The translations under genes were made by a program, and so were the position numbers. Below, in pieces: positions 1 to 64,000 of a stretch of DNA of 64,000 bases. The notes under the pieces are model-generated. The model was not told where the DNA came from. It saw nothing but the letters and a program-made list of their open reading frames with translations, and searched no databases. The stretch covers positions 35,804 to 99,803 of the forward strand of contig CAWAYJ010000020.1 in assembly GCA_963786235.1 (NCBI GenBank), in the 5' to 3' direction. Source of the DNA: an uncultured Gemmatimonadales bacterium. Lineage in GTDB: Bacteria; Gemmatimonadota; Gemmatimonadetes; Longimicrobiales; RSA9. Positions within the stretch are counted from its first letter, which is position 1. Each line of letters opens with the position of its first letter.

Positions 1-212
1 ACGATGAACTCGTCGCAGCCGCGCTGCCGGGCGCGGCGGCGGAGCCGGCGTTCTTCGAAAGCGCGGCCGCCGAGGAGCTGCTGCTCGAGCGGGAGGATGC
101 GCTGGCGCGCATGCGGCGGTCAGGCGTGTCCGTGCTCGATGTATCGCCACGCGTCATGAGCGCGGCTGTCGTGAACCGCTACCTCGCCATCAAGGCTCGC
201 TCGTCCCTGTAG
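1..212 (+). CDS. DUF58-family protein, C-terminal fragment (5' truncated by window)
   Basis: Frame from nt 3 reads ...AAAEELLLEREDALARMRRSGVSVLDVSPRVMSAAVVNRYLAIKARSSL* (TAG 210-212), a typical C-terminus of DUF58 proteins found with RDD/SpoIIM/MoxR genes. Confidence 0.7.
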   Translation, partial: DELVAAALPGAAAEPAFFESAAAEELLLEREDALARMRRSGVSVLDVSPRVMSAAVVNRYLAIKARSSL

Positions 213-2130
213 CCGGCTCCGTGTCACCGTCGGTCGCAGGCAGGTTCCGGCCCAGCGAGACGTACAGAGCGAGGAGCAGCACGCAGGTCACGGCCACGCC
301 GACCTTGAATCCGGAACCGAGGTCCGCGCGCGGCGAGATGAGTCCTTCGATGGCGCCGGCGAACAGCAGCAGCATCGTCGCGCCGGCCAGCAGTCGCAGC
401 GAGCGACGCCCCTCCAGCACCAGCGCTTCGCGTCGGGTCCGTGCGCCGGGCAGCAGTATCGCCCCGGCGATGATGAAGCCGGCGCCGGCCGCGATGCAGA
501 TCGCGCTCAGCTCGAACACGCTGTGCGCGACGACGAAGTCGAGGATCAGCCGCGCGATTCCCTTGCTCTGGAACAGGCCGATGGCGGATCCGATGCCGAT
601 CCCGTTCATGAGCAGGATCCACACCGTCAGCACGCCCGCCGTCAGGCCCGAGGCGAAGGCGAAGAATGTGACCTGCACGTTGTTCCGGATCACGGTGCTC
701 GCGACGATCGGGCGAGTGTAGTCCTCCACGTCAATGTAGCGGGCGTCGCCGGACCGCGCCCGTGCGGCGTCCACCTCGGCCCGGTCGATCATGCCCGCCG
801 GCAGCAGCTCCTGCACCAGCTCCGGGTCGCGCACCACGCTGATCCAGGATGCGGCCGCCGAGCCGAAGAAGAGGAAGGCCGCGCCCAGGATCGGGAGCGC
901 CGATCGGCGCAGCTCGCCCGGGATCGCAACGAACAGGAAATGCCGGATCGCGCGCGGCGCCGCCCGATCGCGACGGTACAGCAGATTGTGCCCCGCCGCC
1001 ACCAGTCGGCTCAGGCGGAACCGCGCATCGATCTCGCGATCCCGCGCCGCCGTCGACAGCCGCGCCAGGTCCGTCGCGATCTCCCGGTACGCGCCCACGA
1101 ACTCCGCGACTTCGTCCCCCGACATGTGGCCCAGACCCCGGCGTCGCGCTTCCTCCACCGTGCTCGCGAACCGGCTCCACCGCGCCTCGCCTTCCGCGAT
1201 CAGCGCGTACCGCTCCCGCGCCGCACCCGTCACGCCGCGAGCGCTCACTCCGCTGCCGCGTGCGCCAAGCTCCGCGTCGCGCAGCGCTCGTAGTCCCGTC
1301 AACAGGTCGCCCGTCGGCGGCAGATGCGCACGGAATCGCACCGCGAACTGGTCCGACAGCGCATCCCGATGAGCCGCGTCCAGCCCGCCCACACGCTCCA
1401 GGAACCGGTCGAGCAGCTCCAGCTCCTCGTCCGTGAGCGTCGTCGTGAGACTGGCTCCGCGTCCACCCTCCGCTGTCAGCGGCTCCACCGGCACGCGGAG
1501 CAGGCGCTCCCGAACCACCAGCGTCCCCGCAAGGTGGTCGCCGAGCCGCTTGCCCGTCTTCGACACCGCCACCGCCACCAGTCCGACGATGTACAGGAGG
1601 ATCGGTTGCTGGTCGAGCACGCGCGCAACGTTCCGCGCCGCCGACGACGCGAACGTGATCGAGTAGCCGCCATCCCGCACCACGCGCAGACCGAGCCAGC
1701 GTTTGCCCGGTGTCTGCCCATCCGCGAACGCCTCGAACAGCACGTAGTAGCCCCACTGCTCCACGAACAGCAGCAGCAGCAGCACGGCCGCTGCCCAACC
1801 ACCCGCCCGCCGGATCAGCATCGATGCGTTCGACACGTGCAGATACGACGGAAGCAGGAACAGGTAGACCGCCACCAGCAGGAGCGAGACTCCGATGATC
1901 ACGCCGTAGTCCACCAGGGCCGCCGCCGCCCGCGAGCCGATCCCCGCGACCGTGTACGTGAAGACCACCTGTTCCGGTGTCTCGACGTCCACGACCTGGT
2001 CGAGGCCGCGCGTCACGCGCGTCTGCGTCGCGAACGTCGCCCGAGTTGTTTCCAGTACCGACTCCCGGTCACGGTGCCTGCTCCCGCCAATATCGGCCCT
2101 CGCGGCCCGCGCGGCCACGAACCCGCTCAT
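190..2130 (-). CDS. RDD-domain / stage II sporulation protein M (SpoIIM, DUF95) fusion membrane protein
   Basis: N-half has RDD motifs (AGIGSRAAAALVD, GQTPGKRWLGLRVV, KRLGDHLAGTLVV); C-half has SpoIIM motifs (NNVQVTF, NG..IG, HSVFELSAI, AGAIEGLISP). Confidence 0.85.
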   Translation of the reverse strand: MSGFVAARAARADIGGSRHRDRESVLETTRATFATQTRVTRGLDQVVDVETPEQVVFTYTVAGIGSRAAAALVDYGVIIGVSLLLVAVYLFLLPSYLHVSNASMLIRRAGGWAAAVLLLLLFVEQWGYYVLFEAFADGQTPGKRWLGLRVVRDGGYSITFASSAARNVARVLDQQPILLYIVGLVAVAVSKTGKRLGDHLAGTLVVRERLLRVPVEPLTAEGGRGASLTTTLTDEELELLDRFLERVGGLDAAHRDALSDQFAVRFRAHLPPTGDLLTGLRALRDAELGARGSGVSARGVTGAARERYALIAEGEARWSRFASTVEEARRRGLGHMSGDEVAEFVGAYREIATDLARLSTAARDREIDARFRLSRLVAAGHNLLYRRDRAAPRAIRHFLFVAIPGELRRSALPILGAAFLFFGSAAASWISVVRDPELVQELLPAGMIDRAEVDAARARSGDARYIDVEDYTRPIVASTVIRNNVQVTFFAFASGLTAGVLTVWILLMNGIGIGSAIGLFQSKGIARLILDFVVAHSVFELSAICIAAGAGFIIAGAILLPGARTRREALVLEGRRSLRLLAGATMLLLFAGAIEGLISPRADLGSGFKVGVAVTCVLLLALYVSLGRNLPATDGDTEPATGTSEP

Positions 2131-2135
2131 TCCCC

Positions 2136-2190
2136 TTGACCCGCCTCCGTTCGTGGATTAGGGTACGGTTCGTACAGGTACGGTTCGTAC
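2136..2190 (+). promoter_or_regulatory. sigma70-like promoter overlapped by tandem operator-like repeats
   Basis: TTGACC (2136-2141)-17 bp-TAGGGT (2159-2164); GGTACGGTTCGTAC occurs twice (2162-2175, 2177-2190). Confidence 0.65.
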
Positions 2191-2208
2191 TTAAACGGAG
2201 TCGCGTTC

Positions 2209-2571
2209 ATGGGCCGGGACAACGATGTCGAGGCATGGCTGCCGCTGAAGCCGGTGGTCTTCCACATCCTGCTGGCGCTCGCGGAGGGGGATTCCCACGG
2301 GTACGGCGTGATCCGGTCGGTGCGGGAGAGGTCGGAGGGGCGGATCCACCTGGAGACGGGTCCGTTCTACCGGCATTTGCGGAAACTGCTGGATGATGGG
2401 CTGGTTGCGGAGTCGGAAACGCGGCCGGAGGACGATGATCCGCGCCGGGGCGCGTACTACCATCTGACGGTTTCGGGGCGGGCGGTTCTGTCAGCGGAGA
2501 GTCGTCGGTTGGCAGGTCTGGTGCGGGCGACGCGGACGTTGGGTCTGCTTCCGGATCGGCGGGTCCCGTGA
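2209..2571 (+). CDS. PadR-family transcriptional regulator
   Basis: FHILLALAEGDSHGYGV, GPFYRHLRKL, RRGAYYHLTVSGR winged-helix motifs. Confidence 0.9.
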   Translation: MGRDNDVEAWLPLKPVVFHILLALAEGDSHGYGVIRSVRERSEGRIHLETGPFYRHLRKLLDDGLVAESETRPEDDDPRRGAYYHLTVSGRAVLSAESRRLAGLVRATRTLGLLPDRRVP

Positions 2572-5363
2572 GCGGGGCGACTCCGGGGCGGCGGAGCTGG
2601 ACGGGACGTGTTCTGCGGTGGTTGTCTAGGGCCTACCCGGAGTCCTTCCGAGCGCGTTTCGGGGAAGGCATCGTGTACGCGCTGGAGCGGGATCTCGAAG
2701 CGTCGCGCGGGCGCGGTCGTCTGGCGGTATCGGGGTTCTGGGTTCGCACGCTGTTCGGCACGTTGCGCCATGGGCTGGCGGAGCGCTGGGGAGTGAGTGG
2801 CGGCGAACCCGGTCGCGGTGGGGTGGCGCGTCGCGCCGGTGCGCTGGTGGACGGGATCGTGAGGGAAGTGAGGCAGGCGGTGCGGCGGCTGTCGCGCCGG
2901 CCGGGCTTCACGGCCACGGTGGTAGCGACGCTCGCGCTCGGGATCGGCGGCACGACGGCGCTGTTCAGCGTGATCGACCGCGTGGTCCTGCGACCGCTAC
3001 CGTACGGGGATGCGGGGCGACTGGTGCTGGTGAGTCACGAATCGCCGACGGACCGGCTGGGGATGACGGACGGTGGCTATCTGGAGTACGTCGCGCGCTC
3101 GAAGACGTTGTCGGAGATGGGGCTCTACATTGAGATGTCGTCGCCGGTGGCTGGAACGGGAGCGCCGCTGGAGCCGGGCATTATCATGGCGTCGCCGTCA
3201 CTGTTGCCGCTGCTGCGTGTGTCGCCGGTGCTGGGTCGCGGCTTCACGGAGGAAGACACGGACCCGGACGCGGATCCGGTGGCGATCGTGACGTACGGCT
3301 ACTGGACGCGCCAGCTCGGGGCGGATCCCGATGTGCTCGGAAAACCGGTGGTGCCCGGCTCGACCCGCCTGGTGGTGGGCGTGCTTCCGCGAGGGTTCGA
3401 GTTCCTGCGTCCGGAGGCGACGGTCGTCTTCGGCAACCGCTTCGCTGGGCCGGACTACTTCATCCCGCTCGAGCGGCTGGACCCGTCGGCAGCGCGGTTC
3501 GGCAACTTCATGTACCAGAGCCTGGCCCGGCTCGCGCCGGGAGCGACGACCGCCGATGCGCAGCGCGAGCTCGAGTCGCTGATGCACGACGCGGCGGTGG
3601 ACTATCCCGGCGGCTTCACGGTCACGAGCCTCGAAGAAGGTGGCTATCACCCGGTGGTCGAGCGACTGTCGGACGCGCTGGTGGGCGACGTCGCACACGT
3701 GCTCTGGATCCTGATGGGCGCGGTCGGGTTCGTCCTGCTCATCGCGACGGCAAACGTGGCGAACCTGTTCCTCGTCCGGGCCGAATCGCGGAGCCGGGAA
3801 CTGGCGGTCCGGCGGGCGCTGGGCGCGAGCGCTCCGTCGATCGCCGCGGCGTTCCTGTCGGAGAGCCTGCTTCTGGCCGGTCTCGGTGGCGCACTCGGCC
3901 TCGCGCTGGCGAGGGCCGGAACGGTCTGGCTGATTCGCCTGATCCCGGGTGATGTGCCCCGGCTGGATCAGGTCGGCCTCGATGCCCGGGTGCTCGGTTT
4001 CGCCTTTGCCGTGTCGCTACTCACGGGTCTCGCGTTCGGCGTTGCTCCTCTCGTGCGTGCGCGCCGGACGGAGCCGCGTCCGGACCCGGGCGACGAGTCC
4101 CGGGGCGGGACCGCGCCGGTGAGCCGGCTCCGGACCCGGAGCGCGCTCGTCGTGGTGCAGGTCGCGTTCGCGCTTGTGCTGCTGGTCGGCTCCGGGCTGC
4201 TGCTCCGCACATTCGTGAACCTGCGCGATGTCGATCCCGGATTCGATCCCGCGCACGTGCTGACGCTCCGTCTTTCGCTTTCCCGGTCGATCCTGGCGGA
4301 AGCCGGTCACACGGAAGAACACGGCGACGCCGCCCGTAGCGCCTTCATGCAGGATATCGTGGACCGGCTCGCTGCCGTTCCCGGCGTGGAGCGCGCGGCG
4401 TACAGCGCGGACCTGCCGCTGGACGGCGACGAATGGCACGACTACGTGGCGACCGAAGGTGCCTTCCCGCGGGACCTGGCGTCGGCGATCAAGGCCGCGC
4501 GCGTCTTCATCGGGCCGGGATACCTCGAGGCGATCGGAGCGCGGCTCGCGCGCGGCCGCGAGTTCGAGCGAGTCGATTTCGCTGACCAGCCGCGCGTCGC
4601 GGTCGTCAACGAGTCGTTCGCCGCCGAGCGCTGGCCGGGCCGGGATCCGATCGGCCGCCGCATCGCGCAATACTCGCCCGGCGTCGACCCGTCGGCAGAC
4701 ATCTGGTACACGGTCGTCGGCGTCGTCCGCGACGTCCGGGAGACGAGCCTGATGCAGCCGGCCGAGCCGACCGTGTACCTGCCCACCGTGTTTCTGCCGG
4801 AAGGCAACTTCGCCATGTTCGTCTCCAACATGGTGGCCGTGATCCGCACGGCCGGCGATCCCGCGGCCCTGCTGCCGTCGATCCGGAGCGCGATCCTCGG
4901 CCTGCGGTCCGACGTCCCGATCAACGATGTCGAAACCCTGCGTCATCTGACCGCCCGTTCGTTCCAGGACGTAACGCTCGCCATGACGCTGCTGCTCATC
5001 GCCGCTTCCGTCTCGCTCGTCCTCGGACTCATCGGCGTCTACGGCACCGTCTCGTACGTCGTGAGCCGGCGAACGCGGGAGTTCGGGCTGCGTATCGCGC
5101 TGGGCGCGTCCGCGCGCGACTTGTGGAGCGGCGTGCTGCGCCAGGGCGCCGTCCTCGGCATCCTCGGCGTCGGCGCCGGCATTGCCATCGCGCTCGCCGG
5201 CGGCCGCCTCCTCCGCTCCATGCTCTTCGGCGTCACCGCCGGACAGCCCGGCATTTACGCCGCCGTCGCCGTCGCCCTGCTGTTGGTGGTGCTCATCGCG
5301 TCGCTCATCCCCGCGCTTCGCGCCGCCGCCGTCGATCCGGTCCGCGCCATCCGCACCGAGTGA
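2568..5363 (+). CDS. ADOP-type duplicated ABC permease (MacB/FtsX domains)
   Basis: PGFT..VVATLALGIG.TTALFSV, LLIATANVANLFL.R, RELAVRRALGA, RTREFGLRIALGA, PALRAAAVDP; GTGA overlap with padR. Confidence 0.9.
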   Translation: MSGATPGRRSWTGRVLRWLSRAYPESFRARFGEGIVYALERDLEASRGRGRLAVSGFWVRTLFGTLRHGLAERWGVSGGEPGRGGVARRAGALVDGIVREVRQAVRRLSRRPGFTATVVATLALGIGGTTALFSVIDRVVLRPLPYGDAGRLVLVSHESPTDRLGMTDGGYLEYVARSKTLSEMGLYIEMSSPVAGTGAPLEPGIIMASPSLLPLLRVSPVLGRGFTEEDTDPDADPVAIVTYGYWTRQLGADPDVLGKPVVPGSTRLVVGVLPRGFEFLRPEATVVFGNRFAGPDYFIPLERLDPSAARFGNFMYQSLARLAPGATTADAQRELESLMHDAAVDYPGGFTVTSLEEGGYHPVVERLSDALVGDVAHVLWILMGAVGFVLLIATANVANLFLVRAESRSRELAVRRALGASAPSIAAAFLSESLLLAGLGGALGLALARAGTVWLIRLIPGDVPRLDQVGLDARVLGFAFAVSLLTGLAFGVAPLVRARRTEPRPDPGDESRGGTAPVSRLRTRSALVVVQVAFALVLLVGSGLLLRTFVNLRDVDPGFDPAHVLTLRLSLSRSILAEAGHTEEHGDAARSAFMQDIVDRLAAVPGVERAAYSADLPLDGDEWHDYVATEGAFPRDLASAIKAARVFIGPGYLEAIGARLARGREFERVDFADQPRVAVVNESFAAERWPGRDPIGRRIAQYSPGVDPSADIWYTVVGVVRDVRETSLMQPAEPTVYLPTVFLPEGNFAMFVSNMVAVIRTAGDPAALLPSIRSAILGLRSDVPINDVETLRHLTARSFQDVTLAMTLLLIAASVSLVLGLIGVYGTVSYVVSRRTREFGLRIALGASARDLWSGVLRQGAVLGILGVGAGIAIALAGGRLLRSMLFGVTAGQPGIYAAVAVALLLVVLIASLIPALRAAAVDPVRAIRTE

Positions 5364-5413
5364 TCGCGCGAAGAGCGGGTACTCCCTCCGGCACCCGGTC
5401 CCTTCGAGCGATC

Positions 5414-5442
5414 TTGTCGCTCGCCCTCCTCCCGCGTACCAT
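5414..5442 (+). promoter_or_regulatory. putative sigma70-like promoter of the aldo/keto reductase
   Basis: TTGTCG-17 bp-TACCAT. Confidence 0.4.
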
Positions 5443-5477
5443 GAGCCGCTGATCCTTCTCGTGCGGTGGGAGCCATC

Positions 5478-6470
5478 ATGAAGTACGTGCAACTCGGAAG
5501 CAGCGGTCTCAGGGTTTCCCGGATCTGCCTCGGCTGCATGACCTACGGCACGTCGAAATGGCGACCGTGGGTACTCGACGAGGTCGATGCCCATCCGTTC
5601 TACCGGCAGGCTGTCGACGCCGGCATCAACTTCTTCGACACGGCCGACATGTACTCGCTCGGCGTCAGCGAGGAAGTGACCGGTCGTGCGCTCCGCGAGT
5701 TCACGAACCGCGAGGAGACCGTGCTCGCGACCAAGGTCCACTTTCCCATGAGCAAAGCGCCCAACATGGGCGGCCTCTCGCGCAAGCACATCGTCCAGGC
5801 CTGCGACGCGAGCCTGCGGCGCCTCGGCATTGAGTACATCGACCTCTACCAGATCCACCGCTTCGATCCCGCCGTAGCCATCGACGAGACGCTCGCGGCG
5901 CTCGACCATCTCGTGCGCCAGGGCAAGGTCCTGCACATCGGCGCCAGCTCGGGCTCCGCATGGAGAATGGCGCAGGCTCTCTCGACGTCCGAGCGGAACG
6001 GCTGGGCCCGGTTCATCTCCATGCAGAACCACTACAACCTGATCTATCGCGAGGAAGAGCGAGAGATGGTGCCGCTCTGCCTGCACGAAGGCATCGGCAT
6101 GATCCCGTGGAGTCCGCTCGGCCGCGGGCTGCTGGCCCGGCCGCGCCCGGCCGACAGCCGCATCCCGAGCGCCGGCACTGCCCGCGCCCAGAGCGACGAC
6201 TACTCGCACAAACTGTACGATGCGTCGAGCGACTGGGATGTCGTCGACGCGGTCGAGCGTATCGCGAAAGCGCGCGGCGTAACCATGGCCGAGATCGCGC
6301 TGGCCTGGCTGCTCGCCCGCCCCGGTGTCGCGGCCCCGATCGTCGGCGCGTCGAAGACCGGCCACCTCGACGCCGCCATTCGCGCGGTCGACATCGAGCT
6401 GTCCGCCGATGAGTGCGCGGCGCTCGAGGCGCCGTACGCGACGCACGACGTGCGCGGCTTCAGGTCCTGA
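5478..6470 (+). CDS. aldo/keto reductase (YajO-like)
   Basis: LGSSGLRVSRICLGCM, GINFFDTADMYS, ATKV, IDLYQIHR, QNHYNL, PWSPLGRG. Confidence 0.93.
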   Translation: MKYVQLGSSGLRVSRICLGCMTYGTSKWRPWVLDEVDAHPFYRQAVDAGINFFDTADMYSLGVSEEVTGRALREFTNREETVLATKVHFPMSKAPNMGGLSRKHIVQACDASLRRLGIEYIDLYQIHRFDPAVAIDETLAALDHLVRQGKVLHIGASSGSAWRMAQALSTSERNGWARFISMQNHYNLIYREEEREMVPLCLHEGIGMIPWSPLGRGLLARPRPADSRIPSAGTARAQSDDYSHKLYDASSDWDVVDAVERIAKARGVTMAEIALAWLLARPGVAAPIVGASKTGHLDAAIRAVDIELSADECAALEAPYATHDVRGFRS

Positions 6471-6699
6471 CGCGATTTCACCGCGGCGCGACGGGCGGGA
6501 ACCCCGCGCCCGCCTCGTGACACCGTGCGGGCGACCGCGCCGCGGGCTTCCGGTTGCTGCGCGAGAACGATCTTCCCGCATCGTCTCCGGCCGACGCGCG
6601 GACCTCATCGTAGCGACCCCGAGTCCGCGTGACACGCTCGGAACCTCAAGCCGCGATCGCGTCTCCAATTCTCACCCTGATCGGAGGTATGGAACGTTG

Positions 6700-8070
6700 A
6701 TGGTGAAGCAATGGCTGGGAATGCTGCTCCTTGCGAGCGCCGCGCTTCCGCGCCCGGCCACGGCCCAACAGGAGCTGTCGCTTGCCGAGGCGCTGCGCCG
6801 GGCCGATGCGGAGGCGTACGCCAACCGCATCGCGGACGGCAACGCGGCGGCGAGCGCGGCCGGCAGCATGGCCGCGTTGCGCGGCGTGCTGCCCACCCTG
6901 CGCGTCGAGAGTGGCTGGGCCCGGACAACGGATCCGATCGGCGCGTTCGGGACGACGCTCCGCCAGCGGAGCATCACCCAGGCCGACTTCGATCCCGCTC
7001 GCCTGAACTTCCCGTCGCCCGTGAGCAACTACGCGAGCGCACTGGTCCTCGAGCAGCCGATCATCAACCTCGATGCGCACCTCGGCCGTGCGGCCGCATC
7101 ACGCGCCGCCGACGCCGCCAGTGCGTCGGCGGATTGGACCCGTGCTTCCACCCGGCTCGATGTGGTGAGGGCGTACTTTGGCGCCGTGCTCGCCGCCGAG
7201 CGTGTCGCCACGCTGGAAGCCGCATCCCGCGCGGCCGCCGCTCACGTCCGCCAGGCCGAGGCCATGGTCGAGTCCGGCATGGTCACGCGTTCCGATGTAC
7301 TGCTTGCGCGGGTGAAGGCCGGCCAGATCGAGACGCAGCTCGCATCCGCGAGCGGTGACGCCATTCTCGCGCGCCGCCAACTCGCGTTGTTGCTCGGTGC
7401 GCCCGGCGACACTTCACTCGCCGTTCCCGAGCAGCTTCCGGACACGGCCGCGGTGCGCGCCGCTCTGGCCGCTGAGCTCGATGCCGCGCCGGCGCCGCGC
7501 GGTGACGTTCGTGCGGCCCGCTTCGGTCTCGCGGCCGCTCGCTCCGACCTCGCGCGCGCACGCTCGCTATACCTCCCGCGCATCAACGCGTTCGCCCGCC
7601 TCGACTGGTACTCGGCCAGCGCGCCGTTCGCCGGCCGCGACAACTGGACGGCGGGCGTCATGGCGACGTGGACACCCTTCGCCGGCGCCTCGCAGATCGC
7701 TGAGATGCGCGCGGCGGCGGGCAGGAAGGAAGCGGCGGAGGCGGGCGCCGATGCGGCGGAAGCGCAGGCGCGGCTCGAAGTGGAACGGTCCGACATCGAG
7801 CGGCGTGTCGCGCTGGCGCGTCTCGACATCGCGCGCGACGCCGTGGTGCAGAGCGCGGAAGCGCACCGCATCGTCGCACAGAAGTACGATGGTGGACTCG
7901 CGACGGTGGTCGAGCTGCTCGACGCCGCCGCCGTGGAAACGAGCAGCGGGCTCGGCCTCTCGTTCGCCGTCTACGAAGCGATCGTTGCCGAAGCGGAGCG
8001 CCGTCAGGCGCGCGGACTCGATGTCGGCGCCCTCGGCACGCTGGAAACCGAACGGACGATGAATCGATGA
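6700..8070 (+). CDS. TolC-family outer membrane efflux protein
   Basis: Signal peptide, LSLAEAL, helical OEP repeats, first gene of an MFP/RND operon; GGAGG at 6683. Confidence 0.85.
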   Translation: MVKQWLGMLLLASAALPRPATAQQELSLAEALRRADAEAYANRIADGNAAASAAGSMAALRGVLPTLRVESGWARTTDPIGAFGTTLRQRSITQADFDPARLNFPSPVSNYASALVLEQPIINLDAHLGRAAASRAADAASASADWTRASTRLDVVRAYFGAVLAAERVATLEAASRAAAAHVRQAEAMVESGMVTRSDVLLARVKAGQIETQLASASGDAILARRQLALLLGAPGDTSLAVPEQLPDTAAVRAALAAELDAAPAPRGDVRAARFGLAAARSDLARARSLYLPRINAFARLDWYSASAPFAGRDNWTAGVMATWTPFAGASQIAEMRAAAGRKEAAEAGADAAEAQARLEVERSDIERRVALARLDIARDAVVQSAEAHRIVAQKYDGGLATVVELLDAAAVETSSGLGLSFAVYEAIVAEAERRQARGLDVGALGTLETERTMNR

Positions 8071-9098
8071 CGAGAAGTGGAATCGGAGTCTTGCTGCTCC
8101 TGGGCATCACCGCCGCAGCCTGCGGGTCGGCGGAACCGGCGACGACCGGTGAGCCGGCCAGCGAGGCGGAGGGTCCGGCCTTCGAGGTCGCCGTGGCGTC
8201 CCGGCCCTCGATCCTCGAGGCGAGTGGAACCGCGGGCCCCTGGGCCGAGGCCACGCTCAGCACCAAGCTGATGGGCACCGTGACGGAGGTCGCGGTTCGC
8301 GAGGGCGATCACGTCCGGCGCGGCCAGCCGCTGGTCCGTATCGACAGCCGGGACCTCGAGGCGAAGGCCGCCCAGGTCGCGGCATCCGTCGCCGACGCCG
8401 AGGCCAATCACCAGCTCGCGCTTACCCACGCGGGCCGCATTCGCGACCTCTATGCGAAGGAAGCCGCGCCCAAGGCCATGCTCGACGCCGCGGAAGCCGC
8501 GCTCGCCTCCGCGGAATCGCACGTCAATGCCGCACGCGCTGCCGCCGACGAGTTGGCTGCGACACGCGAGTACGCGGTCGTGCGCGCGCCGTTCGACGGC
8601 GTCGTCACCTCGCGCATGGTCGATCCCGGTGCCTTCGCCGCACCGGGCGCGCCGCTCGTGACCGTGCAGGACTTCTCCCGGCTCCGGCTCTCCGTGAGCG
8701 TCGCGCCCGCCGCAGTCCGAGGCCTCGCTCGCGGCGACACCATCGGCGCATCCGTTGAGGGTGTGACGACAATGGCTCGCGTCGAAGGCATCGTTCCCGC
8801 GCCGGGCGGCAACGTCTATACCGTGAACGCCACACTCGACAACGGCGAGGGCCGCTTCCTCGCGGGAAGCGCGGCCACTCTCTCGCTGCCCCAGGGCGAA
8901 CATTCGTCCATTCTGGTGCCCGCGTCCGCGGTCGTGCGGCGGGGCGACCTGACCGGCGTTCGCGTCCTCACCGGCGGCGGCTCCGAGCTGCGCTGGGTGC
9001 GCGTCGTCGATTTTTCGGCCGACTCCGTGGAAGTGCTCTCGGGCCTCCGCGCCGGTGAGCGCATCGCGGTCACCGCTCCCGCAACAGAGGCCAGGTAG
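8067..9098 (+). CDS. RND efflux periplasmic adaptor (MFP), lipoprotein
   Basis: Lipobox-like AAAC, V.VREGD.V.RGQPL, VRAPFDGVV, VEVLSGL..GE. Confidence 0.9.
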   Translation: MTRSGIGVLLLLGITAAACGSAEPATTGEPASEAEGPAFEVAVASRPSILEASGTAGPWAEATLSTKLMGTVTEVAVREGDHVRRGQPLVRIDSRDLEAKAAQVAASVADAEANHQLALTHAGRIRDLYAKEAAPKAMLDAAEAALASAESHVNAARAAADELAATREYAVVRAPFDGVVTSRMVDPGAFAAPGAPLVTVQDFSRLRLSVSVAPAAVRGLARGDTIGASVEGVTTMARVEGIVPAPGGNVYTVNATLDNGEGRFLAGSAATLSLPQGEHSSILVPASAVVRRGDLTGVRVLTGGGSELRWVRVVDFSADSVEVLSGLRAGERIAVTAPATEAR

Positions 9099-9100
9099 AC

Positions 9101-12100
9101 GTGGGCGCTTCCGGACGCATTGCGAGCGCGTTCCTCCGCTCCAAGCTCACGCCGCTCTTGACCATCGCGTCACTCGGCGTCGGGGCGCTTGCCATCGTCG
9201 CGACCCCGCGCGAGGAGGAGCCGCAGATCTCGGTGCCGATGATCGACGTGATCGCGGTGCTGCCGGGCGCGGGCCCGGAGGAGACCGAGAACCTGCTGGC
9301 TCGTCCCATCGAGAAGCACATGTGGGAGATCCCGGGTGTGGACTACGTCTACGCCATGGCGGGCGAAGGCATGGCCCTCGTGACCGTTCGCTTCGATGTC
9401 GGCGAGAACCAGGAAGAGAGCATCACCAAGGTCCACGCCCGCCTCGCCGCGGCCATGGACGAGACGCCGCCCGGAGCCCTGCCCCCGATCGTCAAGCCGC
9501 ACTCGATCGACGACGTCCCGATCCTGACCCTCACGCTCCATTCGGAGCGCTACGGCAGCAACGAGCTGCGCCAGCTCGCCGTCCACCTCGAGGACGACAT
9601 CCGGACCCTGCCCGACGTCGCGCAGACCGTGATCGTGGGCGGGCAGCCGCGCCAGATCATGGTCACGCTCGATCCGGCCCGCCTCGCGTCGAGTGGCGTG
9701 ACCGCGGGCGAGGTCGCGATGGCATTGCGTGGCGCGAACAGCCGGCTGCAGGCGGGCGAGTTCGCCCGCGCCGACAGCGTGTTCCGCGTCGATGTCGGCG
9801 CGCCACTCTCGACCCCGGGCGATGTCGGCAGCGTCGTGGTCACGGCGCGCGGCGGCAACCCGGTCTACGTGCGCAACGTCGCCGAGGTGCGCGAGGACTT
9901 TGCCGAGCCGGTCGACTACGTGAGCCACGCGGCGGCGGGCGCGATCGCGGAAGCAGCGGTCACCATCAGCGTCGCGAAGCGGAAGGGCGCCAACGCGACG
10001 CGCGTCGCGGAAGCGGTCCTCGAGCGCGTCGACCAGGCGGAAGGACGGCTGCTGCCCGCCGACGTGAACGTCGCGGTCACCCGCGACTACGGCGAGACCG
10101 CGGCGGAGAAGGCGAGCGAGCTGATCACGCACCTGGCCATCGCGACGCTCTCGGTCACGCTGTTGATCGGGCTGTTCCTCGGCTGGCGCGAGGCGCTGGT
10201 CGTGCTGGTGGCCGTGCCCGTCACGCTCGCCCTCACGCTCTTCGTCTACTACGCGCTCGGCTACACGCTCAACCGCATCACCTTGTTCGCGCTCATCTTC
10301 TCGATCGGCATCCTCGTCGATGATGCGATCGTCGTCGTCGAGAACATCTATCGCCACCTGAAGATGGCGGACCGAACGCCGGAGACCGCCGCCGTCGAAG
10401 CCGTCGACGAGGTCGGCAACCCGACCATCCTCGCCACGCTCACCGTGATCGCCGCGATCCTGCCCATGGCTTTCGTGTCCGGCCTCATGGGTCCGTACAT
10501 GCGGCCCATCCCCGTGGGCGCGTCCGTGGCCATGATCGCATCCCTCGCCGTCGCCTTCATCGTCACGCCGTGGCTCGGGCTCCGACTGCTGCGTGGCCAC
10601 GTCGGCCGCGAGGCGACGCCGCACGACCGCGCGCACGAGCCCGAGGAGAAGGGCCGGTTCGCCCGCATCTACGCCCGCATCATGCTGCCGCTCATGGAGC
10701 GGCGCACGCGCCGGCTCGGCTTCTACGCCGGCGTGGTCATCCTGCTCTTCCTGTCAATGGGGTTGGTCGCCGTACGGTTGGTGTCCGTCAAGATGCTGCC
10801 CTTCGACAACAAGAACGAGTTCCAGGTCGTGCTCGACCTGCCCGAAGGCACGACGCTCGAGACCACGAACGTCGCCGCACAACAGATCGCCGACTACCTG
10901 CGCACGGTACCCGAAGTCGAGAGCACCGAGACGTACGCGGGCACCGCCGCACCCTTCAACTTCAACGGTCTCGTCCGCCATTACTTCATGCGACGCGGCG
11001 CCAACGTCGCCGACGTCCAGGTCAACCTCGTGGGCAAGGGAGACCGCGACCGGCAGAGCCACGACATCGCGGTCGCCGTCCGCCCCGGTGTGGACTCGAT
11101 CGCTGCCCTCTTCGGGGCCCGCGCCAAGATTGCCGAGATCCCGCCCGGCCCGCCCGTCCTCTCGACGCTGGTCGCCGAAATCTACGGGCCGGACCAGGCG
11201 ACCCGGATCGAGACCGCGCGCAAGGTCATGGACGTCTTCGAGTCGACGGACGGCGTCGTCGATGTGGACTGGACGGTCGAGGATCCCGCCGCGAAGCGCG
11301 TGTTCCGGGTGGACCGCGTCCGCGCGGCGGACGCCGGCGCGAGCGTCGAGCAGATCACGCAGACGCTCGCGCTCGCGCTGTCCGGCGCGCCCGTCGGCAT
11401 CGCGCCGTCGGCCACGGCGCGCGAGGGTGTCGCGATCGTGCCGCGCCTGGCGCTCGGCCAGCGTTCCTCGGTCGAAGCGCTGCTCGCCATGCCGATCGCA
11501 ACCGCGCGCGGACCCGAGCCGCTCCAGCGTTTCGTCCACGTCGAGGACCGCACCCTCGAGCCGTCCCGCAACCGCAAGAACCTGCGGCCGGTGATCTACG
11601 TCACGGGCGATGTCGCGGGCTCCATCGAGTCGCCGGTGTACGCGATTCTCGCCATGAACCGGAAGCTCGACGACGTCCGCGTGAACGGCGTACCCATTGC
11701 GCGCTACAACGCGGTCCAGCCCGAGCGCCTCGATGAGGTCGCCATCAAGTGGGACGGCGAGTGGCAGGTCACCATCGAAGTCTTCCGCGACCTCGGCCTC
11801 GCCTTCGCCGCCGTGCTGCTGCTGATCTACGTGCTCGTCGTCGGCTGGTTCCAGTCCTTCAAGGTGCCGCTCGTCATCATGGCGCCGATCCCGCTCACGC
11901 TCATCGGGATCCTGCCCGGCCACGCCATCACCGGCGCCTTCTTTACCGCGACGTCGATGATCGGGATGATCGCCCTCGCCGGCATCATCGTTCGCAACTC
12001 GATCCTGCTCGTCGACTTCATCCAGCTCGCCGAGGAACGCGGCCGCACGTTGAAGGACGCCGTGCTCGAGGCGGGCGCCGTCCGCTTCCGGCCCATCGCG

Positions 12101-12280
12101 CTGACCGCCGCGGCCGTCGTCGCGGGCGGCATCGTCATGGTGCTGGATCCGATCTTCCAGGGCCTCGCCGTCGCCCTCATCAGCGGCGCCGTTGTCGCTA
12201 CCCTGCTCACCATGATCGTCGTGCCGCTCCTCTACTGGGAGCTGCGGCGGCGCGAGACGCCGGAGGTCAGGATCCCATGA
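9101..12280 (+). CDS. RND efflux permease (AcrB/AcrD/AcrF family)
   Basis: 1059 aa; PREEEPQI.VPMIDV, GILVDDAIVVVENI, RFRPIALT. Confidence 0.93.
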   Translation: MGASGRIASAFLRSKLTPLLTIASLGVGALAIVATPREEEPQISVPMIDVIAVLPGAGPEETENLLARPIEKHMWEIPGVDYVYAMAGEGMALVTVRFDVGENQEESITKVHARLAAAMDETPPGALPPIVKPHSIDDVPILTLTLHSERYGSNELRQLAVHLEDDIRTLPDVAQTVIVGGQPRQIMVTLDPARLASSGVTAGEVAMALRGANSRLQAGEFARADSVFRVDVGAPLSTPGDVGSVVVTARGGNPVYVRNVAEVREDFAEPVDYVSHAAAGAIAEAAVTISVAKRKGANATRVAEAVLERVDQAEGRLLPADVNVAVTRDYGETAAEKASELITHLAIATLSVTLLIGLFLGWREALVVLVAVPVTLALTLFVYYALGYTLNRITLFALIFSIGILVDDAIVVVENIYRHLKMADRTPETAAVEAVDEVGNPTILATLTVIAAILPMAFVSGLMGPYMRPIPVGASVAMIASLAVAFIVTPWLGLRLLRGHVGREATPHDRAHEPEEKGRFARIYARIMLPLMERRTRRLGFYAGVVILLFLSMGLVAVRLVSVKMLPFDNKNEFQVVLDLPEGTTLETTNVAAQQIADYLRTVPEVESTETYAGTAAPFNFNGLVRHYFMRRGANVADVQVNLVGKGDRDRQSHDIAVAVRPGVDSIAALFGARAKIAEIPPGPPVLSTLVAEIYGPDQATRIETARKVMDVFESTDGVVDVDWTVEDPAAKRVFRVDRVRAADAGASVEQITQTLALALSGAPVGIAPSATAREGVAIVPRLALGQRSSVEALLAMPIATARGPEPLQRFVHVEDRTLEPSRNRKNLRPVIYVTGDVAGSIESPVYAILAMNRKLDDVRVNGVPIARYNAVQPERLDEVAIKWDGEWQVTIEVFRDLGLAFAAVLLLIYVLVVGWFQSFKVPLVIMAPIPLTLIGILPGHAITGAFFTATSMIGMIALAGIIVRNSILLVDFIQLAEERGRTLKDAVLEAGAVRFRPIALTAAAVVAGGIVMVLDPIFQGLAVALISGAVVATLLTMIVVPLLYWELRRRETPEVRIP

Positions 12281-12567
12281 AACTGCTGCTGATCATCTAC
12301 AGCGGCGCGGACCGCCACCTCGTACCCGGCCTGCTCGATCGGCACAACGCGGGCGGGTTCTCGGAGCTGCCGCAGGTGCACGGCGCGGGCACTACCGGCC
12401 GGCGCGCGGGAACCCGCGCCTGGCCCGGCGACGCGTCTATCTACTTCAGCGTCGTACCGGCTGACCAGGCGGAGGCGCTGACTGTCGCCATGAAGGATGC
12501 GGCGAGCAACCTGGCGGAAGGCGAACGGCTGCACGCCGCCGTTCTGCCCATCGAGGAGTTCTTCTGA
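12277..12567 (+). CDS. PII-like transporter-associated small protein
   Basis: MKLLLIIY..., VHGAGTTG, AWPG; 96 aa; ATGA overlap with the RND gene. Confidence 0.7.
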   Translation: MKLLLIIYSGADRHLVPGLLDRHNAGGFSELPQVHGAGTTGRRAGTRAWPGDASIYFSVVPADQAEALTVAMKDAASNLAEGERLHAAVLPIEEFF

Positions 12568-12621
12568 GCCGCGGACGCCCTGCGGTCACCCGAGACTTTC
12601 TTTCAAGGACGATGAAGAGAA

Positions 12622-12846
12622 ATGTGCCCCGAATCCATCATTCGACGGTTTGCCGGCGTCTTCCTGCTCGCCTCCATCGCGTTGGCCGTCTGGGTCAGCC
12701 CATGGTGGCTCGCATTCACCGCGTTCGTCGGCTTCAATCTGCTGCAGTCGAGCTTCTCCGCGTTCTGTCCGCTCGAGAAGATGCTCGGCCGGTTCGGTCT
12801 CTGCGGTTGTACGCCCGCAGACGCCGACCCGATCAGTGAATCATGA
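12622..12846 (+). CDS. DUF2892 / YgaP-like membrane protein
   Basis: IRRFAG...FVGFNLLQSSFSAFCPL motif, two TM segments. Confidence 0.85.
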   Translation: MCPESIIRRFAGVFLLASIALAVWVSPWWLAFTAFVGFNLLQSSFSAFCPLEKMLGRFGLCGCTPADADPISES

Positions 12847-13312
12847 GGCCGAGCCGCACCGCATACGGATTCCCCGAGAAGATCTTCGACGGCCGGTACC
12901 GGACATCGACGAATGGGCGGAACGACTTCAGCGCCAGCGCCACGCCGACGCCGACGACGAGCTCCCGCTTCGTCGCAGTCTGACCATCCACTTTGCTCTG
13001 GCGGATCGACCAACCCACCCCGACGAATGGCTGCACCAGCGGCACCGCGACCGTGTAGTTCGCGTCGATCGTCAGGCCCTTCTGGCTGCAGTCGCTCCCG
13101 CCGCAGTCCGGGAAGAACCATTCGCCGTTCAGCGCGAGGCTCACCGGCAGCAGCGGGGCGCCGATCTCCAGGCGCCCACCCACACCGTCACTTTCGCCGA
13201 ACGGATCCGATGTGCGCACGAAGTAGCCGCCCGCGCTGACCTGCGCCCGGGCCGGCGCCGACGCCGCCAGCAGCGCAGCGACTGCGAAACTCGCGATTCC
13301 CAGACCTTTCAT
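12833..13312 (-). CDS. small outer-membrane beta-barrel protein
   Basis: Signal peptide MKGLGIASF...ARA-Q, alternating beta-strands, PFVGVG motif, Cys pair in a loop. Confidence 0.65.
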   Translation of the reverse strand: MKGLGIASFAVAALLAASAPARAQVSAGGYFVRTSDPFGESDGVGGRLEIGAPLLPVSLALNGEWFFPDCGGSDCSQKGLTIDANYTVAVPLVQPFVGVGWSIRQSKVDGQTATKRELVVGVGVALALKSFRPFVDVRYRPSKIFSGNPYAVRLGLMIH

Positions 13313-13748
13313 TCCGCCACTCGCCTTTTCCTTTTCGCCCTCGGGACCGCGTCGCGACCTCGCATCCCAATGCCACGATCCCGGCCTCCACCGGTTGACC
13401 ACAAGGTCCCACGGTCGCCTCGTCCGATACGCATGTATCCGGCCAGTACCCCGGCCGATCCTGTAACCACTTGCCTCTGAACCGGTTGCGCGTGGCATCC
13501 CGTTCGTGAGCTCCCACGAGCGGCCCCGCAGCCGGTGTCCGGCCGTCCCGCAAGGGCGCAGGTCGACGGTTCGGTATACCATGTCGAGAGCGGAAATGTA
13601 CGCGCCACAACGAGTTGCGCGATGGCATCGGATGAGAAAATACTGGAACTTTGAGCACCAAACCGACTATATTAGGCAAGACAAAAGACTGTGCGTGCCG
13701 GGGCTCCCGGCGCTCGCACACGTCGGGTCAGCATGCCCCGGGGGATCC

Positions 13749-14576
13749 ATGAGGTACGAAGATTCCGGCCGGATGCGCGGTGCCAGCCGACTGAGTGTCC
13801 TGACCGCAGCCACCGCTCTCCTGGTTTCGTTTCAGCCGGCCGCGTCGCAGTCCGTCACCGATCCGGGCGTCATGCCAGCCGGGTCGGCCGAGACTACCCA
13901 GCAGAGAGGCGGGCGGGATTTCCTGTTCGGCGCGCCTGCGGTGACGCTGAGCCTGCGCGGAGGGTACAACTTTGCGCGCGCCGGTGGCGACGTGTTCGAT
14001 CACACGCGCCAGTTCCTGACGGTGAATCGCCGGGACTTCGGCGCGTTCGCGGTGGCGGCGGATCTCGGTGTGCGGGTGACGCCGCGCCTGGATGTCCTGT
14101 TCAGCTTCGCGCACGAGGGAACGAGCGTGCGATCGGAGTTCAAGGACTGGGTGGACCAGAACGAGCTGCCGATCGAGCAGCGGACACGGTTCTCACAGAC
14201 GCCATTGACGGCGGGATTGCGGTACTATCTGGTGCCTCGGGGACGCGAGATAGGGCGGTTCGTCTGGATTCCGACACGGGTGGTGCCCTACATTGGGGTA
14301 GCGATCGGTGGCGTGTATTACAGCTTCGACCAGACGGGGGACTGGGTGGACTTCCAGGACCTGGCGGTCTTTACCGACCAGCTCGAGTCGAGCGGGTGGA
14401 CGGGAATCGGTCAGGCGATGGGTGGTGTCGACGTGGCGTTGACGCCGTGGATGGGGCTGGTGGCGGAAGGCCGGTTCTCGATGGCGAACGCGTCGCCGGG
14501 TTCCGATTTCAGGGGATTCGATGGGATCGATCTTACGGGCTTGCAGTTCACCGTGGGCCTCAGCTTTCGCATGTAG
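13749..14576 (+). CDS. outer-membrane beta-barrel protein
   Basis: Signal peptide, PLTAGLRYY, VPYIGVAIG, C-terminal GLQFTVGLSFRM beta-signal; start could be a few codons later. Confidence 0.75.
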   Translation: MRYEDSGRMRGASRLSVLTAATALLVSFQPAASQSVTDPGVMPAGSAETTQQRGGRDFLFGAPAVTLSLRGGYNFARAGGDVFDHTRQFLTVNRRDFGAFAVAADLGVRVTPRLDVLFSFAHEGTSVRSEFKDWVDQNELPIEQRTRFSQTPLTAGLRYYLVPRGREIGRFVWIPTRVVPYIGVAIGGVYYSFDQTGDWVDFQDLAVFTDQLESSGWTGIGQAMGGVDVALTPWMGLVAEGRFSMANASPGSDFRGFDGIDLTGLQFTVGLSFRM

Positions 14577-14588
14577 CCGGAGGGATCC

Positions 14589-15908
14589 ATGAGAAGCAAA
14601 GGCGCATTTCTGACGCTGCTCGCGGTAGCGGCGTTCGTGCCGGCGCGGTTGGCCGCGCAGGAGTCTGTGGATCCGCGCTGGCTGCCGTGGCTCGGCTGCT
14701 GGGAGCCCGTCGAGAACATGGCGGCGCCGGTCGGGGAGGACGGGCAGGCCCGCCAGGCGTACTTCTGCGTGCGTCCGGCCGCGGGCGGCGTCGAGATCGC
14801 GACGGTGGTCGATGGCGCGTCCGTGTCGAGTCGCACGATGGTGGCGGACGCGGCGCGTCACCCGATCTCGGAAGACGGCTGCAACGGCTATCAGACGGCG
14901 CAGTGGTCGGCCGATGGGCAGCGGTTGTTCGTCTCGTCCGAGGTCACGTGTGAAGGCAACATCCGGCGCACGGGATCGGGACTGATGGCGATGATCTCGC
15001 CGACGGAGTGGATCGACGCGCACGCGATCGGCCTGGGCGATGAGCGCGTCCCGCGCGCGGTCCGCTACCGGCCCGCGCCGACCAACGTCGAGGAGTCGGC
15101 GGGATTCGACCTGCGGACGCGCTACGCCGTGGTCGCCGATGCGCGCCGCATCGCGGCCGCGGACCTCTCGGTCGACGACGTGGCGGAGGCGTCGGAGCGG
15201 GTCGACGGCACCGCGCTCCAGGCGTTCCTCTACGAGCGTGGTCAGGGCTTCGACCTCGACGCGGCCAACATCGCCGCGCTCGCGGACGACGGCGTCTCGA
15301 ATGATGTGATCGACCTGATGGTGGCGCTCTCGTACCCGACCAAGTTCACTCTCGATCGCGCTTCGATGGAAGGTGAGCCGAGCGTCGGCGAGCCGGGCTA
15401 TCGCGCCGACGACCGCTACGGCTACTACGGGCGCGGCAGCAACATGGACTACTGCGGCCGCGGCTCCTACTCGTACTCCAACTGCAGCCCCTACGCCTAC
15501 TACTCGCCGCTCGGCTGGAGCTACGGCTACTACAACCCCTACTACTACGGCGGCTACGGTTACGGCGGCTACGGCTACGGCGGCTACGGCTACGGCGGCT
15601 ACGGCTACGGCAACCCGGTCATCGTCATCAATCCGGACAACGGCTTCGGGTCGGTGGGCGGCAGGGCGGTGAAGGGTCAGGGCTACACGCGGATTAACCG
15701 TGGCACCGCGTCCGGCGGAGGCAGCAGCTCGTCCACCGGCCGTACCGCAGTCGGCCGGTCCGGCGCGACGTCCGGTTCCTCGCGGAGCGGCGGAAGCGCC
15801 GTCGGCCGTTCCGGCGGCTCCACCACCGGATCCGCCTCCGGCTCGTCCGGCGGCAGCAGCTCGAGCACTGGCCGCACCGCCAAGCGTCGTGGTGGTGGCG
15901 GCGGCTGA
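14589..15908 (+). CDS. secreted hypothetical protein with Tyr/Gly-rich repeats and a Gly/Ser/Arg tail
   Basis: Signal peptide ending AAQ, Cys-containing N-domain, (GGYGY)n block, low-complexity C-terminus; followed by a terminator. Confidence 0.8.
   Translation: MRSKGAFLTLLAVAAFVPARLAAQESVDPRWLPWLGCWEPVENMAAPVGEDGQARQAYFCVRPAAGGVEIATVVDGASVSSRTMVADAARHPISEDGCNGYQTAQWSADGQRLFVSSEVTCEGNIRRTGSGLMAMISPTEWIDAHAIGLGDERVPRAVRYRPAPTNVEESAGFDLRTRYAVVADARRIAAADLSVDDVAEASERVDGTALQAFLYERGQGFDLDAANIAALADDGVSNDVIDLMVALSYPTKFTLDRASMEGEPSVGEPGYRADDRYGYYGRGSNMDYCGRGSYSYSNCSPYAYYSPLGWSYGYYNPYYYGGYGYGGYGYGGYGYGGYGYGNPVIVINPDNGFGSVGGRAVKGQGYTRINRGTASGGGSSSSTGRTAVGRSGATSGSSRSGGSAVGRSGGSTTGSASGSSGGSSSSTGRTAKRRGGGGG
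15546..15611 (+). repeat. 15-bp coding tandem repeat, about 4.4 copies (TACGGCGGCTACGGY)
   Basis: Units start at 15546, 15561, 15576, 15591; encode YGGYG. Confidence 0.9.
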
Positions 15909-15931
15909 TCACCTCGCGCAACCCTTGCTCA

Positions 15932-15969
15932 GGCGGGAGGCCCTCCGAGGGCCTCCCGCCTTTTCTTTT
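15932..15969 (+). terminator. rho-independent terminator
   Basis: GGCGGGAGGCCCT-ccg-AGGGCCTCCCGCC followed by TTTTCTTTT. Confidence 0.9.
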
Positions 15970-16140
15970 CCCCGCACCCCCGCACCCCGCCGCCCCCGCT
16001 CCCCCATCCCCAAACGCCTCCGCCTCCGCTCCCGCCTCCCGCATTCAGTTGCGCATTCCCTCGCAACCCCCGATTCTCCCCGTTCCCGACCCCGGGTCCG
16101 TTCCCGACCTGCAGCGAAACCCCGAGAACCGCGGAGGTTG

Positions 16141-17679
16141 ATGCCCACGACGGAGCTCGTGTCGGCCCCGGCAGCGCCTGCCCGCTGGGCGAAAGTGATC
16201 GACCACTCGCGCTGCATCGGCTGCCACGCGTGCACGACGGCGTGCAAGTCGGAGAACCTCGTGCCGCTGTCAGTGACGCGGACCTACGTGAAGTACGTCG
16301 ACGTCGGCGTGTTCCCGGAAACGCGGCGCGCGTTCCAGGTCACGCGCTGCAACCAGTGCGAGGACGCGCCCTGCGTGACCGCGTGTCCGACTGCGGCGAT
16401 GTACCGGCGGCCGGATGGGATCGTCGACTTCGACAAGAGCGCGTGCATCGGCTGCAAGGCCTGCATCGCCGCGTGTCCGTACGACGCCATCTTCATCAAT
16501 CCCGATGACCGCTCGGCGGAGAAGTGCAACTTCTGCGCGCACCGGATCGACGTCGGTCTCGAGCCGGCGTGCGTGGTGGTGTGTCCGACGGAGGCGATCG
16601 TGGTCGGCGACCTGTCCGCGCCCGACTCCCGTGTGGCGCGGCTTGTCGGTCGCGATGCGGTGACGGTGCGGCGGCCGGAGAAGGGGACGCGGCCCGCACT
16701 GTTCTACAAGGGCGCCCACCAGGCGACCCTCGACCCGATCGCCGCGCAGCGGCCCGATGGCGGGCTCTTTCTGTGGGGCGAGCAGGGCAGCGTTCCGCAC
16801 GGTGTGACGTCCGGCCACCCGGGTGCCTGGAACAGCAGCGCGGCGGCCGTGCTGGCGTACGACGTGCCGCATCGCGCACCGTGGGACGGTCGGGTCAGCC
16901 TGTACACGTGGACGAAGAGCATCGCGTCCGGCGCGTGGCTCGCGGCGCTGCTGGTAGCATGGCTGGGCTCCGCGGCGTGGACGGGACCGTTGTGGCTGCG
17001 CGCCGCTCCACTCACCGCCGGTATCTTCCTCGCGCTCACCGGCGCGATCCTGGTGTGGGACCTCGAGCACCCGGAGCGTTTCCACTACATCTTCCTGCGA
17101 CCGCAGTGGAAGAGCTGGCTCGTACGTGGCGGCTTCATCATCGCGATCTACTCCATCGTGCTGGCGGTCCACTTCGGCGCGGGCATCGCCGGCAATGCCG
17201 CGGTGACGCGGCTCATGGCCTGGGTGGGTGTCCCGTTCGCCGTCGCGACCGCCGTCTACACCGCCTACCTGTTCGCGCAGGCCCGGGCCCGCGATCTCTG
17301 GCAGAACCCGCTCTCGCCGACGCACCTGCTCGTGCAGGCCGTGCTGGCGGGGAGCGCCGTGCTCGCGCCCCTGTCCGCGCGCCTCGAGCCGTCCGCCACC
17401 GACGCGCTGCTCCTCGCCATCGCGGTGTCGGGTGGACTGCACCTGCTCCTGGTCGCTGGCGAGAGCACGCTCACGCACGGCACGGCGCACGAGCGCCTGG
17501 CGTGGTGGGAGCTCGTGCGCGGCCGCTGGCGCGCGTTCTTCCTCGCGGGTCTCGCTCTGGTCGCGCCCGCCGTCCTTGCGCCGTGGCTCGGCGTCTGGGT
17601 CGCGCTGCCGGTGCTGCTCGGCCTGCTCGCGCACGAACACGCCTGGGTACAGGCCGGACAGTCGGTGCCGCTCGCGTGA
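16141..17679 (+). CDS. fused 4Fe-4S ferredoxin (NrfC/PsrB-like) and NrfD/PsrC membrane anchor
   Basis: CIGCHACTTAC, CNQCEDAPCVTACP, CIGCKACIAACP, KCNFC..., then DLEHPERF..I..RPQWKSWL and multiple TMs; GGAGG RBS. Confidence 0.9.
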   Translation: MPTTELVSAPAAPARWAKVIDHSRCIGCHACTTACKSENLVPLSVTRTYVKYVDVGVFPETRRAFQVTRCNQCEDAPCVTACPTAAMYRRPDGIVDFDKSACIGCKACIAACPYDAIFINPDDRSAEKCNFCAHRIDVGLEPACVVVCPTEAIVVGDLSAPDSRVARLVGRDAVTVRRPEKGTRPALFYKGAHQATLDPIAAQRPDGGLFLWGEQGSVPHGVTSGHPGAWNSSAAAVLAYDVPHRAPWDGRVSLYTWTKSIASGAWLAALLVAWLGSAAWTGPLWLRAAPLTAGIFLALTGAILVWDLEHPERFHYIFLRPQWKSWLVRGGFIIAIYSIVLAVHFGAGIAGNAAVTRLMAWVGVPFAVATAVYTAYLFAQARARDLWQNPLSPTHLLVQAVLAGSAVLAPLSARLEPSATDALLLAIAVSGGLHLLLVAGESTLTHGTAHERLAWWELVRGRWRAFFLAGLALVAPAVLAPWLGVWVALPVLLGLLAHEHAWVQAGQSVPLA

Positions 17680-17714
17680 GCGGGAGCGGAGAAACCCGGC
17701 CTGCGGGAGGAAAG

Positions 17715-20627
17715 ATGGATGGCAATCCGGATGGACGCGTGTCGGCGGCCCGCGCGGATGTGGAAGCGCGCGGCGAGACCTTCTATCCGGGTCCGAGCCG
17801 GAGCCCGCTGGCATCGTTCCCGCCGAAGGAGCGGTGGGACAACTGGATCGAGCTCGACTCGCGCGCCTGGCCGCGGCGCGTGGAGCGGCGTTACGCCCTC
17901 GTTCCCACGACCTGCTTCAACTGCGAGAGCGCGTGCGGCCTGCTCGCCTACGTGGACCGCGACCGTCTGACGATCCGGAAGTTCGAGGGCAACCCGGAGC
18001 ACCCGGGATCGCGAGGGCGCAACTGCGCCAAGGGACCGGCCACGCTGAACCAGGTCGAGGACGCCGACCGCATCCTGAAGCCGCTGAAACGGTCGGGCCC
18101 ACGAGGCGGCGGCGCGTGGAGGGAGGTGTCGTGGGACGAGGCGCTGGCGGACATCGCGGACCGGATCCGCAAGGCGATTCTGGAGGACCGGCGCGACGAG
18201 GTCATGTACCACGTCGGCCGGCCGGGCGAGGATGGCTTCACCGAGCGGGTGCTGGCGGCGTGGGGCATCGACGGCCACAACTCGCACACCAATATCTGCT
18301 CGAGCGGCGCGCGCGCCGGCTACCACTTCTGGATGGGGTACGACCGGCCCAGCCCCGACTACGCGAACGCCGCGGCGATCCTGTTGGTCAGCAGCCACCT
18401 CGAGGCCGGTCACTACTTCAACCCGCACGCGCAGCGCGTCATGGAGGCGAAACAGAAGGGCGCCAAGCTGATCGTGTTCGATACGCGCCTCTCCAACACC
18501 GCCACGCACGCCGACTGGTGGGTCGCGCCCTACCCGGGCTCAGAGGCCGCGATCCTGCTCGCCATCGCGCGCCACCTGATCCGCGAACGCCTCTACGACC
18601 GCGAGTTCGTGCGCCGCTGGTGGAACTGGCGCGAGTTCATGGCGCACGAGCGGCCGGACGTCGAGCCGGACTTCGAAGCCTTCGAACGGATCCTCGCCGA
18701 GCGGTACGACGACTACACCTTCGAGTTCGCTGCGCGCGAGTCGGGCGTGGACGCCGCGACGCTCGAGGAGATCGCGCGCGCCGTCGCGTCCGCCGGCACG
18801 CGCTTCGCCGCGCACAACTGGCGCAGCGCGTCGGCCGGCAACCTGGGCGGCTGGCAGGTGGCGCGCGCGCTGCTGATGATCAGCGCCCTGCTCGGCGCGA
18901 TCGGGACGGAGGGCGGGACCGCGCCCAACGCGTGGAACAAGTTTGTGCCGCGGCCCATCCACATGCCGCCGCATCCCGACATGTGGAACGACCTGACGTG
19001 GCCGGACCAGTACCCGCTCGCGATGTTCGAGATGTCGTTCCTGCTGCCCCACCTGTTGAAGGAACGGCAGCGGCACCTCGCCGTCTACTTCAGCCGTGTC
19101 TACAACCCGGTGTGGACCAACCCGAACGGGTTCGCGTGGATCGAGGCGCTCTCCGACGAGGCGCGGATCGAACTGCACATCGCGCTCACGCCGTCCTGGA
19201 ACGAGACGGCCGCGTTCGCCGACTACGTGCTGCCCATGGGCGGGGGCGCGGAACGTCACGACACGCACTCCTACGAGCAGTACGACGGTCAGTGGATCGG
19301 CTTCCGCCAGCCGGTGTTGCGCGCATTGCGCGAGCGTCTCGGCGAAACGGTCGGCGACAGCCGCGAGACCAATCCCGGCGAGGTCTGGGAGGAGAACGAG
19401 TTCTGGATCGAGCTGTCGTGGCGCATCGATCCCGATGGCGCGCTCGGCATCCGTCGCCACTTCGAGTCGCGCGCGCGGCCGGGCGAGAAGCTCGGCATCG
19501 ACGAGTACTACGCCTGGATGTTCGAGAACTCGGTGCCCGGTCTGCCCGAGGCCGCGGCCGCGGAAGGGCTCGACCCGCTCGCCTGGATGCGTCGCTACGG
19601 CGCGTTCGAGATTGCGCGTGGCATGGGCGCGATGCACGAGAGGCCGCTCTCCGACGCCGAGCTCTCCGCGGCGCACGTCGACGCGGACGGCCGCGTCTTC
19701 ACGGCTGCGCCGAAGCCGGACTCGCCCAACATCGTCCCGACGCCGGCGCCGGGGCCCGACGCCGAAGGCCGGCGAGCGGCGGGCGTGATGATCGACGGCG
19801 TCGCACGGACCGGCTTCCCGACCCCGAGCGGCCGCCTCGAGTTCTGGTCCCGCACGCTGGTCGAGTGGGGCTGGCCGGAGTACGGGTTGCCCACGTACAT
19901 CCGGAGCCAGATCCATCCGGACTCCCTCGAGCCGGGGCAGCTGCCCCTGATCTCGACGTTCCGGTTGCCGGTTCACGTGCACACGCGCAGCGCCAACGCG
20001 AAATGGCTCGACGAGATCGCGCACTCCAATCCGCTGTGGCTGCACCCCTCCGACGCGGCGCGCACAGGCGTCCGGACCGGCGACCTCGTCCGGGTCGAAA
20101 CCGCGATCGGCCATTTCGTCGTGAAGGCGTGGGTCACGGAGGGGATCCGACCCGGCGTCGTCGCCTGCAGCCACCACATGGGCCGCTGGAAGCTGCCCGG
20201 TCCGGGTCAGCGCCAGTCGATGGCCACGGTCGGGCTCGAGCGCGACGGTGCGGCCTGGAGCCTGCGCCGGAAACAGGGCGTGCGGCCGTTCCCGTCCGCC
20301 GACCCCGATACCTCCCGCGTCTGGTGGTCGGACACCGGCGTGCACCAGAACCTCGCGTTCGCCGCCCAGCCGGACCCGGTCTCCGGCGCCCACTGCTGGC
20401 ACCAGGCCGTTCGCATCCGCCGCGCGGAACCGGGTGACGCCTACGGCGACGTCCGCGTAGACACCGACCGGGCGCACGAAATATTCCGGCGGTGGCTGGA
20501 GCGCACGCGCCCGGCCAGCTCGTGCTCGCCGGACGGCACGCGGAGACCCTGGTGGCTGATGCGCCCGTTGCGGCCGACGCGTGAGGCCTACAAGCTATCC
20601 GGCACCATGAACACGAAACGGACATGA
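17715..20627 (+). CDS. molybdopterin (DMSO-reductase family) oxidoreductase catalytic subunit, no Tat signal
   Basis: CFNCESAC...GNPEHPGSRGRNCAKG FeS motif, SWDEAL, HTNICS, ETAAFADYVLP, LHPSDAA..G...GD.V; RBS GGAGG 17706-17710. Confidence 0.9.
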   Translation: MDGNPDGRVSAARADVEARGETFYPGPSRSPLASFPPKERWDNWIELDSRAWPRRVERRYALVPTTCFNCESACGLLAYVDRDRLTIRKFEGNPEHPGSRGRNCAKGPATLNQVEDADRILKPLKRSGPRGGGAWREVSWDEALADIADRIRKAILEDRRDEVMYHVGRPGEDGFTERVLAAWGIDGHNSHTNICSSGARAGYHFWMGYDRPSPDYANAAAILLVSSHLEAGHYFNPHAQRVMEAKQKGAKLIVFDTRLSNTATHADWWVAPYPGSEAAILLAIARHLIRERLYDREFVRRWWNWREFMAHERPDVEPDFEAFERILAERYDDYTFEFAARESGVDAATLEEIARAVASAGTRFAAHNWRSASAGNLGGWQVARALLMISALLGAIGTEGGTAPNAWNKFVPRPIHMPPHPDMWNDLTWPDQYPLAMFEMSFLLPHLLKERQRHLAVYFSRVYNPVWTNPNGFAWIEALSDEARIELHIALTPSWNETAAFADYVLPMGGGAERHDTHSYEQYDGQWIGFRQPVLRALRERLGETVGDSRETNPGEVWEENEFWIELSWRIDPDGALGIRRHFESRARPGEKLGIDEYYAWMFENSVPGLPEAAAAEGLDPLAWMRRYGAFEIARGMGAMHERPLSDAELSAAHVDADGRVFTAAPKPDSPNIVPTPAPGPDAEGRRAAGVMIDGVARTGFPTPSGRLEFWSRTLVEWGWPEYGLPTYIRSQIHPDSLEPGQLPLISTFRLPVHVHTRSANAKWLDEIAHSNPLWLHPSDAARTGVRTGDLVRVETAIGHFVVKAWVTEGIRPGVVACSHHMGRWKLPGPGQRQSMATVGLERDGAAWSLRRKQGVRPFPSADPDTSRVWWSDTGVHQNLAFAAQPDPVSGAHCWHQAVRIRRAEPGDAYGDVRVDTDRAHEIFRRWLERTRPASSCSPDGTRRPWWLMRPLRPTREAYKLSGTMNTKRT

Positions 20628-22165
20628 AGACCCGCAACCCCGGCAACGAACGGCAGGCCCGGCTGGTCCTGACCAACGTAGTCGCCGGGGTCAGCATCGC
20701 GCTCGTCGCCATTCCGCAATCGATGGCGTACGCGCAAGTCGCGGGGTTGCCCGCCTACATCGGGCTCTACGCGAAAGCGCTTCCAGTCATCGCCGCCGCG
20801 TTCTTCGCGTCGTCGCCCTATCTGCAGTCCGGACCGGCGGCCGTGACGTCGATGCTGACGGCCGGTGCCCTGGCCGGCCTCGCGATCCCGGGCTCGCCCG
20901 AGTACATCGGACTCGCCGCGCTGCTCGCCCTGATCGTGGGCGTCGTCCGCATCGGGATCGGCGCGTTCCGGTTCGGGAAGGTCGTCTACCTGATGTCGGA
21001 GCCGGTGCTCCGCGGCTTCACCGTCGGCGCCGCCATCCTGATCGTGTCCTCGCAGATCCCCGGCCTGCTGGGGGTCGCCGGGGGCGACGTCCCGATCCCC
21101 GCGGCGTGGCGCGCCCTAACTCACGTGGCGTCCTGGGACCTCGAGACGGTCGGGATCTCCGTGGCGACCGTGCTGACCATCGCGATCTCGCGCCGCATCC
21201 ACCCGCTCGTCCCCTGGGCCCTGATCGTGGCGGCCGGCGGCATCGTGTACAGCCGGATGACCGGCTACAGCGGCGCCGTAGTCGGCAACATCCCCGAGGG
21301 GTTCATCCGGCTTTCGCTCGCCCTGCCCTGGGGCTCGGGCCCGCTCCTGACGCTGCCCGGCGTCGTGATCGCGCTCGTCGGCTTCACCGAGGCGGCGTCG
21401 ATCGCCCGGACCTTCGCCGCCGAGGAGCGGCAGCATTGGGATCCCGACCGCGAGTTCGTCAGCCAGGGCGCCGCCAACGTCGCGGCCGCCATCAGCGGCG
21501 GCTTCCCCGTGGGCGGCTCCTTCTCGCGCAGCACCATGATCCGGATGCTGGGGGCCACGTCCCGGTGGAGCGGCGCCGTCGCCGGCGTCACCGTGCTGCT
21601 CTTCATTCCGTTCGCGAACGTGCTCAGCGTCCTGCCGGTCGGCGTCCTCAGCGCGATGGTGATCACGGCCGTCGTCGGCCTGATCAAGGTCCGCTCCATC
21701 CTCAGCATGTGGAAGCTGTCCAGGCCCCAGTTCGCCATCGCCGGCGCGACTCTCGCCTGGACCCTGCTCCTTTCCCCGCGCATCGACCACGCCGTCGTGC
21801 TCGGCATCGGCCTCGCCATCGCCGTCCACCTCTGGCGCGAGTTCGACGTCAAGCTCGTCACCTGGCTCGATGGCGACGTCCTTCACGTCCGACCCGAAGG
21901 CGTACTCTGGTTCGGCTCCGCCGAGGCGCTCAAGCAGGACGTCCAGGAACTGCTCGCCGAAAACACGATCGCCCGGCTCGTGCTCCACATGGAGCGAGCC
22001 GGGCGCGTCGACCTGACCGCCTCCCTCGTCCTCGAACACCTCGTCGACCAGGCCAGGACCGCCGGGATCGAAGTCGAAGTGCTCGCCGCCGATCCGGATT
22101 CCGCCCGTGCACTGCACCGCGTGCTCGCGCCGCGCCGGACCGCGGGCAGCGAGAATCTCCGTTGA
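20624..22165 (+). CDS. SulP/SLC26 anion permease with STAS domain
   Basis: AG.SIALVAIPQSMAYAQVAGLP..IGLY, QGAAN, GSFSRS, C-terminal G.LWFG STAS. Confidence 0.9.
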   Translation: MKTRNPGNERQARLVLTNVVAGVSIALVAIPQSMAYAQVAGLPAYIGLYAKALPVIAAAFFASSPYLQSGPAAVTSMLTAGALAGLAIPGSPEYIGLAALLALIVGVVRIGIGAFRFGKVVYLMSEPVLRGFTVGAAILIVSSQIPGLLGVAGGDVPIPAAWRALTHVASWDLETVGISVATVLTIAISRRIHPLVPWALIVAAGGIVYSRMTGYSGAVVGNIPEGFIRLSLALPWGSGPLLTLPGVVIALVGFTEAASIARTFAAEERQHWDPDREFVSQGAANVAAAISGGFPVGGSFSRSTMIRMLGATSRWSGAVAGVTVLLFIPFANVLSVLPVGVLSAMVITAVVGLIKVRSILSMWKLSRPQFAIAGATLAWTLLLSPRIDHAVVLGIGLAIAVHLWREFDVKLVTWLDGDVLHVRPEGVLWFGSAEALKQDVQELLAENTIARLVLHMERAGRVDLTASLVLEHLVDQARTAGIEVEVLAADPDSARALHRVLAPRRTAGSENLR

Positions 22166-22172
22166 CGGCGGG

Positions 22173-22194
22173 CCGGCCGGAGCCCTCCGGCCGG
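22173..22194. terminator. hairpin between convergent genes
   Basis: CCGGCCGGA-gccc-TCCGGCCGG. Confidence 0.5.
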
Positions 22195-22210
22195 GTCCGT
22201 CCGCGTCGTG

Positions 22211-22684
22211 CTACGTCCCCTTCGTCGTGTCGGCGGCAGCCCGCAGGTCTTCCAGGATGTAGCGCGCCACCGCGTCCATGTCCCGCACCTTGAAGTTCGG
22301 CACGAAGCCCCAGTGCGGCATGCCCACCGCGTTGCCGGTGAACACGGCTTTCCGGAGCCCGTTCAGGTCGTTCGCGTACTTCCAGTCGGGGGCCAGGAAC
22401 GACGGCGGATGGAGCGTGTCACCGCGGAACACGAAGCCGGCATCGCCCGCCCCCGTGTTGCCATGGCATTTCTGGCAACTCCACACGTACGTGGTGTAAC
22501 CGCGGTTGAGCGCGGCCGTATCGCCGTTCCACGTCACGGTATCGAAGACGGACGCGTCGAACTGCTCCGCGGCCAGCGCCGCGGAATCCGCCTGGATCTT
22601 GTCGGCGGCGCGCGTCTGATCGCCTCCTCCAACGCACCCCGCCAAGACCATCAAGGCAGTCAGGGCGACTGCACCTCCACGCAT
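22211..22684 (-). CDS. monoheme c-type cytochrome lipoprotein
   Basis: Lipobox LAGC, CQKCH heme motif, GMPHWG axial Met; GGAGG RBS. Confidence 0.85.
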   Translation of the reverse strand: MRGGAVALTALMVLAGCVGGGDQTRAADKIQADSAALAAEQFDASVFDTVTWNGDTAALNRGYTTYVWSCQKCHGNTGAGDAGFVFRGDTLHPPSFLAPDWKYANDLNGLRKAVFTGNAVGMPHWGFVPNFKVRDMDAVARYILEDLRAAADTTKGT

Positions 22685-22933
22685 CAGGACCTCCCGAGCG
22701 AGGGTATGCGCGGCACTGCGCCTGTCCATCAGGTGGTGCCCGCCGCGCGTGAAGCGCACGGGCAACAATCGCAAAATGGGACGCCGGCGTCTGTCCGGCA
22801 ACGGCTGAGGCGGGTAGGTGCGAACGCGGTTCCGGAGTGCGCCGCTACCCGACACGATCTGTCGAACCGGCGCCCGCGCACCGGGTTACTGCCACTGTTA
22901 CAGGTCCTGGTGCGCAAGGCCGGCAGGTTCTCG

Positions 22934-22949
22934 TGGCACGCCGGCTGCA
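22934..22949 (+). promoter_or_regulatory. sigma54 (-24/-12) promoter upstream of hsp20
   Basis: TGGCACG-CCGG-CTGCA with correct GG/GC spacing. Confidence 0.6.
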
Positions 22950-23044
22950 AAACGGGAGGGCAGTCGCGAGCGGTGGCGACCGTCGCCACCGACGCGGGGA
23001 GAAGGGAACAGGAATTGACCATGCCAACAAGAAGGAGGCTGACC

Positions 23045-23518
23045 ATGATTCCGGTGATCCGGCGTCGTCAGGGCGCCACTCCGTTCGACGCGCTGTGGGA
23101 CATCCGGCGCGACATGGACCGGATCTTCGACACGCTGTCCGTCCCGTCCGATGCGGTATCGACGCTACCGGCCGAGGTGCTGGAGACGGACTCCGACGTC
23201 CGTTTCATGATCGAGATCCCGGGCATGAAGCCCGAGGCGATCGAGCTGACGGTGGAGAACAACGTGCTCACGGTGTCGGGCGAAAAGCGCTGGCAGAAGG
23301 AGGAAGGCAAGTCGGAAGGCGATTACCACCTGCTCGAGCGGCGGTACGGCAAGTTCTCGCGTTCGTTCACGCTGCCGCAGCGCGTGAATGCGTCGGCGAT
23401 CGACGCGATGTACGAGCAGGGCGTGCTGACGATCTCGCTGCCGAAGGCGGAAGAGGCGAAGCCCCGCCGTATCGAGGTCCGTTCGAGCGGCAACGGGCGG
23501 CAGCTCGACGCGAAGTAG
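23045..23518 (+). CDS. Hsp20/alpha-crystallin small heat-shock protein
   Basis: EIPG, NNVLTVSGEK, ERRYGKFSRSFTLP, A.YEQGVLTISLPK; RBS GGAGG; alternative in-frame ATG at 23021. Confidence 0.93.
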   Translation: MIPVIRRRQGATPFDALWDIRRDMDRIFDTLSVPSDAVSTLPAEVLETDSDVRFMIEIPGMKPEAIELTVENNVLTVSGEKRWQKEEGKSEGDYHLLERRYGKFSRSFTLPQRVNASAIDAMYEQGVLTISLPKAEEAKPRRIEVRSSGNGRQLDAK

Positions 23519-23538
23519 GGCGTTTCCGGCCCGATGTT

Positions 23539-23577
23539 CGAAGCGCCGGTCCGGCATCAGGCCGGACCGGCGCTTCG
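23539..23577. terminator. 17-bp perfect hairpin, likely bidirectional terminator
   Basis: CGAAGCGCCGGTCCGGC-atcag-GCCGGACCGGCGCTTCG between convergent hsp20 and glgP. Confidence 0.75.
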
Positions 23578-23601
23578 CCGGTCAGAGCCGGGCGGGAGGC
23601 A

Positions 23602-25761
23602 TCAGCCCCCGCTCATCCTCGCGGCCGCGGCCGAGGTGATGCGGTAGAGCGAGTCCGCGTACTCGGTCACCATCCGATCGGTGTTGAAGAACGGGCAGAG
23701 CTGGGCGATCGAGGCCTGGATGCGCCGGATCCAGCCGGAGGGCACACCATCGGCGTCGCGCTCGTAGAAGAGTGGCAGCACCTCGTTCTCGAGGATGTCG
23801 TAGAGCGACGCCGCGTCGTGTTCGTCCTGGGCCGTGTCGACCTGCCCCTCCCCGTCGATCCGCCAGCCGATCGCATCCTGCCAGGCGTTGTGCTGGTCCC
23901 ATGCCTCGGCCCACCAGCCGTCGGCGATGCTCAGGTTGAGCCCGCCGTTCGCGGCCGCCTTCATCCCGCTCGTGCCGCTCGCCTCGTGGGGCCGGCGCGG
24001 CACGTTGAGCCAGACGTCGGCGCCGCGGGTCAGATACCGTGCGAGCTCGACGTCGTAGTTCTCGATGAACATGATCTTGCCGTGAAACTCCGGCCGGCGT
24101 CCGAGCTCGAACACCTGGTGGACCAGCTGTTTGCCGCCGTCGTCGCGTGGATGGGCCTTGCCCGCGAACACGATCTGGACCGGCCGGTCCGGATTGCCGA
24201 CGATGCGGGCCAGTCGATCGAGGTCGGACAGCAGCAGCGTCGCGCGCTTGTAGGTCGCGAAGCGACGGGCGAAGGCAATGGTCAGCGCGTCCTCGTCCAG
24301 CTTGGTCCAGGCGTCATCCCCCGGCTCGCCGCGTGTCCGCGCCTGCACGGCTATCGTGCCGCGGAGACGGTCCACCAGCCAGGCCCGCTGCTCCTGGCGC
24401 GCCGCCCAGATCCGGTCCGGCGGCGCCGACCCGACCCGGGCCCAGTCCACGCTGCCGCTGCGCACGACCCATTCCGGATCCACGTACTGCGAGTAGAGCC
24501 GGCCCATGACGGGTCCGACCCACGTGGGCAGGTGGACCCCGTTCGTGATGTGTCCGATGGGGACGTCGGCTTCCGATTCGACGTCCCACAGCTTCCGCCA
24601 CATTTCCCGCGACACGTGGCCGTGCAGCCGGCTCACGCCGTTGGCCGCGCGCGAGCCGCGGAGCGCCAGCGCCGTCATGCAGAACTGGCCGGCGCGGGCC
24701 GGTTCCGGCGACTCGCCCAGGTGGAAGAACCATTCCCAGGACACGCCCGTCGCTTCCGTGAATGGCCCGAAGTAGCGACGCACCAGGTCGACGGGGAAGT
24801 AGTCGTGACCGGCTTCGACCGGCGTGTGGGTGGTGAAGACCGTCGCCTCGGCGATGGCCTCGAGCGCGGCTTCTGCGTCGCCGCCGTGCCGCTGCAGCTC
24901 GGGGCTCAGCCGCTCGACGATCGCGAACGCCGCGTGGCCTTCGTTCAGGTGGAACGCCTCGATCGGATGCCCGAGCGCCTCGACCGCGCGGACCCCACCG
25001 ACCCCGAGGATCAGTTCCTGCTTGAGGCGGTGCTCCACGTCCCCGCCGTACAGCCGGTCCGTGATCTGGCGGTCCTCCGCAACGTTGCCCTCCGTGTCCG
25101 TGTCGAGCAGGTAGAGGGGGATCGCGCCGACGTCCGCGCGCCAGACGCGCGCGAACACGGACCGGCCCGGGAACGGGATGCGGATGCGGAGCGGCTCGCC
25201 GCCGGGACCGACCTGTTCGGTAAGCGGCAGCGCGTCCGGCTCGAGACGCCGGTACGTCTCGTGCTGCCAGCCCTCGCTGTCGACCTGCTGCGTGAAGTAG
25301 CCGTCCTTGTACAGGAGGCCGATCCCGACGAGCGGGACCCCGAGGTCGCTGGCCGACTTGAGGTGGTCACCCGCCAGGACTCCAAGACCGCCCGAGAACA
25401 CGCGGATGCACTCCGTGATCGCGAACTCGGCCGAGAAATACGCGACACGCCGGGCGTCGGGCGCGCCCTCGCGAGCGCCACGCGCCGCAAGGTAGGCCCG
25501 CAGCTCCGCGGCGGCGTCACGGACCCGTTCCACGTAGGCGCTATCGGCGGCGGCCTCGATCAGGCGTTCCGGCCGGACTTCCGAGAGCAGGCGGATCGGG
25601 TTCCGTCGCGACCGCATCCACAGCTCGGGATCCAACCAGCGGAACAGCGCCCGGGTCGGCCGGTGCCAGGACCAGCGGAGATTGTACGCGAGTAGTTCGA
25701 GGTCGGCGATCGCGGAGGGCAGATGCAATTGGGGTCCTGACATTTCTGTTCGTGTTTCCAT
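23602..25761 (-). CDS. glgP: alpha-glucan (glycogen/maltodextrin) phosphorylase
   Basis: LAYNLRWSW, AYFSAEF, SGGLGVLAGD, HLNEGH, ARRFATYKR, EASGTSGMK PLP site; start 25761 or 25743. Confidence 0.93.
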   Translation of the reverse strand: METRTEMSGPQLHLPSAIADLELLAYNLRWSWHRPTRALFRWLDPELWMRSRRNPIRLLSEVRPERLIEAAADSAYVERVRDAAAELRAYLAARGAREGAPDARRVAYFSAEFAITECIRVFSGGLGVLAGDHLKSASDLGVPLVGIGLLYKDGYFTQQVDSEGWQHETYRRLEPDALPLTEQVGPGGEPLRIRIPFPGRSVFARVWRADVGAIPLYLLDTDTEGNVAEDRQITDRLYGGDVEHRLKQELILGVGGVRAVEALGHPIEAFHLNEGHAAFAIVERLSPELQRHGGDAEAALEAIAEATVFTTHTPVEAGHDYFPVDLVRRYFGPFTEATGVSWEWFFHLGESPEPARAGQFCMTALALRGSRAANGVSRLHGHVSREMWRKLWDVESEADVPIGHITNGVHLPTWVGPVMGRLYSQYVDPEWVVRSGSVDWARVGSAPPDRIWAARQEQRAWLVDRLRGTIAVQARTRGEPGDDAWTKLDEDALTIAFARRFATYKRATLLLSDLDRLARIVGNPDRPVQIVFAGKAHPRDDGGKQLVHQVFELGRRPEFHGKIMFIENYDVELARYLTRGADVWLNVPRRPHEASGTSGMKAAANGGLNLSIADGWWAEAWDQHNAWQDAIGWRIDGEGQVDTAQDEHDAASLYDILENEVLPLFYERDADGVPSGWIRRIQASIAQLCPFFNTDRMVTEYADSLYRITSAAAARMSGG

Positions 25762-25855
25762 CCATGCGCAAACGCCCCGGGGCATACCCACCGGGGCGCG
25801 TGCACGAAGGTAAAGCGATCCAGACGTCCTGTCGACGCTTCTCCCGAAAGTGGGC

Positions 25856-26485
25856 TCAGGTCTCCGGCTGCTCGCGGCCGCCCGGATCGACCGCCGCGGC
25901 GGCGATCCGCCTGCGAACACCCGCAATCAGTTTCGGCGCGAGCAGCAGCGGCGTGAACAGCAGCCCTTCCACGAGGATGACGGAGATGCCCCGGCCGGAA
26001 AGAAGTGCGTGGACGAAGCTCCCGTTCTGCATACCCACCTGCAGGTCCAGGAACGCCCGCAGCGCGTGGGGCAGGGGAATGGGCGCCGCGAACAGATGGT
26101 CCGAGACCGGCCAGAAGAGTCGCATCCCGGCCGCCCCGCGTGTATCCGGCATGACCAGGTCCAGCACCAGATGCGCGCAGTACGTGGGCATGATGATCGC
26201 GAACCACCAGCCCGTGCCGTGCCCGCCGGCCCCCCGCCTTGCCGAGAGCCGGGCCAGCAGCCAGGAAAGCGCCAGCGAAACAATGAAAGCGCCGGCCAGC
26301 GAATGCGTTGGACCCCGGTGGAAGGCGCTCGGCCGGTTCACGAGCATGCCCGGCAGGAAATCGAGATCCGGCGCGATCGCCAGGAACGCGACCAGGGCGA
26401 ACAGTCGGGGACCGCGAAGCGCTCGGGGCTCCGCGGTCCGTGCCGTGGCCCAGGCGGCCACACCGTGCGCGAGCGGGGTCGGCAT
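25856..26485 (-). CDS. membrane-bound metal-dependent hydrolase (YdjM/DUF457-like)
   Basis: MPTPLAH, APDLD, HRGPTHS, HLVLD, G..LFWP. Confidence 0.85.
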   Translation of the reverse strand: MPTPLAHGVAAWATARTAEPRALRGPRLFALVAFLAIAPDLDFLPGMLVNRPSAFHRGPTHSLAGAFIVSLALSWLLARLSARRGAGGHGTGWWFAIIMPTYCAHLVLDLVMPDTRGAAGMRLFWPVSDHLFAAPIPLPHALRAFLDLQVGMQNGSFVHALLSGRGISVILVEGLLFTPLLLAPKLIAGVRRRIAAAAVDPGGREQPET

Positions 26486-26562
26486 CAGGCTCCTGCGTTG
26501 TCGTGAACGGGCGTCCTCCGGTGGCCGGGCCCGTGCGGGCCGGCCAGGGCCGGCCATTCACG

Positions 26563-26577
26563 GCAAACCCGGTGCCA
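26563..26577 (-). promoter_or_regulatory. sigma54 (-24/-12) promoter upstream of the hydrolase gene
   Basis: Minus strand reads TGGCAC-CGGGT-TTGC, matching the consensus and spacing. Confidence 0.7.
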
Positions 26578-26674
26578 GCCCGTTCGTCCGCCGCTCCCCA
26601 TCCCCGATGCCGCCCGAACCGCCGCTCTGGTCGGACCGGCGCGCCCCGAACCGCTGGACAGCCTCGGTCGGGGT

Positions 26675-29600
26675 TCAGGCCGGAGCGACCGCCAGGGCCT
26701 CGAGCCGCTTCCGGTCCAGGCGCCGTTCGAGCAGGAAGTAGAGCGCGGGCGTCACGCTCAGCACCAGGATCGTCGAGCTGGCCAGCCCGCCGATCAGCGT
26801 GTACGCGAGCGCGTTCCAGATGTTGGCGTTCGCGCTCGGACTGAAGAGCACGAGCGGGAGCAGCCCGCAGATCGTGGTGAGGCTTGTCATGAGGATCGGC
26901 CGGACCCGTTCGAGCGTGCCTTTCACCAGTGCGTCCTTCAGCGCCATGCCGTGTTTTCGCCGGAGCTGGTTCACATGGTCCACCAGCAGGATCGCGTTGT
27001 TCACCACGATGCCCGCCATCATGATCACGCCAATGTAGGCCTCGCGCGTGAAGCTCGCGTTCGCGTAGAAGAACACGAGGAACACGCCGACCAGTGCCAT
27101 CGGTACCGTCAGCAGCACGCAGAACGGCTGCCGTAGCGACTCGAATACCGCCGCCGTCACCATGTAGATCAGGATGATGGCAACGATGGTCACGCCCCAG
27201 ATCGCTTGCTTCTCCTCCGCGGACCAACTCCAGACCTGGCGCTCCTCGATGGTGTAACCGGGCGGCAGGCTGGTGGCGTCGAGCACGGTCTCGAGGACCT
27301 TGTCGCCCAGCTTGTTCGGGCCGCGGAACTCGTAGCTCACGATGCGCTGGTACTGCTGGTTTTCGCGGATGACCTGGTTCAGGACCTGGCGCTCGGTGAT
27401 CGTCGCGATGTCGGAGAGCCGCACGCCTTCTCGCGCTGACATGGTCGGGATCAGCAGCTCCTGCAGCTTGTGCACGTCGAGGTCGCGCGCGCCGTTGAGC
27501 TTGACCTCCAGCCGCATCTCGTCGCCCGCCACCCGCATGTTTCCGGTCTGGTTGCGACCGTAGATGGCGGCGGCGACGTAGCGGACCACGTCCTGCGTGG
27601 TCAGGTCGTGGAGCGCCACGCGGGACCGGTCCACCTGCACCACGATCTCCGTGGCCTTGTCCCGGTTGAAGAAGCTGCCCGCGGAATTGGTGTCCACATC
27701 GCGGATCCGCGAGAAGCGGCGCAGGCGGCTCGCGATGTCCTCCGCGATCAGCCGGACTTCCTCGTAGTTGTAGCCCAGGATCTTGATCGAGTAGTTGGGC
27801 GAGGTGCCGCCGCTGCTGCCGTAGAACGACGGCCCGAATCCCTGCACGCGCACGTCGGTGCCACCGAACTGCAGGCTGTACTGGACCAGCTGCTCCTTGA
27901 TGGCCGGCGGAATCGCCGAGTACTGGAGCGAGTCCGGGAACGTGACGTGGATGGTCGCCCGCTGGGGGGAGATCTGCGAGGTGAACTGGTCGATCTCCGG
28001 CATCTGACGGAGGCGGGCCTCGAAGAAGCGCGCAAGGTCGTCCGTCTCGGCCAGCTCCTCGCCCCGCGGCTGCATGATGTAGATATCGATCGCGTCCTTT
28101 TGATCGCCCCAGCTGCCCCAGATCACGCCGCGGTTCACGTACTTGTCGAACAGGTGCCAGGACAAGCCCAGCGCCACCAGGGCGATGGTCACCGTGATCC
28201 ACGGCCGCTTCAGCGAAAAGCGGATCAGACCGCCGTAGATGCGGCGGTAGAGAGGCGGGCGCGCGTCCGGCCCCGCGCCGTGCAGTCCGGGTGGGCGAGT
28301 GAGAATGCGCGCGGCGAGGGACGGGATGAAGGTGAAGGCCACGGCCATGCTGGCGAGCAGGCTGATCCCGACGACGAGGGCGAGCGGCAGGTAGTAGATG
28401 CGCAATTCGCCCTGGAGGTACACGAACGGGATGAGCACTACGACCGTCGTTCCGGTGGCGGCCAGCACCGCCAGCAGGACCTCGCCGGCGCCGTGCGTTG
28501 CGGCATCGACCGGTCCCTCTCCCGCCATGCGTTTCCGGTAGGTGTTCTCGAGCACAACGATCGCGTTGTCCACGACCAGCCCGAACCCCATCGCCAGGCC
28601 CATCAGTGTCAGCAGGTTCAGCGTGAACCCCGCGAAGTACATCACGTTGACCGTGATGAGAACGGCGAAGCCGACGGTGGCGAAGACGATGCCGGCGGCG
28701 CTGAGGGATTGGAGGAACAGGATCAGCACGAGGAACACGATCGCGGCGGAAATGAGCGCGCGTGTGCGGAGATCACTCAGCTGCTTCCGGATGTCCTTGC
28801 TCTGGTCGTAGTCGAGCAGGATGCGTGTGCTCGGCGGATGCGCGTTCTCCATCTGCGCCAGCCGTTCCTTGACCTTGTCGGCGGTGGCGACGGCGTTTGA
28901 GCGGGGCGCCCGGATGATCTGGAACGACACCGCTGGTTGGCCGTCGATCCGGTAGTAGCTGATCGGCTCCTCGTACGTCTCGCGCACCTCGCCGACGTCG
29001 GCGATCCGTACGACCCGGCCCGCGTCCATGAGGACCGGCAGGTTTCGCACCTGCTCCGCGGACTCGGTGCGGTCGCGGATCGACAGGGTGCGGAGCAGCC
29101 CGTCCCCCGTCAGCACCGAGCCGGCCTCTGCTACGATCTCCATCGCCTGGACCCGGGCCCGGACGACCTCGGGCCGCAGACCGAGCGCGCGGATCTTGTT
29201 CTCATCCAGCTCGACCTCGAGGATGCGGGCGCGACCGCCGTACGCACGCACCTCGCCCACACCCTCAACCTGCCTGAGCTCGGGCTCGATCACGTCATCA
29301 ATGTGTTGCCGCAGCGCCTCCAGCGTGTAGGGCCCCGTCATCGTGTACGAGAGGAGCGGCTGGTACATCTTCTGGAACTCGTCCGGAACGTACGGCTGGA
29401 CGTTGGTCCGGACGCCGACCGGGAGCTGCTCCTCGACGGACGCGATCCGCTCGGACAGCTCGAGCCGCGCGAACTCCATGTCGGTGTCGAGGCCGAACTC
29501 CATCGTGATGGTGGCTGTGCCCTCGCTCGACGTGGACGTCACCTTCTCCACACCCCGGACCTGCTGCACGGCCGCCTCGAGCGGCGCCGTGGCCAGCGCC

Positions 29601-29776
29601 TCGACGACCTCGGGCGAGCTGCCCGCCCACGAGAGGTTGACCGAGAGCTTCGGCAGATCCGCATCGGGCAACTGCTCGAGCGGGATGTTTCGCCAGGATG
29701 CGATGCCCAGCGCGGCGACCGTCAGGTACGCCATGGTGACCGTGACCGGCCGTCTGATGATGGTCTTGATCATCAT
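26675..29776 (-). CDS. RND efflux permease (second subunit)
   Basis: 1033 aa; GLVVDNAIVVLEN, GIVVNNAILLVD, RVRPILMT. Confidence 0.92.
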   Translation of the reverse strand: MMIKTIIRRPVTVTMAYLTVAALGIASWRNIPLEQLPDADLPKLSVNLSWAGSSPEVVEALATAPLEAAVQQVRGVEKVTSTSSEGTATITMEFGLDTDMEFARLELSERIASVEEQLPVGVRTNVQPYVPDEFQKMYQPLLSYTMTGPYTLEALRQHIDDVIEPELRQVEGVGEVRAYGGRARILEVELDENKIRALGLRPEVVRARVQAMEIVAEAGSVLTGDGLLRTLSIRDRTESAEQVRNLPVLMDAGRVVRIADVGEVRETYEEPISYYRIDGQPAVSFQIIRAPRSNAVATADKVKERLAQMENAHPPSTRILLDYDQSKDIRKQLSDLRTRALISAAIVFLVLILFLQSLSAAGIVFATVGFAVLITVNVMYFAGFTLNLLTLMGLAMGFGLVVDNAIVVLENTYRKRMAGEGPVDAATHGAGEVLLAVLAATGTTVVVLIPFVYLQGELRIYYLPLALVVGISLLASMAVAFTFIPSLAARILTRPPGLHGAGPDARPPLYRRIYGGLIRFSLKRPWITVTIALVALGLSWHLFDKYVNRGVIWGSWGDQKDAIDIYIMQPRGEELAETDDLARFFEARLRQMPEIDQFTSQISPQRATIHVTFPDSLQYSAIPPAIKEQLVQYSLQFGGTDVRVQGFGPSFYGSSGGTSPNYSIKILGYNYEEVRLIAEDIASRLRRFSRIRDVDTNSAGSFFNRDKATEIVVQVDRSRVALHDLTTQDVVRYVAAAIYGRNQTGNMRVAGDEMRLEVKLNGARDLDVHKLQELLIPTMSAREGVRLSDIATITERQVLNQVIRENQQYQRIVSYEFRGPNKLGDKVLETVLDATSLPPGYTIEERQVWSWSAEEKQAIWGVTIVAIILIYMVTAAVFESLRQPFCVLLTVPMALVGVFLVFFYANASFTREAYIGVIMMAGIVVNNAILLVDHVNQLRRKHGMALKDALVKGTLERVRPILMTSLTTICGLLPLVLFSPSANANIWNALAYTLIGGLASSTILVLSVTPALYFLLERRLDRKRLEALAVAPA

Positions 29777-32700
29777 CCCTCCGCGACCGGCTCGGGCGGG
29801 GTGCCCGACGGTACCGCCGCGGTTGCGACGCCCCGCTTCGCCAGCTGTCGCTCGCGGAAATCCTCGATCGTCACATAGACGACCGGGATCACGATCAGCG
29901 TGAGCGTGGTCGAGGTCACGAGCCCACCGAAGACGGCCACGGCGAGCGGAGCCTGGAGTCCGCCACCGGCACCGATCCCGAGCATCATGGGCAGGACGCC
30001 CCCCATCGTGGTCAGCGACGTCATGAGGATGGGCCGGAGCCGGGCGCGGCCGGCTTCGACGATCGCCTCGTGCGTGGACAGGCCCCGGGCCTTCAGCTGG
30101 ATGGTGTAGTCGATCTTCACCACGGCGTCGTTCACGCAGATCCCGATGAGGATCACGATGCCGATCATGCTGATCGTGTTGATGCCGGCGCCGGCGATCC
30201 AGAGCGCCACCAGCGCGCCGATCAGCGAGAGCGGCACGCTGAGCAGGATCGTGAACGGGTGGACGAACGACTCGAACTCGGCGGCCAGGATCATGTAGAC
30301 CAGCAACAGCGCCAGCATGAACGCGAAGGCGAGGTCGCGGAAGCTCTGCCGCATCTCCTCGTTCTCGCCGCCGATGTCCACGCGGAGCCCCTGCGGCACC
30401 GGCGTCGCGGCCAGCGCGGTCCGCACCGCGGTCACCGCGCCGTCCACGTCGCCCGTGGTCACGTCCGCCAGCACGGGCACGACCCGCTTCTGGTCAATGC
30501 GCTGGATCTCGAGCGGGCCGACCGACGGATCGACCGTCACCAGGTCGCGGAGCGGAATGCCGTTCACGAAGAGCGTGTTCAGCGTCTCGAGCGAGCGACG
30601 CTGCTCCTCCGGGAGCCGGACCACCACGTCGATCTTGCGGTCGAATGCGACGAACTTGGTCGCCACGCGCCCGCGCATGTGGTCTTCGATGGTGCGCGCG
30701 ATCGTGCCGGCCTCGAGGCCGAACGTCGCCGCCCGGTCCCGGTCGATGCGGATCAGGTACTCCGGCTGTCCGAGCTCGGTCGCGATCCGCACGTTCGTCA
30801 CTTCCGAGACCGGCTCCAGCTCCTTCCGCACGACCTCCGCGTACGCCAGCGCGGCATCCAGGTCGTCGCCCTGGATCCGGACGGACAGGTCCGCCTCGCT
30901 GCTGCCGAGCAGTTGCCCCAGCTGTGTCGCCTGCCCGGTTTCCAGCGTGAGCGCCGCCGTCGGCACGTGGTCCAGCTTCGGCCGCAGCCGGGGGAGCACC
31001 TTCGAGGCGCCCACGCCCTGCCTCAGCACGACCTCGAGCGTCGCCGTATTGAGGTCCGACTCCTCGTCCTGCACTCCCGCGATCGCCGTCTGTTTGCCGA
31101 CCCGGACGAAGACCGCCTCCACGTCCGGATCCATCCGGATGATGCTGTCCAGCCGCTCCGCCGTCGCGCGCGTCACTTCGAGCGGTGTGCCGCGCGGCAG
31201 CTCGAGCTGTGCCCGGAACGAGCTCTGGTCCACGTCCGGCAGGACGGACCGGTTCAGGCTCAGTGCGAGCGGGATCACGAGCACGAACGCCGCCGCCGCC
31301 ATCAGCATCACGCGCCGCCGGTGGCTGAGGGCCGCCTGCAGCGTCCGCTCGTACCAATCGGTGAACCGCGCGAACGCCCGGTCGAACGCGTCGAGCGGAC
31401 GTGCCAGCCGGCGGCCGAAGCTCGTCCGCGCGTGCGCGGCCCGCGTTTCGCCCCGGGCCAGCTCGCGTTGCCACCGGGCGGCCATCATCGGGAGCAGCGA
31501 GATCGCCACCACGAGGCTGGCGAGGAGCGAGAAGGCGACCGCGAAGGAGAGCGCCCGGAACAGCTGGCCGGCCACCCCCTGTACGTAGATCACGGGGCCG
31601 AACACCGCCACCGTGGTCAGGGTCGAGGCGAGCAGCGCCCGCTGCAGCTCCTCCGTGCTGACCGCGGCCGCGGCGGCGGCCGCGAGGCCCTTCTCCTCGC
31701 GGTGCCGCACGAAGTTCTCCAGCACCACGATCGAATTGTCCACCAGCATGCCGGCGCCCAGCGCCAGGCCGCCAAGGCTCATGATGTTGAGCGTCACGTT
31801 CGCGGCGTCGAGTAGCGCGAACGTTGCGATCACGGAGATCGGGATGGCCAGCGCGATCGCGATCGGGTAGCGCAGGTCACGCAGGAACAGGAAGAGCACG
31901 AGGAAGGCGAGCACCGAGCCGAGAACCAGGTTCTGCACCAGGTTCGAGATGGCGGACGTGATGAATCCGGCCTGGTTCATCGCCGTCTCGATCGTGACCT
32001 GGTCGAACTGCTGGCGCAGCTCGGCCACGACGTTGTCGACCTCGTGCGTCACGCTTACCGTGTTCGCGCCCGCTTCCTTGAAGATCAGCAGCCCGAGCGC
32101 CTCCTTGCCGTTGTACGTCGCGCTGGACTCGCGATCCTTGAACCCGTCCTCGACCGTGGCGACATCGCGCACGAGCACCCGGCCGCGGGTCGAGCCGTCG
32201 GTCCCCTGCGCGCCCTGGAGCAGCACGATGTTCTGGATGCTCTCGACGGCCTGCAGCTGGCCGAGCGTGCGCAGCGGATAGCGGAACTGGCCGCGCCGGA
32301 TGGTGCCGCTCCCGCCCTGCGCGTTGGCGGCGTCGAGCGCCTGCGAGAGCTGGTCGATAGTAAGGCCATAGCTGTCCAGCCGCTGCTGGTTCACGTCCAC
32401 GTGGATCTCGCGCTCAAGCCCGCCCGTGAGGGAGGCCTGCGCCACGCCGTCGATCTGCTCGAGCCGGCGCCGGAACACGTTTTCCGTCAGGTCCTGCAGC
32501 TCGGCCAGGTCGAAGTCCGCCGCGATGCTGAGCGCCATGATCGGCTCGCTGCGCGGGTCCTGGCGCAGCACCGTGGGCCGCTCGGCCGTCTCCGGGAGCG
32601 AGGACCGGAGGCCGTCCACTTTCTCCCGCACGTTGAGCGCGGCGAAGTCCATGTCCGTGCCCCAGGCGAAGCGCAGGAACACGAGTGACAGGCCCTCACG

Positions 32701-32952
32701 AGTGAAGCTCTCCACCCGCTCGATGCCGGGCACCGTGCTGACCGCACGTTCGACCGGCTCGGTGATGAAGTGTTCGACCTCCGCCGGACCGACCTCCGGG
32801 TAACTCGTGTGCACGACCAGCCGCGGGTACGCGACGTCCGGCAGCAGATCCACCGGCAGGCGGCGGAAGGACAGGAGGCCGAGGAACACCACCGCGATGA
32901 AGAACATCGAGACGGCGACGGGCCGCGCAATGGAAGTGCGGGGAATCGACAT
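29773..32952 (-). CDS. RND efflux permease (first subunit)
   Basis: 1059 aa; LPVDLLPD, GMLVDNSIVVLEN, RLRPILMT. Confidence 0.92.
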   Translation of the reverse strand: MSIPRTSIARPVAVSMFFIAVVFLGLLSFRRLPVDLLPDVAYPRLVVHTSYPEVGPAEVEHFITEPVERAVSTVPGIERVESFTREGLSLVFLRFAWGTDMDFAALNVREKVDGLRSSLPETAERPTVLRQDPRSEPIMALSIAADFDLAELQDLTENVFRRRLEQIDGVAQASLTGGLEREIHVDVNQQRLDSYGLTIDQLSQALDAANAQGGSGTIRRGQFRYPLRTLGQLQAVESIQNIVLLQGAQGTDGSTRGRVLVRDVATVEDGFKDRESSATYNGKEALGLLIFKEAGANTVSVTHEVDNVVAELRQQFDQVTIETAMNQAGFITSAISNLVQNLVLGSVLAFLVLFLFLRDLRYPIAIALAIPISVIATFALLDAANVTLNIMSLGGLALGAGMLVDNSIVVLENFVRHREEKGLAAAAAAAVSTEELQRALLASTLTTVAVFGPVIYVQGVAGQLFRALSFAVAFSLLASLVVAISLLPMMAARWQRELARGETRAAHARTSFGRRLARPLDAFDRAFARFTDWYERTLQAALSHRRRVMLMAAAAFVLVIPLALSLNRSVLPDVDQSSFRAQLELPRGTPLEVTRATAERLDSIIRMDPDVEAVFVRVGKQTAIAGVQDEESDLNTATLEVVLRQGVGASKVLPRLRPKLDHVPTAALTLETGQATQLGQLLGSSEADLSVRIQGDDLDAALAYAEVVRKELEPVSEVTNVRIATELGQPEYLIRIDRDRAATFGLEAGTIARTIEDHMRGRVATKFVAFDRKIDVVVRLPEEQRRSLETLNTLFVNGIPLRDLVTVDPSVGPLEIQRIDQKRVVPVLADVTTGDVDGAVTAVRTALAATPVPQGLRVDIGGENEEMRQSFRDLAFAFMLALLLVYMILAAEFESFVHPFTILLSVPLSLIGALVALWIAGAGINTISMIGIVILIGICVNDAVVKIDYTIQLKARGLSTHEAIVEAGRARLRPILMTSLTTMGGVLPMMLGIGAGGGLQAPLAVAVFGGLVTSTTLTLIVIPVVYVTIEDFRERQLAKRGVATAAVPSGTPPEPVAEG

Positions 32953-32955
32953 GGT

Positions 32956-34320
32956 TCAGTTTCCGATCGGGGCGCCGAGCTTCTCTTCGAGACCGACACG
33001 GACGTTCAGGAACGTGAAGCGAGCCTCGACCACCTGGCGCTGCGCGGTCGCGTCGTTGTTGATGACCTGCTGGAACTGCAGGAAGGTGAGCGACCCAGCC
33101 CGTAGCTGCTCCTCGGCCAGGCTGACCTGCTGGGCGCTGATCGTGGCGATTTCCTCGTTGGCGCGGAGCCGGCGGTACGCCTGCTCCAGGTCGGCGAGTC
33201 CGGCGCGGACGTCGTGCTCGATGGACAGCCGGGCGCTACGCAGATCCTGAGCCCTGTCTTCGGCCGTCGCCTCGGCGTTCGCGATCTGCGACGAGGTCTG
33301 GAAGCGGGTGAAGAGAGGCAGGCTGATCGACAGGCCGAACCCGTAGCCGTGGTTCAGCGGGTTGAACTCGCCAATGGCGCCGTATCCGGTCTGGCTGGTC
33401 GACCGGCTGTAGCCGAAGTTGCCCGTGATGGATGGCCACCGGCTCCCGCGCGCCGCACCGGCCTGGCTCCTCGCCGCGGCCAGCGCCGCTTCGTTCTGCC
33501 GGACCATGGGGCTCACCGAGCGGGCTCGCTCGACGAGCGCGTCCGCATCGAGCGCGCTCGCGTCGAAGACGGCGGGCTGATCGTCGGCGAGGTCGAACTC
33601 GACGTCGCTCTCGAGTCCGATCACCTGGCGGAGCGCGAGCCGCGACTTCCGCGCCTCGGTCTCGGCCGCGAGCAGCGACTGCTCCGCGTTGATCACGGAG
33701 CGCCGCGCCTCGAGCAGATCGACCTGGCTGGCCACCGCGAGCCGGAACCGATCCTCCGTGTTCTGCAGCCTGCTCCGCGCCGCCTCCAGGTTGTTGCGCT
33801 CGACCTCGGCCAGCATGTCCCGCCGCACCGCGTCGTAGAACGTGCGCGTCACGCCCGCGTCGAGCGAAGCGACCGTGGCGTTGATCGTGGCTTCGGCCTG
33901 CCGTTCTCCCGCCCGCGCGGCCGAGAGTTGCCGGAACATCCGGCCGCCATCGAAGAGCGTGAACCCGAGGCTCACGCTCTGGCTCGCGCTGCTGCCCTGG
34001 TAGGTGATCGGATCCGCGAGCCGGACCGGCTGGCCGTAGTCGTTGTCGCCGGTCACTCTCGTCGACGAATTGCCATTGAACCCCAGCGAGGCGCTGAGGC
34101 TCGGCATGAACGCGCCCCAGCTCTGCCGGACCTGCGCCGACGCGACATCGAGGTCGTTCGACACCTTCCGATAGTCGGGCCCGTACTGCCGGGCCACCCG
34201 GATCGCGTCCTGCAGCGTCAGGACGGCGGGCACCTCCTGGCCGACTTCCTGCGCGGAAACCGGATCGAGCGCGGCGAACGTGCAGGCGAGCACGGCCGCG
34301 AATGCGCTGCGTCGCATCAT
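32956..34320 (-). CDS. TolC-family outer membrane protein
   Basis: Signal peptide, LTLQDAI..A, OEP repeats, SISLPLF. Confidence 0.88.
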   Translation of the reverse strand: MMRRSAFAAVLACTFAALDPVSAQEVGQEVPAVLTLQDAIRVARQYGPDYRKVSNDLDVASAQVRQSWGAFMPSLSASLGFNGNSSTRVTGDNDYGQPVRLADPITYQGSSASQSVSLGFTLFDGGRMFRQLSAARAGERQAEATINATVASLDAGVTRTFYDAVRRDMLAEVERNNLEAARSRLQNTEDRFRLAVASQVDLLEARRSVINAEQSLLAAETEARKSRLALRQVIGLESDVEFDLADDQPAVFDASALDADALVERARSVSPMVRQNEAALAAARSQAGAARGSRWPSITGNFGYSRSTSQTGYGAIGEFNPLNHGYGFGLSISLPLFTRFQTSSQIANAEATAEDRAQDLRSARLSIEHDVRAGLADLEQAYRRLRANEEIATISAQQVSLAEEQLRAGSLTFLQFQQVINNDATAQRQVVEARFTFLNVRVGLEEKLGAPIGN

Positions 34321-34345
34321 GACGGATTCTCCTTGGGACGGATCG

Positions 34346-35551
34346 TCAACGGGGGCGGCCGCCCTCGACCGCGGCGTTCTCGGTCAGCCGGACCGGGGTG
34401 CCGTGCTGGAGCGTGTTCTGGCCGCCGACCAGCACGATCTCGCCGGCCTTGACGGTGCCGATGCCGGGCTCGGGATTCTCGATGATCTGGACGTACTTCG
34501 AATTGCGCTGGCCGGGCGTCACGTAGCGCCACTCCGCCGTCCCCTCCGTGCCCTCGCCATTGAACACGAAGAGCATCGTGCGGCGGTCGACCTCACGCTC
34601 GAGGATCGCGCTCACCGGCACCAGGAGGCAGTCGGGAATGTGGCGTGCGTCGAGGACCACGTTCGCGTACATGCCCGGCAGGATCCGGGCATCCGGGTTC
34701 GGCAGGGACACCGTGACCTTGCCGTGCCGCAGCACGTCGTCCACCAGGGGGTTGATGGTCTCGATGCGGCCGTGGAATGTCTCGCCCGGGAACGCCGAGA
34801 ACGTGAGGACCGCGCCGCCCCCGGCCTTCAGCTTGCCGACATCGGCCTCCAGCACGTCCACCTCGACCCGGATCGGGTTGAGGTCGAGCACCGTCATCAA
34901 CTCGTCGCCGACGTTGACCTGCTGACCCGGCACGACCTTGACGCTGGCGACTCGCCCGCCGAACGGTGCGGTGACGTGCGTACGCGCGAGCGCGAGCTCG
35001 CTCCGGCGTACCGCGATCTCGGCCTGGTCGATCCCGGCCTTGATCCGCGCGTTCCGCTGGCGCTCCGCCTTGATCAGCGTGTCCGCGCCCACCAGCTGGT
35101 CATCCCCAATGGTCAGCTCCCGGAACGTTGACTGGGCCCGCTCCAGACTCGCCCGAGCCTCGTCGAGCGAAAGCCGGCTCTCCGTCGAGTCGATCAGCAC
35201 CAGGAGCGAGCCCGTCCCGACCGGCGTATTGTCACGCACCGGCACCGCCTGGACCTGGCCGCCCACCTGCGCCTTGATGACCGCGCTTCGCGGGGAAACG
35301 GCTTGCCCGGACGCCTGCACTTCGAGAATCAGATCGCCCCGGACCACCTGGGCGCCTTCTACCGGGATCGCCATGTCGGTCGAGAACGCATCCGTGGCCG
35401 AGTTCGCCACCGCCTCCCCGTTGTCCGATGACGAGTCGCCGCCCGCCGCGGGGGTGGGCGCGGGCCTCAGCCGCCACCACACGCCGGCGCCGGCCAGACC
35501 GAGGATCACTATGACGATCAGGAAGCCGAACAGCTTTCGCGGGAACCTCAT
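34346..35551 (-). CDS. RND efflux periplasmic adaptor (MFP)
   Basis: N-terminal TM, VTAPFGGRV, ILPGMYA, GEIVLV.G. Confidence 0.9.
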   Translation of the reverse strand: MRFPRKLFGFLIVIVILGLAGAGVWWRLRPAPTPAAGGDSSSDNGEAVANSATDAFSTDMAIPVEGAQVVRGDLILEVQASGQAVSPRSAVIKAQVGGQVQAVPVRDNTPVGTGSLLVLIDSTESRLSLDEARASLERAQSTFRELTIGDDQLVGADTLIKAERQRNARIKAGIDQAEIAVRRSELALARTHVTAPFGGRVASVKVVPGQQVNVGDELMTVLDLNPIRVEVDVLEADVGKLKAGGGAVLTFSAFPGETFHGRIETINPLVDDVLRHGKVTVSLPNPDARILPGMYANVVLDARHIPDCLLVPVSAILEREVDRRTMLFVFNGEGTEGTAEWRYVTPGQRNSKYVQIIENPEPGIGTVKAGEIVLVGGQNTLQHGTPVRLTENAAVEGGRPR

Positions 35552-36326
35552 TGTGCGGTCCGTTCGAGAGTGTGGAACTCGCGGTCGGCCCGGGTTCTCC
35601 GGACCTCGTCCGTGGCTGCAACTATAATGATCATTGATGGCCTCCGCCGAAAGTGCGGATCGGGGTCGATTCCATGCCCCGCGCGGTCATCAGCTTCGTC
35701 GGCCGGGAACGGCCGGACCTCGACGTGCCCGATGCCCGGTTCCGGGTCCGTTTCGAACCGTTCGGCGACTCCCCACGCCGCCTCCATCTCCCCTTCCTCG
35801 AGCCCCCGTGGCGCCCGCGGACTCGCCCTTCCGTTCGCTTCGCCGACAGCCAACCCACCCCTTTGATGCCGCGAGGCGCCCCCCACGTTGCCGGCGCCGA
35901 TCCGCCAGGCCTGCCGCCGCCCGACATGCGCCTCATCAGGGAGGCCGTAAGCGTTTACATATAAGGCACTTACCGGATTCGTCCGAAACCGGCTGGCCCC
36001 GATAGACAACAGGGGTCGACGACGGCGCCGAATTCCACGAACGGATACGTGTGCGTCGGTCGTTTCATTCGATCGCACGACGATGCGATGGGTTCGTGGT
36101 GCGCGCTGCATCACGATGCGCGGAGTTGCGCCCGACGGCGTCGCGCTCCGACGTCGCGGTGGAACGTGATGCCACTGCAGGTGCGGTGGATGTTCACTCA
36201 CTCCAACAAGGAGAGAAGCCGTGAAGAAGCCGGCGAACAAGGCGACGAAGAAGGCCGCCGCGGCGCCGGTCGCGCCCCCGCTCCGGCGATGCAGGACGCT
36301 TCGTCGAACGAAAGGAGAGCAGCGCG

Positions 36327-36359
36327 CGAAAGCGCCGCGGCCTGGCCGTGGCGCTTTCG
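36327..36359. terminator. 15-bp hairpin, terminator-like
   Basis: CGAAAGCGCCGCGGC-ctg-GCCGTGGCGCTTTCG (one G-U pair). Confidence 0.55.
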
Positions 36360-36442
36360 TGTCGCCGGTCGGGTGCCGCGAGCGGGGTTCGCGGGTACAC
36401 GTTGCGGACGAAGACGAACGTGGCGGTAACGAGGAGCTGGCT

Positions 36443-37288
36443 GTGACGGACTCGATGCTGGATGTACCCGGTGCCGATTTCGGGCGGACCGTGGCGGAGC
36501 GATTCGCGCGGCGTGTCGAGATCAACGTGCCAGCGCGCTCGGGCCAGCGGCTGCAGGCGCTGATTGCGCGAGTGAACGCGGACGACGACTTGTACGCGTC
36601 CTGGCTCGTGGCCAATGTCAACGCGATCGAGCGCCTCGGCATGACGGACCACGGGCCGGTCCACGTGAAGATCGTGATGAACCTGGCGACGAAGCTCTAC
36701 CGGTTGCTCGTCGAGGGAGGCGTCCAGCCCGGTGTGGTCACGAACTGGGGAATGGACGCGGCGGACGGCGAGGTCGTGGTGGCGGCAGCGGCGCTGCTGC
36801 ACGACACCGGCATGAGCATCCACCGGCCCGACCACGAGACGTTCTCGCTCTTCCTCGCCCACGCCAAGCTCGGCGAGCTGCTGAAAGGCATCTACGGCGC
36901 GCGCGAAGCGACCATCATCCGCTCCGAGGTGCTGCACGCGATCATCGCGCACCGCTCGGGCGGCAAGCCGCTCACCCTGGAGGCCGGCGTGGTGCGCGTC
37001 GCCGATGCGCTGGACATGGCGAAGGGTCGTTCCCGCATCCCGTTCGCGGCGGGTTCCTCGAGCATCCACTCCATCTCGGCCGCGGCCATCGAGGCCGTGT
37101 CGCTCGAGCACGGCGACGACCTGCCCGTGCGTGTGCGCATCGAGATGTCCAATTCAGCGGGCGTGTTCCAGCTCGACCAGCTGTTCCGCGAGAAGCTGTC
37201 GGGCAGCGGCCTCGAAGCCTACGTGGAGCTGGTGGCGAACATCTCGGGCGAGGGGGAGAAATCGCTGGTCACGGAGTTCAGGATTTGA
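36443..37288 (+). CDS. HD-superfamily phosphohydrolase
   Basis: [24 protein letters not shown]; GAGGAG RBS before GTG 36443. Confidence 0.85.
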
Positions 37289-37352
37289 GGGGATTCGGGA
37301 GGCGGAGGCGGAGGCGTTCGCGGGAGGGTTTGCGTTGGCGGGAGCGGGAAGG

Positions 37353-38021
37353 ATGAGTGGGCAATTCGAGCGGTACGAGGGTGGGGAAGTGGTGGCGGAC
37401 GATGTGATGCGGGAGCGGGGGCGGGCGGTGCTGGAGGAGATGCGGCGGCGACGCACGGTGCGGGACTTCGCGTCGACGCCGGTTCCGCGCGCGGCGATCG
37501 AGACGTGCCTGCTGGCGGCGGGGACGGCGCCGAACGGGGCGAACCGGCAGCCCTGGCATTTCGTGGTGGTGACGGATGCGGCGCGGAAGCGGCAGATCCG
37601 GGAGGCGGCGGAGCGGGAAGAGCGCGAGTTCTACGAGACCCGGGCGCCGGCGGAATGGCTGGAGGCGCTGGCGCCGCTGGGCACGGGCCCGGAGAAGCCG
37701 TTCCTCGAGGCCGCGCCGGTGCTGATCGCGGTGTTCGCGCAGAGCTACGCCGTGCTGCCGGATGGCGGTCGGGCGAAGAACTACTACGTGACGGAGTCCG
37801 TCGGCATTGCCACGGGGCTGCTGATCTCGGCCTTGCACCGCTGCGGCTTGGCGACGCTCACGCACACGCCGAGCCCGATGGGCTTCCTGAACCGGCTGCT
37901 CGGCCGGCCGGCCAACGAGCGGCCGTTCCTTCTGCTCGTGGTGGGTCACGCGGCGCCCGATGCGCGCGTTCCGGTCATCGCGAAGAAGCGGCTCGAGGAA
38001 ATCGCGACGTTCCTCGACTGA
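37353..38021 (+). CDS. nitroreductase-fold iodotyrosine deiodinase-like flavoprotein
   Basis: [54 protein letters not shown]. Confidence 0.85.
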
Positions 38022-38081
38022 TGCGCGGAACGCCCGACCCCGTCCCGATCCGCGCGCAGCCCACCGGCGCCGCGCCGCGGT

Positions 38082-38110
38082 TTGCCGCCGGCCGTGGGCG
38101 CGCCTACATT
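38082..38110 (+). promoter_or_regulatory. putative sigma70-like promoter
   Basis: TTGCCG-17 bp-TACATT upstream of the hypothetical-GDPD-tilS gene run. Confidence 0.45.
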
Positions 38111-38137
38111 GCCGACAACCTTCTGCGCCGGTGGACG

Positions 38138-38701
38138 ATGACTCTCCCCCCCGACGAACCGACCGGGCCGAGCCCCGCGCCTGCCGAGGGTGAACGTCGC
38201 CTGCATCCCGGAATCTACATCGCTCGTCGCCGGGCCCGCCTCGAGACGATCCTCATGCAGCCGCTGGTCGTGCCGCGCGGTAACGGCGTCTCGGAAGAGA
38301 GCCGCACGTTCCTGCTGGAGGAAGCGGAGGAGCTCTTCTGGAACGAGTTGGAGTGGGAGAAGCTCACGTCGGAGGAGATGTCGGAGGGTGGCAGTTCGCT
38401 GGTCGAACGCACGTTCCCCGGCTTCCTCGCGTTCATCGACGGTCTGCTGCTCAAGGAAGTGCACGAATCCTCACCGGAGCCCGCCCGTCCGAAGCCCGAG
38501 GTCGTCGAGGAGATCCTGGTGTTCCTCGCCCAACGTTACCTCGAACTGTTGCCGTGGACGGAGCCCGAGGCGCGGCTCGAGCGGGCCTGGACGGAGCGTC
38601 TGATCGACCTCGTGCTGTACCGGCTGCACGGCCTGAGCGTCGATCGGGTCCTGGTGTTCGAACCGCCGCCGACGGGCACGGAGGAGGAGGGCACGTCGTG
38701 A
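38138..38701 (+). CDS. hypothetical helical, acidic protein
   Basis: Protein-like composition, GTGA overlap with the next gene; no family recognised. Confidence 0.7.
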   Translation: MTLPPDEPTGPSPAPAEGERRLHPGIYIARRRARLETILMQPLVVPRGNGVSEESRTFLLEEAEELFWNELEWEKLTSEEMSEGGSSLVERTFPGFLAFIDGLLLKEVHESSPEPARPKPEVVEEILVFLAQRYLELLPWTEPEARLERAWTERLIDLVLYRLHGLSVDRVLVFEPPPTGTEEEGTS

Positions 38702-39543
38702 CCGCGCGCGAGGCGCTGCGCTCGGGGCCGCTGCTGATCGCGCATCGGGGTGGTTCGGGGCTCGCGCCGGAGAACACGATGACCGCGTTCGAAAGCGCCG
38801 TGCACGACTGGGCCGCCGACATGATCGAACTGGACGTGCGCGTCACCGCGGACGGTGCCTGCGTCGTGATCCACGACGCGACGGTCGACCGCACCACGGA
38901 TGGCAGCGGCGCCGTCGCCGAAATGAGCCTGGCTGAGCTGCAGAGCCTCGACGCGGGCTACCGCTTCACGCCCGACGCCGGTCGCAGCTTCCCGTTCCGG
39001 GACCGTGGTATCCGGGTCTCGACGTTCGCCGAAGTACTGGAGCGGATTCCCGGCATCCCGCTCACCGTCGAAGTGAAGACGGGTGCGGCGCAGGCTCCGC
39101 TGTTCGAGGCGATACGCCGTCACGGCGCGACCGACCGGATCATCGCGGCCGGCATGTATGACGCCGACCGCACCCTCTTCGTGAACTGGTCGGGGGGGGT
39201 GAGCGCGTCGGCGGAGACCATCACCCGGTTCTTCGTCCTGCACCTGCTGCGCCTGGCCCGGTTCCGCCGGCCTCCCGCCGACGTGTTTCAGGTGCCGGAG
39301 ACGCACGAGGGCCGCCGCATCGTGACTCCGCGCTTCGTTCGCGACCTCGCGCGCCACGGCATTCCCGTGCACGTCTGGACCGTCGACGATGAGTCCGACA
39401 TGCGTCGTTTGCTCGATTGGGGCGTCGGAGGCCTGATCAGCGACCGGCCCGACCGGCTCGCACCAGTCCTCAACGAGCATGTCGGGCGGCCGCTCCCGCC
39501 CGGCGCGGCGCCCGCGACGGAACCCGCCGGCGGAGCGTCATGA
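38698..39543 (+). CDS. glycerophosphodiester phosphodiesterase
   Basis: IAHRGG...PENT, IELDV, HDATVDRTTDG, VWTVD, LISDRP. Confidence 0.92.
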   Translation: MTAREALRSGPLLIAHRGGSGLAPENTMTAFESAVHDWAADMIELDVRVTADGACVVIHDATVDRTTDGSGAVAEMSLAELQSLDAGYRFTPDAGRSFPFRDRGIRVSTFAEVLERIPGIPLTVEVKTGAAQAPLFEAIRRHGATDRIIAAGMYDADRTLFVNWSGGVSASAETITRFFVLHLLRLARFRRPPADVFQVPETHEGRRIVTPRFVRDLARHGIPVHVWTVDDESDMRRLLDWGVGGLISDRPDRLAPVLNEHVGRPLPPGAAPATEPAGGAS

Positions 39544-40901
39544 TGCACCCCGTGAGCGGCGAGACACTGGACCGCGCGTTCCATGCGCACCTCGCCAGGT
39601 CCCGGCTGATCGCGCCCGGGTCGGCCGTACTGGTCGCGCTCTCGGGAGGGCTCGATTCGGTCGTCCTGCTCGACCTCCTCCGGGGCGAGGCGATGGGGGG
39701 TGCGCTACGCCTGCACGCCGCCCATTTCGACCATCACATGCGTCCGGACAGTGGCGGCAATGCCGCCTGGGTGCGCGGGCTCTGCCGCGGCTGGGACATC
39801 CCGCTCGTCTCGGCCGTCGCGGCCACGCCGCCGCGCTCGGAATCGACCGCGCGCGAGGCCCGCTACGCGTTCCTGTACGACGCCGCCCGCGAGACGGGTG
39901 CGGACCAGATCGCCACCGCGCACCACGCCGATGACCAGGCGGAGACCGTGCTGTTCCGTCTCGCCCGGGGGACCGGCGTGGGCGGGCTCGCGGGGATTCC
40001 CGCCCGCCGCGGCCGGCTGGTCCGTCCGCTGCTTCCGTTCCACCGCGCCGTCCTGGCCGCGTACGCCGGATTTCGCGGCCTCCGCTACCGCGACGATCCC
40101 TCGAATCGCGACCTGCGCTTCGCCCGCAACCGGATCCGCCTCGAGGTGCTGCCGGCCCTCGAGACGGCACGTCCGGGAGCCACCGCCTCGATCGTCCGGC
40201 TGGCCCGCGAGGCGGCCCGGGCCGAAACGGCCTGGAACCAGATCACCGACGACCTGCTCGAAACCCTTGCGATCCGCGCGTCCGACGGGTCCGTTCAGCT
40301 TGCCCGGGAGGGGCTGCTCGGGTATCATCCGCACATTCGCGCGCGTCTCGTGCGGCGCGCGTTCGGCAGGCTCGGGCGCATGCCCGGCCGCGCAGGAACG
40401 CTCGCCGCGCTTGCGTTTATTACTTCGGGCGCGAGCGGAGGAGAGATCGAGTTGTCCGGCGGCCTGCGTCTGGAGCGCCAGTTCGACCGGATCGTCATCC
40501 GCCGCGGGGCCGACCGAGCGGAGCCGAACCGCCCGCTCCTGATTCCCGAGTCGGGGACCGGCCGTGGCGAGGCGGTGATCGGAGGACGCGGGCTGCGGGT
40601 GCACTGGTCGCTCGAGCCCGGGGGCGGCGAGTCCTTCGACCCCGGCTCTCTCCGGTTCCCCCTCGAATTGCGCGAGTGGCGGCCGGGCGACCGGATCCGC
40701 CTCGCATCGGGAACGAAGAAGCTGAAGAAGTTGTTCGTGGAACGAAGAGTCCCGAAACCCGAGCGACGCCGGATTCCAGTGCTGGCGGAGCGGAACGGGA
40801 TCGTCCTCTGGATTGCGGATGTCGCCCGCGCCGCCGGCCTCGAGCCGACCCCCGGGGGCCCGGTCTTCCGGATCGTGATGAGGGATGGAAGAGACGATTG
40901 A
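39540..40901 (+). CDS. tilS: tRNA(Ile)-lysidine synthetase
   Basis: ALSGGLDS, AREARY, TAHHADDQAET, RPLL, DPSN..RNRIR. Confidence 0.93.
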   Translation: MMHPVSGETLDRAFHAHLARSRLIAPGSAVLVALSGGLDSVVLLDLLRGEAMGGALRLHAAHFDHHMRPDSGGNAAWVRGLCRGWDIPLVSAVAATPPRSESTAREARYAFLYDAARETGADQIATAHHADDQAETVLFRLARGTGVGGLAGIPARRGRLVRPLLPFHRAVLAAYAGFRGLRYRDDPSNRDLRFARNRIRLEVLPALETARPGATASIVRLAREAARAETAWNQITDDLLETLAIRASDGSVQLAREGLLGYHPHIRARLVRRAFGRLGRMPGRAGTLAALAFITSGASGGEIELSGGLRLERQFDRIVIRRGADRAEPNRPLLIPESGTGRGEAVIGGRGLRVHWSLEPGGGESFDPGSLRFPLELREWRPGDRIRLASGTKKLKKLFVERRVPKPERRRIPVLAERNGIVLWIADVARAAGLEPTPGGPVFRIVMRDGRDD

Positions 40902-41451
40902 GATCAGGGCCCGTACGGGTGGCCAGCCGCTCGAGCGGATCGTGTACCCGGCTGACCGCATTGCCGCGCGCGTCGCGGAGATGGGGCGCGCGATCGCGGC
41001 CGCCTATCCGGCCGATGAGGAGTTGCTCGTCATAGGACTGCTCAAGGGATCGTTCATCTTCGTGGCCGACCTGGTGCGCGAGACCCCCCGGCCCCTGAAG
41101 GTGGACTTTCTCGTCGCCGCCAGCTACGGGGCGGGCACCACGAGCAGCGGCACGGTACGGCTCGCGTACGATCCGCACGTGGACCTGTCGGACTGCCACG
41201 TATTGCTGGTCGAGGACATCATTGACAGCGGCAACACTATCGAACGGCTCGTGCCAATGCTTCGTGCAAGAGGCCCGAAGAGCCTCGAGATGTGCGCCCT
41301 GCTGCACAAGCACCTGGCCCCGCCGCTGACGCTCGAACCGCGGTGGATCGGATTCGATGCGCCGCCCGACTTCCTCGTCGGCTACGGCCTCGACCATGGT
41401 GAGGACTTCAGGAGTCTCCCGTTCATTGCGGCCCTCGCGGGCCCACGATGA
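40885..41451 (+). CDS. hpt: hypoxanthine phosphoribosyltransferase
   Basis: [29 protein letters not shown]. Confidence 0.95.
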
Positions 41452-43502
41452 GCGGGGGGAATCGGAATATGCAGGATCGAGAAAAGAACAGGCCGGGCAA
41501 GGAAGGCTCGCGGTTCGCGCGTTTTTCGCGCGGTGCGTCGTTCTGGATCATCATCTTCCTGATCCCGCTGTTCATCATCAACGTGCTCACCTCGCGCCGC
41601 ACGGACTCGACCGAGTTGACGTATACCGAGTTCGAGCAGCAGCTGCAGAACGGCAACATCTCGGAAGTCACGATCACGGATGGCAAACGCGTGGACGGCA
41701 AGCTGCGCGCGCCGATCGCCGGGAAGGAGGGCCAGGTCCAGGAATTCTGGACGCTGCTTCCCGTCAAGGACAGCGAGCAGATCCTGAACTCGCTCACCGA
41801 GCACAACGTGAACGTGGCCGCGGCGCAGCAGCACCAGAACTGGTGGACGCTGCTGATCGGGTTCCTGCCCTGGCTGCTGATCATCGGCTTCTGGTTCTTC
41901 ATGCTGCGCCAGATGCAGGCGGGCGGCTCGAAAGCGTTCCAGTTCGGCAAGTCGAAGGCGCGGCTGCTGACCGGCGACACGCCCAAGGTCACGTTCGCCA
42001 ATGTCGCGGGCGCCGATGAGGCGAAGGACGAGCTGCAGGAGATCATCGAGTTCCTGAAGGACCCGCAGAAGTTCAGCCGGCTGGGCGGTCGGTTGCCGAA
42101 AGGCGTGCTGCTGGTCGGGCCTCCGGGTACGGGCAAGACGCTGCTGGGCCGGGCGGTCGCGGGCGAGGCGGGCCGGCCCTTCTTCTCGATGTCCGGCTCG
42201 GATTTCGTCGAGATGTTCGTGGGCGTCGGCGCGTCGCGCGTGCGGGACCTGTTCGAGCAGGGTAAGGCGCACGCGCCCTGCATCATCTTCATCGACGAGA
42301 TCGACGCGGTGGGCCGTCATCGAGGCGCGGGCCTGGGCGGCGGCCACGACGAGCGCGAGCAGACGCTGAATCAGCTGCTCGTCGAGATGGATGGCTTCGA
42401 GTCCAACGAAGGCGTGATCCTGCTGGCCGCGACCAACCGGCCGGACGTCCTCGATCCGGCGCTGTTGCGCCCCGGCCGCTTCGACCGGCAGGTCGTGGTC
42501 GATGCGCCGGACGTGAAGGGACGCGAAGGGATCCTGCGGGTACACCTGCGCAAGGTCCCCATCTCGGACGACGTGGAGGTGAGCGTGCTGGCGCGGGCGA
42601 CACCCGGGATGAGCGGCGCCGATCTTGCCAACCTGATCAACGAAGGCGCTCTGCTGGCGGCCCGTCGGGACCACGACCGCGTGAACATGATCGACCTCGA
42701 GGACGCCAAGGACAAGGTGATGCTGGGCGCGGAACGGCGGAGCATGGTGCTGACCGACGCCGAGAAGACCCTGACTGCGTACCACGAAGCCGGCCATGCC
42801 GTTGTCGCCCTGCGGATTCCCGGCCTGGATCCGATCCACAAGATCACGATCGTGCCCCGCGGCCGGGCGCTGGGCGTAACGGCGTCACTGCCCGAAACGG
42901 ATCGCCACTCCTACTCGCGCGATTACCTGATCGCGCAGTTGGCCATGCTGTACGGTGGCCGCGCGGCCGAGGAGATGATCTTCGGCAAGGAGAAGATCAC
43001 GACGGGCGCGGGCAACGACATCGAGCGCGCCACCATCATGGCGCGCCGGATGGTCACGCAGTTCGGGATGAGCGACGAGATCGGTCCGATGGCGGTGGGC
43101 GACGCGGAGCACGAGGTCTTCCTCGGCCGCGAGATCGTGCAGCGAAGGGCCGTTTCGGAAGACGTCGCGGAGCGCGTGGACAACGAAGTGAAGCGCATGC
43201 TGGATGACGCCTACGAGTCGGCGATTGACGCGCTCGAGGCCAACCGGTCGCTGCTCGAGCAGATCGCCGACGCGCTGCTCGAGCGGGAGACGCTCGACCG
43301 CGAGGAGGTCGAGCTGCTGGCCGCCGGTGAGCCCCTGCCCGAGATCAAGGTGGTCAAGGCCGCCCGCGAGTTCGCCGAGGCGCTCCGTCGCGACGCCCAT
43401 GCCACGCCGGCTGCGGAGGATGGCGACCCGACCGCTTCCAATCCCGACGACGGCGTCGAGGTGGCCGTGTCCGTCGACCGGGACGCCGAGCCCGCGTCCT
43501 GA
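41448..43502 (+). CDS. ftsH: ATP-dependent zinc metalloprotease FtsH
   Basis: Two TMs, [26 protein letters not shown]. Confidence 0.97.
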
Positions 43503-44398
43503 TGAGCGGGGCGACCGCGGGCGTGTTCTGGCGCACTGCCCGCGGCGCCGTCTCCACCGACCGCGCTCTCGTCGCGGCCATCCTCAACCTCACCCCCGAT
43601 TCCTTCTGGAGCGGCAGCCGACAGGCCGACCTGGCCGCCGCGATCGCCGCGGCCGAACGCGCGCTCCGGGACGGAGCCGACCTGCTCGACGTGGGCGGCG
43701 AGTCCACCCGCCCGGGCGCCGTGCCGGTTGCGGAATCGGAGGAACGGGCGCGCGTGGTGCCGTTCGTGCGCGAGGCGGCGCGGCGCTGGCCGGCCGTGCC
43801 GGTCTCGGTCGACACCGTGAAGAGCGGCGTCGCCGATGCGGCGCTCGGGGAAGGCGCGTGGATCGTGAACGACGTCTCCGGCCTCCGGCTCGATCCGGAG
43901 CTCGGCGCGGTCACGGCGCGGCACGGCGCCGGGCTGGTGCTGATGCACTCGCGCGGAGGCGTGGATCGAATGGCCAGCTACGAGCTGGCCGACTACGACG
44001 ACGATCCGGCCGGAGTCGTCCGAAGCGAGCTCGAGGTCGCCCTGGAGCGCGCCCGCGCCGCCGGCGTCGAGCCGGACCGGGTGGTGCTCGATCCGGGCCT
44101 CGGCTTCGCGAAGCGGACGACGGACAGCGTGGCGGTGCTCTCCGGCCTCGCCCGGATTGTCGAGCTCGGCCGGCCCGTGATGGTCGGCCCGTCGCGAAAA
44201 CGCTTCGTCGGCGAGCTCGGCGGCGGATTGCCGCCCGAGGACCGGCTCGAGGGCACCATCGCCGTATGCGTCGTGGCCCTGTCGCGCGGCGCCCGTATCT
44301 TCCGCGTCCACGATCCCGGCCCGGTCCGCCGCGCGCTCGACGTCGCGGAGGCGCTCGGCACGGTGAGCCTCCACGGCAACGGAACCCCGGCACGGTAA
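43502..44398 (+). CDS. folP: dihydropteroate synthase
   Basis: ILNLTPDSF, DVGGESTRPGA, DPGLGFAK, SRKRF, RVHD. Confidence 0.95.
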   Translation: MSGATAGVFWRTARGAVSTDRALVAAILNLTPDSFWSGSRQADLAAAIAAAERALRDGADLLDVGGESTRPGAVPVAESEERARVVPFVREAARRWPAVPVSVDTVKSGVADAALGEGAWIVNDVSGLRLDPELGAVTARHGAGLVLMHSRGGVDRMASYELADYDDDPAGVVRSELEVALERARAAGVEPDRVVLDPGLGFAKRTTDSVAVLSGLARIVELGRPVMVGPSRKRFVGELGGGLPPEDRLEGTIAVCVVALSRGARIFRVHDPGPVRRALDVAEALGTVSLHGNGTPAR

Positions 44399-44402
44399 CG
44401 GC

Positions 44403-45161
44403 ATGCAGGTACCCGGGCTGCTCGACCTCTTCCAGATCCTGATCGTGGCCGCGGCCCTCTATTACGTGCTGCGCGTCCTCGCCCGGACCCGCGCGATCCA
44501 GATGCTCGTCGGCCTGCTGCTGCTCGTGCTCGTCTATTTCGCCGCACGGATCCTGAACCTCGACCTGATCACCTACATCCTCGAGAAGGTGTTCCAGTAC
44601 GGCGCGATCGCGGCGCTCATCGTGTTCCACCCGGAACTCCGGAACGCGCTCGCCCGCCTCGGCCAGAGCCGCATGCTGCGACTGTTCAACCGGTTGGAGA
44701 GCCGCGAGGTGGAGGAGGAGCTGATCGTCACCATCGAGCGGCTGGCCCGCGCCGGGACCGGTGCGATCATCGCCGTCCAGCGCGAGATGGGGCTCGATGA
44801 GTACGCCGAGTCGGGGACCCGGCTCCAGGCCCGCGTCTCCGCCGACCTGATCGTCTCGCTCTTCTCGCCCTACGGCCCGCTCCACGACGGCGCGGTCCTC
44901 GTCCGTGATGACACCATCATCGCCGCCGGCGTCATTCTGCCGCTCACCCAGTTTCCCGTGCCGGACCGGACCCTGGGCACCCGGCACCGGGCGGCCATCG
45001 GGCTGGCCGAGGAGACCGATGCGCTCGTCATCGTCGTGAGCGAGGAGACCTCCTGGATCTCGCTCGCGCACCGCGGTCGGATCGAGCGCAACGTCGGACT
45101 CGACCGCGTGCGCCAGGCGCTGGCCGGTGGGCCGGCCGAAACCGCCCGCATACCGGCCTGA
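44403..45161 (+). CDS. cdaA: membrane diadenylate cyclase (CdaA/DacA)
   Basis: N-terminal TMs, F.PELR, PLHDGA, GTRHRAA, VSEET. Confidence 0.93.
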   Translation: MQVPGLLDLFQILIVAAALYYVLRVLARTRAIQMLVGLLLLVLVYFAARILNLDLITYILEKVFQYGAIAALIVFHPELRNALARLGQSRMLRLFNRLESREVEEELIVTIERLARAGTGAIIAVQREMGLDEYAESGTRLQARVSADLIVSLFSPYGPLHDGAVLVRDDTIIAAGVILPLTQFPVPDRTLGTRHRAAIGLAEETDALVIVVSEETSWISLAHRGRIERNVGLDRVRQALAGGPAETARIPA

Positions 45162-45166
45162 CGTAT

Positions 45167-45196
45167 TTGACACTCGCCCCGAGAGAAACATATACT
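45167..45196 (+). promoter_or_regulatory. near-consensus sigma70 promoter of the exbB-exbD-exbD-tonB operon
   Basis: TTGACA-18 bp-TATACT. Confidence 0.7.
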
Positions 45197-45260
45197 CCCG
45201 GGATCCGATTTTCCGGCCGTTTCACGGTCCCGGCGATCACGCCCAACCCCGGAGCGTAGC

Positions 45261-45929
45261 TTGCAAGGCGGAGAAACCACGGGCACGTCGTTCACGCTGC
45301 TCAACATGTTCGCCGACGGCGGGGAGTTCATGTACCCGCTGATCCTCTGCTCGCTGTTCGCCCTCGGCGTCATCATCGCGAAGTTCTGGGCGCTGTTCGA
45401 GGCACGCCGCAACTCGAAGCGAGTGCTCAGCGAGGCCGAAGCGCTGATCAAGGCCCACAAGGTCGACGAGGCGATCACCCTCGCGGAGAACACGCCCGGA
45501 CCCGTGGCCGCGATCCTGCTCGCCGGGTTGCGCCGTGTCCAGGCGGGGGACATGGCGGTCGGCGACGTCGAGAAGGCCATCAAGACGACGGGTACGATCG
45601 AGCTCGGCTTCCTCGAACGCGGCCTGTCGGTCCTCGCCACCGTGTCCAGCGTGGCGCCCCTGCTCGGCTTCCTCGGCACGGTCGCCGGCATGATCTCGGC
45701 TTTCGGCGCCATCGCCGCCGCCGGCCAGGTGGAAGCATCTCTGGTCGCCGGGGGTATCAAGATCGCACTCATCACGACGGCCACCGGCCTGATCATAGCG
45801 GTGCCCGTGAACGTGTTCTACAACTACTTCGTGACGCGGATCGACGTCCTGATCATGGACATGGAGCACGGTGCGGCCCGGGTGTTCAATCTGATCTGGG
45901 ACCTGACCGACGCCCGGGCTTCGGGTTGA
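45261..45929 (+). CDS. exbB: MotA/TolQ/ExbB proton channel protein
   Basis: APLLGFLGTV.GMI.AF, GIKIALITTA.GL; TTG start with GGAG RBS. Confidence 0.9.
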   Translation: MQGGETTGTSFTLLNMFADGGEFMYPLILCSLFALGVIIAKFWALFEARRNSKRVLSEAEALIKAHKVDEAITLAENTPGPVAAILLAGLRRVQAGDMAVGDVEKAIKTTGTIELGFLERGLSVLATVSSVAPLLGFLGTVAGMISAFGAIAAAGQVEASLVAGGIKIALITTATGLIIAVPVNVFYNYFVTRIDVLIMDMEHGAARVFNLIWDLTDARASG

Positions 45930-45944
45930 CGAGGAGAACGAGAC

Positions 45945-46367
45945 ATGGCTGTCATGCACAGAAGGAAGAGGACGGAGAGCGAGATTCCGACCGCGTCCAT
46001 GGCCGACATCGCGTTCCTCCTCCTCATCTTCTTCCTCACGACCACGGTGTTCGACGAAGAGAAGGGCCTGCCGATCGTGCTCCCCGAGGCGCGGGAGACG
46101 GTCGAGGTCTCGCAGAAGAACATCCTGCACCTGATCATCGAAGCGGACGGTGTGGTCCGGGTCAAGGCCGGCGAGAGCCCGCAGGAGCAGACGGTCAGGG
46201 CCAATGACGTCGGCTCCCTCTGGCGGATCAACGCCGCCCAGAACCCGAATCTGATCGCGGCCGTGAACACGGCGCCCAATGCGCCGTACCGGCTGATGAT
46301 CGACGTCCTGGACGCGCTGCAGACCGCCGGCGCTACGAAGATCTCGCTCCAAATCCTGGAGGAATAG
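45945..46367 (+). CDS. exbD: ExbD/TolR protein
   Basis: SMADIAFLLLIFF with conserved TM Asp. Confidence 0.88.
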   Translation: MAVMHRRKRTESEIPTASMADIAFLLLIFFLTTTVFDEEKGLPIVLPEARETVEVSQKNILHLIIEADGVVRVKAGESPQEQTVRANDVGSLWRINAAQNPNLIAAVNTAPNAPYRLMIDVLDALQTAGATKISLQILEE

Positions 46368-46372
46368 CCGCC

Positions 46373-46813
46373 ATGCAACAGGGTGGATTCCAGCGGAAGT
46401 CGAAGGCGGCGATGGAGATCCCGACCTCCTCGCTCGCCGACATGGCATTCCTCTTGCTGATCTTCTTCATGGTCAGCACGACGTTCCCGAGCGAGCGCCC
46501 GCGGAAACTGCCGTTCCCGCAGGCCGAGGCGACCGAGAAGCTGGACGCGCCGCGAAAGGATGTCCTGCACCTGTACCTCGAGAAGGACGGCCGGGTATTC
46601 ATCAACGACGCCAACATCCCGATGGGCGATGTCAGCGCGATTGTTGCGCCGAAATACGCGGAGAACCGGGCCTTGATCGTGATGATCCGGGCCGATGAGA
46701 ACGTCCCGTACTCGTACGTGGATGCGGTCCAGAAGGAGTTGCAGGAGGCGGGAGCGATTCGTGTCACCTTCTACACGAATCTCGAACGCCGGATCACCCG
46801 CGAGAGGAGGTAG
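46373..46813 (+). CDS. exbD: ExbD/TolR protein (second copy)
   Basis: SLADMAFLLLIFFMV, IRAD..VPY. Confidence 0.88.
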   Translation: MQQGGFQRKSKAAMEIPTSSLADMAFLLLIFFMVSTTFPSERPRKLPFPQAEATEKLDAPRKDVLHLYLEKDGRVFINDANIPMGDVSAIVAPKYAENRALIVMIRADENVPYSYVDAVQKELQEAGAIRVTFYTNLERRITRERR

Positions 46814-46819
46814 GATCCC

Positions 46820-47503
46820 ATGGCGGAGGTGACGAAGAAAGGCACCATGGTGACGGCGAACGACCGGTTCAAGCGCAAGTTCGGTGACTGGTTCTGGGGC
46901 GCAATGGCGGTCGCCGCTCTCCTCCACGGCGCGATGTTCGCGCTCTTCCCGAAGATGACGTCGGGCGACGTCTCGTTCACGACCGAAGAGCTGCAGACGG
47001 TCGACCTGCCGCCGGAGGTCGACATCCCGCCGCCGCCGGAGGCGATCTCGCGTCCGGCCACGCCGGTGGTCGGCAGTGCGAACATCAGCGAGGACATCAC
47101 GATCGCCTCGACGACGTTCGAGGAAAACCCGGTGAACAACCTGCCGCCGCCGCCGACGACGGGCGCGGGCGTGATGTCGGAGGACATCGCCAAGGCGCCG
47201 ACGTTCACGCCGTTCACGGTCGCGCCGCACCTGAAGAACACGGCCGACGTCCAGCGCGCGCTCGAGCGCAACTATCCGCCGCTTCTGCGTGATGCGGGCA
47301 TTGGCGGTGAGGTCAACCTCTGGTTCTTCATCGACGAACAGGGCAAGGTCCTGAACACGAAGGTCAACCAGTCGAGCGGCTATCCGGCGATGGACGAAGC
47401 CGCGGTCAAGGTGGGCCAGATGATGCAGTTCACGCCGGCGCAGAACCGCGACAAGGTCGTTCAGGTCTGGGTGTCGATTCCGATCAAGTTCAACACGAAG
47501 TAA
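46820..47503 (+). CDS. tonB: energy transducer TonB
   Basis: TM with His, Pro-rich linker, YP...R.AGI.G.V, SSG...DEAA, FTPA. Confidence 0.9.
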   Translation: MAEVTKKGTMVTANDRFKRKFGDWFWGAMAVAALLHGAMFALFPKMTSGDVSFTTEELQTVDLPPEVDIPPPPEAISRPATPVVGSANISEDITIASTTFEENPVNNLPPPPTTGAGVMSEDIAKAPTFTPFTVAPHLKNTADVQRALERNYPPLLRDAGIGGEVNLWFFIDEQGKVLNTKVNQSSGYPAMDEAAVKVGQMMQFTPAQNRDKVVQVWVSIPIKFNTK

Positions 47504-47536
47504 GTCCGGTCCGACCGGTGCTCGGACGAGCACGAG

Positions 47537-47573
47537 CGAGGGGGAACCGGCGACGGTTCCCCCTCGTATTTCT
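47537..47573 (+). terminator. rho-independent terminator
   Basis: CGAGGGGGAACCG-gcga-CGGTTCCCCCTCG followed by TATTTCT. Confidence 0.85.
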
Positions 47574-47600
47574 TGGGGTGAGAAGCGGGTATCGGCGTCG

Positions 47601-47629
47601 TTGATCTTTGGGTGGACCGCGGATACGTT
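47601..47629 (+). promoter_or_regulatory. sigma70-like promoter, probably giving a leaderless yggS mRNA
   Basis: TTGATC-17 bp-TACGTT ending 7 nt before ATG 47637; no Shine-Dalgarno. Confidence 0.5.
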
Positions 47630-47636
47630 TGCGGCC

Positions 47637-48329
47637 ATGTATGCAGCACGGTTGCGCGAGAGCCTGCCGCAGGTCCGGGAGCGGATCGCGGGGGCGGTGG
47701 CACGGTCGAGCCGGGGCGAGCCGGTCGGCATCGTCGCGGTGACGAAGGGGCACCCTGTGACGGCGGTCCGGGCCGCGGTCGAAGCGGGCCTGGTGGACTG
47801 CGGCGAGAACCGTGTGGCGGAACTGGCGTCGAAGCGAGCCGAGCTGGGCGATCTCGCGCGGTGGCATCTGATCGGTCACCTTCAGCGGAACAAGGTCCGG
47901 CAGGCGCTTCCGTTGTTCCGGCTGGTTCACTCGCTGGACTCGTTGCGGCTGGCGCGAGAAGTGTCAAAGGAAGCGGAGCGGGCGGGCATCGAGATCCGGG
48001 CGCTGGTTCAGGTGAACGCGTCGGGGGAGGGTGCCAAAGGTGGTTTCGAGGTTGCGGCGGGAACGAAAGCCATCACGGAAGTGGCTTCCCTGCCGAAACT
48101 CCGGATCGAGGGCCTCATGACGATGGCCCCGTTGACGGACGATGAGGAAGTGCTGAGGGCGACGTTCCGGCGAACGCGGGCTCTGTTTGAGGAGTGCGCG
48201 CGTTCGGTGTCCGGATTCGATCCCCGGTTTCTCTCGATGGGCATGTCGAACGATTTCGAGATCGCCGTCGAGGAGGGCGCCAACCTCGTCCGTCTGGGCA
48301 CGATCCTATTCGGGGAGCGGTCAGAATGA
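47637..48329 (+). CDS. yggS: PLP homeostasis protein YggS
   Basis: VAVTK, GENRV.E, WHLIGHLQRNK, GLMTM, LSMGMSNDF..AVEEG..VRLG. Confidence 0.95.
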   Translation: MYAARLRESLPQVRERIAGAVARSSRGEPVGIVAVTKGHPVTAVRAAVEAGLVDCGENRVAELASKRAELGDLARWHLIGHLQRNKVRQALPLFRLVHSLDSLRLAREVSKEAERAGIEIRALVQVNASGEGAKGGFEVAAGTKAITEVASLPKLRIEGLMTMAPLTDDEEVLRATFRRTRALFEECARSVSGFDPRFLSMGMSNDFEIAVEEGANLVRLGTILFGERSE

Positions 48330-49600
48330 TGGAACTGACGCCGCTGGATGTACGCAAGAAAAAGGGCGATTTCCGCCGGACCCTGCGCGGATACGATCCG
48401 GCTGTGGTCGACGATTTCCTGGACCTCGTGGCCGACCGGATGGAGACGCTGGTCCGCGGCGCGGCGGGCGTGAACGAGAAGATCGCCCGGCTCGAGCAGC
48501 AGGTCGCGGATTACCGCGACCGGGAAAAGGCGCTGACCGAAGCGCTGGTGACGGCGCAGGAGATGCGCGAGGAGATGCGATCCCAGTCGACCCGCGAAGT
48601 CGACCTGCTGCGTCGCCAGGCGGAAGCGGACGCGGAGTCGATCCGGGGCGAAGCGGTGCGCGCGCGGGAGCGCGAGGAGGGGGCGCTCAGCTCCTTGCGT
48701 TCGAAGCAGCTCCAGTTCCTCGCGAGCTACCGCACCTTCCTCGAGCAGGAACTGTCCGACCTCGCGGCCCACTCCCGTGCGCTCGAGATGCAGGCGGGCC
48801 GTGTCGGTGCTGCCCCGGCCCCCCGGCCCCCGTTCCGGCAGCAGGCGCCGGCGGCGTCGCCCGCGGAATCGAGGTCGACGCCGGCGCCGGAGGCAGCCCT
48901 GGCGGAATCGCGTCCGTCGCCCGGACCGCCCGTGGCACCGCAGGCCTCGAGCGCCGCCCCACCGGCCGCGATCGCGCCGGTCGTGGCGCCAGCCGTGCCG
49001 CCGATTCCAGCGGCCGAGCCGGAACCGGCCGGCGCGGGCAGCGATTCCGAGAGCGGCGAAGGGGACATCGACGCGCACGTGGGTGCGGCGCTTGCCGAGT
49101 GGACGACGGAATTCGACGACCTGCTCAAGGGCGCAAACGAAGCGGAGTCCGAGGCGGAGACGGAGTTGATCCTGTCCGACGACGACGTGGTGGCGGAGGA
49201 ACCGGAGCTGCTGCTCGACGATGGCGAAATCGCGTCGTCGGCGGCGCCGGAGCCGGTGCAGTCGGAACCGGAGCCCGAACCGGAACCGGAGCCGAAGTAC
49301 GACGAGAAGGCGTTCAAGCAGGAGGTCAGCGCGGCGTTCTCCGACACGGACGCGCCGGACGACGATCTGCTCGATCTCGACTCGTTCGACTCGCTCCGGG
49401 GCGGAGTGGACCCCGCGCTCGGCGAATCGATCGTGGGACCGCCACCGGTGATTCCTCCGGACGAGTTGACGATCAACCCCGTTTTCCTCGAGCGGGCGAC
49501 GCCGGAAGGTGAGCCGGAGGGCGGGTCGGACGAGGGCGAACGGCGGGAGCCGTCCCCTCGAGGGGACATGTTTTCGTCCATGTTCGAGGACGACGGGTGA
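48326..49600 (+). CDS. divIVA: DivIVA-domain protein with long Pro/acidic disordered tail
   Basis: LTPLDV.K...F...LRGYD...VDDFLD, coiled coil, then Pro/Ala-rich and Asp/Glu-rich tail. Confidence 0.88.
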   Translation: MMELTPLDVRKKKGDFRRTLRGYDPAVVDDFLDLVADRMETLVRGAAGVNEKIARLEQQVADYRDREKALTEALVTAQEMREEMRSQSTREVDLLRRQAEADAESIRGEAVRAREREEGALSSLRSKQLQFLASYRTFLEQELSDLAAHSRALEMQAGRVGAAPAPRPPFRQQAPAASPAESRSTPAPEAALAESRPSPGPPVAPQASSAAPPAAIAPVVAPAVPPIPAAEPEPAGAGSDSESGEGDIDAHVGAALAEWTTEFDDLLKGANEAESEAETELILSDDDVVAEEPELLLDDGEIASSAAPEPVQSEPEPEPEPEPKYDEKAFKQEVSAAFSDTDAPDDDLLDLDSFDSLRGGVDPALGESIVGPPPVIPPDELTINPVFLERATPEGEPEGGSDEGERREPSPRGDMFSSMFEDDG

Positions 49601-50454
49601 CGAGTGAGCGGGAAGAGGTCACGAAGGCAATAGAGGAAGCAGCAGCCACGATTCGAGGCCGGTCAGACACCCGGCCCGAAGTGGCGATCATCCTGGGAAC
49701 GGGACTCGGGCATGCGGCGCGCGAGATCCGTGACCCGGTCGTAATACCCTACCCCGAGATCCCGCATTTCCCGGAGCCGTCGATCGAGACGCACGACGGA
49801 CGGCTCCTGCTCGGCGAGCTCGGCGGCCGCCGGGTCGCAGCCCTCCAGGGCCGGTTCCACCGCTACGAAGGATACGACCTGGGGCAGGTGACGTTCCCGG
49901 TCCGGGTCCTGGGCGTGCTGGGCGCCCGATCCCTGATCGTGTCGAATGCCGGCGGCGGGCTGAACCCGTTGTGGTGCCCGGGTGACATCGTGGTTCTCGA
50001 CGACCACATCAACCTGTTGGGTGGGAACCCGCTCATGGGTCCGAACCTGGACGCGCTCGGTCCGCGCTTTCCGGACATGTCGGAGCCGTACGACCGGGAG
50101 CTGCAGCGCCTGGCGGAGACGGTCGCGCTGGAAGCGGGATTCCCGCTGCGGCGTGGCGTGTACGTGGCGGTGGCGGGCCCGAACCTCGAGACGAGGGCGG
50201 AGTACCGGATGCTCCGGCGTCTGGGCGCGGACGTCGTCGGGATGAGCACGGTCCCGGAAGTGATCGTGGCGCGTCACATGGGCATGAGGGTACTGGGTCT
50301 GAGCATCATCACGGATGCGTGCCTGCCGGACGCGCTGGAGCCGGCGGCGATCGATACCATCATCGAGACGGCCAGGATGGCCGAGCCGCGGCTCACGGAG
50401 CTGATCACACAAGTCCTGAGGCGGTGGCCGGGTGGAGGGAGCAAGGATGCCTGA
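49597..50454 (+). CDS. punA: purine-nucleoside phosphorylase (trimeric type)
   Basis: IILGTGLG, GRFH.YEG, GPRFPDMS, GPNLET.AE, VGMSTVPE. Confidence 0.92.
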   Translation: MTSEREEVTKAIEEAAATIRGRSDTRPEVAIILGTGLGHAAREIRDPVVIPYPEIPHFPEPSIETHDGRLLLGELGGRRVAALQGRFHRYEGYDLGQVTFPVRVLGVLGARSLIVSNAGGGLNPLWCPGDIVVLDDHINLLGGNPLMGPNLDALGPRFPDMSEPYDRELQRLAETVALEAGFPLRRGVYVAVAGPNLETRAEYRMLRRLGADVVGMSTVPEVIVARHMGMRVLGLSIITDACLPDALEPAAIDTIIETARMAEPRLTELITQVLRRWPGGGSKDA

Positions 50455-53400
50455 GGAGGCGGAAAAGCAGCCGGGTTCCCGGCCGTCCGCGACGACGTAT
50501 CCGGAGTATCCGGCGTCGCCGCAGGCGCTGGAGGAGTCGATCCTCCAGCTCTGGCGGGCGGAGGAGACGTTCCGCCGCACGCTCGCGGCGACCGCGGACT
50601 CGCCCGAGTTCGTGTTCTACGAGGGACCGCCGACGGCGAACGGCCGGCCGGGGATCCATCACGTCATCAGCCGGACCATCAAGGACCTGGTGTGCCGGTA
50701 CCAGACGATGCTGGGCCGGCACGTGACGCGGATCGCGGGCTGGGACACGCACGGGCTGCCGGTCGAGATCGAGGCGGAGAAGAAGCTCGGCATAAGCGGC
50801 AAGCGGCAGATCGAGGCGCTGGGCATCGAGCGCTTCAACGCGGTCTGCCGGGAGAGCGTGTTCACGTACAAGGAGGAGTGGGAGCGGCTGTCCGAGCGCA
50901 TCGGCTACTGGCTCGACTACTCGAATCCGTACGTCACGTTCGCCACGCCCTACATCGAGTCCGTGTGGTGGATCCTGCGCCAGCTGCACGACCGCGGGCT
51001 CATCTACCGTGGCTACAAGAGCGTGCCCTACTGCCCGCGCTGTGGCACGGCGCTCAGCTCGCACGAGGTCGCGCAGGGCTACGAGGATGTCGAAGACCCA
51101 TCGATCTACTTTCTCGCCCCGTTCCTGAACGCGGACGGGTCCGAGGACGCGGAGGGCCGGTCGTTCGTGGTCTGGACGACGACGCCGTGGACGCTGCCGT
51201 CCAACGTCGCGCTCGCGCTGAACGCCGACCTCGCGTACGTCGAAGTCGAGCACGAGGGCCGGCGGCTGGTGCTCGCCGAGCCGCGAATGCGCGCGGTGTT
51301 GGGCGATGATGCGCGCATCCTGCGCGTGTACGGCGCCTCGGAGCTGAAGGGCCAGCGCTACCGCCGGCCGTTCGACCTGGTCCCTGCGGAAGACACGGGA
51401 ACGGCGTGGCGCGTAGTGCTGGAGCCCTTCGTGACGGCGGAAGACGGCACCGGCATCGTGCACCTCGCGCCGGCGTTCGGCGCGGACGACTTCGCGGCGG
51501 GCCAGAAGTACGACCTGCCGATGCTGCGGCCCGTGGATGATGCGGGCCGGTTCGGCGCGGAAGTCCCGCTCGTGGGCGGGCAGTTCGTGAAGGATGCGGA
51601 TCCCGCGTTGGTGGAGGATCTGGAATCGCGCGGGCTGGTGTTCCGCTTCCTCTACGAAGTGCACAACTACCCGCACTGCTGGCGCTGCCGGAGCCCGCTG
51701 CTCTACATGGCGCGTGACTCCTGGTACATCCGGACGACGGCCGTACGCGACGCCATGCTGGAGAACAACGCGGCGGTCGGCTGGCACCCGCCCGAGATGG
51801 GCTCGGGCCGTTTCGGCGAGTGGCTGGCGGGCAACGTGGACTGGGCGCTGTCGCGCGAGCGGTACTGGGGCACGCCGCTGCCGGTCTGGGTGTGCGAGAG
51901 CGACGCGGAGCACATCGAGGTCATCGGCTCCCTCGCCGAGTTGGCGGATCGGGCGGGCCCGCTGGGCGCCGACTTCGATCCGCACCGCCCCTGGATCGAC
52001 GCGCTGACCTGGGACTGCGGCACCTGTGGCGGCGCCATGCGGCGCACGCCCGAGGTCATCGACGCCTGGTTCGACTCGGGCTCCATGCCCTACGCCCAGT
52101 GGCACTACCCGTTCGAGAACGACAAAGTCTGGCGCCGCCATTTCCCGGCCGACTTCATCTGCGAGGGCGTGGACCAGACGCGCGGCTGGTTCTACTCGCT
52201 GATGGCGATTTCGACGATGCTCGGACACGGTCCGGCCTATCGCGCGGTCGTGGTCAACGACCTTCTGCTCGACGCCGAAGGCCTGAAGATGTCGAAATCG
52301 CGCGGCAACGTCGTGAACCCGTGGGACGCGATCGATGAGTTCGGCGCGGACGTCGTGCGCTGGTACCTGCTCACGGTGAGCCAGCCGTGGGTGCCCAAGC
52401 GCTTCGATCCGGCCGCGCTCGCGGAGAACGCGCGTCGCACGTTCGACACGCTGGCGCACACGTACCGCTTCTTCACGCTGTACGCGAACCTCGAGGGCTG
52501 GACGCCAGCTCCGGCCGATCCAGCGGCCGGCGACCGCGGCATCCTCGACCGCTGGATCCTGTCGCGGGCGGCGGGTCTGGCGGCGGGCGTGAAGGCGGAT
52601 CTCGATGCGTACGAGGTCACGCGAGCGGCGCGCTCGATCGGCGACTTCGTCGTGGACGACCTCTCGAACTGGTACGTGCGGAGAGGGCGGGACCGCTTCT
52701 GGGGCAGCGCGGACGCGGCCGACACGCGCGCCGCCTTTGCGACGCTGCACGACGTGCTGCTCGTCGTCGCGCGGCTGCTGGCGCCGTTCACGCCGTTCCA
52801 CGCCGACTGGCTCTTCCGCGGCCTCACGGGAGCCGGCCGCAGCGTGCATCTCGAGCGCTTCCCCGGCGCCGACGGCGGGGCCGCGCTTCCGGTGCGCGAT
52901 CCACGCCTGGAAGCGGGGATGGAGGCGGTGCGCGAGCTGGTCCGGCTCGGCCGCGCGGCGCGCGAGCGGGCGCGGATCCGCGTGCGGCAGCCACTCCGTA
53001 CACTGTACGCGGTGGCGCCGGACCGGGGCGTGGTGAGCGCCGACCTGCTGGTGCTGCTGCAGGACGAGTTGAACATCAAGGACGTGCAGTTCCTCGACCG
53101 TGCGGAGGAGCTGCTCACCTACCGCGCGATCCCGAACTTCCGGGTGGTAGGCAAGCGGTTCGGCGGGCGGACGCAACGCGCGGCCGACCGGATCCGGGCG
53201 CTGGAGTCGGACGCGCTGCTCGCGTTCCGGAGCGGCGCGCCGCTGGACATCGAGCTGGATGGCGAGCGTTTCGCGCTGAGCGCAGACGAGGTCGAGTTGC
53301 GCGAGGAGCCGCGCGGCGAGCTGGTAGTGGAGACGGACGGCGGCTTCACCGTCGCGCTGGACACGAACATTGACGAAGCGCTCCGGCTGGAGGGCCTGGC

Positions 53401-53656
53401 GCGCGAGCTGGTGAACCGGATCCAGCGGCTGCGCCGCGAGGCGGGACTGCACGTGAGTGACCGGATCCGGGTCCACATCCACGGCGACGCGCAGCTCGCG
53501 GCGACCACCGCGGTCCACGGCGAATGGATCGCGGGCGAGACGCTCGCGGTCGAGCTGGGCACGGAGCAGTCGCTGCCCCCGGCCGACGCGGGGCTGCAGC
53601 AGCTGGACATCGATGGTGTCGCGGTATGGATCGGAGTCAGCCGGGTCGCAACATGA
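50447..53656 (+). CDS. ileS: isoleucyl-tRNA synthetase (type 2)
   Basis: GPPTANGRPGIHH, GWDTHGLPVE, WTTTPWTLP, KMSKS, long type-2 C-terminus (EGLARELVNRIQ.LR). Confidence 0.96.
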   Translation: MPEEAEKQPGSRPSATTYPEYPASPQALEESILQLWRAEETFRRTLAATADSPEFVFYEGPPTANGRPGIHHVISRTIKDLVCRYQTMLGRHVTRIAGWDTHGLPVEIEAEKKLGISGKRQIEALGIERFNAVCRESVFTYKEEWERLSERIGYWLDYSNPYVTFATPYIESVWWILRQLHDRGLIYRGYKSVPYCPRCGTALSSHEVAQGYEDVEDPSIYFLAPFLNADGSEDAEGRSFVVWTTTPWTLPSNVALALNADLAYVEVEHEGRRLVLAEPRMRAVLGDDARILRVYGASELKGQRYRRPFDLVPAEDTGTAWRVVLEPFVTAEDGTGIVHLAPAFGADDFAAGQKYDLPMLRPVDDAGRFGAEVPLVGGQFVKDADPALVEDLESRGLVFRFLYEVHNYPHCWRCRSPLLYMARDSWYIRTTAVRDAMLENNAAVGWHPPEMGSGRFGEWLAGNVDWALSRERYWGTPLPVWVCESDAEHIEVIGSLAELADRAGPLGADFDPHRPWIDALTWDCGTCGGAMRRTPEVIDAWFDSGSMPYAQWHYPFENDKVWRRHFPADFICEGVDQTRGWFYSLMAISTMLGHGPAYRAVVVNDLLLDAEGLKMSKSRGNVVNPWDAIDEFGADVVRWYLLTVSQPWVPKRFDPAALAENARRTFDTLAHTYRFFTLYANLEGWTPAPADPAAGDRGILDRWILSRAAGLAAGVKADLDAYEVTRAARSIGDFVVDDLSNWYVRRGRDRFWGSADAADTRAAFATLHDVLLVVARLLAPFTPFHADWLFRGLTGAGRSVHLERFPGADGGAALPVRDPRLEAGMEAVRELVRLGRAARERARIRVRQPLRTLYAVAPDRGVVSADLLVLLQDELNIKDVQFLDRAEELLTYRAIPNFRVVGKRFGGRTQRAADRIRALESDALLAFRSGAPLDIELDGERFALSADEVELREEPRGELVVETDGGFTVALDTNIDEALRLEGLARELVNRIQRLRREAGLHVSDRIRVHIHGDAQLAATTAVHGEWIAGETLAVELGTEQSLPPADAGLQQLDIDGVAVWIGVSRVAT

Positions 53657-54150
53657 GCACCAGGGTCGAGAAGGTCCGTCTGCTCGCGGTCGTGCTTGCA
53701 ACCGTGGTCCTGCTGGACCTGGTCACGAAGACGCTCGTGCAGAGCAACTTCACGCTCGACCAGCAGGTGGACGTGCTGGGAAGTGTGATCCGCCTCACCT
53801 ACATCCAAAATCCGGGCGCCGCGTTCGGTCTGTATTTCGGACCGTGGTCGCGCCAGATCTTCCTCGCGCTCTCGCTGGTCGCGCTGGTCGTGCTCGCGGC
53901 GCTCTACTGGTACACGCCCGCGCCGGACAAGGCGCGGCTGCTGGCGATCGCGCTCCTCTGCGGCGGTGCGCTCGGCAACCTCGTCGACCGGATGCGCTCG
54001 CCGCGCGGCGTCGTCGACTTCGTCGATGTCGGCCTGGGCGCGATCCGCTGGCCCGTGTTCAACGTCGCCGACATCGCGGTGACGACGGGCGCGATCGTGC
54101 TGGCGCTTTCGCTCTGGCGGGAGGATCGGCGCATTGAGCAGGGACAGTGA
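53653..54150 (+). CDS. lspA: lipoprotein signal peptidase II
   Basis: D.VTK, NPGAAFG, GALGNLVDR, VVDF, FNVAD. Confidence 0.95.
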   Translation: MSTRVEKVRLLAVVLATVVLLDLVTKTLVQSNFTLDQQVDVLGSVIRLTYIQNPGAAFGLYFGPWSRQIFLALSLVALVVLAALYWYTPAPDKARLLAIALLCGGALGNLVDRMRSPRGVVDFVDVGLGAIRWPVFNVADIAVTTGAIVLALSLWREDRRIEQGQ

Positions 54151-55111
54151 ACCGGTCCGCCACCGGCTGATCGTCGGACCGGAGCCGGCCCGCCGGCTCG
54201 ACGTCTGGATCGCGGAGCGGCTGCCGGATCTCTCGCGGAGCCGCGTCGCGCAGCTGGTCGAGCAAGGTCGCGTAACACGGAACGGCCGCGTTCCGAAGAA
54301 GCGGGATGCGCCCGAACCGGGCGACGTGATCGAGATCGAGATTCCGCCGCCCGAACCTTCCGCGCTGCTTGCCGAAGCGATCCCGCTCGACATCGTGCAC
54401 GAGGACGATGACCTGCTCGTCATCGACAAGCCCGCCGGACTCGTGGTGCACCCCGCGCCCGGGCACCGCACCGGAACGCTCGTCAACGCGCTGCTGCACC
54501 ATGTCGGCGAGCTCACATCGATCGGCGGCGTCCGCCGCCCCGGCATTGTTCATCGGCTCGACAAGGAGACGTCCGGCCTCATGCTCGTGGCGCGGACCGA
54601 CTTCGCGCACCGCGCGCTGTCCGCCGCGCTGAAGCGGCGCGCCGTGCGACGCGCGTACCTCGCCGCCGCGTGGGGGCACGTGGCGAGCGACGAGTTGACC
54701 GTCGATGCACCCATCGGCCGCTCCGCCAATGATCGCAAGCGCATGGGCGTCGTGGCCGGCGGCAGATCGGCCGTGACCCATTTCCGCCGCCTCGAGCGCT
54801 GGGTCGCGGCCGATCTGCTCGAGGCCCGGCTCGAAACCGGTCGCACCCACCAGATCCGCGTCCACCTCATGTCCATCGGACACCCCGTCGTCGGCGATCC
54901 CGAGTACGGCGGCGGTGGAGACCGAGGAATGAGTGGGCCCGGCCGGGCGTGGGCCCGAGAGCTCGCCCGCCGCGTACCACGCCAGTTCCTGCACGCGTAC
55001 GAGCTGGAGTTCCGACACCCGCGGACGGGCGAGACGCTCCGCTTCCGTTCCCCGCTTCCGCCCGACCTGGCCGCTGCCGCCGATTGGGCCCGGGCGGACC
55101 CGAACCGTTGA
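54134..55111 (+). CDS. rluD: RluA-family pseudouridine synthase (RluD-like, S4 domain)
   Basis: RLD, KPAGLVVHP, HRLDKETSG, TGRTHQIRVH, GD..YG. Confidence 0.92.
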   Translation: MSRDSEPVRHRLIVGPEPARRLDVWIAERLPDLSRSRVAQLVEQGRVTRNGRVPKKRDAPEPGDVIEIEIPPPEPSALLAEAIPLDIVHEDDDLLVIDKPAGLVVHPAPGHRTGTLVNALLHHVGELTSIGGVRRPGIVHRLDKETSGLMLVARTDFAHRALSAALKRRAVRRAYLAAAWGHVASDELTVDAPIGRSANDRKRMGVVAGGRSAVTHFRRLERWVAADLLEARLETGRTHQIRVHLMSIGHPVVGDPEYGGGGDRGMSGPGRAWARELARRVPRQFLHAYELEFRHPRTGETLRFRSPLPPDLAAAADWARADPNR

Positions 55112-55182
55112 CCCCGGAGAGGCGCCATGACTACTGTTGGGAACCCCCACCCGCCTTTCTCCCCGAAACGCGTACAGCGGTG

Positions 55183-55602
55183 ATGGACGACCGCGAGCAG
55201 GCTCAGCCCCGGGCGCCGAGCCCCGAGTTCCGCCGCGTCCTCGCGCGATGCGGGTCGCGTTCGGTGCTGATTGCGCTCGACAGAGTCTCGGAAATACTTA
55301 TGCCTCAGCCCTTTACAAGGATCCCGGGGGCCGGGCCCGAGGTTTGCGGCCTGATCGGGGTCCGCGGCCGCGTCCTGACGGTGTTCGACCTCTGTGGGTT
55401 GCTCGGCGAGAAGCCCATCGACACGGCTCGGGACCACCGGATCCTGGTCGTGAGGGCCGCCGACCGGGTCGTCGGGCTGGCCGTCCCCGACGTCGCGACG
55501 GTGGCGGAGGACGAAGCGGGCGACGTGGCGGAGGCGGCGCCCGGAACGGCAAAGGCGGAGGAACTGGATCTCGATCGGCTGATCCGCTCGAAGCTTGCGT
55601 GA
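55183..55602 (+). CDS. cheW: CheW-like adaptor (DifC-like)
   Basis: V.EI...FTRIPG....GLIGVRGRVLTVFDL, GLAV..V; start uncertain. Confidence 0.8.
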   Translation: MDDREQAQPRAPSPEFRRVLARCGSRSVLIALDRVSEILMPQPFTRIPGAGPEVCGLIGVRGRVLTVFDLCGLLGEKPIDTARDHRILVVRAADRVVGLAVPDVATVAEDEAGDVAEAAPGTAKAEELDLDRLIRSKLA

Positions 55603-55638
55603 GCAACAGCCGATATTTGAAAAGAGAAAGAGGAAACA

Positions 55639-56001
55639 ATGGCTCGACGAATTCTGATATGCGACAATGCGCTGTTCATGCGCACGATGCTGGCCGAGAT
55701 CCTGGAACAGGCGGGATTCGAGGTGTCGGGGCAGGCGGCGAGCGGGACGGAGGCGGTGCGCCTGTATCGCGAGCTGCAGCCGGACCTGGTGACGATGGAC
55801 ATCATCATGCCGGACATGGGTGGGATCGACGCGGTGAAGGAGATCATGCGGCAGAACCCGGACGCGAACATCGTGATGTGCAGCGCGATGGGCCAGCAGA
55901 GCCTGGTGATCGAGGCGATCCAGGCCGGTGCCCGTGACTTCGTCGTGAAGCCGTTCCAACCGTCGCGCGTTCTGGAGGCGGTCCAGCGGGTCCTGGGCTG
56001 A
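55639..56001 (+). CDS. cheY: CheY-like single-domain response regulator (DifD/Bacillus-type)
   Basis: LFMR, PDLVTMDIIMP, MCSAMGQ, DFVVKPF. Confidence 0.92.
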   Translation: MARRILICDNALFMRTMLAEILEQAGFEVSGQAASGTEAVRLYRELQPDLVTMDIIMPDMGGIDAVKEIMRQNPDANIVMCSAMGQQSLVIEAIQAGARDFVVKPFQPSRVLEAVQRVLG

Positions 56002-56006
56002 GCGTT

Positions 56007-57788
56007 GTGCCGTCCGAGCGTTTCCTCGAACTCTACCGAGCCGAGTCCCGTGATTGCCTGCGCAGGCTGACGGGAAACGCACTGGCGCTGGAACGCGGCG
56101 AGCCGGGCGCGCTCGAGGAAGCGTTCCGCGCCGCCCACACACTCAAGGGCATGGCCGCGGCGATGGGTCACCGGGAAGTGGCCGAGACCGCGCACGGCAT
56201 CGAGGATCGGCTCGCGGAGGTCCGCGACGCGAAGCGCACGGCCGACGGTGCCCTCATCGACGACCTCCTCCTGCGTGCGGATGCCATGGAAGCGGCGCTT
56301 TCGGGCGATGCCGACATGGGAGTGGCGCCAGTCGAGGACCCGCGGGCGTCGCCGGGGCGGGAATCCGGCTGGCGCCCCTCGCCGCCGCGCGTGGAGGGTG
56401 CCGAAGCGGTCGTGTCGGCCCGTATCCGCCCGGACGCGGCGCTGCCGGCTGCGCGGGCGCTGGCGCTGGCCGGGGCGGCCCGGCGCTCGGGCGGTGTGGT
56501 GGCGGTCCGGCCGGAGACGCCGGCCGAGGAATTCGATGATGTCCTGCACGTATACCTCGAGTCGGCCGGAGCCGCGCAGGCGCTGGCGGCGCGGTGGCGC
56601 GAGGAGCGGGACATCGCGGCGGTGCACGTGGAGGGGAAGGGAACGGTGGCCTCGCCGCCGGTCCCCGCCCAGCCGAACGGGTCCGCCGGACCCACGATCC
56701 GGGTTGACCGGGAGCGGCTCGACCGTCTGGCGGAGGGCATCGCGGAGCTGGCCGTGCATTTCGCGACGTCGGACCGCGGTGCGGCGGGAAACGGCCAGGA
56801 GCGGGCGAGCGCGGTGGTGGCGGCCCTGCAGCGGACGATTCTCGAGCTGCGTACGGTTCCGGTCCGCGTCGTCCACGACCGTGCGCTGCGGGTGGTGCGC
56901 GACGCGGCGCGGGCCGTGGGGAAGGAGGTCGATCTCGAGTTCGGCGGCGGCGAGATCGAGATCGACCAGGCGGTGCTGGACGCGGTGACCGACCCGCTGA
57001 TGCACCTGTTGCGGAACGCGGTGGATCACGGCATCGAGGCGGCTCCCGATCGGGGAACGGCCGGCAAGCCGAGACGGGGCCGGATCCGGCTGGAGGCGGA
57101 GCGTGAGCGGACGAGCGTCCGGATCACGGTGAGCGACGACGGCCGGGGCGTGGATGCGGAGCGGGTCCTCGCGAAGGCGGCCGCCCTCGGCATCGCGGCG
57201 GCGGATTCGCGCGACGAGACGCTGCTCCGCGTCATGATGCAGCCGGGGTTCACGACCGCAAGCTCGGTCTCCAAGGTGTCGGGGCGCGGTGTCGGGCTGG
57301 ATGCCGTGAGCGCGCAGATCCGCGGTCTGGGCGGCGCGATCGACATGACGAACATGCCCGGGGCGGGAACGACCTTTACTCTTCGTGTCCCGTTCACGCT
57401 CGCCATCGTGCCCGGACTCCGGGTCCGGATCGCGGGCGACGAGTACGCGATGCCACTGACGCACGTGGCGGAAGTCGCCTCCCTGGGCCGCGATCTCGTC
57501 GGCCGGGACGGCGACCGCGAGTTCGTGCGAGTCCGCGGCGTGGCGGTCCCGCTGGTACGGCTGCGCGGGATCCTGGGCGCGGAACCGTCGGGGGACGAGC
57601 CGGCCGCGGTGGTGGTGGAGCTGGGCGAGCGGCGGATCGCGCTGGCCGTCGATGAAGTGCTGGAACACGAACCGATCGTGGTGAAGTCGTTCGACGCGCC
57701 CGTGGGCGCGCCGCCGATCTTCACCGGAGCGACGGTCCGGCCGGACGGCCGACCCGTGCTCCTGCTCGATCCGATGAGCGTGGGCTGA
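56007..57788 (+). CDS. cheA: CheA-like histidine kinase (HPt, HATPase, CheW domains)
   Basis: FRAAHTLKG, IRVD..RLD.L, HLLRNAVDHG, DDGRG, PGFTT, SGRGVGLD, C-terminal CheW domain. Confidence 0.92.
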   Translation: MPSERFLELYRAESRDCLRRLTGNALALERGEPGALEEAFRAAHTLKGMAAAMGHREVAETAHGIEDRLAEVRDAKRTADGALIDDLLLRADAMEAALSGDADMGVAPVEDPRASPGRESGWRPSPPRVEGAEAVVSARIRPDAALPAARALALAGAARRSGGVVAVRPETPAEEFDDVLHVYLESAGAAQALAARWREERDIAAVHVEGKGTVASPPVPAQPNGSAGPTIRVDRERLDRLAEGIAELAVHFATSDRGAAGNGQERASAVVAALQRTILELRTVPVRVVHDRALRVVRDAARAVGKEVDLEFGGGEIEIDQAVLDAVTDPLMHLLRNAVDHGIEAAPDRGTAGKPRRGRIRLEAERERTSVRITVSDDGRGVDAERVLAKAAALGIAAADSRDETLLRVMMQPGFTTASSVSKVSGRGVGLDAVSAQIRGLGGAIDMTNMPGAGTTFTLRVPFTLAIVPGLRVRIAGDEYAMPLTHVAEVASLGRDLVGRDGDREFVRVRGVAVPLVRLRGILGAEPSGDEPAAVVVELGERRIALAVDEVLEHEPIVVKSFDAPVGAPPIFTGATVRPDGRPVLLLDPMSVG

Positions 57789-57791
57789 TTG

Positions 57792-58409
57792 ATGCGACCG
57801 GAACGACTGGGCGAACTGCACCTCGATGCCTTGCGGGAGACCGCCAACATCGGCGCAGGCCACGCGGCCACGGCGCTGTCCGACCTGAGCGGGCGCCGGG
57901 TCATGGTTGACGTGCCGGACGTCGCGATCCGCCCGATCGACGAGGTCGCCGAGCTGCTCGGGGATCCGACCCAACCGGTGGCCGCGGTCATCGTCCGGGT
58001 ATCGGGCGACCTGAACGGCCGGGTATTGCAGGTCTTCGAGGGACGGGCGGCCGTCACGCTGGTGCACCTGCTCCGGGGTGGCGCCGAACCGGACTTCCCG
58101 GCCGGCTTCGACACGGTCGAACGGTCGGCCATGAAGGAGATCGGAAACGTCCTGGTCGGGACCTACCTGAGTGCCCTCTCCGCCCTCACCGGACTGAGCG
58201 CGACCATGACCATTCCGTCTTTCGCGCTCGACATGGCAGGTGCCATTCTGGTCGCAGGCTACGTCGATCCGGCCGTCGAGGAGGACTACGTCATTTCCAT
58301 CGCGACCCGCCTGGGTGTGGACGGGAGCGAGGATCTGCGCGCACATTTCCTCCTGATACCGGATGAAGCGTCGCTCGTGAGGATCCTCAAAGCGCTGCAC
58401 GTCGAATAG
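57792..58409 (+). CDS. cheC: CheC-family phosphatase (DifG-like)
   Basis: DALRETANIGAGHAATALS and SAMKEIGNV (two ExxN sites), DMAGAIL. Confidence 0.92.
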   Translation: MRPERLGELHLDALRETANIGAGHAATALSDLSGRRVMVDVPDVAIRPIDEVAELLGDPTQPVAAVIVRVSGDLNGRVLQVFEGRAAVTLVHLLRGGAEPDFPAGFDTVERSAMKEIGNVLVGTYLSALSALTGLSATMTIPSFALDMAGAILVAGYVDPAVEEDYVISIATRLGVDGSEDLRAHFLLIPDEASLVRILKALHVE

Positions 58410-61127
58410 ATGGAAATTGAACGGCAAGGAAGCCAGCAGCCCGCGGCGCTCCCGTGGCGAGACCGGCCGGACCCGCGGCCGGCGCCGGGCACGCACCGCT
58501 CTTCGAGGGACGCCGACATCCTGCGTGCCCTCGCCCAGCGGATCCCGTCCGGCGACGCCGCCGCGAACAACAACCTCGGCGTCGTCTACTTCCAGAAAGG
58601 CCTGCTACCGGAAGCGGTCTCGCAGTTCGAGCGCGCGCTCCAGATCGATCCCATCCTCGAGGTCGCCGAACGGAACCTGCAGATCGCCTACTTCAGCGGC
58701 GACTTCTACGACGCGTCCGTGCGTTCGCTGCACGTCATGCTCAGGCGCGATCCGAGCGACACGTCGGCGCGGCGACGCCTGGCCCGCATGTACCTGTGGG
58801 GTGGCGACGCGGCCGCCGCACTGCGCGAGCTGCACCAGCTGCGAGCCGCGTTCCCGCGTGATCCCGGCATCTGGCACGAGGTCGCCCGCGCCGAGGAACG
58901 GACGGGCGATCTCGACGCCGCGCTGCAGGCGCTGGCGGAGGCGGACCGGATCGCGCCGGGCAACGCGAAGACCGGCCTGCGCATGGGCGAGGTGTTGTAC
59001 CGTCACGGTCATCTCGAGGATGCGAGAGGACGGCTGGAGCTCGTGCTCCAGGCCGATGACACCAACGCGGAAGCGCACCATCTGCTCGCGCGCGTCTTCG
59101 ATGCGCTGGGCGAAACGGATGCGGCGCGGCGGGAGGCGGGCTTCGCCGCGGCACTGAATCCGGCGTGGGATCGAGCCGACGGTGGTCTGGCGCTCGACGT
59201 GGAGGAAGAGCGGGAAGCGGCCGCGGCGCGCCAGCTCGGCGTCGACGAGACCGGCACGCTGGCGCGCTACAACGTCGGCATCGCACTGCGCCAGAAGGGC
59301 CGCTACGGGGAGGCGGAGCAGGAGCTGGAGCGGGCGTTGCAGCAGGGTGAGGACCCGTTCCTCGTACGTCAGGCGCTGGCGGAGCTGCGCCTGTTGCGCG
59401 GCGATGAAGAGGCGCCTTCCGCGTACGCGGACCTGCTCGAACTCGAGCCGGCGAGTCCGAAGTTGTGGAACGAGCTGGGCGTGTCGCACCACCTGCAGGG
59501 GCGGCTGGCGGAGGCGCAGGACGGGTACGAACGGGCGCTGGCGTTGGATGCCGGATACGCGCTGGCCTGGAATAACCTCGGCGTGGTGCGCCACGACCGG
59601 CGCGAAGGCGATGCGGGCGCCGCGCTGGAGTCGGCGCTGCAGACGGGCCGGGCTCTGGGCGAGGTCTGGCGCAACCTCGGCTGGCTGCGTCACCGCGAAC
59701 AGCAGATCAGTGAAGCCGAGCACGCGTACCGGCGCGCGTTGGACGCCAATCCGGAATCGGCGGGGGCGTGGACGGGTCTCGGCATGCTGTTCCTCGAACG
59801 GGGCGACACGGAATCGGCGCGGGCGGCGCTGGCGCGTGCGGTCGAGGCCGATCCGGACCTCGCCGAAGCCCGCTACCACCTCGCTTTCGCGTTGTCCGCG
59901 TCGGGGGATTATCACGGAGCGCTCCGCGAGACGGGCCGGGCGCTCGAGCTCAGCCCGTACCTGACGACGCCCCGGTTCCGGCTGCTCGTCGAACTGCAGT
60001 TCGAGGACGCCGCCGTCTCCGCGCCGGACCTCGGAAGCGGGACGCAGGTGGGGGCCGGTGAGAGGGTCGAGCGGTTCGACTTCGAGCCGGATCTGATCGA
60101 GACGCTGCTGCAGCCGGACGGCGGTGCGGGCGCGCCGGACGCGAACGGCGCTGTCGAGCCATCGGCGCGGAACGCGACGCCGTCGGCTCCGGCTTCGATC
60201 GAATGGCTGGCGGCCGCGCGCGCGACGCTCGAGTCGGGGCAGTACACACAGGCAATGTCGGACGTGCAGCGAGCGGGCGCGCTCGGCGCCAATCCGATCG
60301 AGGTCCAGCTTCTGCAGGGCGAGATCTTCCTGGCGGGCGGTGCCGCGGGCGAGGCCGTGGAGCGGTTCGCTTCGGTGCTGGACGGTCTGCAGCGATTGGG
60401 CGATCCGGCCAACGCCCCGATCGACGTGCGTGATCTGGTGATCCGCGCGCTTGATGGCATTGCGCGCGCCAACCTCGATCTGGACCGTGCCTCCGTGGCG
60501 CGCCGCTACGCGGAACAGCTTCACGCGTTCGCGCCCGACACGCCCGGCGTCGCCGAACTGTTGGCCGAGGCACTCGAAGCGGCGGGCGATCCGGCGCGTG
60601 CGGCGGCAGTCATCGAGTCGGCGCTGGAGAGCGCACCGGGCCAGGTCAGCCTGCTCGCCCGGCTCGGCATGGCCTACTTCGAGATGGGCGACGCCGCGGC
60701 CGCCGAACCCGTGCTGCGCCAGGTCGCGGAGGCCGCCGGGGGAATGCCGGCGGCGCGGGCGACGCTGGCCCGGCTGCTTGTCGGCCAGAACCGGTTCGAC
60801 GAAGCGGAATCGCAGTACCGCATGGCGCTCGACGCGGTGCCGAGCTACGGCGAGGCGGCGGTCGGCCTGGCGGACCTGTTCGCGGAGACCGGCCGCTTCG
60901 ACGACGCGGTGGACGTGCTCGCCGGTTTCCTGGGGGCAGACCCGTACCACAAGGGCGCGCTGGTCCGGCTCGGCAATGTGTTGTGGCAGGCGGGCCGGCA
61001 CGAGGAGGCGAGCTTCGCGTACCGACGCGTTCTGCGCTACGAGCCGGGACACGAAGCGGCGCGGGAAGCGCTGGAGCGTCTCGAGCCGGAGGAACCCATG
61101 GCGCTGATGACGGGATCGGAGTCGTGA
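58410..61127 (+). CDS. large cytoplasmic tetratricopeptide-repeat protein
   Basis: Many TPR motifs (NNLGVVYFQKG, ARYNVGIAL, WNELG, WNNLG, ARYHLA); no signal peptide. Confidence 0.88.
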   Translation: MEIERQGSQQPAALPWRDRPDPRPAPGTHRSSRDADILRALAQRIPSGDAAANNNLGVVYFQKGLLPEAVSQFERALQIDPILEVAERNLQIAYFSGDFYDASVRSLHVMLRRDPSDTSARRRLARMYLWGGDAAAALRELHQLRAAFPRDPGIWHEVARAEERTGDLDAALQALAEADRIAPGNAKTGLRMGEVLYRHGHLEDARGRLELVLQADDTNAEAHHLLARVFDALGETDAARREAGFAAALNPAWDRADGGLALDVEEEREAAAARQLGVDETGTLARYNVGIALRQKGRYGEAEQELERALQQGEDPFLVRQALAELRLLRGDEEAPSAYADLLELEPASPKLWNELGVSHHLQGRLAEAQDGYERALALDAGYALAWNNLGVVRHDRREGDAGAALESALQTGRALGEVWRNLGWLRHREQQISEAEHAYRRALDANPESAGAWTGLGMLFLERGDTESARAALARAVEADPDLAEARYHLAFALSASGDYHGALRETGRALELSPYLTTPRFRLLVELQFEDAAVSAPDLGSGTQVGAGERVERFDFEPDLIETLLQPDGGAGAPDANGAVEPSARNATPSAPASIEWLAAARATLESGQYTQAMSDVQRAGALGANPIEVQLLQGEIFLAGGAAGEAVERFASVLDGLQRLGDPANAPIDVRDLVIRALDGIARANLDLDRASVARRYAEQLHAFAPDTPGVAELLAEALEAAGDPARAAAVIESALESAPGQVSLLARLGMAYFEMGDAAAAEPVLRQVAEAAGGMPAARATLARLLVGQNRFDEAESQYRMALDAVPSYGEAAVGLADLFAETGRFDDAVDVLAGFLGADPYHKGALVRLGNVLWQAGRHEEASFAYRRVLRYEPGHEAAREALERLEPEEPMALMTGSES

Positions 61128-61128
61128 C

Positions 61129-62259
61129 ATGGCGATAGAGGGACCTCTCCGTGAACTCGGCATCCAGGATGTGCTGCAGCTGCTCGAGCTGGCCGGCAAG
61201 ACGGGAGTCCTGACGGTCCGCTCGGAACGGCTCAATGACGAGGCCATCGTCCATTTCAAGAACGGCGAGATCGTGTTCGCGGTCCGCCGGCGCTCGACCC
61301 GCCGCATCGGTCAACTCCTGATCCGCGCGGGCCAGCTCACGCGGCCGGAGCTGGAGCAGGCGCTCGAAACGCAGCGTTCCGATCCGACGCGCCGTCTCGC
61401 CGAGATCCTGCTCGAGACCCGGGTCGTCTCGCAGACGGAACTGGAACGGCAGCTCCGGTTCCAGATGGAGGAAACCGTCTACGAGCTGATGACGTGGGAG
61501 GAAGGCTACTTCAAGTTCGAGGAGCGCGACGAGGTCGGCCGGCAACCGCTGATCTCGCGGGTGCGCGTCGACTCGCTGTTGATGGAAGGCGCGCGCCGCC
61601 TCGATGAATGGACACGGCTGGAATCGAAGGTGCCGAGCGCCGAAGCGATTCCGGTGCTCGCACCCGCCAGTGATCGCGATGTCGCGCCGCTCGACCTGAC
61701 CGTCGAGCAGTGGGAGCTGTTGGCCGAGGTGGACGGCGAACGCGATATTCGGCAACTTGCGGCGGACCTCGGACGTAGCGCGTTCGACATCGCCAAGACG
61801 GTGTTCGCGCTCGTGTCCGTCGGGATCGTGCAGGTGCAGGAGCAGACCACACAGCTGCCCGAGGAGCAGTTGCGTCGGTCCGTGCTCGAAGTACACGCCC
61901 TGCTCGGCGCCGGCCAGCTCGAGCGCGCACGAAAGCTCGCGATGGATCTCGAGTCGGCGCATTCGGACCGGGCGGAACTGGCCGTGCTCACCGGCCGCGT
62001 GCTGGCCACGCAGGGCCGGCTTCGCGCCGCCGCCGACGCGTTTGCGCGCGGCGTGAACCTGGATCCGTTGGCCGCGGAAGCGCACCTCGAGCTCGGGTTC
62101 GCGTCCGTCCGGACCGGTAACTTCGACCGGGCCGTGCGCGCCTGGGAAACGTACCTGCGACTGACGCCCGATGGCGAACACCGTGATTCCGTGGCGGGTG
62201 CGCTGGACGCCGCCCGCACCCTTTCTTCGATCCTGGAGCTGGCACCGGCACCCGCATGA
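61129..62259 (+). CDS. DUF4388 (PATAN-like) + MshEN-like + TPR protein
   Basis: MAIEGPLRELGIQDVLQLL...KTGVL, F..G.IV.A, tandem RIG..L...G.L....LEQAL..Q motif, W.EG.F.FE, LLMEGARRLDEW, C-terminal TPRs. Confidence 0.85.
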   Translation: MAIEGPLRELGIQDVLQLLELAGKTGVLTVRSERLNDEAIVHFKNGEIVFAVRRRSTRRIGQLLIRAGQLTRPELEQALETQRSDPTRRLAEILLETRVVSQTELERQLRFQMEETVYELMTWEEGYFKFEERDEVGRQPLISRVRVDSLLMEGARRLDEWTRLESKVPSAEAIPVLAPASDRDVAPLDLTVEQWELLAEVDGERDIRQLAADLGRSAFDIAKTVFALVSVGIVQVQEQTTQLPEEQLRRSVLEVHALLGAGQLERARKLAMDLESAHSDRAELAVLTGRVLATQGRLRAAADAFARGVNLDPLAAEAHLELGFASVRTGNFDRAVRAWETYLRLTPDGEHRDSVAGALDAARTLSSILELAPAPA

Positions 62260-63266
62260 AAACTCCTGCCCCCGCCGATCTGCATCGCTGGAGCGAGGAA
62301 CTCGCGCGCAATCCTGCGTCGTTGGCGTTCCTGCCTCTGGCACGGGCCTATCGCCGGCTGGGACGCCGCGACCTGGCCCTGCAACTCTGCCTGCGTGGCC
62401 TCGACCATCACCCGACTCACGTCGAGGCGCATGCACTGCTCGCGCTGCTCCACTTCGAGGCGGGCGACCGCTCGCGCGCGGCCGAGGAATGGGCCACCGT
62501 GCTCCGCCTCAAGCCGGGCAACTTCGAGGCGCTGCGCGGAATGGGGTTCCGCTACCTCGAGCAGAATGATGTCACCCGCGCACGGCAACATCTCGAACGC
62601 GCCGCCCTGATCCGGCCCGACGACACGACGGTGCAGGAGGCGCTCCGCCTCATCCGGCACCGCGAGGGCACGGCAGCGCGAGGACGGCCCGAGCCCACGA
62701 TCGTTCGCCCGCCACGCGCCGCGCCGGCGGCCGCGGAGCCTGCGCGTGCCGCACCGCTGCCGCCGCCGGCTGCGTCGGCACCCGCACCACCCGGCGCGCC
62801 GCCCGCAACCCGGACACCACCTGCGGTCGCAGCGGCACCGCCGCCGCCCGCTCCGCCCGCTCCGCCGCCGGCGCGCCCGACCGCGCCGCTGGAGTTGCCG
62901 CCGGATCCGACGACACTGTTCGATCCGCTCATGGGCGCGGGCCCGCTGCTCGGCGTGCTGCTGCTGGACCGGCGCGGGCTGGTGCTGGCGGGCAGCATGC
63001 GCACGGAGGGCGCGACCATGGAGGACCTGGGCGCGATCATCGGCGCGGCGATCGACGAAGCGATCCGCACGGTCGAACACCTCGCGCTGGGTGAATGGCA
63101 GAGCCTGGTGCTGCAGAGCGAGGGGGCCGTGCTGCAGGTGGCGCCGGTCACGGATGAGGCGCTGATTATCATGGCGGCGCGGCACGGCACGCCGATGGGC
63201 TGGATCCTGCGCGCATCGGCGCAGGCTGCCGCCCTGGCCGAGCGGTATGTGGGAGCGGGCGTATGA
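62256..63266 (+). CDS. TPR - Pro-rich linker - roadblock/LC7 domain protein
   Basis: N-terminal P.S.AF..LA.AYRR.G TPRs, Pro/Ala linker, C-terminal GVLLLDRRGLVLAG roadblock fold. Confidence 0.8.
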   Translation: MKTPAPADLHRWSEELARNPASLAFLPLARAYRRLGRRDLALQLCLRGLDHHPTHVEAHALLALLHFEAGDRSRAAEEWATVLRLKPGNFEALRGMGFRYLEQNDVTRARQHLERAALIRPDDTTVQEALRLIRHREGTAARGRPEPTIVRPPRAAPAAAEPARAAPLPPPAASAPAPPGAPPATRTPPAVAAAPPPPAPPAPPPARPTAPLELPPDPTTLFDPLMGAGPLLGVLLLDRRGLVLAGSMRTEGATMEDLGAIIGAAIDEAIRTVEHLALGEWQSLVLQSEGAVLQVAPVTDEALIIMAARHGTPMGWILRASAQAAALAERYVGAGV

Positions 63267-63631
63267 CGGACGAATACCGGGAGACGATTGCCGGACTGAG
63301 CCGTGTGCCGGGCGTGACCGGCGCCCTCGTGGTGGACCCGGACGCCGGCGTGCCGGTGGTCGAGGAGTTGCGTCCCGATGTCGCGGGGCCGGCGACTGCG
63401 GCGCTCACGGCCGCGCTCTTCCGGCGGACGGCGCAGGCGGCGGAGGCGGCCGGATTCCAGCGGCTGGACAGCCTGCAGCTCGAGGCGACGGGCGGCCAGG
63501 TCCTGATCACGGATGCTGGCGGACTCGTGGTGATCGCGCTCATCGAAGACGACGCCCAGATGGGCCGGGTCCGGCTGGAGTCCAATCGGGCGGCGCGCGC
63601 GCTACGCCGTATCGCGGAGCGGGAAATATGA
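63263..63631 (+). CDS. roadblock/LC7 domain protein
   Basis: L.RVPGVTGALVVD..G.PV...AALTA, LEATGGQVL, MGRVRL. Confidence 0.85.
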   Translation: MTDEYRETIAGLSRVPGVTGALVVDPDAGVPVVEELRPDVAGPATAALTAALFRRTAQAAEAAGFQRLDSLQLEATGGQVLITDAGGLVVIALIEDDAQMGRVRLESNRAARALRRIAEREI

Positions 63632-64000
63632 GAAGCTCCGATCTGCCCGGGCTGGTCGCGGCGCTGAAAGGCCCGGTCGATGAGTTCGTGCGCGATGCGC
63701 GCGTCCGCATCTCGATCGTGATCACCGGCAGCGGCCAGGTGCTCGGCCGGCACGGATTCACGAGCAGCTACGAGGTCATGAACGTCGCCTCGCTGGCCGC
63801 GGCCGCGTACGCGTCGGCCCGCGCCCTCGCCGAGCTGACACAGACCGGACACTGGACGCACATGCACCACGCGGGGCGGAACCAGCAGCTGTTCCTGGCC
63901 CCGCTCGAAACGCCCGTCGAGAAGCTGATCCTGGTCGCGATCTTCGACGCGGAGTCGTCGCTCGGACTGGTGCAGTTCTTCTTCGCCCGGCTGGCGGAAC
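63628..64000 (+). CDS. MglB-like roadblock protein (3' truncated by window)
   Basis: Not in the ORF track; ATG 63628 overlaps the previous stop and reads MRSSDLPGLVAALKGPVDEFVRDARVRISIVITGSGQVLGRHG...VASLAAAAYASARALAELT...HHAG...ILVAIFDAESSLGLVQ, resembling MglB (VIFD..TSLGLV). Confidence 0.8.
   Translation, partial: MRSSDLPGLVAALKGPVDEFVRDARVRISIVITGSGQVLGRHGFTSSYEVMNVASLAAAAYASARALAELTQTGHWTHMHHAGRNQQLFLAPLETPVEKLILVAIFDAESSLGLVQFFFARLAE

Follow-up and report, generated by a model that had tools for sequence, protein, structure and literature searches.

Gene content and arrangement

The window, the whole stretch of 64,000 nucleotides, derives from a Gemmatimonadota genome that is 98.7% complete. 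Downstream of ileS-lspA-rluD, a plus-strand gene cluster begins that is cut in half by the window end at base 64,000, beyond which the same strand runs on into a gene for an MglA-type GTPase. The downstream part was read in locus L006 (G000:C20:99000-109820), for which the window coordinate is extrapolated as the L006 coordinate + 63,196. Domains of the window genes were assigned by Pfam profile searches, and NCBIfam models provided the bit scores that are compared with cut-offs. Judged from the DNA, the cluster is a single operon of 15 genes and ~15.4 kb, extending from cheW to cheB in the order cheW-cheY-cheA-cheC-TPR-PATAN/TPR-TPR/Robl-Robl-mglB-mglA-AAA2-PATAN/TPR-cheR-cheD-cheB (Table 1).

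Table 1. Predicted genes of the operon and the adjoining reading frame, in window coordinates unless marked L006; fractions are related loci carrying the gene.
Gene	Position	Strand	Product and matches
cheW	55183..55602	+	139 aa, first gene of the unit; Pfam CheW 4.6e-20
cheY	55639..56001	+	120 aa, single-domain response regulator; Response_reg 4.7e-30
cheA	56007..57788	+	593 aa; Hpt, linker, kinase (HATPase_c) and CheW domain (Pfam)
cheC	57789..58409	+	206 aa, predicted CheY-P phosphatase; Pfam CheC/CheX
TPR905	58410..61127	+	905 aa; many TPR families (Pfam); 45/46 loci with enough upstream flank
PATAN1	61129..62259	+	376 aa; DUF4388/PATAN 8.9e-30, MshEN-like helical insert, C-terminal TPR
TPR-Robl	62256..63266	+	336 aa; N-terminal TPR, Pro/Ala-rich linker, C-terminal Robl_LC7 1.1e-5
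Robl2	63263..63631	+	122 aa, stand-alone Roadblock/LC7; Robl_LC7 1.4e-7
mglB1	63628..64000, cut by window end; L006 432-923 in full	+	163 aa in full; Robl_LC7
mglA1	L006 923-1540	+	205 aa; M. xanthus MglA 5ymx 1.5e-70
AAA2	L006 1548-3251	+	567 aa, two DnaA-type AAA+ modules; Bac_DnaA 1.4e-65 and a second AAA
PATAN2	L006 3255-4874	+	539 aa; DUF4388 9.8e-36, MshEN-type motif, TPR
cheR	L006 4861-5763	+	Profile match 1.9e-45; 57/59 loci
cheD	L006 5760-6251	+	50/59 loci
cheB	L006 6238-7347	+	Receiver and methylesterase; CheB_methylest 6.7e-54; 47/48 loci
Peptidase_MA_2 gene	ORF at L006 7200-8429		Start uncertain; membership of the unit doubtful

All 15 frames are open. cheW and cheY are separated by 36 nt, and from cheY to cheB each junction is an overlap or a gap of 7 nt or less: 5 nt between cheY and cheA, none between cheA and cheC or between cheC and TPR905, 1 nt between TPR905 and PATAN1, and then three successive ATGA overlaps (PATAN1/TPR-Robl, TPR-Robl/Robl2 and Robl2/mglB1). 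mglB1, which ends 119 bases beyond the window, overlaps mglA1 by 1 nt (TGATG). The initial annotation had described nine plus-strand genes, and their positions, domains and spacing were all reproduced by the Pfam search and by reading of the junctions. It had also predicted an MglA-type GTPase past base 64,000, which was found directly after the third roadblock gene.

The same annotation had reported that no MCP, cheR, cheB, cheD or flagellar gene lies in the window. This holds for the stretch that was checked for these and for the nine genes, at about positions 49,600–64,000; however, cheR, cheD and cheB sit 4–6.5 kb beyond base 64,000 in the same unit, and their absence is therefore an artefact of the window edge. 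Because these three genes continue and close the operon, the unit encodes a complete CheAWYCRDB set, and the proposal of a Dif-like cassette devoid of CheR and CheB, whose W-Y-A-C order is the sole Dif-like trait, is not supported. The counter-case named in that annotation, an ordinary flagellar system with its missing genes immediately downstream, is borne out in part, by cheR, cheD and cheB, but no flagellar system was found for the pathway to serve. From its predicted products, the unit combines a complete, methylation-competent CheAWYCRDB set with its own MglA/MglB small-GTPase module, and the mgl genes stand in the middle, preceded by the che genes of the kinase half and followed by those for adaptation.

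Predicted proteins

Among the Che proteins, CheY is the best conserved product of the cluster. It shares 69–77% identity with its counterparts in 32 relatives, and an alignment of 33 sequences has a mean column identity of 89% and a near-invariant C-terminus; its closest solved structure is T. maritima CheY (1tmy, 8.4e-49). CheA has a single Hpt domain and lacks a receiver domain, and its top NCBIfam model is CheA_Halo (323 bits, versus 232 bits for the E. coli-type PRK10547, both below cut-off). CheC matches T. maritima CheC (1xkr, 2.7e-30) and scores 152 bits with CheC_Thtogales, against a cut-off of 250; its translation contains both D/S-x3-E-x2-N motifs, which we take to define the CheC phosphatase. 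The Pfam match of CheW, one of only two proteins in the genome with a CheW-domain match, spans only model positions 3–93 of 138. CheA, CheW, CheC, CheR, CheD and CheB of the unit are the sole copies in their genome. The best scores of CheY, CheC and CheA are with Thermotoga and haloarchaeal models, presumably of the F1 type in the class scheme of Wuichet and Zhulin (2010), which points to an F1-like Che set.

The genome encodes only two PATAN proteins, both within the cluster. PATAN1 scores 37.7 bits with NF053729, a model of an MshE-related c-di-GMP motif with a cut-off of 38, so that its earlier designation as 'MshEN' stands at the level of the motif. Its downstream paralogue PATAN2 exceeds this cut-off (48.5 bits) and has a strict MshEN-type motif at residues 57–80. 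The full tandem MshEN motif is present in only 12 of 64 PATAN2 orthologues, which counts against the function proposed below. Of the roadblock proteins, MglB1 is closest in structure to M. xanthus MglB (6izw_B, 5.5e-10, residues 16–159), whereas Robl2 is closest to generic roadblock proteins (7f8m, 3.7e-5), with MglB weaker. MglA1 contains the motifs GAGRSGKT, TDRTLFFD and TVPGQ, and by TVPGQ and DRT it is classified as a group-1 MglA. According to PMC4316618, some MglA and MglB genes lie close to genes for PATAN proteins.

AAA2 retains the complete DnaA domain III, whose Walker A/B, sensor and arginine motifs are conserved across 62 sequences, and profile matches to DnaA domains I, II and IV are absent. 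It aligns only with positions 102–336 of TIGR00362 (301 bits, cut-off 344) and is 44% identical to a stretch of contig C21 that is presumed to be dnaA.

Conservation and genomic context

Related loci were retrieved with MglA1 and are nearly all labelled Gemmatimonadota; each denominator counts the loci with sufficient flank. Dozens of related genomes, with 30–75% protein identity, have the genes in collinear order, and the arrangement is therefore not due to chance; the nested layout is kept across families at 30–50% identity. CheY, CheA and CheC are collinear in 39 of 41, 41 of 43 and 43 of 45 loci, respectively, and cheD is flanked by cheR and cheB in 47 of 47. PATAN1 (56/57), PATAN2 (62/62), TPR-Robl (60/63) and MglB1 (73/74) are similarly frequent, and Robl2 was detected by tblastn in 58 of 71 loci. 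When partner genes were scored by tblastn among the fully flanked loci (n = 33), all 13 were present in 18. A sub-lineage of seven loci has neither AAA2 nor cheD, and both are therefore not essential to the core. These data support the initial view that the che and TPR/PATAN/roadblock genes form one conserved unit in a lineage that is not myxobacterial.

The genome contains one MCP, away from the unit, in agreement with the unlinked receptor that had been considered. The MCP is likewise unlinked in three of three complete relatives checked, and full-length orthologues occur in five of five relatives with 35–58% identity, about that of CheA in the same genomes. A genome search, as had been advised, recovered the type IV pilus motor genes pilB (with MshEN)-pilT-pilC and no match to the flagellar markers FlhA (FHIPEP) and FliG (FliG_C). 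A second, more canonical mglBA pair is also present, the MglA of which scores 300 bits against M. xanthus MglA, versus 240 bits for MglA1.

Of 401 sampled Gemmatimonadota genomes searched for CheA and FlhA, 269 yielded CheA and 99 yielded FlhA; therefore, at least 170 keep CheA without FlhA. In family f4 the numbers are 155 versus 33 of 166 genomes. The CheA-bearing families of the source's own order mostly have two MglA matches, one at 60–77% and the other at 53–58% identity (28 of 33 genomes in f1 and 29 of 33 in f3). In family f2, CheA is missing from 69 of 70 genomes and two MglA matches occur in 0 of 34. Many flagellated relatives have two to three CheA matches, and some have only one.

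Proposed function

We consider it rather probable that the operon encodes a single polarity system in which the Che pathway is hard-wired to MglA, with a logic like that of Frz. The lone, unlinked transmembrane MCP would control CheA via CheW, CheA would phosphorylate CheY, CheC would reset CheY-P, and CheR, CheD and CheB would adapt the receptor. CheY-P would influence the paralogue MglA1, either its nucleotide cycle or its localisation, by way of the roadblock proteins: MglB1 would be the GAP, and Robl2 would form a further roadblock pair with TPR-Robl. AAA2, the double AAA+ protein derived from DnaA, may take part too. MglA1-GTP would work via the TPR and PATAN-TPR proteins, whose PATAN domains are of the type that in cyanobacteria binds the N-terminal domains of PilB1 and PilC (bioRxiv 10.1101/2021.06.11.447907), so that the pole of type IV pilus action would be set or switched, a link to pili drawn by analogy with cyanobacteria and Myxococcus. 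The operon suggests that the mostly flagellum-less Gemmatimonadota steer a polarity switch by chemical sensing, probably for pilus-driven surface movement. The Frz circuit itself has been proposed to have arisen when MglAB was co-opted into a chemosensory system (PMC4546325).

The second mglBA pair, with an MglA nearer to that of M. xanthus, may be the canonical polarity switch, which would leave MglA1 with some other role. Co-transcription, moreover, can reflect membership of a common regulon without one module signalling to the other. The modules could run in parallel: CheY-P would act directly on its target in a PilG/PilH-like manner (Pil-Chp), MglA1, MglB1 and the roadblock proteins would define the poles independently, and the genes would be linked only because the same behaviour needs both. 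The sequence reveals no CheY–roadblock or CheY–MglA contact, PATAN proteins are able to bind the pilus motor alone (bioRxiv 10.1101/2021.06.11.447907), and MglA partners are unlinked to mglA in Myxococcus and Bdellovibrio (PMC4316618). We nevertheless regard parallel modules as unlikely, given an mgl block that is nested in the che set through overlapping stop and start codons and has stayed there at the low identities given above, and MglA1-type paralogues that track CheA across families.

The output might also be polar but unrelated to motility, for instance growth at a pole, budding, the choice of a division site or a step of the cell cycle; AAA2 would connect the system to replication control, and the Che proteins would act as an environmental gate. 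Budding division has been described for Gemmatimonas, the separate canonical mglBA pair could serve motility, and AAA2, with its complete domain III and conserved motifs, is found in 64 of 71 loci. This reading is decidedly improbable, however: AAA2 lacks the DNA-binding domain IV as well as domain I and has been lost in one sub-lineage, the 15-gene unit contains no cell-division or replication gene, and PATAN and MshEN-type motifs have to date been connected with the ATPases of pili and type II secretion.

CheY is about as near to the flagellar-type T. maritima CheY as any CheY gets, and the relatives with flagella and only one CheA match make a flagellar output possible in those genomes. That the unit is an ordinary flagellar (F1-type) chemotaxis operon with a chance mgl insertion, decaying as a relic in a flagellum-less genome, is highly implausible and already largely contradicted: the CheAWYCRDB gene set, a CheY and a CheC that match those of Thermotoga best, a CheA that scores best with a haloarchaeal model, and FlhA in 99 of the 401 genomes would fit, but the 15 open, tightly coupled frames, the 89% mean column identity of CheY, the at least 170 genomes with CheA and no FlhA, the zero FHIPEP and FliG_C matches in the own genome and the multiple CheA matches of many, though not all, flagellated relatives oppose it.

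Comparison with known systems

Like the M. xanthus Frz-MglA/MglB(/RomR) system, the Gemmatimonadota system combines a Che-type pathway (MCP, CheW, CheA, CheR and CheB) with an MglA of group 1 and a GAP of the roadblock type, and the presumed output is again that type IV pilus motility switches poles. More than one roadblock protein is present, as in Myxococcus (MglB and MglC). By contrast, frz, mglBA and romR lie apart from one another in Myxococcus (PMC4316618), whereas one operon is found here. The unit also differs from Frz in having no CheA–CheY fusion and no FrzZ-like double receiver, a transmembrane rather than cytoplasmic receptor, cheC and cheD together with best matches to Thermotoga and haloarchaeal models, and TPR-Robl, Robl2, two PATAN-TPR proteins and a DnaA-type double AAA+ protein as extra parts. 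The proposed circuit is of a known kind, with Frz-like logic, but its Che proteins form an F1-like set and all its genes except that of the receptor stand in one unit; a search of the open literature found no description of such a system.

In the cyanobacterial Tax/Pix systems, a chemosensory pathway is likewise encoded with PATAN proteins, there of the PatA type (PATAN-REC), the helical insert of PATAN is similar to MshEN and to the N-terminus of PilB, as it is here, and the output is type IV pilus polarity, as proposed for the present operon. Unlike in Tax/Pix, PATAN is fused to TPR instead of a receiver, CheY is separate, an MglA/MglB module is present and CheA is the plain single-Hpt form without a receiver domain. 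The M. xanthus Dif system (difA-difG) shares the cheW-cheY-cheA-cheC order and a CheC-type phosphatase, but here the receptor is not adjacent, cheR, cheD and cheB lie within the unit and no evidence links the unit to exopolysaccharide. With the Thermotoga, Bacillus and archaeal (F1) sets, which supply the best structures and curated models, it has CheA, W, Y, C, D, R and B in common; unlike them, it resides in a genome without a flagellum or archaellum to control, and its che set is split by the GTPase module. Actinobacterial conservons (CvnA-D) also unite a histidine-kinase-type sensor, a roadblock protein and an MglA-family GTPase in one operon; according to PMC4316618, their kinase is a membrane protein with HAMP, accompanied by a DUF742 protein and an MglA of group 2, whereas the present operon has CheA with a separate receptor and a group-1 GTPase (TVPGQ).

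The predicted operon and its borders

The initial annotation had described nine genes on one strand, running from cheW to a third roadblock gene, and all nine are present with the domains claimed for them, as judged from open reading frames, Pfam matches and third-position GC, which backs each frame. The reported spacing also held: cheW and cheY are separated by 36 nt, and the genes thereafter either overlap as ATGA or lie 5 nt or less apart. The contig extends 10 kb beyond the end of the window (G000:C20:35804-99803, where G000 is the genome under study), and the MglA-type GTPase that had been predicted just past base 64,000 was found there, encoded on the same strand directly after the third roadblock gene and 205 aa in length. 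Downstream of this gene (mglA1) follow, in order, genes for AAA2, 567 aa long and with two AAA+ modules of the DnaA type, and for a second PATAN (DUF4388)–TPR protein (PATAN2), and then cheR, cheD and cheB, which close the predicted operon and overturn the premise of a cassette without CheR and CheB. The complete order is cheW-cheY-cheA-cheC-TPR905-PATAN1-TPR/Robl-Robl2-mglB1-mglA1-AAA2-PATAN2-cheR-cheD-cheB, over about 15.4 kb, and every junction from cheY to cheB is an overlap or a gap of 7 nt or less. Because ileS, lspA and rluD sit upstream, cheW is taken as the first gene of the unit.

At the 3′ end, cheD is overlain by a spurious 5′ extension of the cheB open reading frame. A whole-genome CheD search placed cheD in another frame of the cheR–cheB interval, which rules out reading that interval as a long CheB N terminus. 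A promoter scan of the stretch gave 0 promoter-like sites, and terminator scans gave 2 terminator-like sites against 2.7 expected from shuffled sequence and 3 against 4.0, at or below expectation in both cases. A search of sequencing runs with the stretch found parts of it in 20 DNA runs, 2 of which contain at least half of its words, and listed 0 RNA runs. The integrase split between two frames near the contig end has probably been broken, and would mark the border of a mobile element beside the operon.

Locations of the operon genes within the window and of the other features described
Feature	Sequence	Coordinates	Strand	Content
cheW	window		+	CheW
cheY	window		+	CheY
cheA	window		+	CheA (Hpt, HATPase_c, CheW)
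cheC	window		+	CheC/CheX
TPR905	window		+	905-aa TPR protein
PATAN1	window		+	DUF4388 (PATAN) + TPR
TPR-Robl	window		+	TPR + Roadblock
Robl2	window		+	Roadblock
mglB1	window		+	third Roadblock, truncated at window end
Housekeeping row immediately 5′ of cheW	window	49597-55111	+	PNP_UDP_1 phosphorylase, ileS, lspA, rluD
Split integrase, outside the window and next to the contig end	L006 (window end and beyond)	8892-10756		integrase domains over two overlapping ORFs in different frames (Arm-DNA-bind_3 + Phage_int_M; then Phage_integrase)
Second mglB-mglA pair (mglB2/mglA2)	G000, contig C14, locus L088	8451-13191	-	directly after dnaX-ybaB-recR and a 109-aa ORF
Pilus motor row	G000, contig C35, locus L089	1719-11535	-	pilB (MshEN + T2SSE, 759 aa)-pilT-pilC, then tyrosine recombinase (Phage_integrase 1.8e-42) and three tandem 158-aa ORFs without Pfam match
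Long ORF adjoining pilB	G000, locus L089	12637-18816	-	2059-aa ORF, third-position GC 0.93
Double-CheW gene after cheB	G401 C1	2190968-2191756		complete relative
Double-CheW gene after cheB	G402 C1	592248-593108		complete relative
Double-CheW gene after cheB	G403 C1	4300995-4301842		complete relative

The MglA/MglB GTPase module

MglA1 aligns over its full length with Myxococcus xanthus MglA (1.5e-70). Its G3 motif is TVPGQ rather than DxxGQ (YTVPGQV in translation, conserved in 78 sequences), a substitution given as the mark of group-1 MglA proteins in passages of Wuichet and Sogaard-Andersen 2014 (PMC4316618), and an intrinsic arginine lies beside the G2 threonine (TETDRTLFFD, with the same residues aligned in M. 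xanthus MglA). The genes for MglB1 and MglA1 stand in tandem, the stop of the first and the start of the second overlapping as TGATG. By these sequence features, namely TVPGQ, the DRT arginine and the tandem mglB-mglA, MglA1 is a group-1 MglA GTPase. MglB1 (163 aa) matches Robl_LC7 at 1.7e-7, and its best solved relative is M. xanthus MglB (6izw_B, 5.5e-10); the NCBIfam MglB model, with a cut-off of 200 bits, gives it no more than 27.7. With a roadblock/LC7 domain and a characterized MglB as its closest relative, MglB1 qualifies as a putative MglB GAP.

Elsewhere in the genome there is a second pair, mglB2/mglA2. Scored against M. xanthus MglA, MglA2 is the more canonical protein (300 bits, versus 240 bits for MglA1), so that the GTPase of the operon is the more divergent paralogue, one dedicated to this unit. 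A four-chain complex prediction for CheY with MglB1, Robl2 and the roadblock domain of TPR-Robl, with 33-row alignments, scored 0.00, which in a design unlike the tool's calibration is no answer either way.

Che proteins and the candidate receptor

Alongside CheA, CheW, CheY, CheR and CheB, the operon encodes both CheC and CheD, a combination that marks chemosensory class F1. Among solved structures, CheY is closest to Thermotoga maritima CheY (8.4e-49) and to archaeal CheYs, and CheC has its best match in T. maritima CheC. Of the NCBIfam models, CheA_Halo (323 bits, versus 232 for the model of E. coli type) and CheC_Thtogales score highest, with every score under its cut-off. Judged by best matches rather than a tree, and by the presence of both cheC and cheD, the set looks like the Thermotoga/Bacillus/archaeal type, which we take to be class F1. 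CheA has a single Hpt domain and lacks a receiver domain; forms of CheA with several Hpt domains or with a receiver typify classes Tfp and ACF, according to a passage of PMC10782961. The most conserved protein of the set is CheY (69–77% identity, 89% mean column identity), with a near-invariant C-terminal face, and this conservation argues for conserved partners even in genomes that lack a flagellum.

A single MCPsignal match was found in G000, on a contig other than that of the operon and with unrelated genes as neighbours. The likely true form of this MCP is 564 aa long, with two hydrophobic segments about 165 aa apart, followed by a HAMP and a signalling domain. Full-length orthologues occur in 5/5 relatives at 35–58% identity, similar to the divergence of CheA in those genomes, which would fit a receptor that is cognate to the operon without being linked to it. 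The distance between MCPs and cluster is about 0.3 Mb or more in three complete relatives. CheA, CheC, CheR, CheD and CheB are single-copy in G000, and both of its CheW-domain matches are in the operon. A double-CheW gene follows cheB in the three complete relatives, and one further relative (locus L008) has a CheW-like match in that position; a genome-wide CheW-domain search found no such gene in G000.

Conservation across relatives

Loci of relatives were collected by a scan with MglA1, one genome per species, and the other cluster proteins were then run against the resulting 80 loci by tblastn. Nearly all are labelled Gemmatimonadota (Longimicrobiales, Gemmatimonadales, Gemmatimonadaceae and one Gemmatimonas sp.), and a few carry other labels or only 'bacterium'. 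The synteny on which the initial annotation had staked its single system was borne out, with the genes on one strand and in the same order in almost every locus that is long enough. Counting for each gene only the loci with enough flank, the upstream partners were found at high frequency (MglB 73/74, Robl2 58/71, TPR-Robl 60/63, PATAN1 56/57 and TPR905 45/46), as were the che genes beyond them (CheC 43/45, CheA 41/43, CheY 39/41 and CheW 29/40) and the downstream partners (AAA2 64/71, PATAN2 62/62, CheR 57/59, CheD 50/59 and CheB 47/48). All 13 partners, cheD not among them, occur in 18 of the 33 fully flanked loci, and all except CheW, AAA2 and Robl2 in 29 of the 33. Some of the misses of CheW and Robl2, which are small and fast-evolving, are probably failures of sensitivity. 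The relatives are kin, so these counts measure conservation rather than independent events.

Seven loci (L040, L047, L048, L054, L059, L060 and L082) lack both AAA2 and cheD, with mglA followed directly by a shorter PATAN2-like gene; they are a sub-lineage with a reduced operon. Another locus, L074, keeps the block from TPR905 to PATAN2 with che genes on neither side and a Peptidase_MA gene directly after PATAN2, and the GTPase module can therefore exist without che genes in cis. At L084, labelled Planctomycetota, an MglA of 58% identity has none of the other cluster genes in the 10 kb upstream; the downstream flank there covers only about 0.6 kb.

PATAN–TPR proteins and the double AAA+ protein

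Both PATAN proteins of G000 are encoded in the operon. They match DUF4388 at 8.9e-30 (PATAN1) and 9.8e-36 (PATAN2) and, compared with that model, have a helical insertion of about 37 aa; there the curated model NF053729, for an MshEN-type motif, scores 48.5 bits in PATAN2 (cut-off 38) and 37.7 bits in PATAN1. The MshEN receptor for c-di-GMP is defined by two tandem copies of the 24-residue motif RLGxx(L/V/I)(L/V/I)xxG(L/V/I)(L/V/I)xxxxLxxxLxxQ (PMC5013675). PATAN2 has one strict copy and a second with D for G; PATAN1 has none, even with a relaxed pattern. At least one relaxed motif is present in 31/58 PATAN1 orthologues and 37/64 PATAN2 orthologues, compared with 1/668 control proteins, and two are present in 12/64 and 0/58 orthologues of PATAN2 and PATAN1, respectively. 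The NF053729 scores and motif counts therefore make c-di-GMP binding by the PATAN proteins plausible but unproven. Protein Atlas clusters that resemble PATAN2 mostly bear the label Gemmatimonadota, and one PATAN–TPR cluster bears the label WOR-3; all of these are leads only.

AAA2 contains a full DnaA domain III (Bac_DnaA 1.4e-65) with Walker A/B, sensor and box VII/VIII motifs, and 62 sequences keep its motifs GLGKTHL, DDVQ, DRPP and GNVRELQGALNR. Its TIGR00362 score, 301 bits, is under the cut-off of 344, and the alignment spans only model positions 102-336 of 437. Domains I and IV are missing, and a second, looser AAA module is present instead, so that the protein is neither a DnaA with the DNA-binding domain IV nor the single-domain, clamp-binding Hda form. 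The presumed dnaA of G000, a stretch of contig C21, shares 44% identity with it. Look-alike clusters in the Protein Atlas are labelled 'DnaA/Hda family' or hypothetical and come mostly from Gemmatimonadota. AAA2 stands out as a double ATPase of DnaA descent to which no role has been ascribed.

Comparison with known systems

The initial annotation had taken the nine genes for a Dif-like cassette. The Dif cluster has the order cheW-cheY-cheA-cheC, and this order is the sole Dif-like trait recognized in the operon. The Dif cluster is headed by its receptor gene and lacks the adaptation genes for CheR and CheB, whereas the only MCP of G000 sits on another contig and the operon ends in cheR, cheD and cheB; the Dif-like reading was rejected on both counts. 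Class F1 systems control a flagellum or archaellum, but neither of two flagellar markers was found here: FHIPEP and FliG_C each gave 0 matches in the 98.7% complete genome, and the reading as a flagellar relic was also rejected. A conservon was dismissed because the operon GTPase belongs to group 1 (TVPGQ).

The Frz system uses the CheA–CheY fusion kinase FrzE and the cytoplasmic receptor FrzCD, neither of which has a counterpart here, where the kinase stands apart from any receiver and the MCP combines hydrophobic segments with HAMP. PatA-type regulators share with PATAN1 and PATAN2 a PATAN domain with a helical insertion; they end in a receiver domain, whereas both operon proteins end in TPR repeats. 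No description of the operon was found in open-access papers and preprints; Table S2 of PMC4316618, which lists MglA neighbourhoods including that of a Gemmatimonadetes genome, may contain part of it.

Among 401 sampled genomes of the phylum, CheA (E ≤ 1e-20, a query that can match other CheAs too) was found in 269 and FlhA in 99, so at least 170 genomes have CheA without FlhA. By family, CheA and FlhA counts were 155 versus 33 in f4 (n=166), 86 versus 47 in f5 (n=93) and 5 versus 0 in f8 (n=5), and two families are nearly or wholly without CheA (f2, 1/70; f7, 0/30). Many flagellated genomes have two to three CheA matches and some have one. Within the order of G000 (101 genomes), two MglA matches, one at 60–77% and one at 53–58% identity, occur in 28/33 genomes of f1 and 29/33 of f3; in the CheA-less f2, a single match at 48–57% occurs in 13/34 and two in 0/34. 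Thus the MglA1-type paralogue goes together with the che genes, and the MglA2 type can do without them. Genomes flagged as unpublished (G057, G097, G157 and G182 for CheA; G455, G097, G444 and G412 for MglA) count towards these tallies and towards nothing else reported here.

Proposed pathway and output

The origin of chemosensory control over the MglA/MglB switch is under discussion, and in Myxococcus the genes are scattered. Frz acts there on MglA/MglB from unlinked genes (passages of PMC4316618), Guzzo et al. 2015 propose in part of their text that MglAB was recruited to a chemosensory system (PMC4546325), and the contact points between Che proteins and MglA/MglB are still debated in passages of both sources. 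MglA and MglB genes sometimes adjoin PATAN genes, according to a passage of PMC4316618. Here, the whole parts list is in one operon kept across a phylum, and the minimal candidate set for the missing links comprises one CheY, three roadblock proteins, two PATAN–TPR proteins, one TPR protein and one AAA+ protein.

Seven T2SSE ATPase matches were found in G000, including one in a pilB-pilT-pilC row whose PilB carries MshEN. The operon's parts, their coupling and conservation, the missing flagellar markers and these pilus motor genes are observed; by inference, signalling might run from the MCP through CheW/CheA to CheY-P, which would act on the roadblock proteins and MglB1 (and perhaps on AAA2); MglA1-GTP would then engage the TPR and PATAN–TPR adaptors, and these PilB/PilC. 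In Myxococcus, Frz response regulators act at MglB-marked poles, and MglA has TPR effectors. The CheY-to-roadblock step is proposed because of this Frz analogy and the action of roadblock complexes as regulators, and the step from the adaptors to PilB/PilC because of those TPR effectors and of PATAN binding in Synechocystis. Passages of PMC9481161 describe roadblock complexes that act as GAPs and GEFs, and a passage of bioRxiv 10.1101/2021.06.11.447907 reports that PATAN binds the N-terminal regions of PilB1 and PilC.

That the Che proteins and MglA1 form one coupled system is, on balance, the probable reading. Type IV pili as its output, an assignment made by analogy, seem to us a little less probable than the contrary. 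The most specific version, which we consider unlikely as a whole, is a self-contained 'chemosensory polarity machine' of Gemmatimonadota, in which the CheY-P of an F1-derived Che pathway would drive a dedicated MglA paralogue by way of three roadblock proteins, acting as a GAP/GEF set, and of a double AAA+ switch derived from DnaA, and c-di-GMP-sensing PATAN–TPR adaptors would link this GTPase with the motor of the type IV pili. If true, it would be an independent single-operon solution to the Frz–MglAB problem and the first time that the ATPase fold of a replication initiator had been drafted into a polarity circuit run by a small GTPase. Gemmatimonadota are a widespread, poorly studied phylum of soils and sediments, and the pathway offers a likely function for the only chemosensory system of many of its flagellum-less members.

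The recombinase and tandem open reading frames that follow pilC in G000 could be a recombinase-switched pilin or cassette array.
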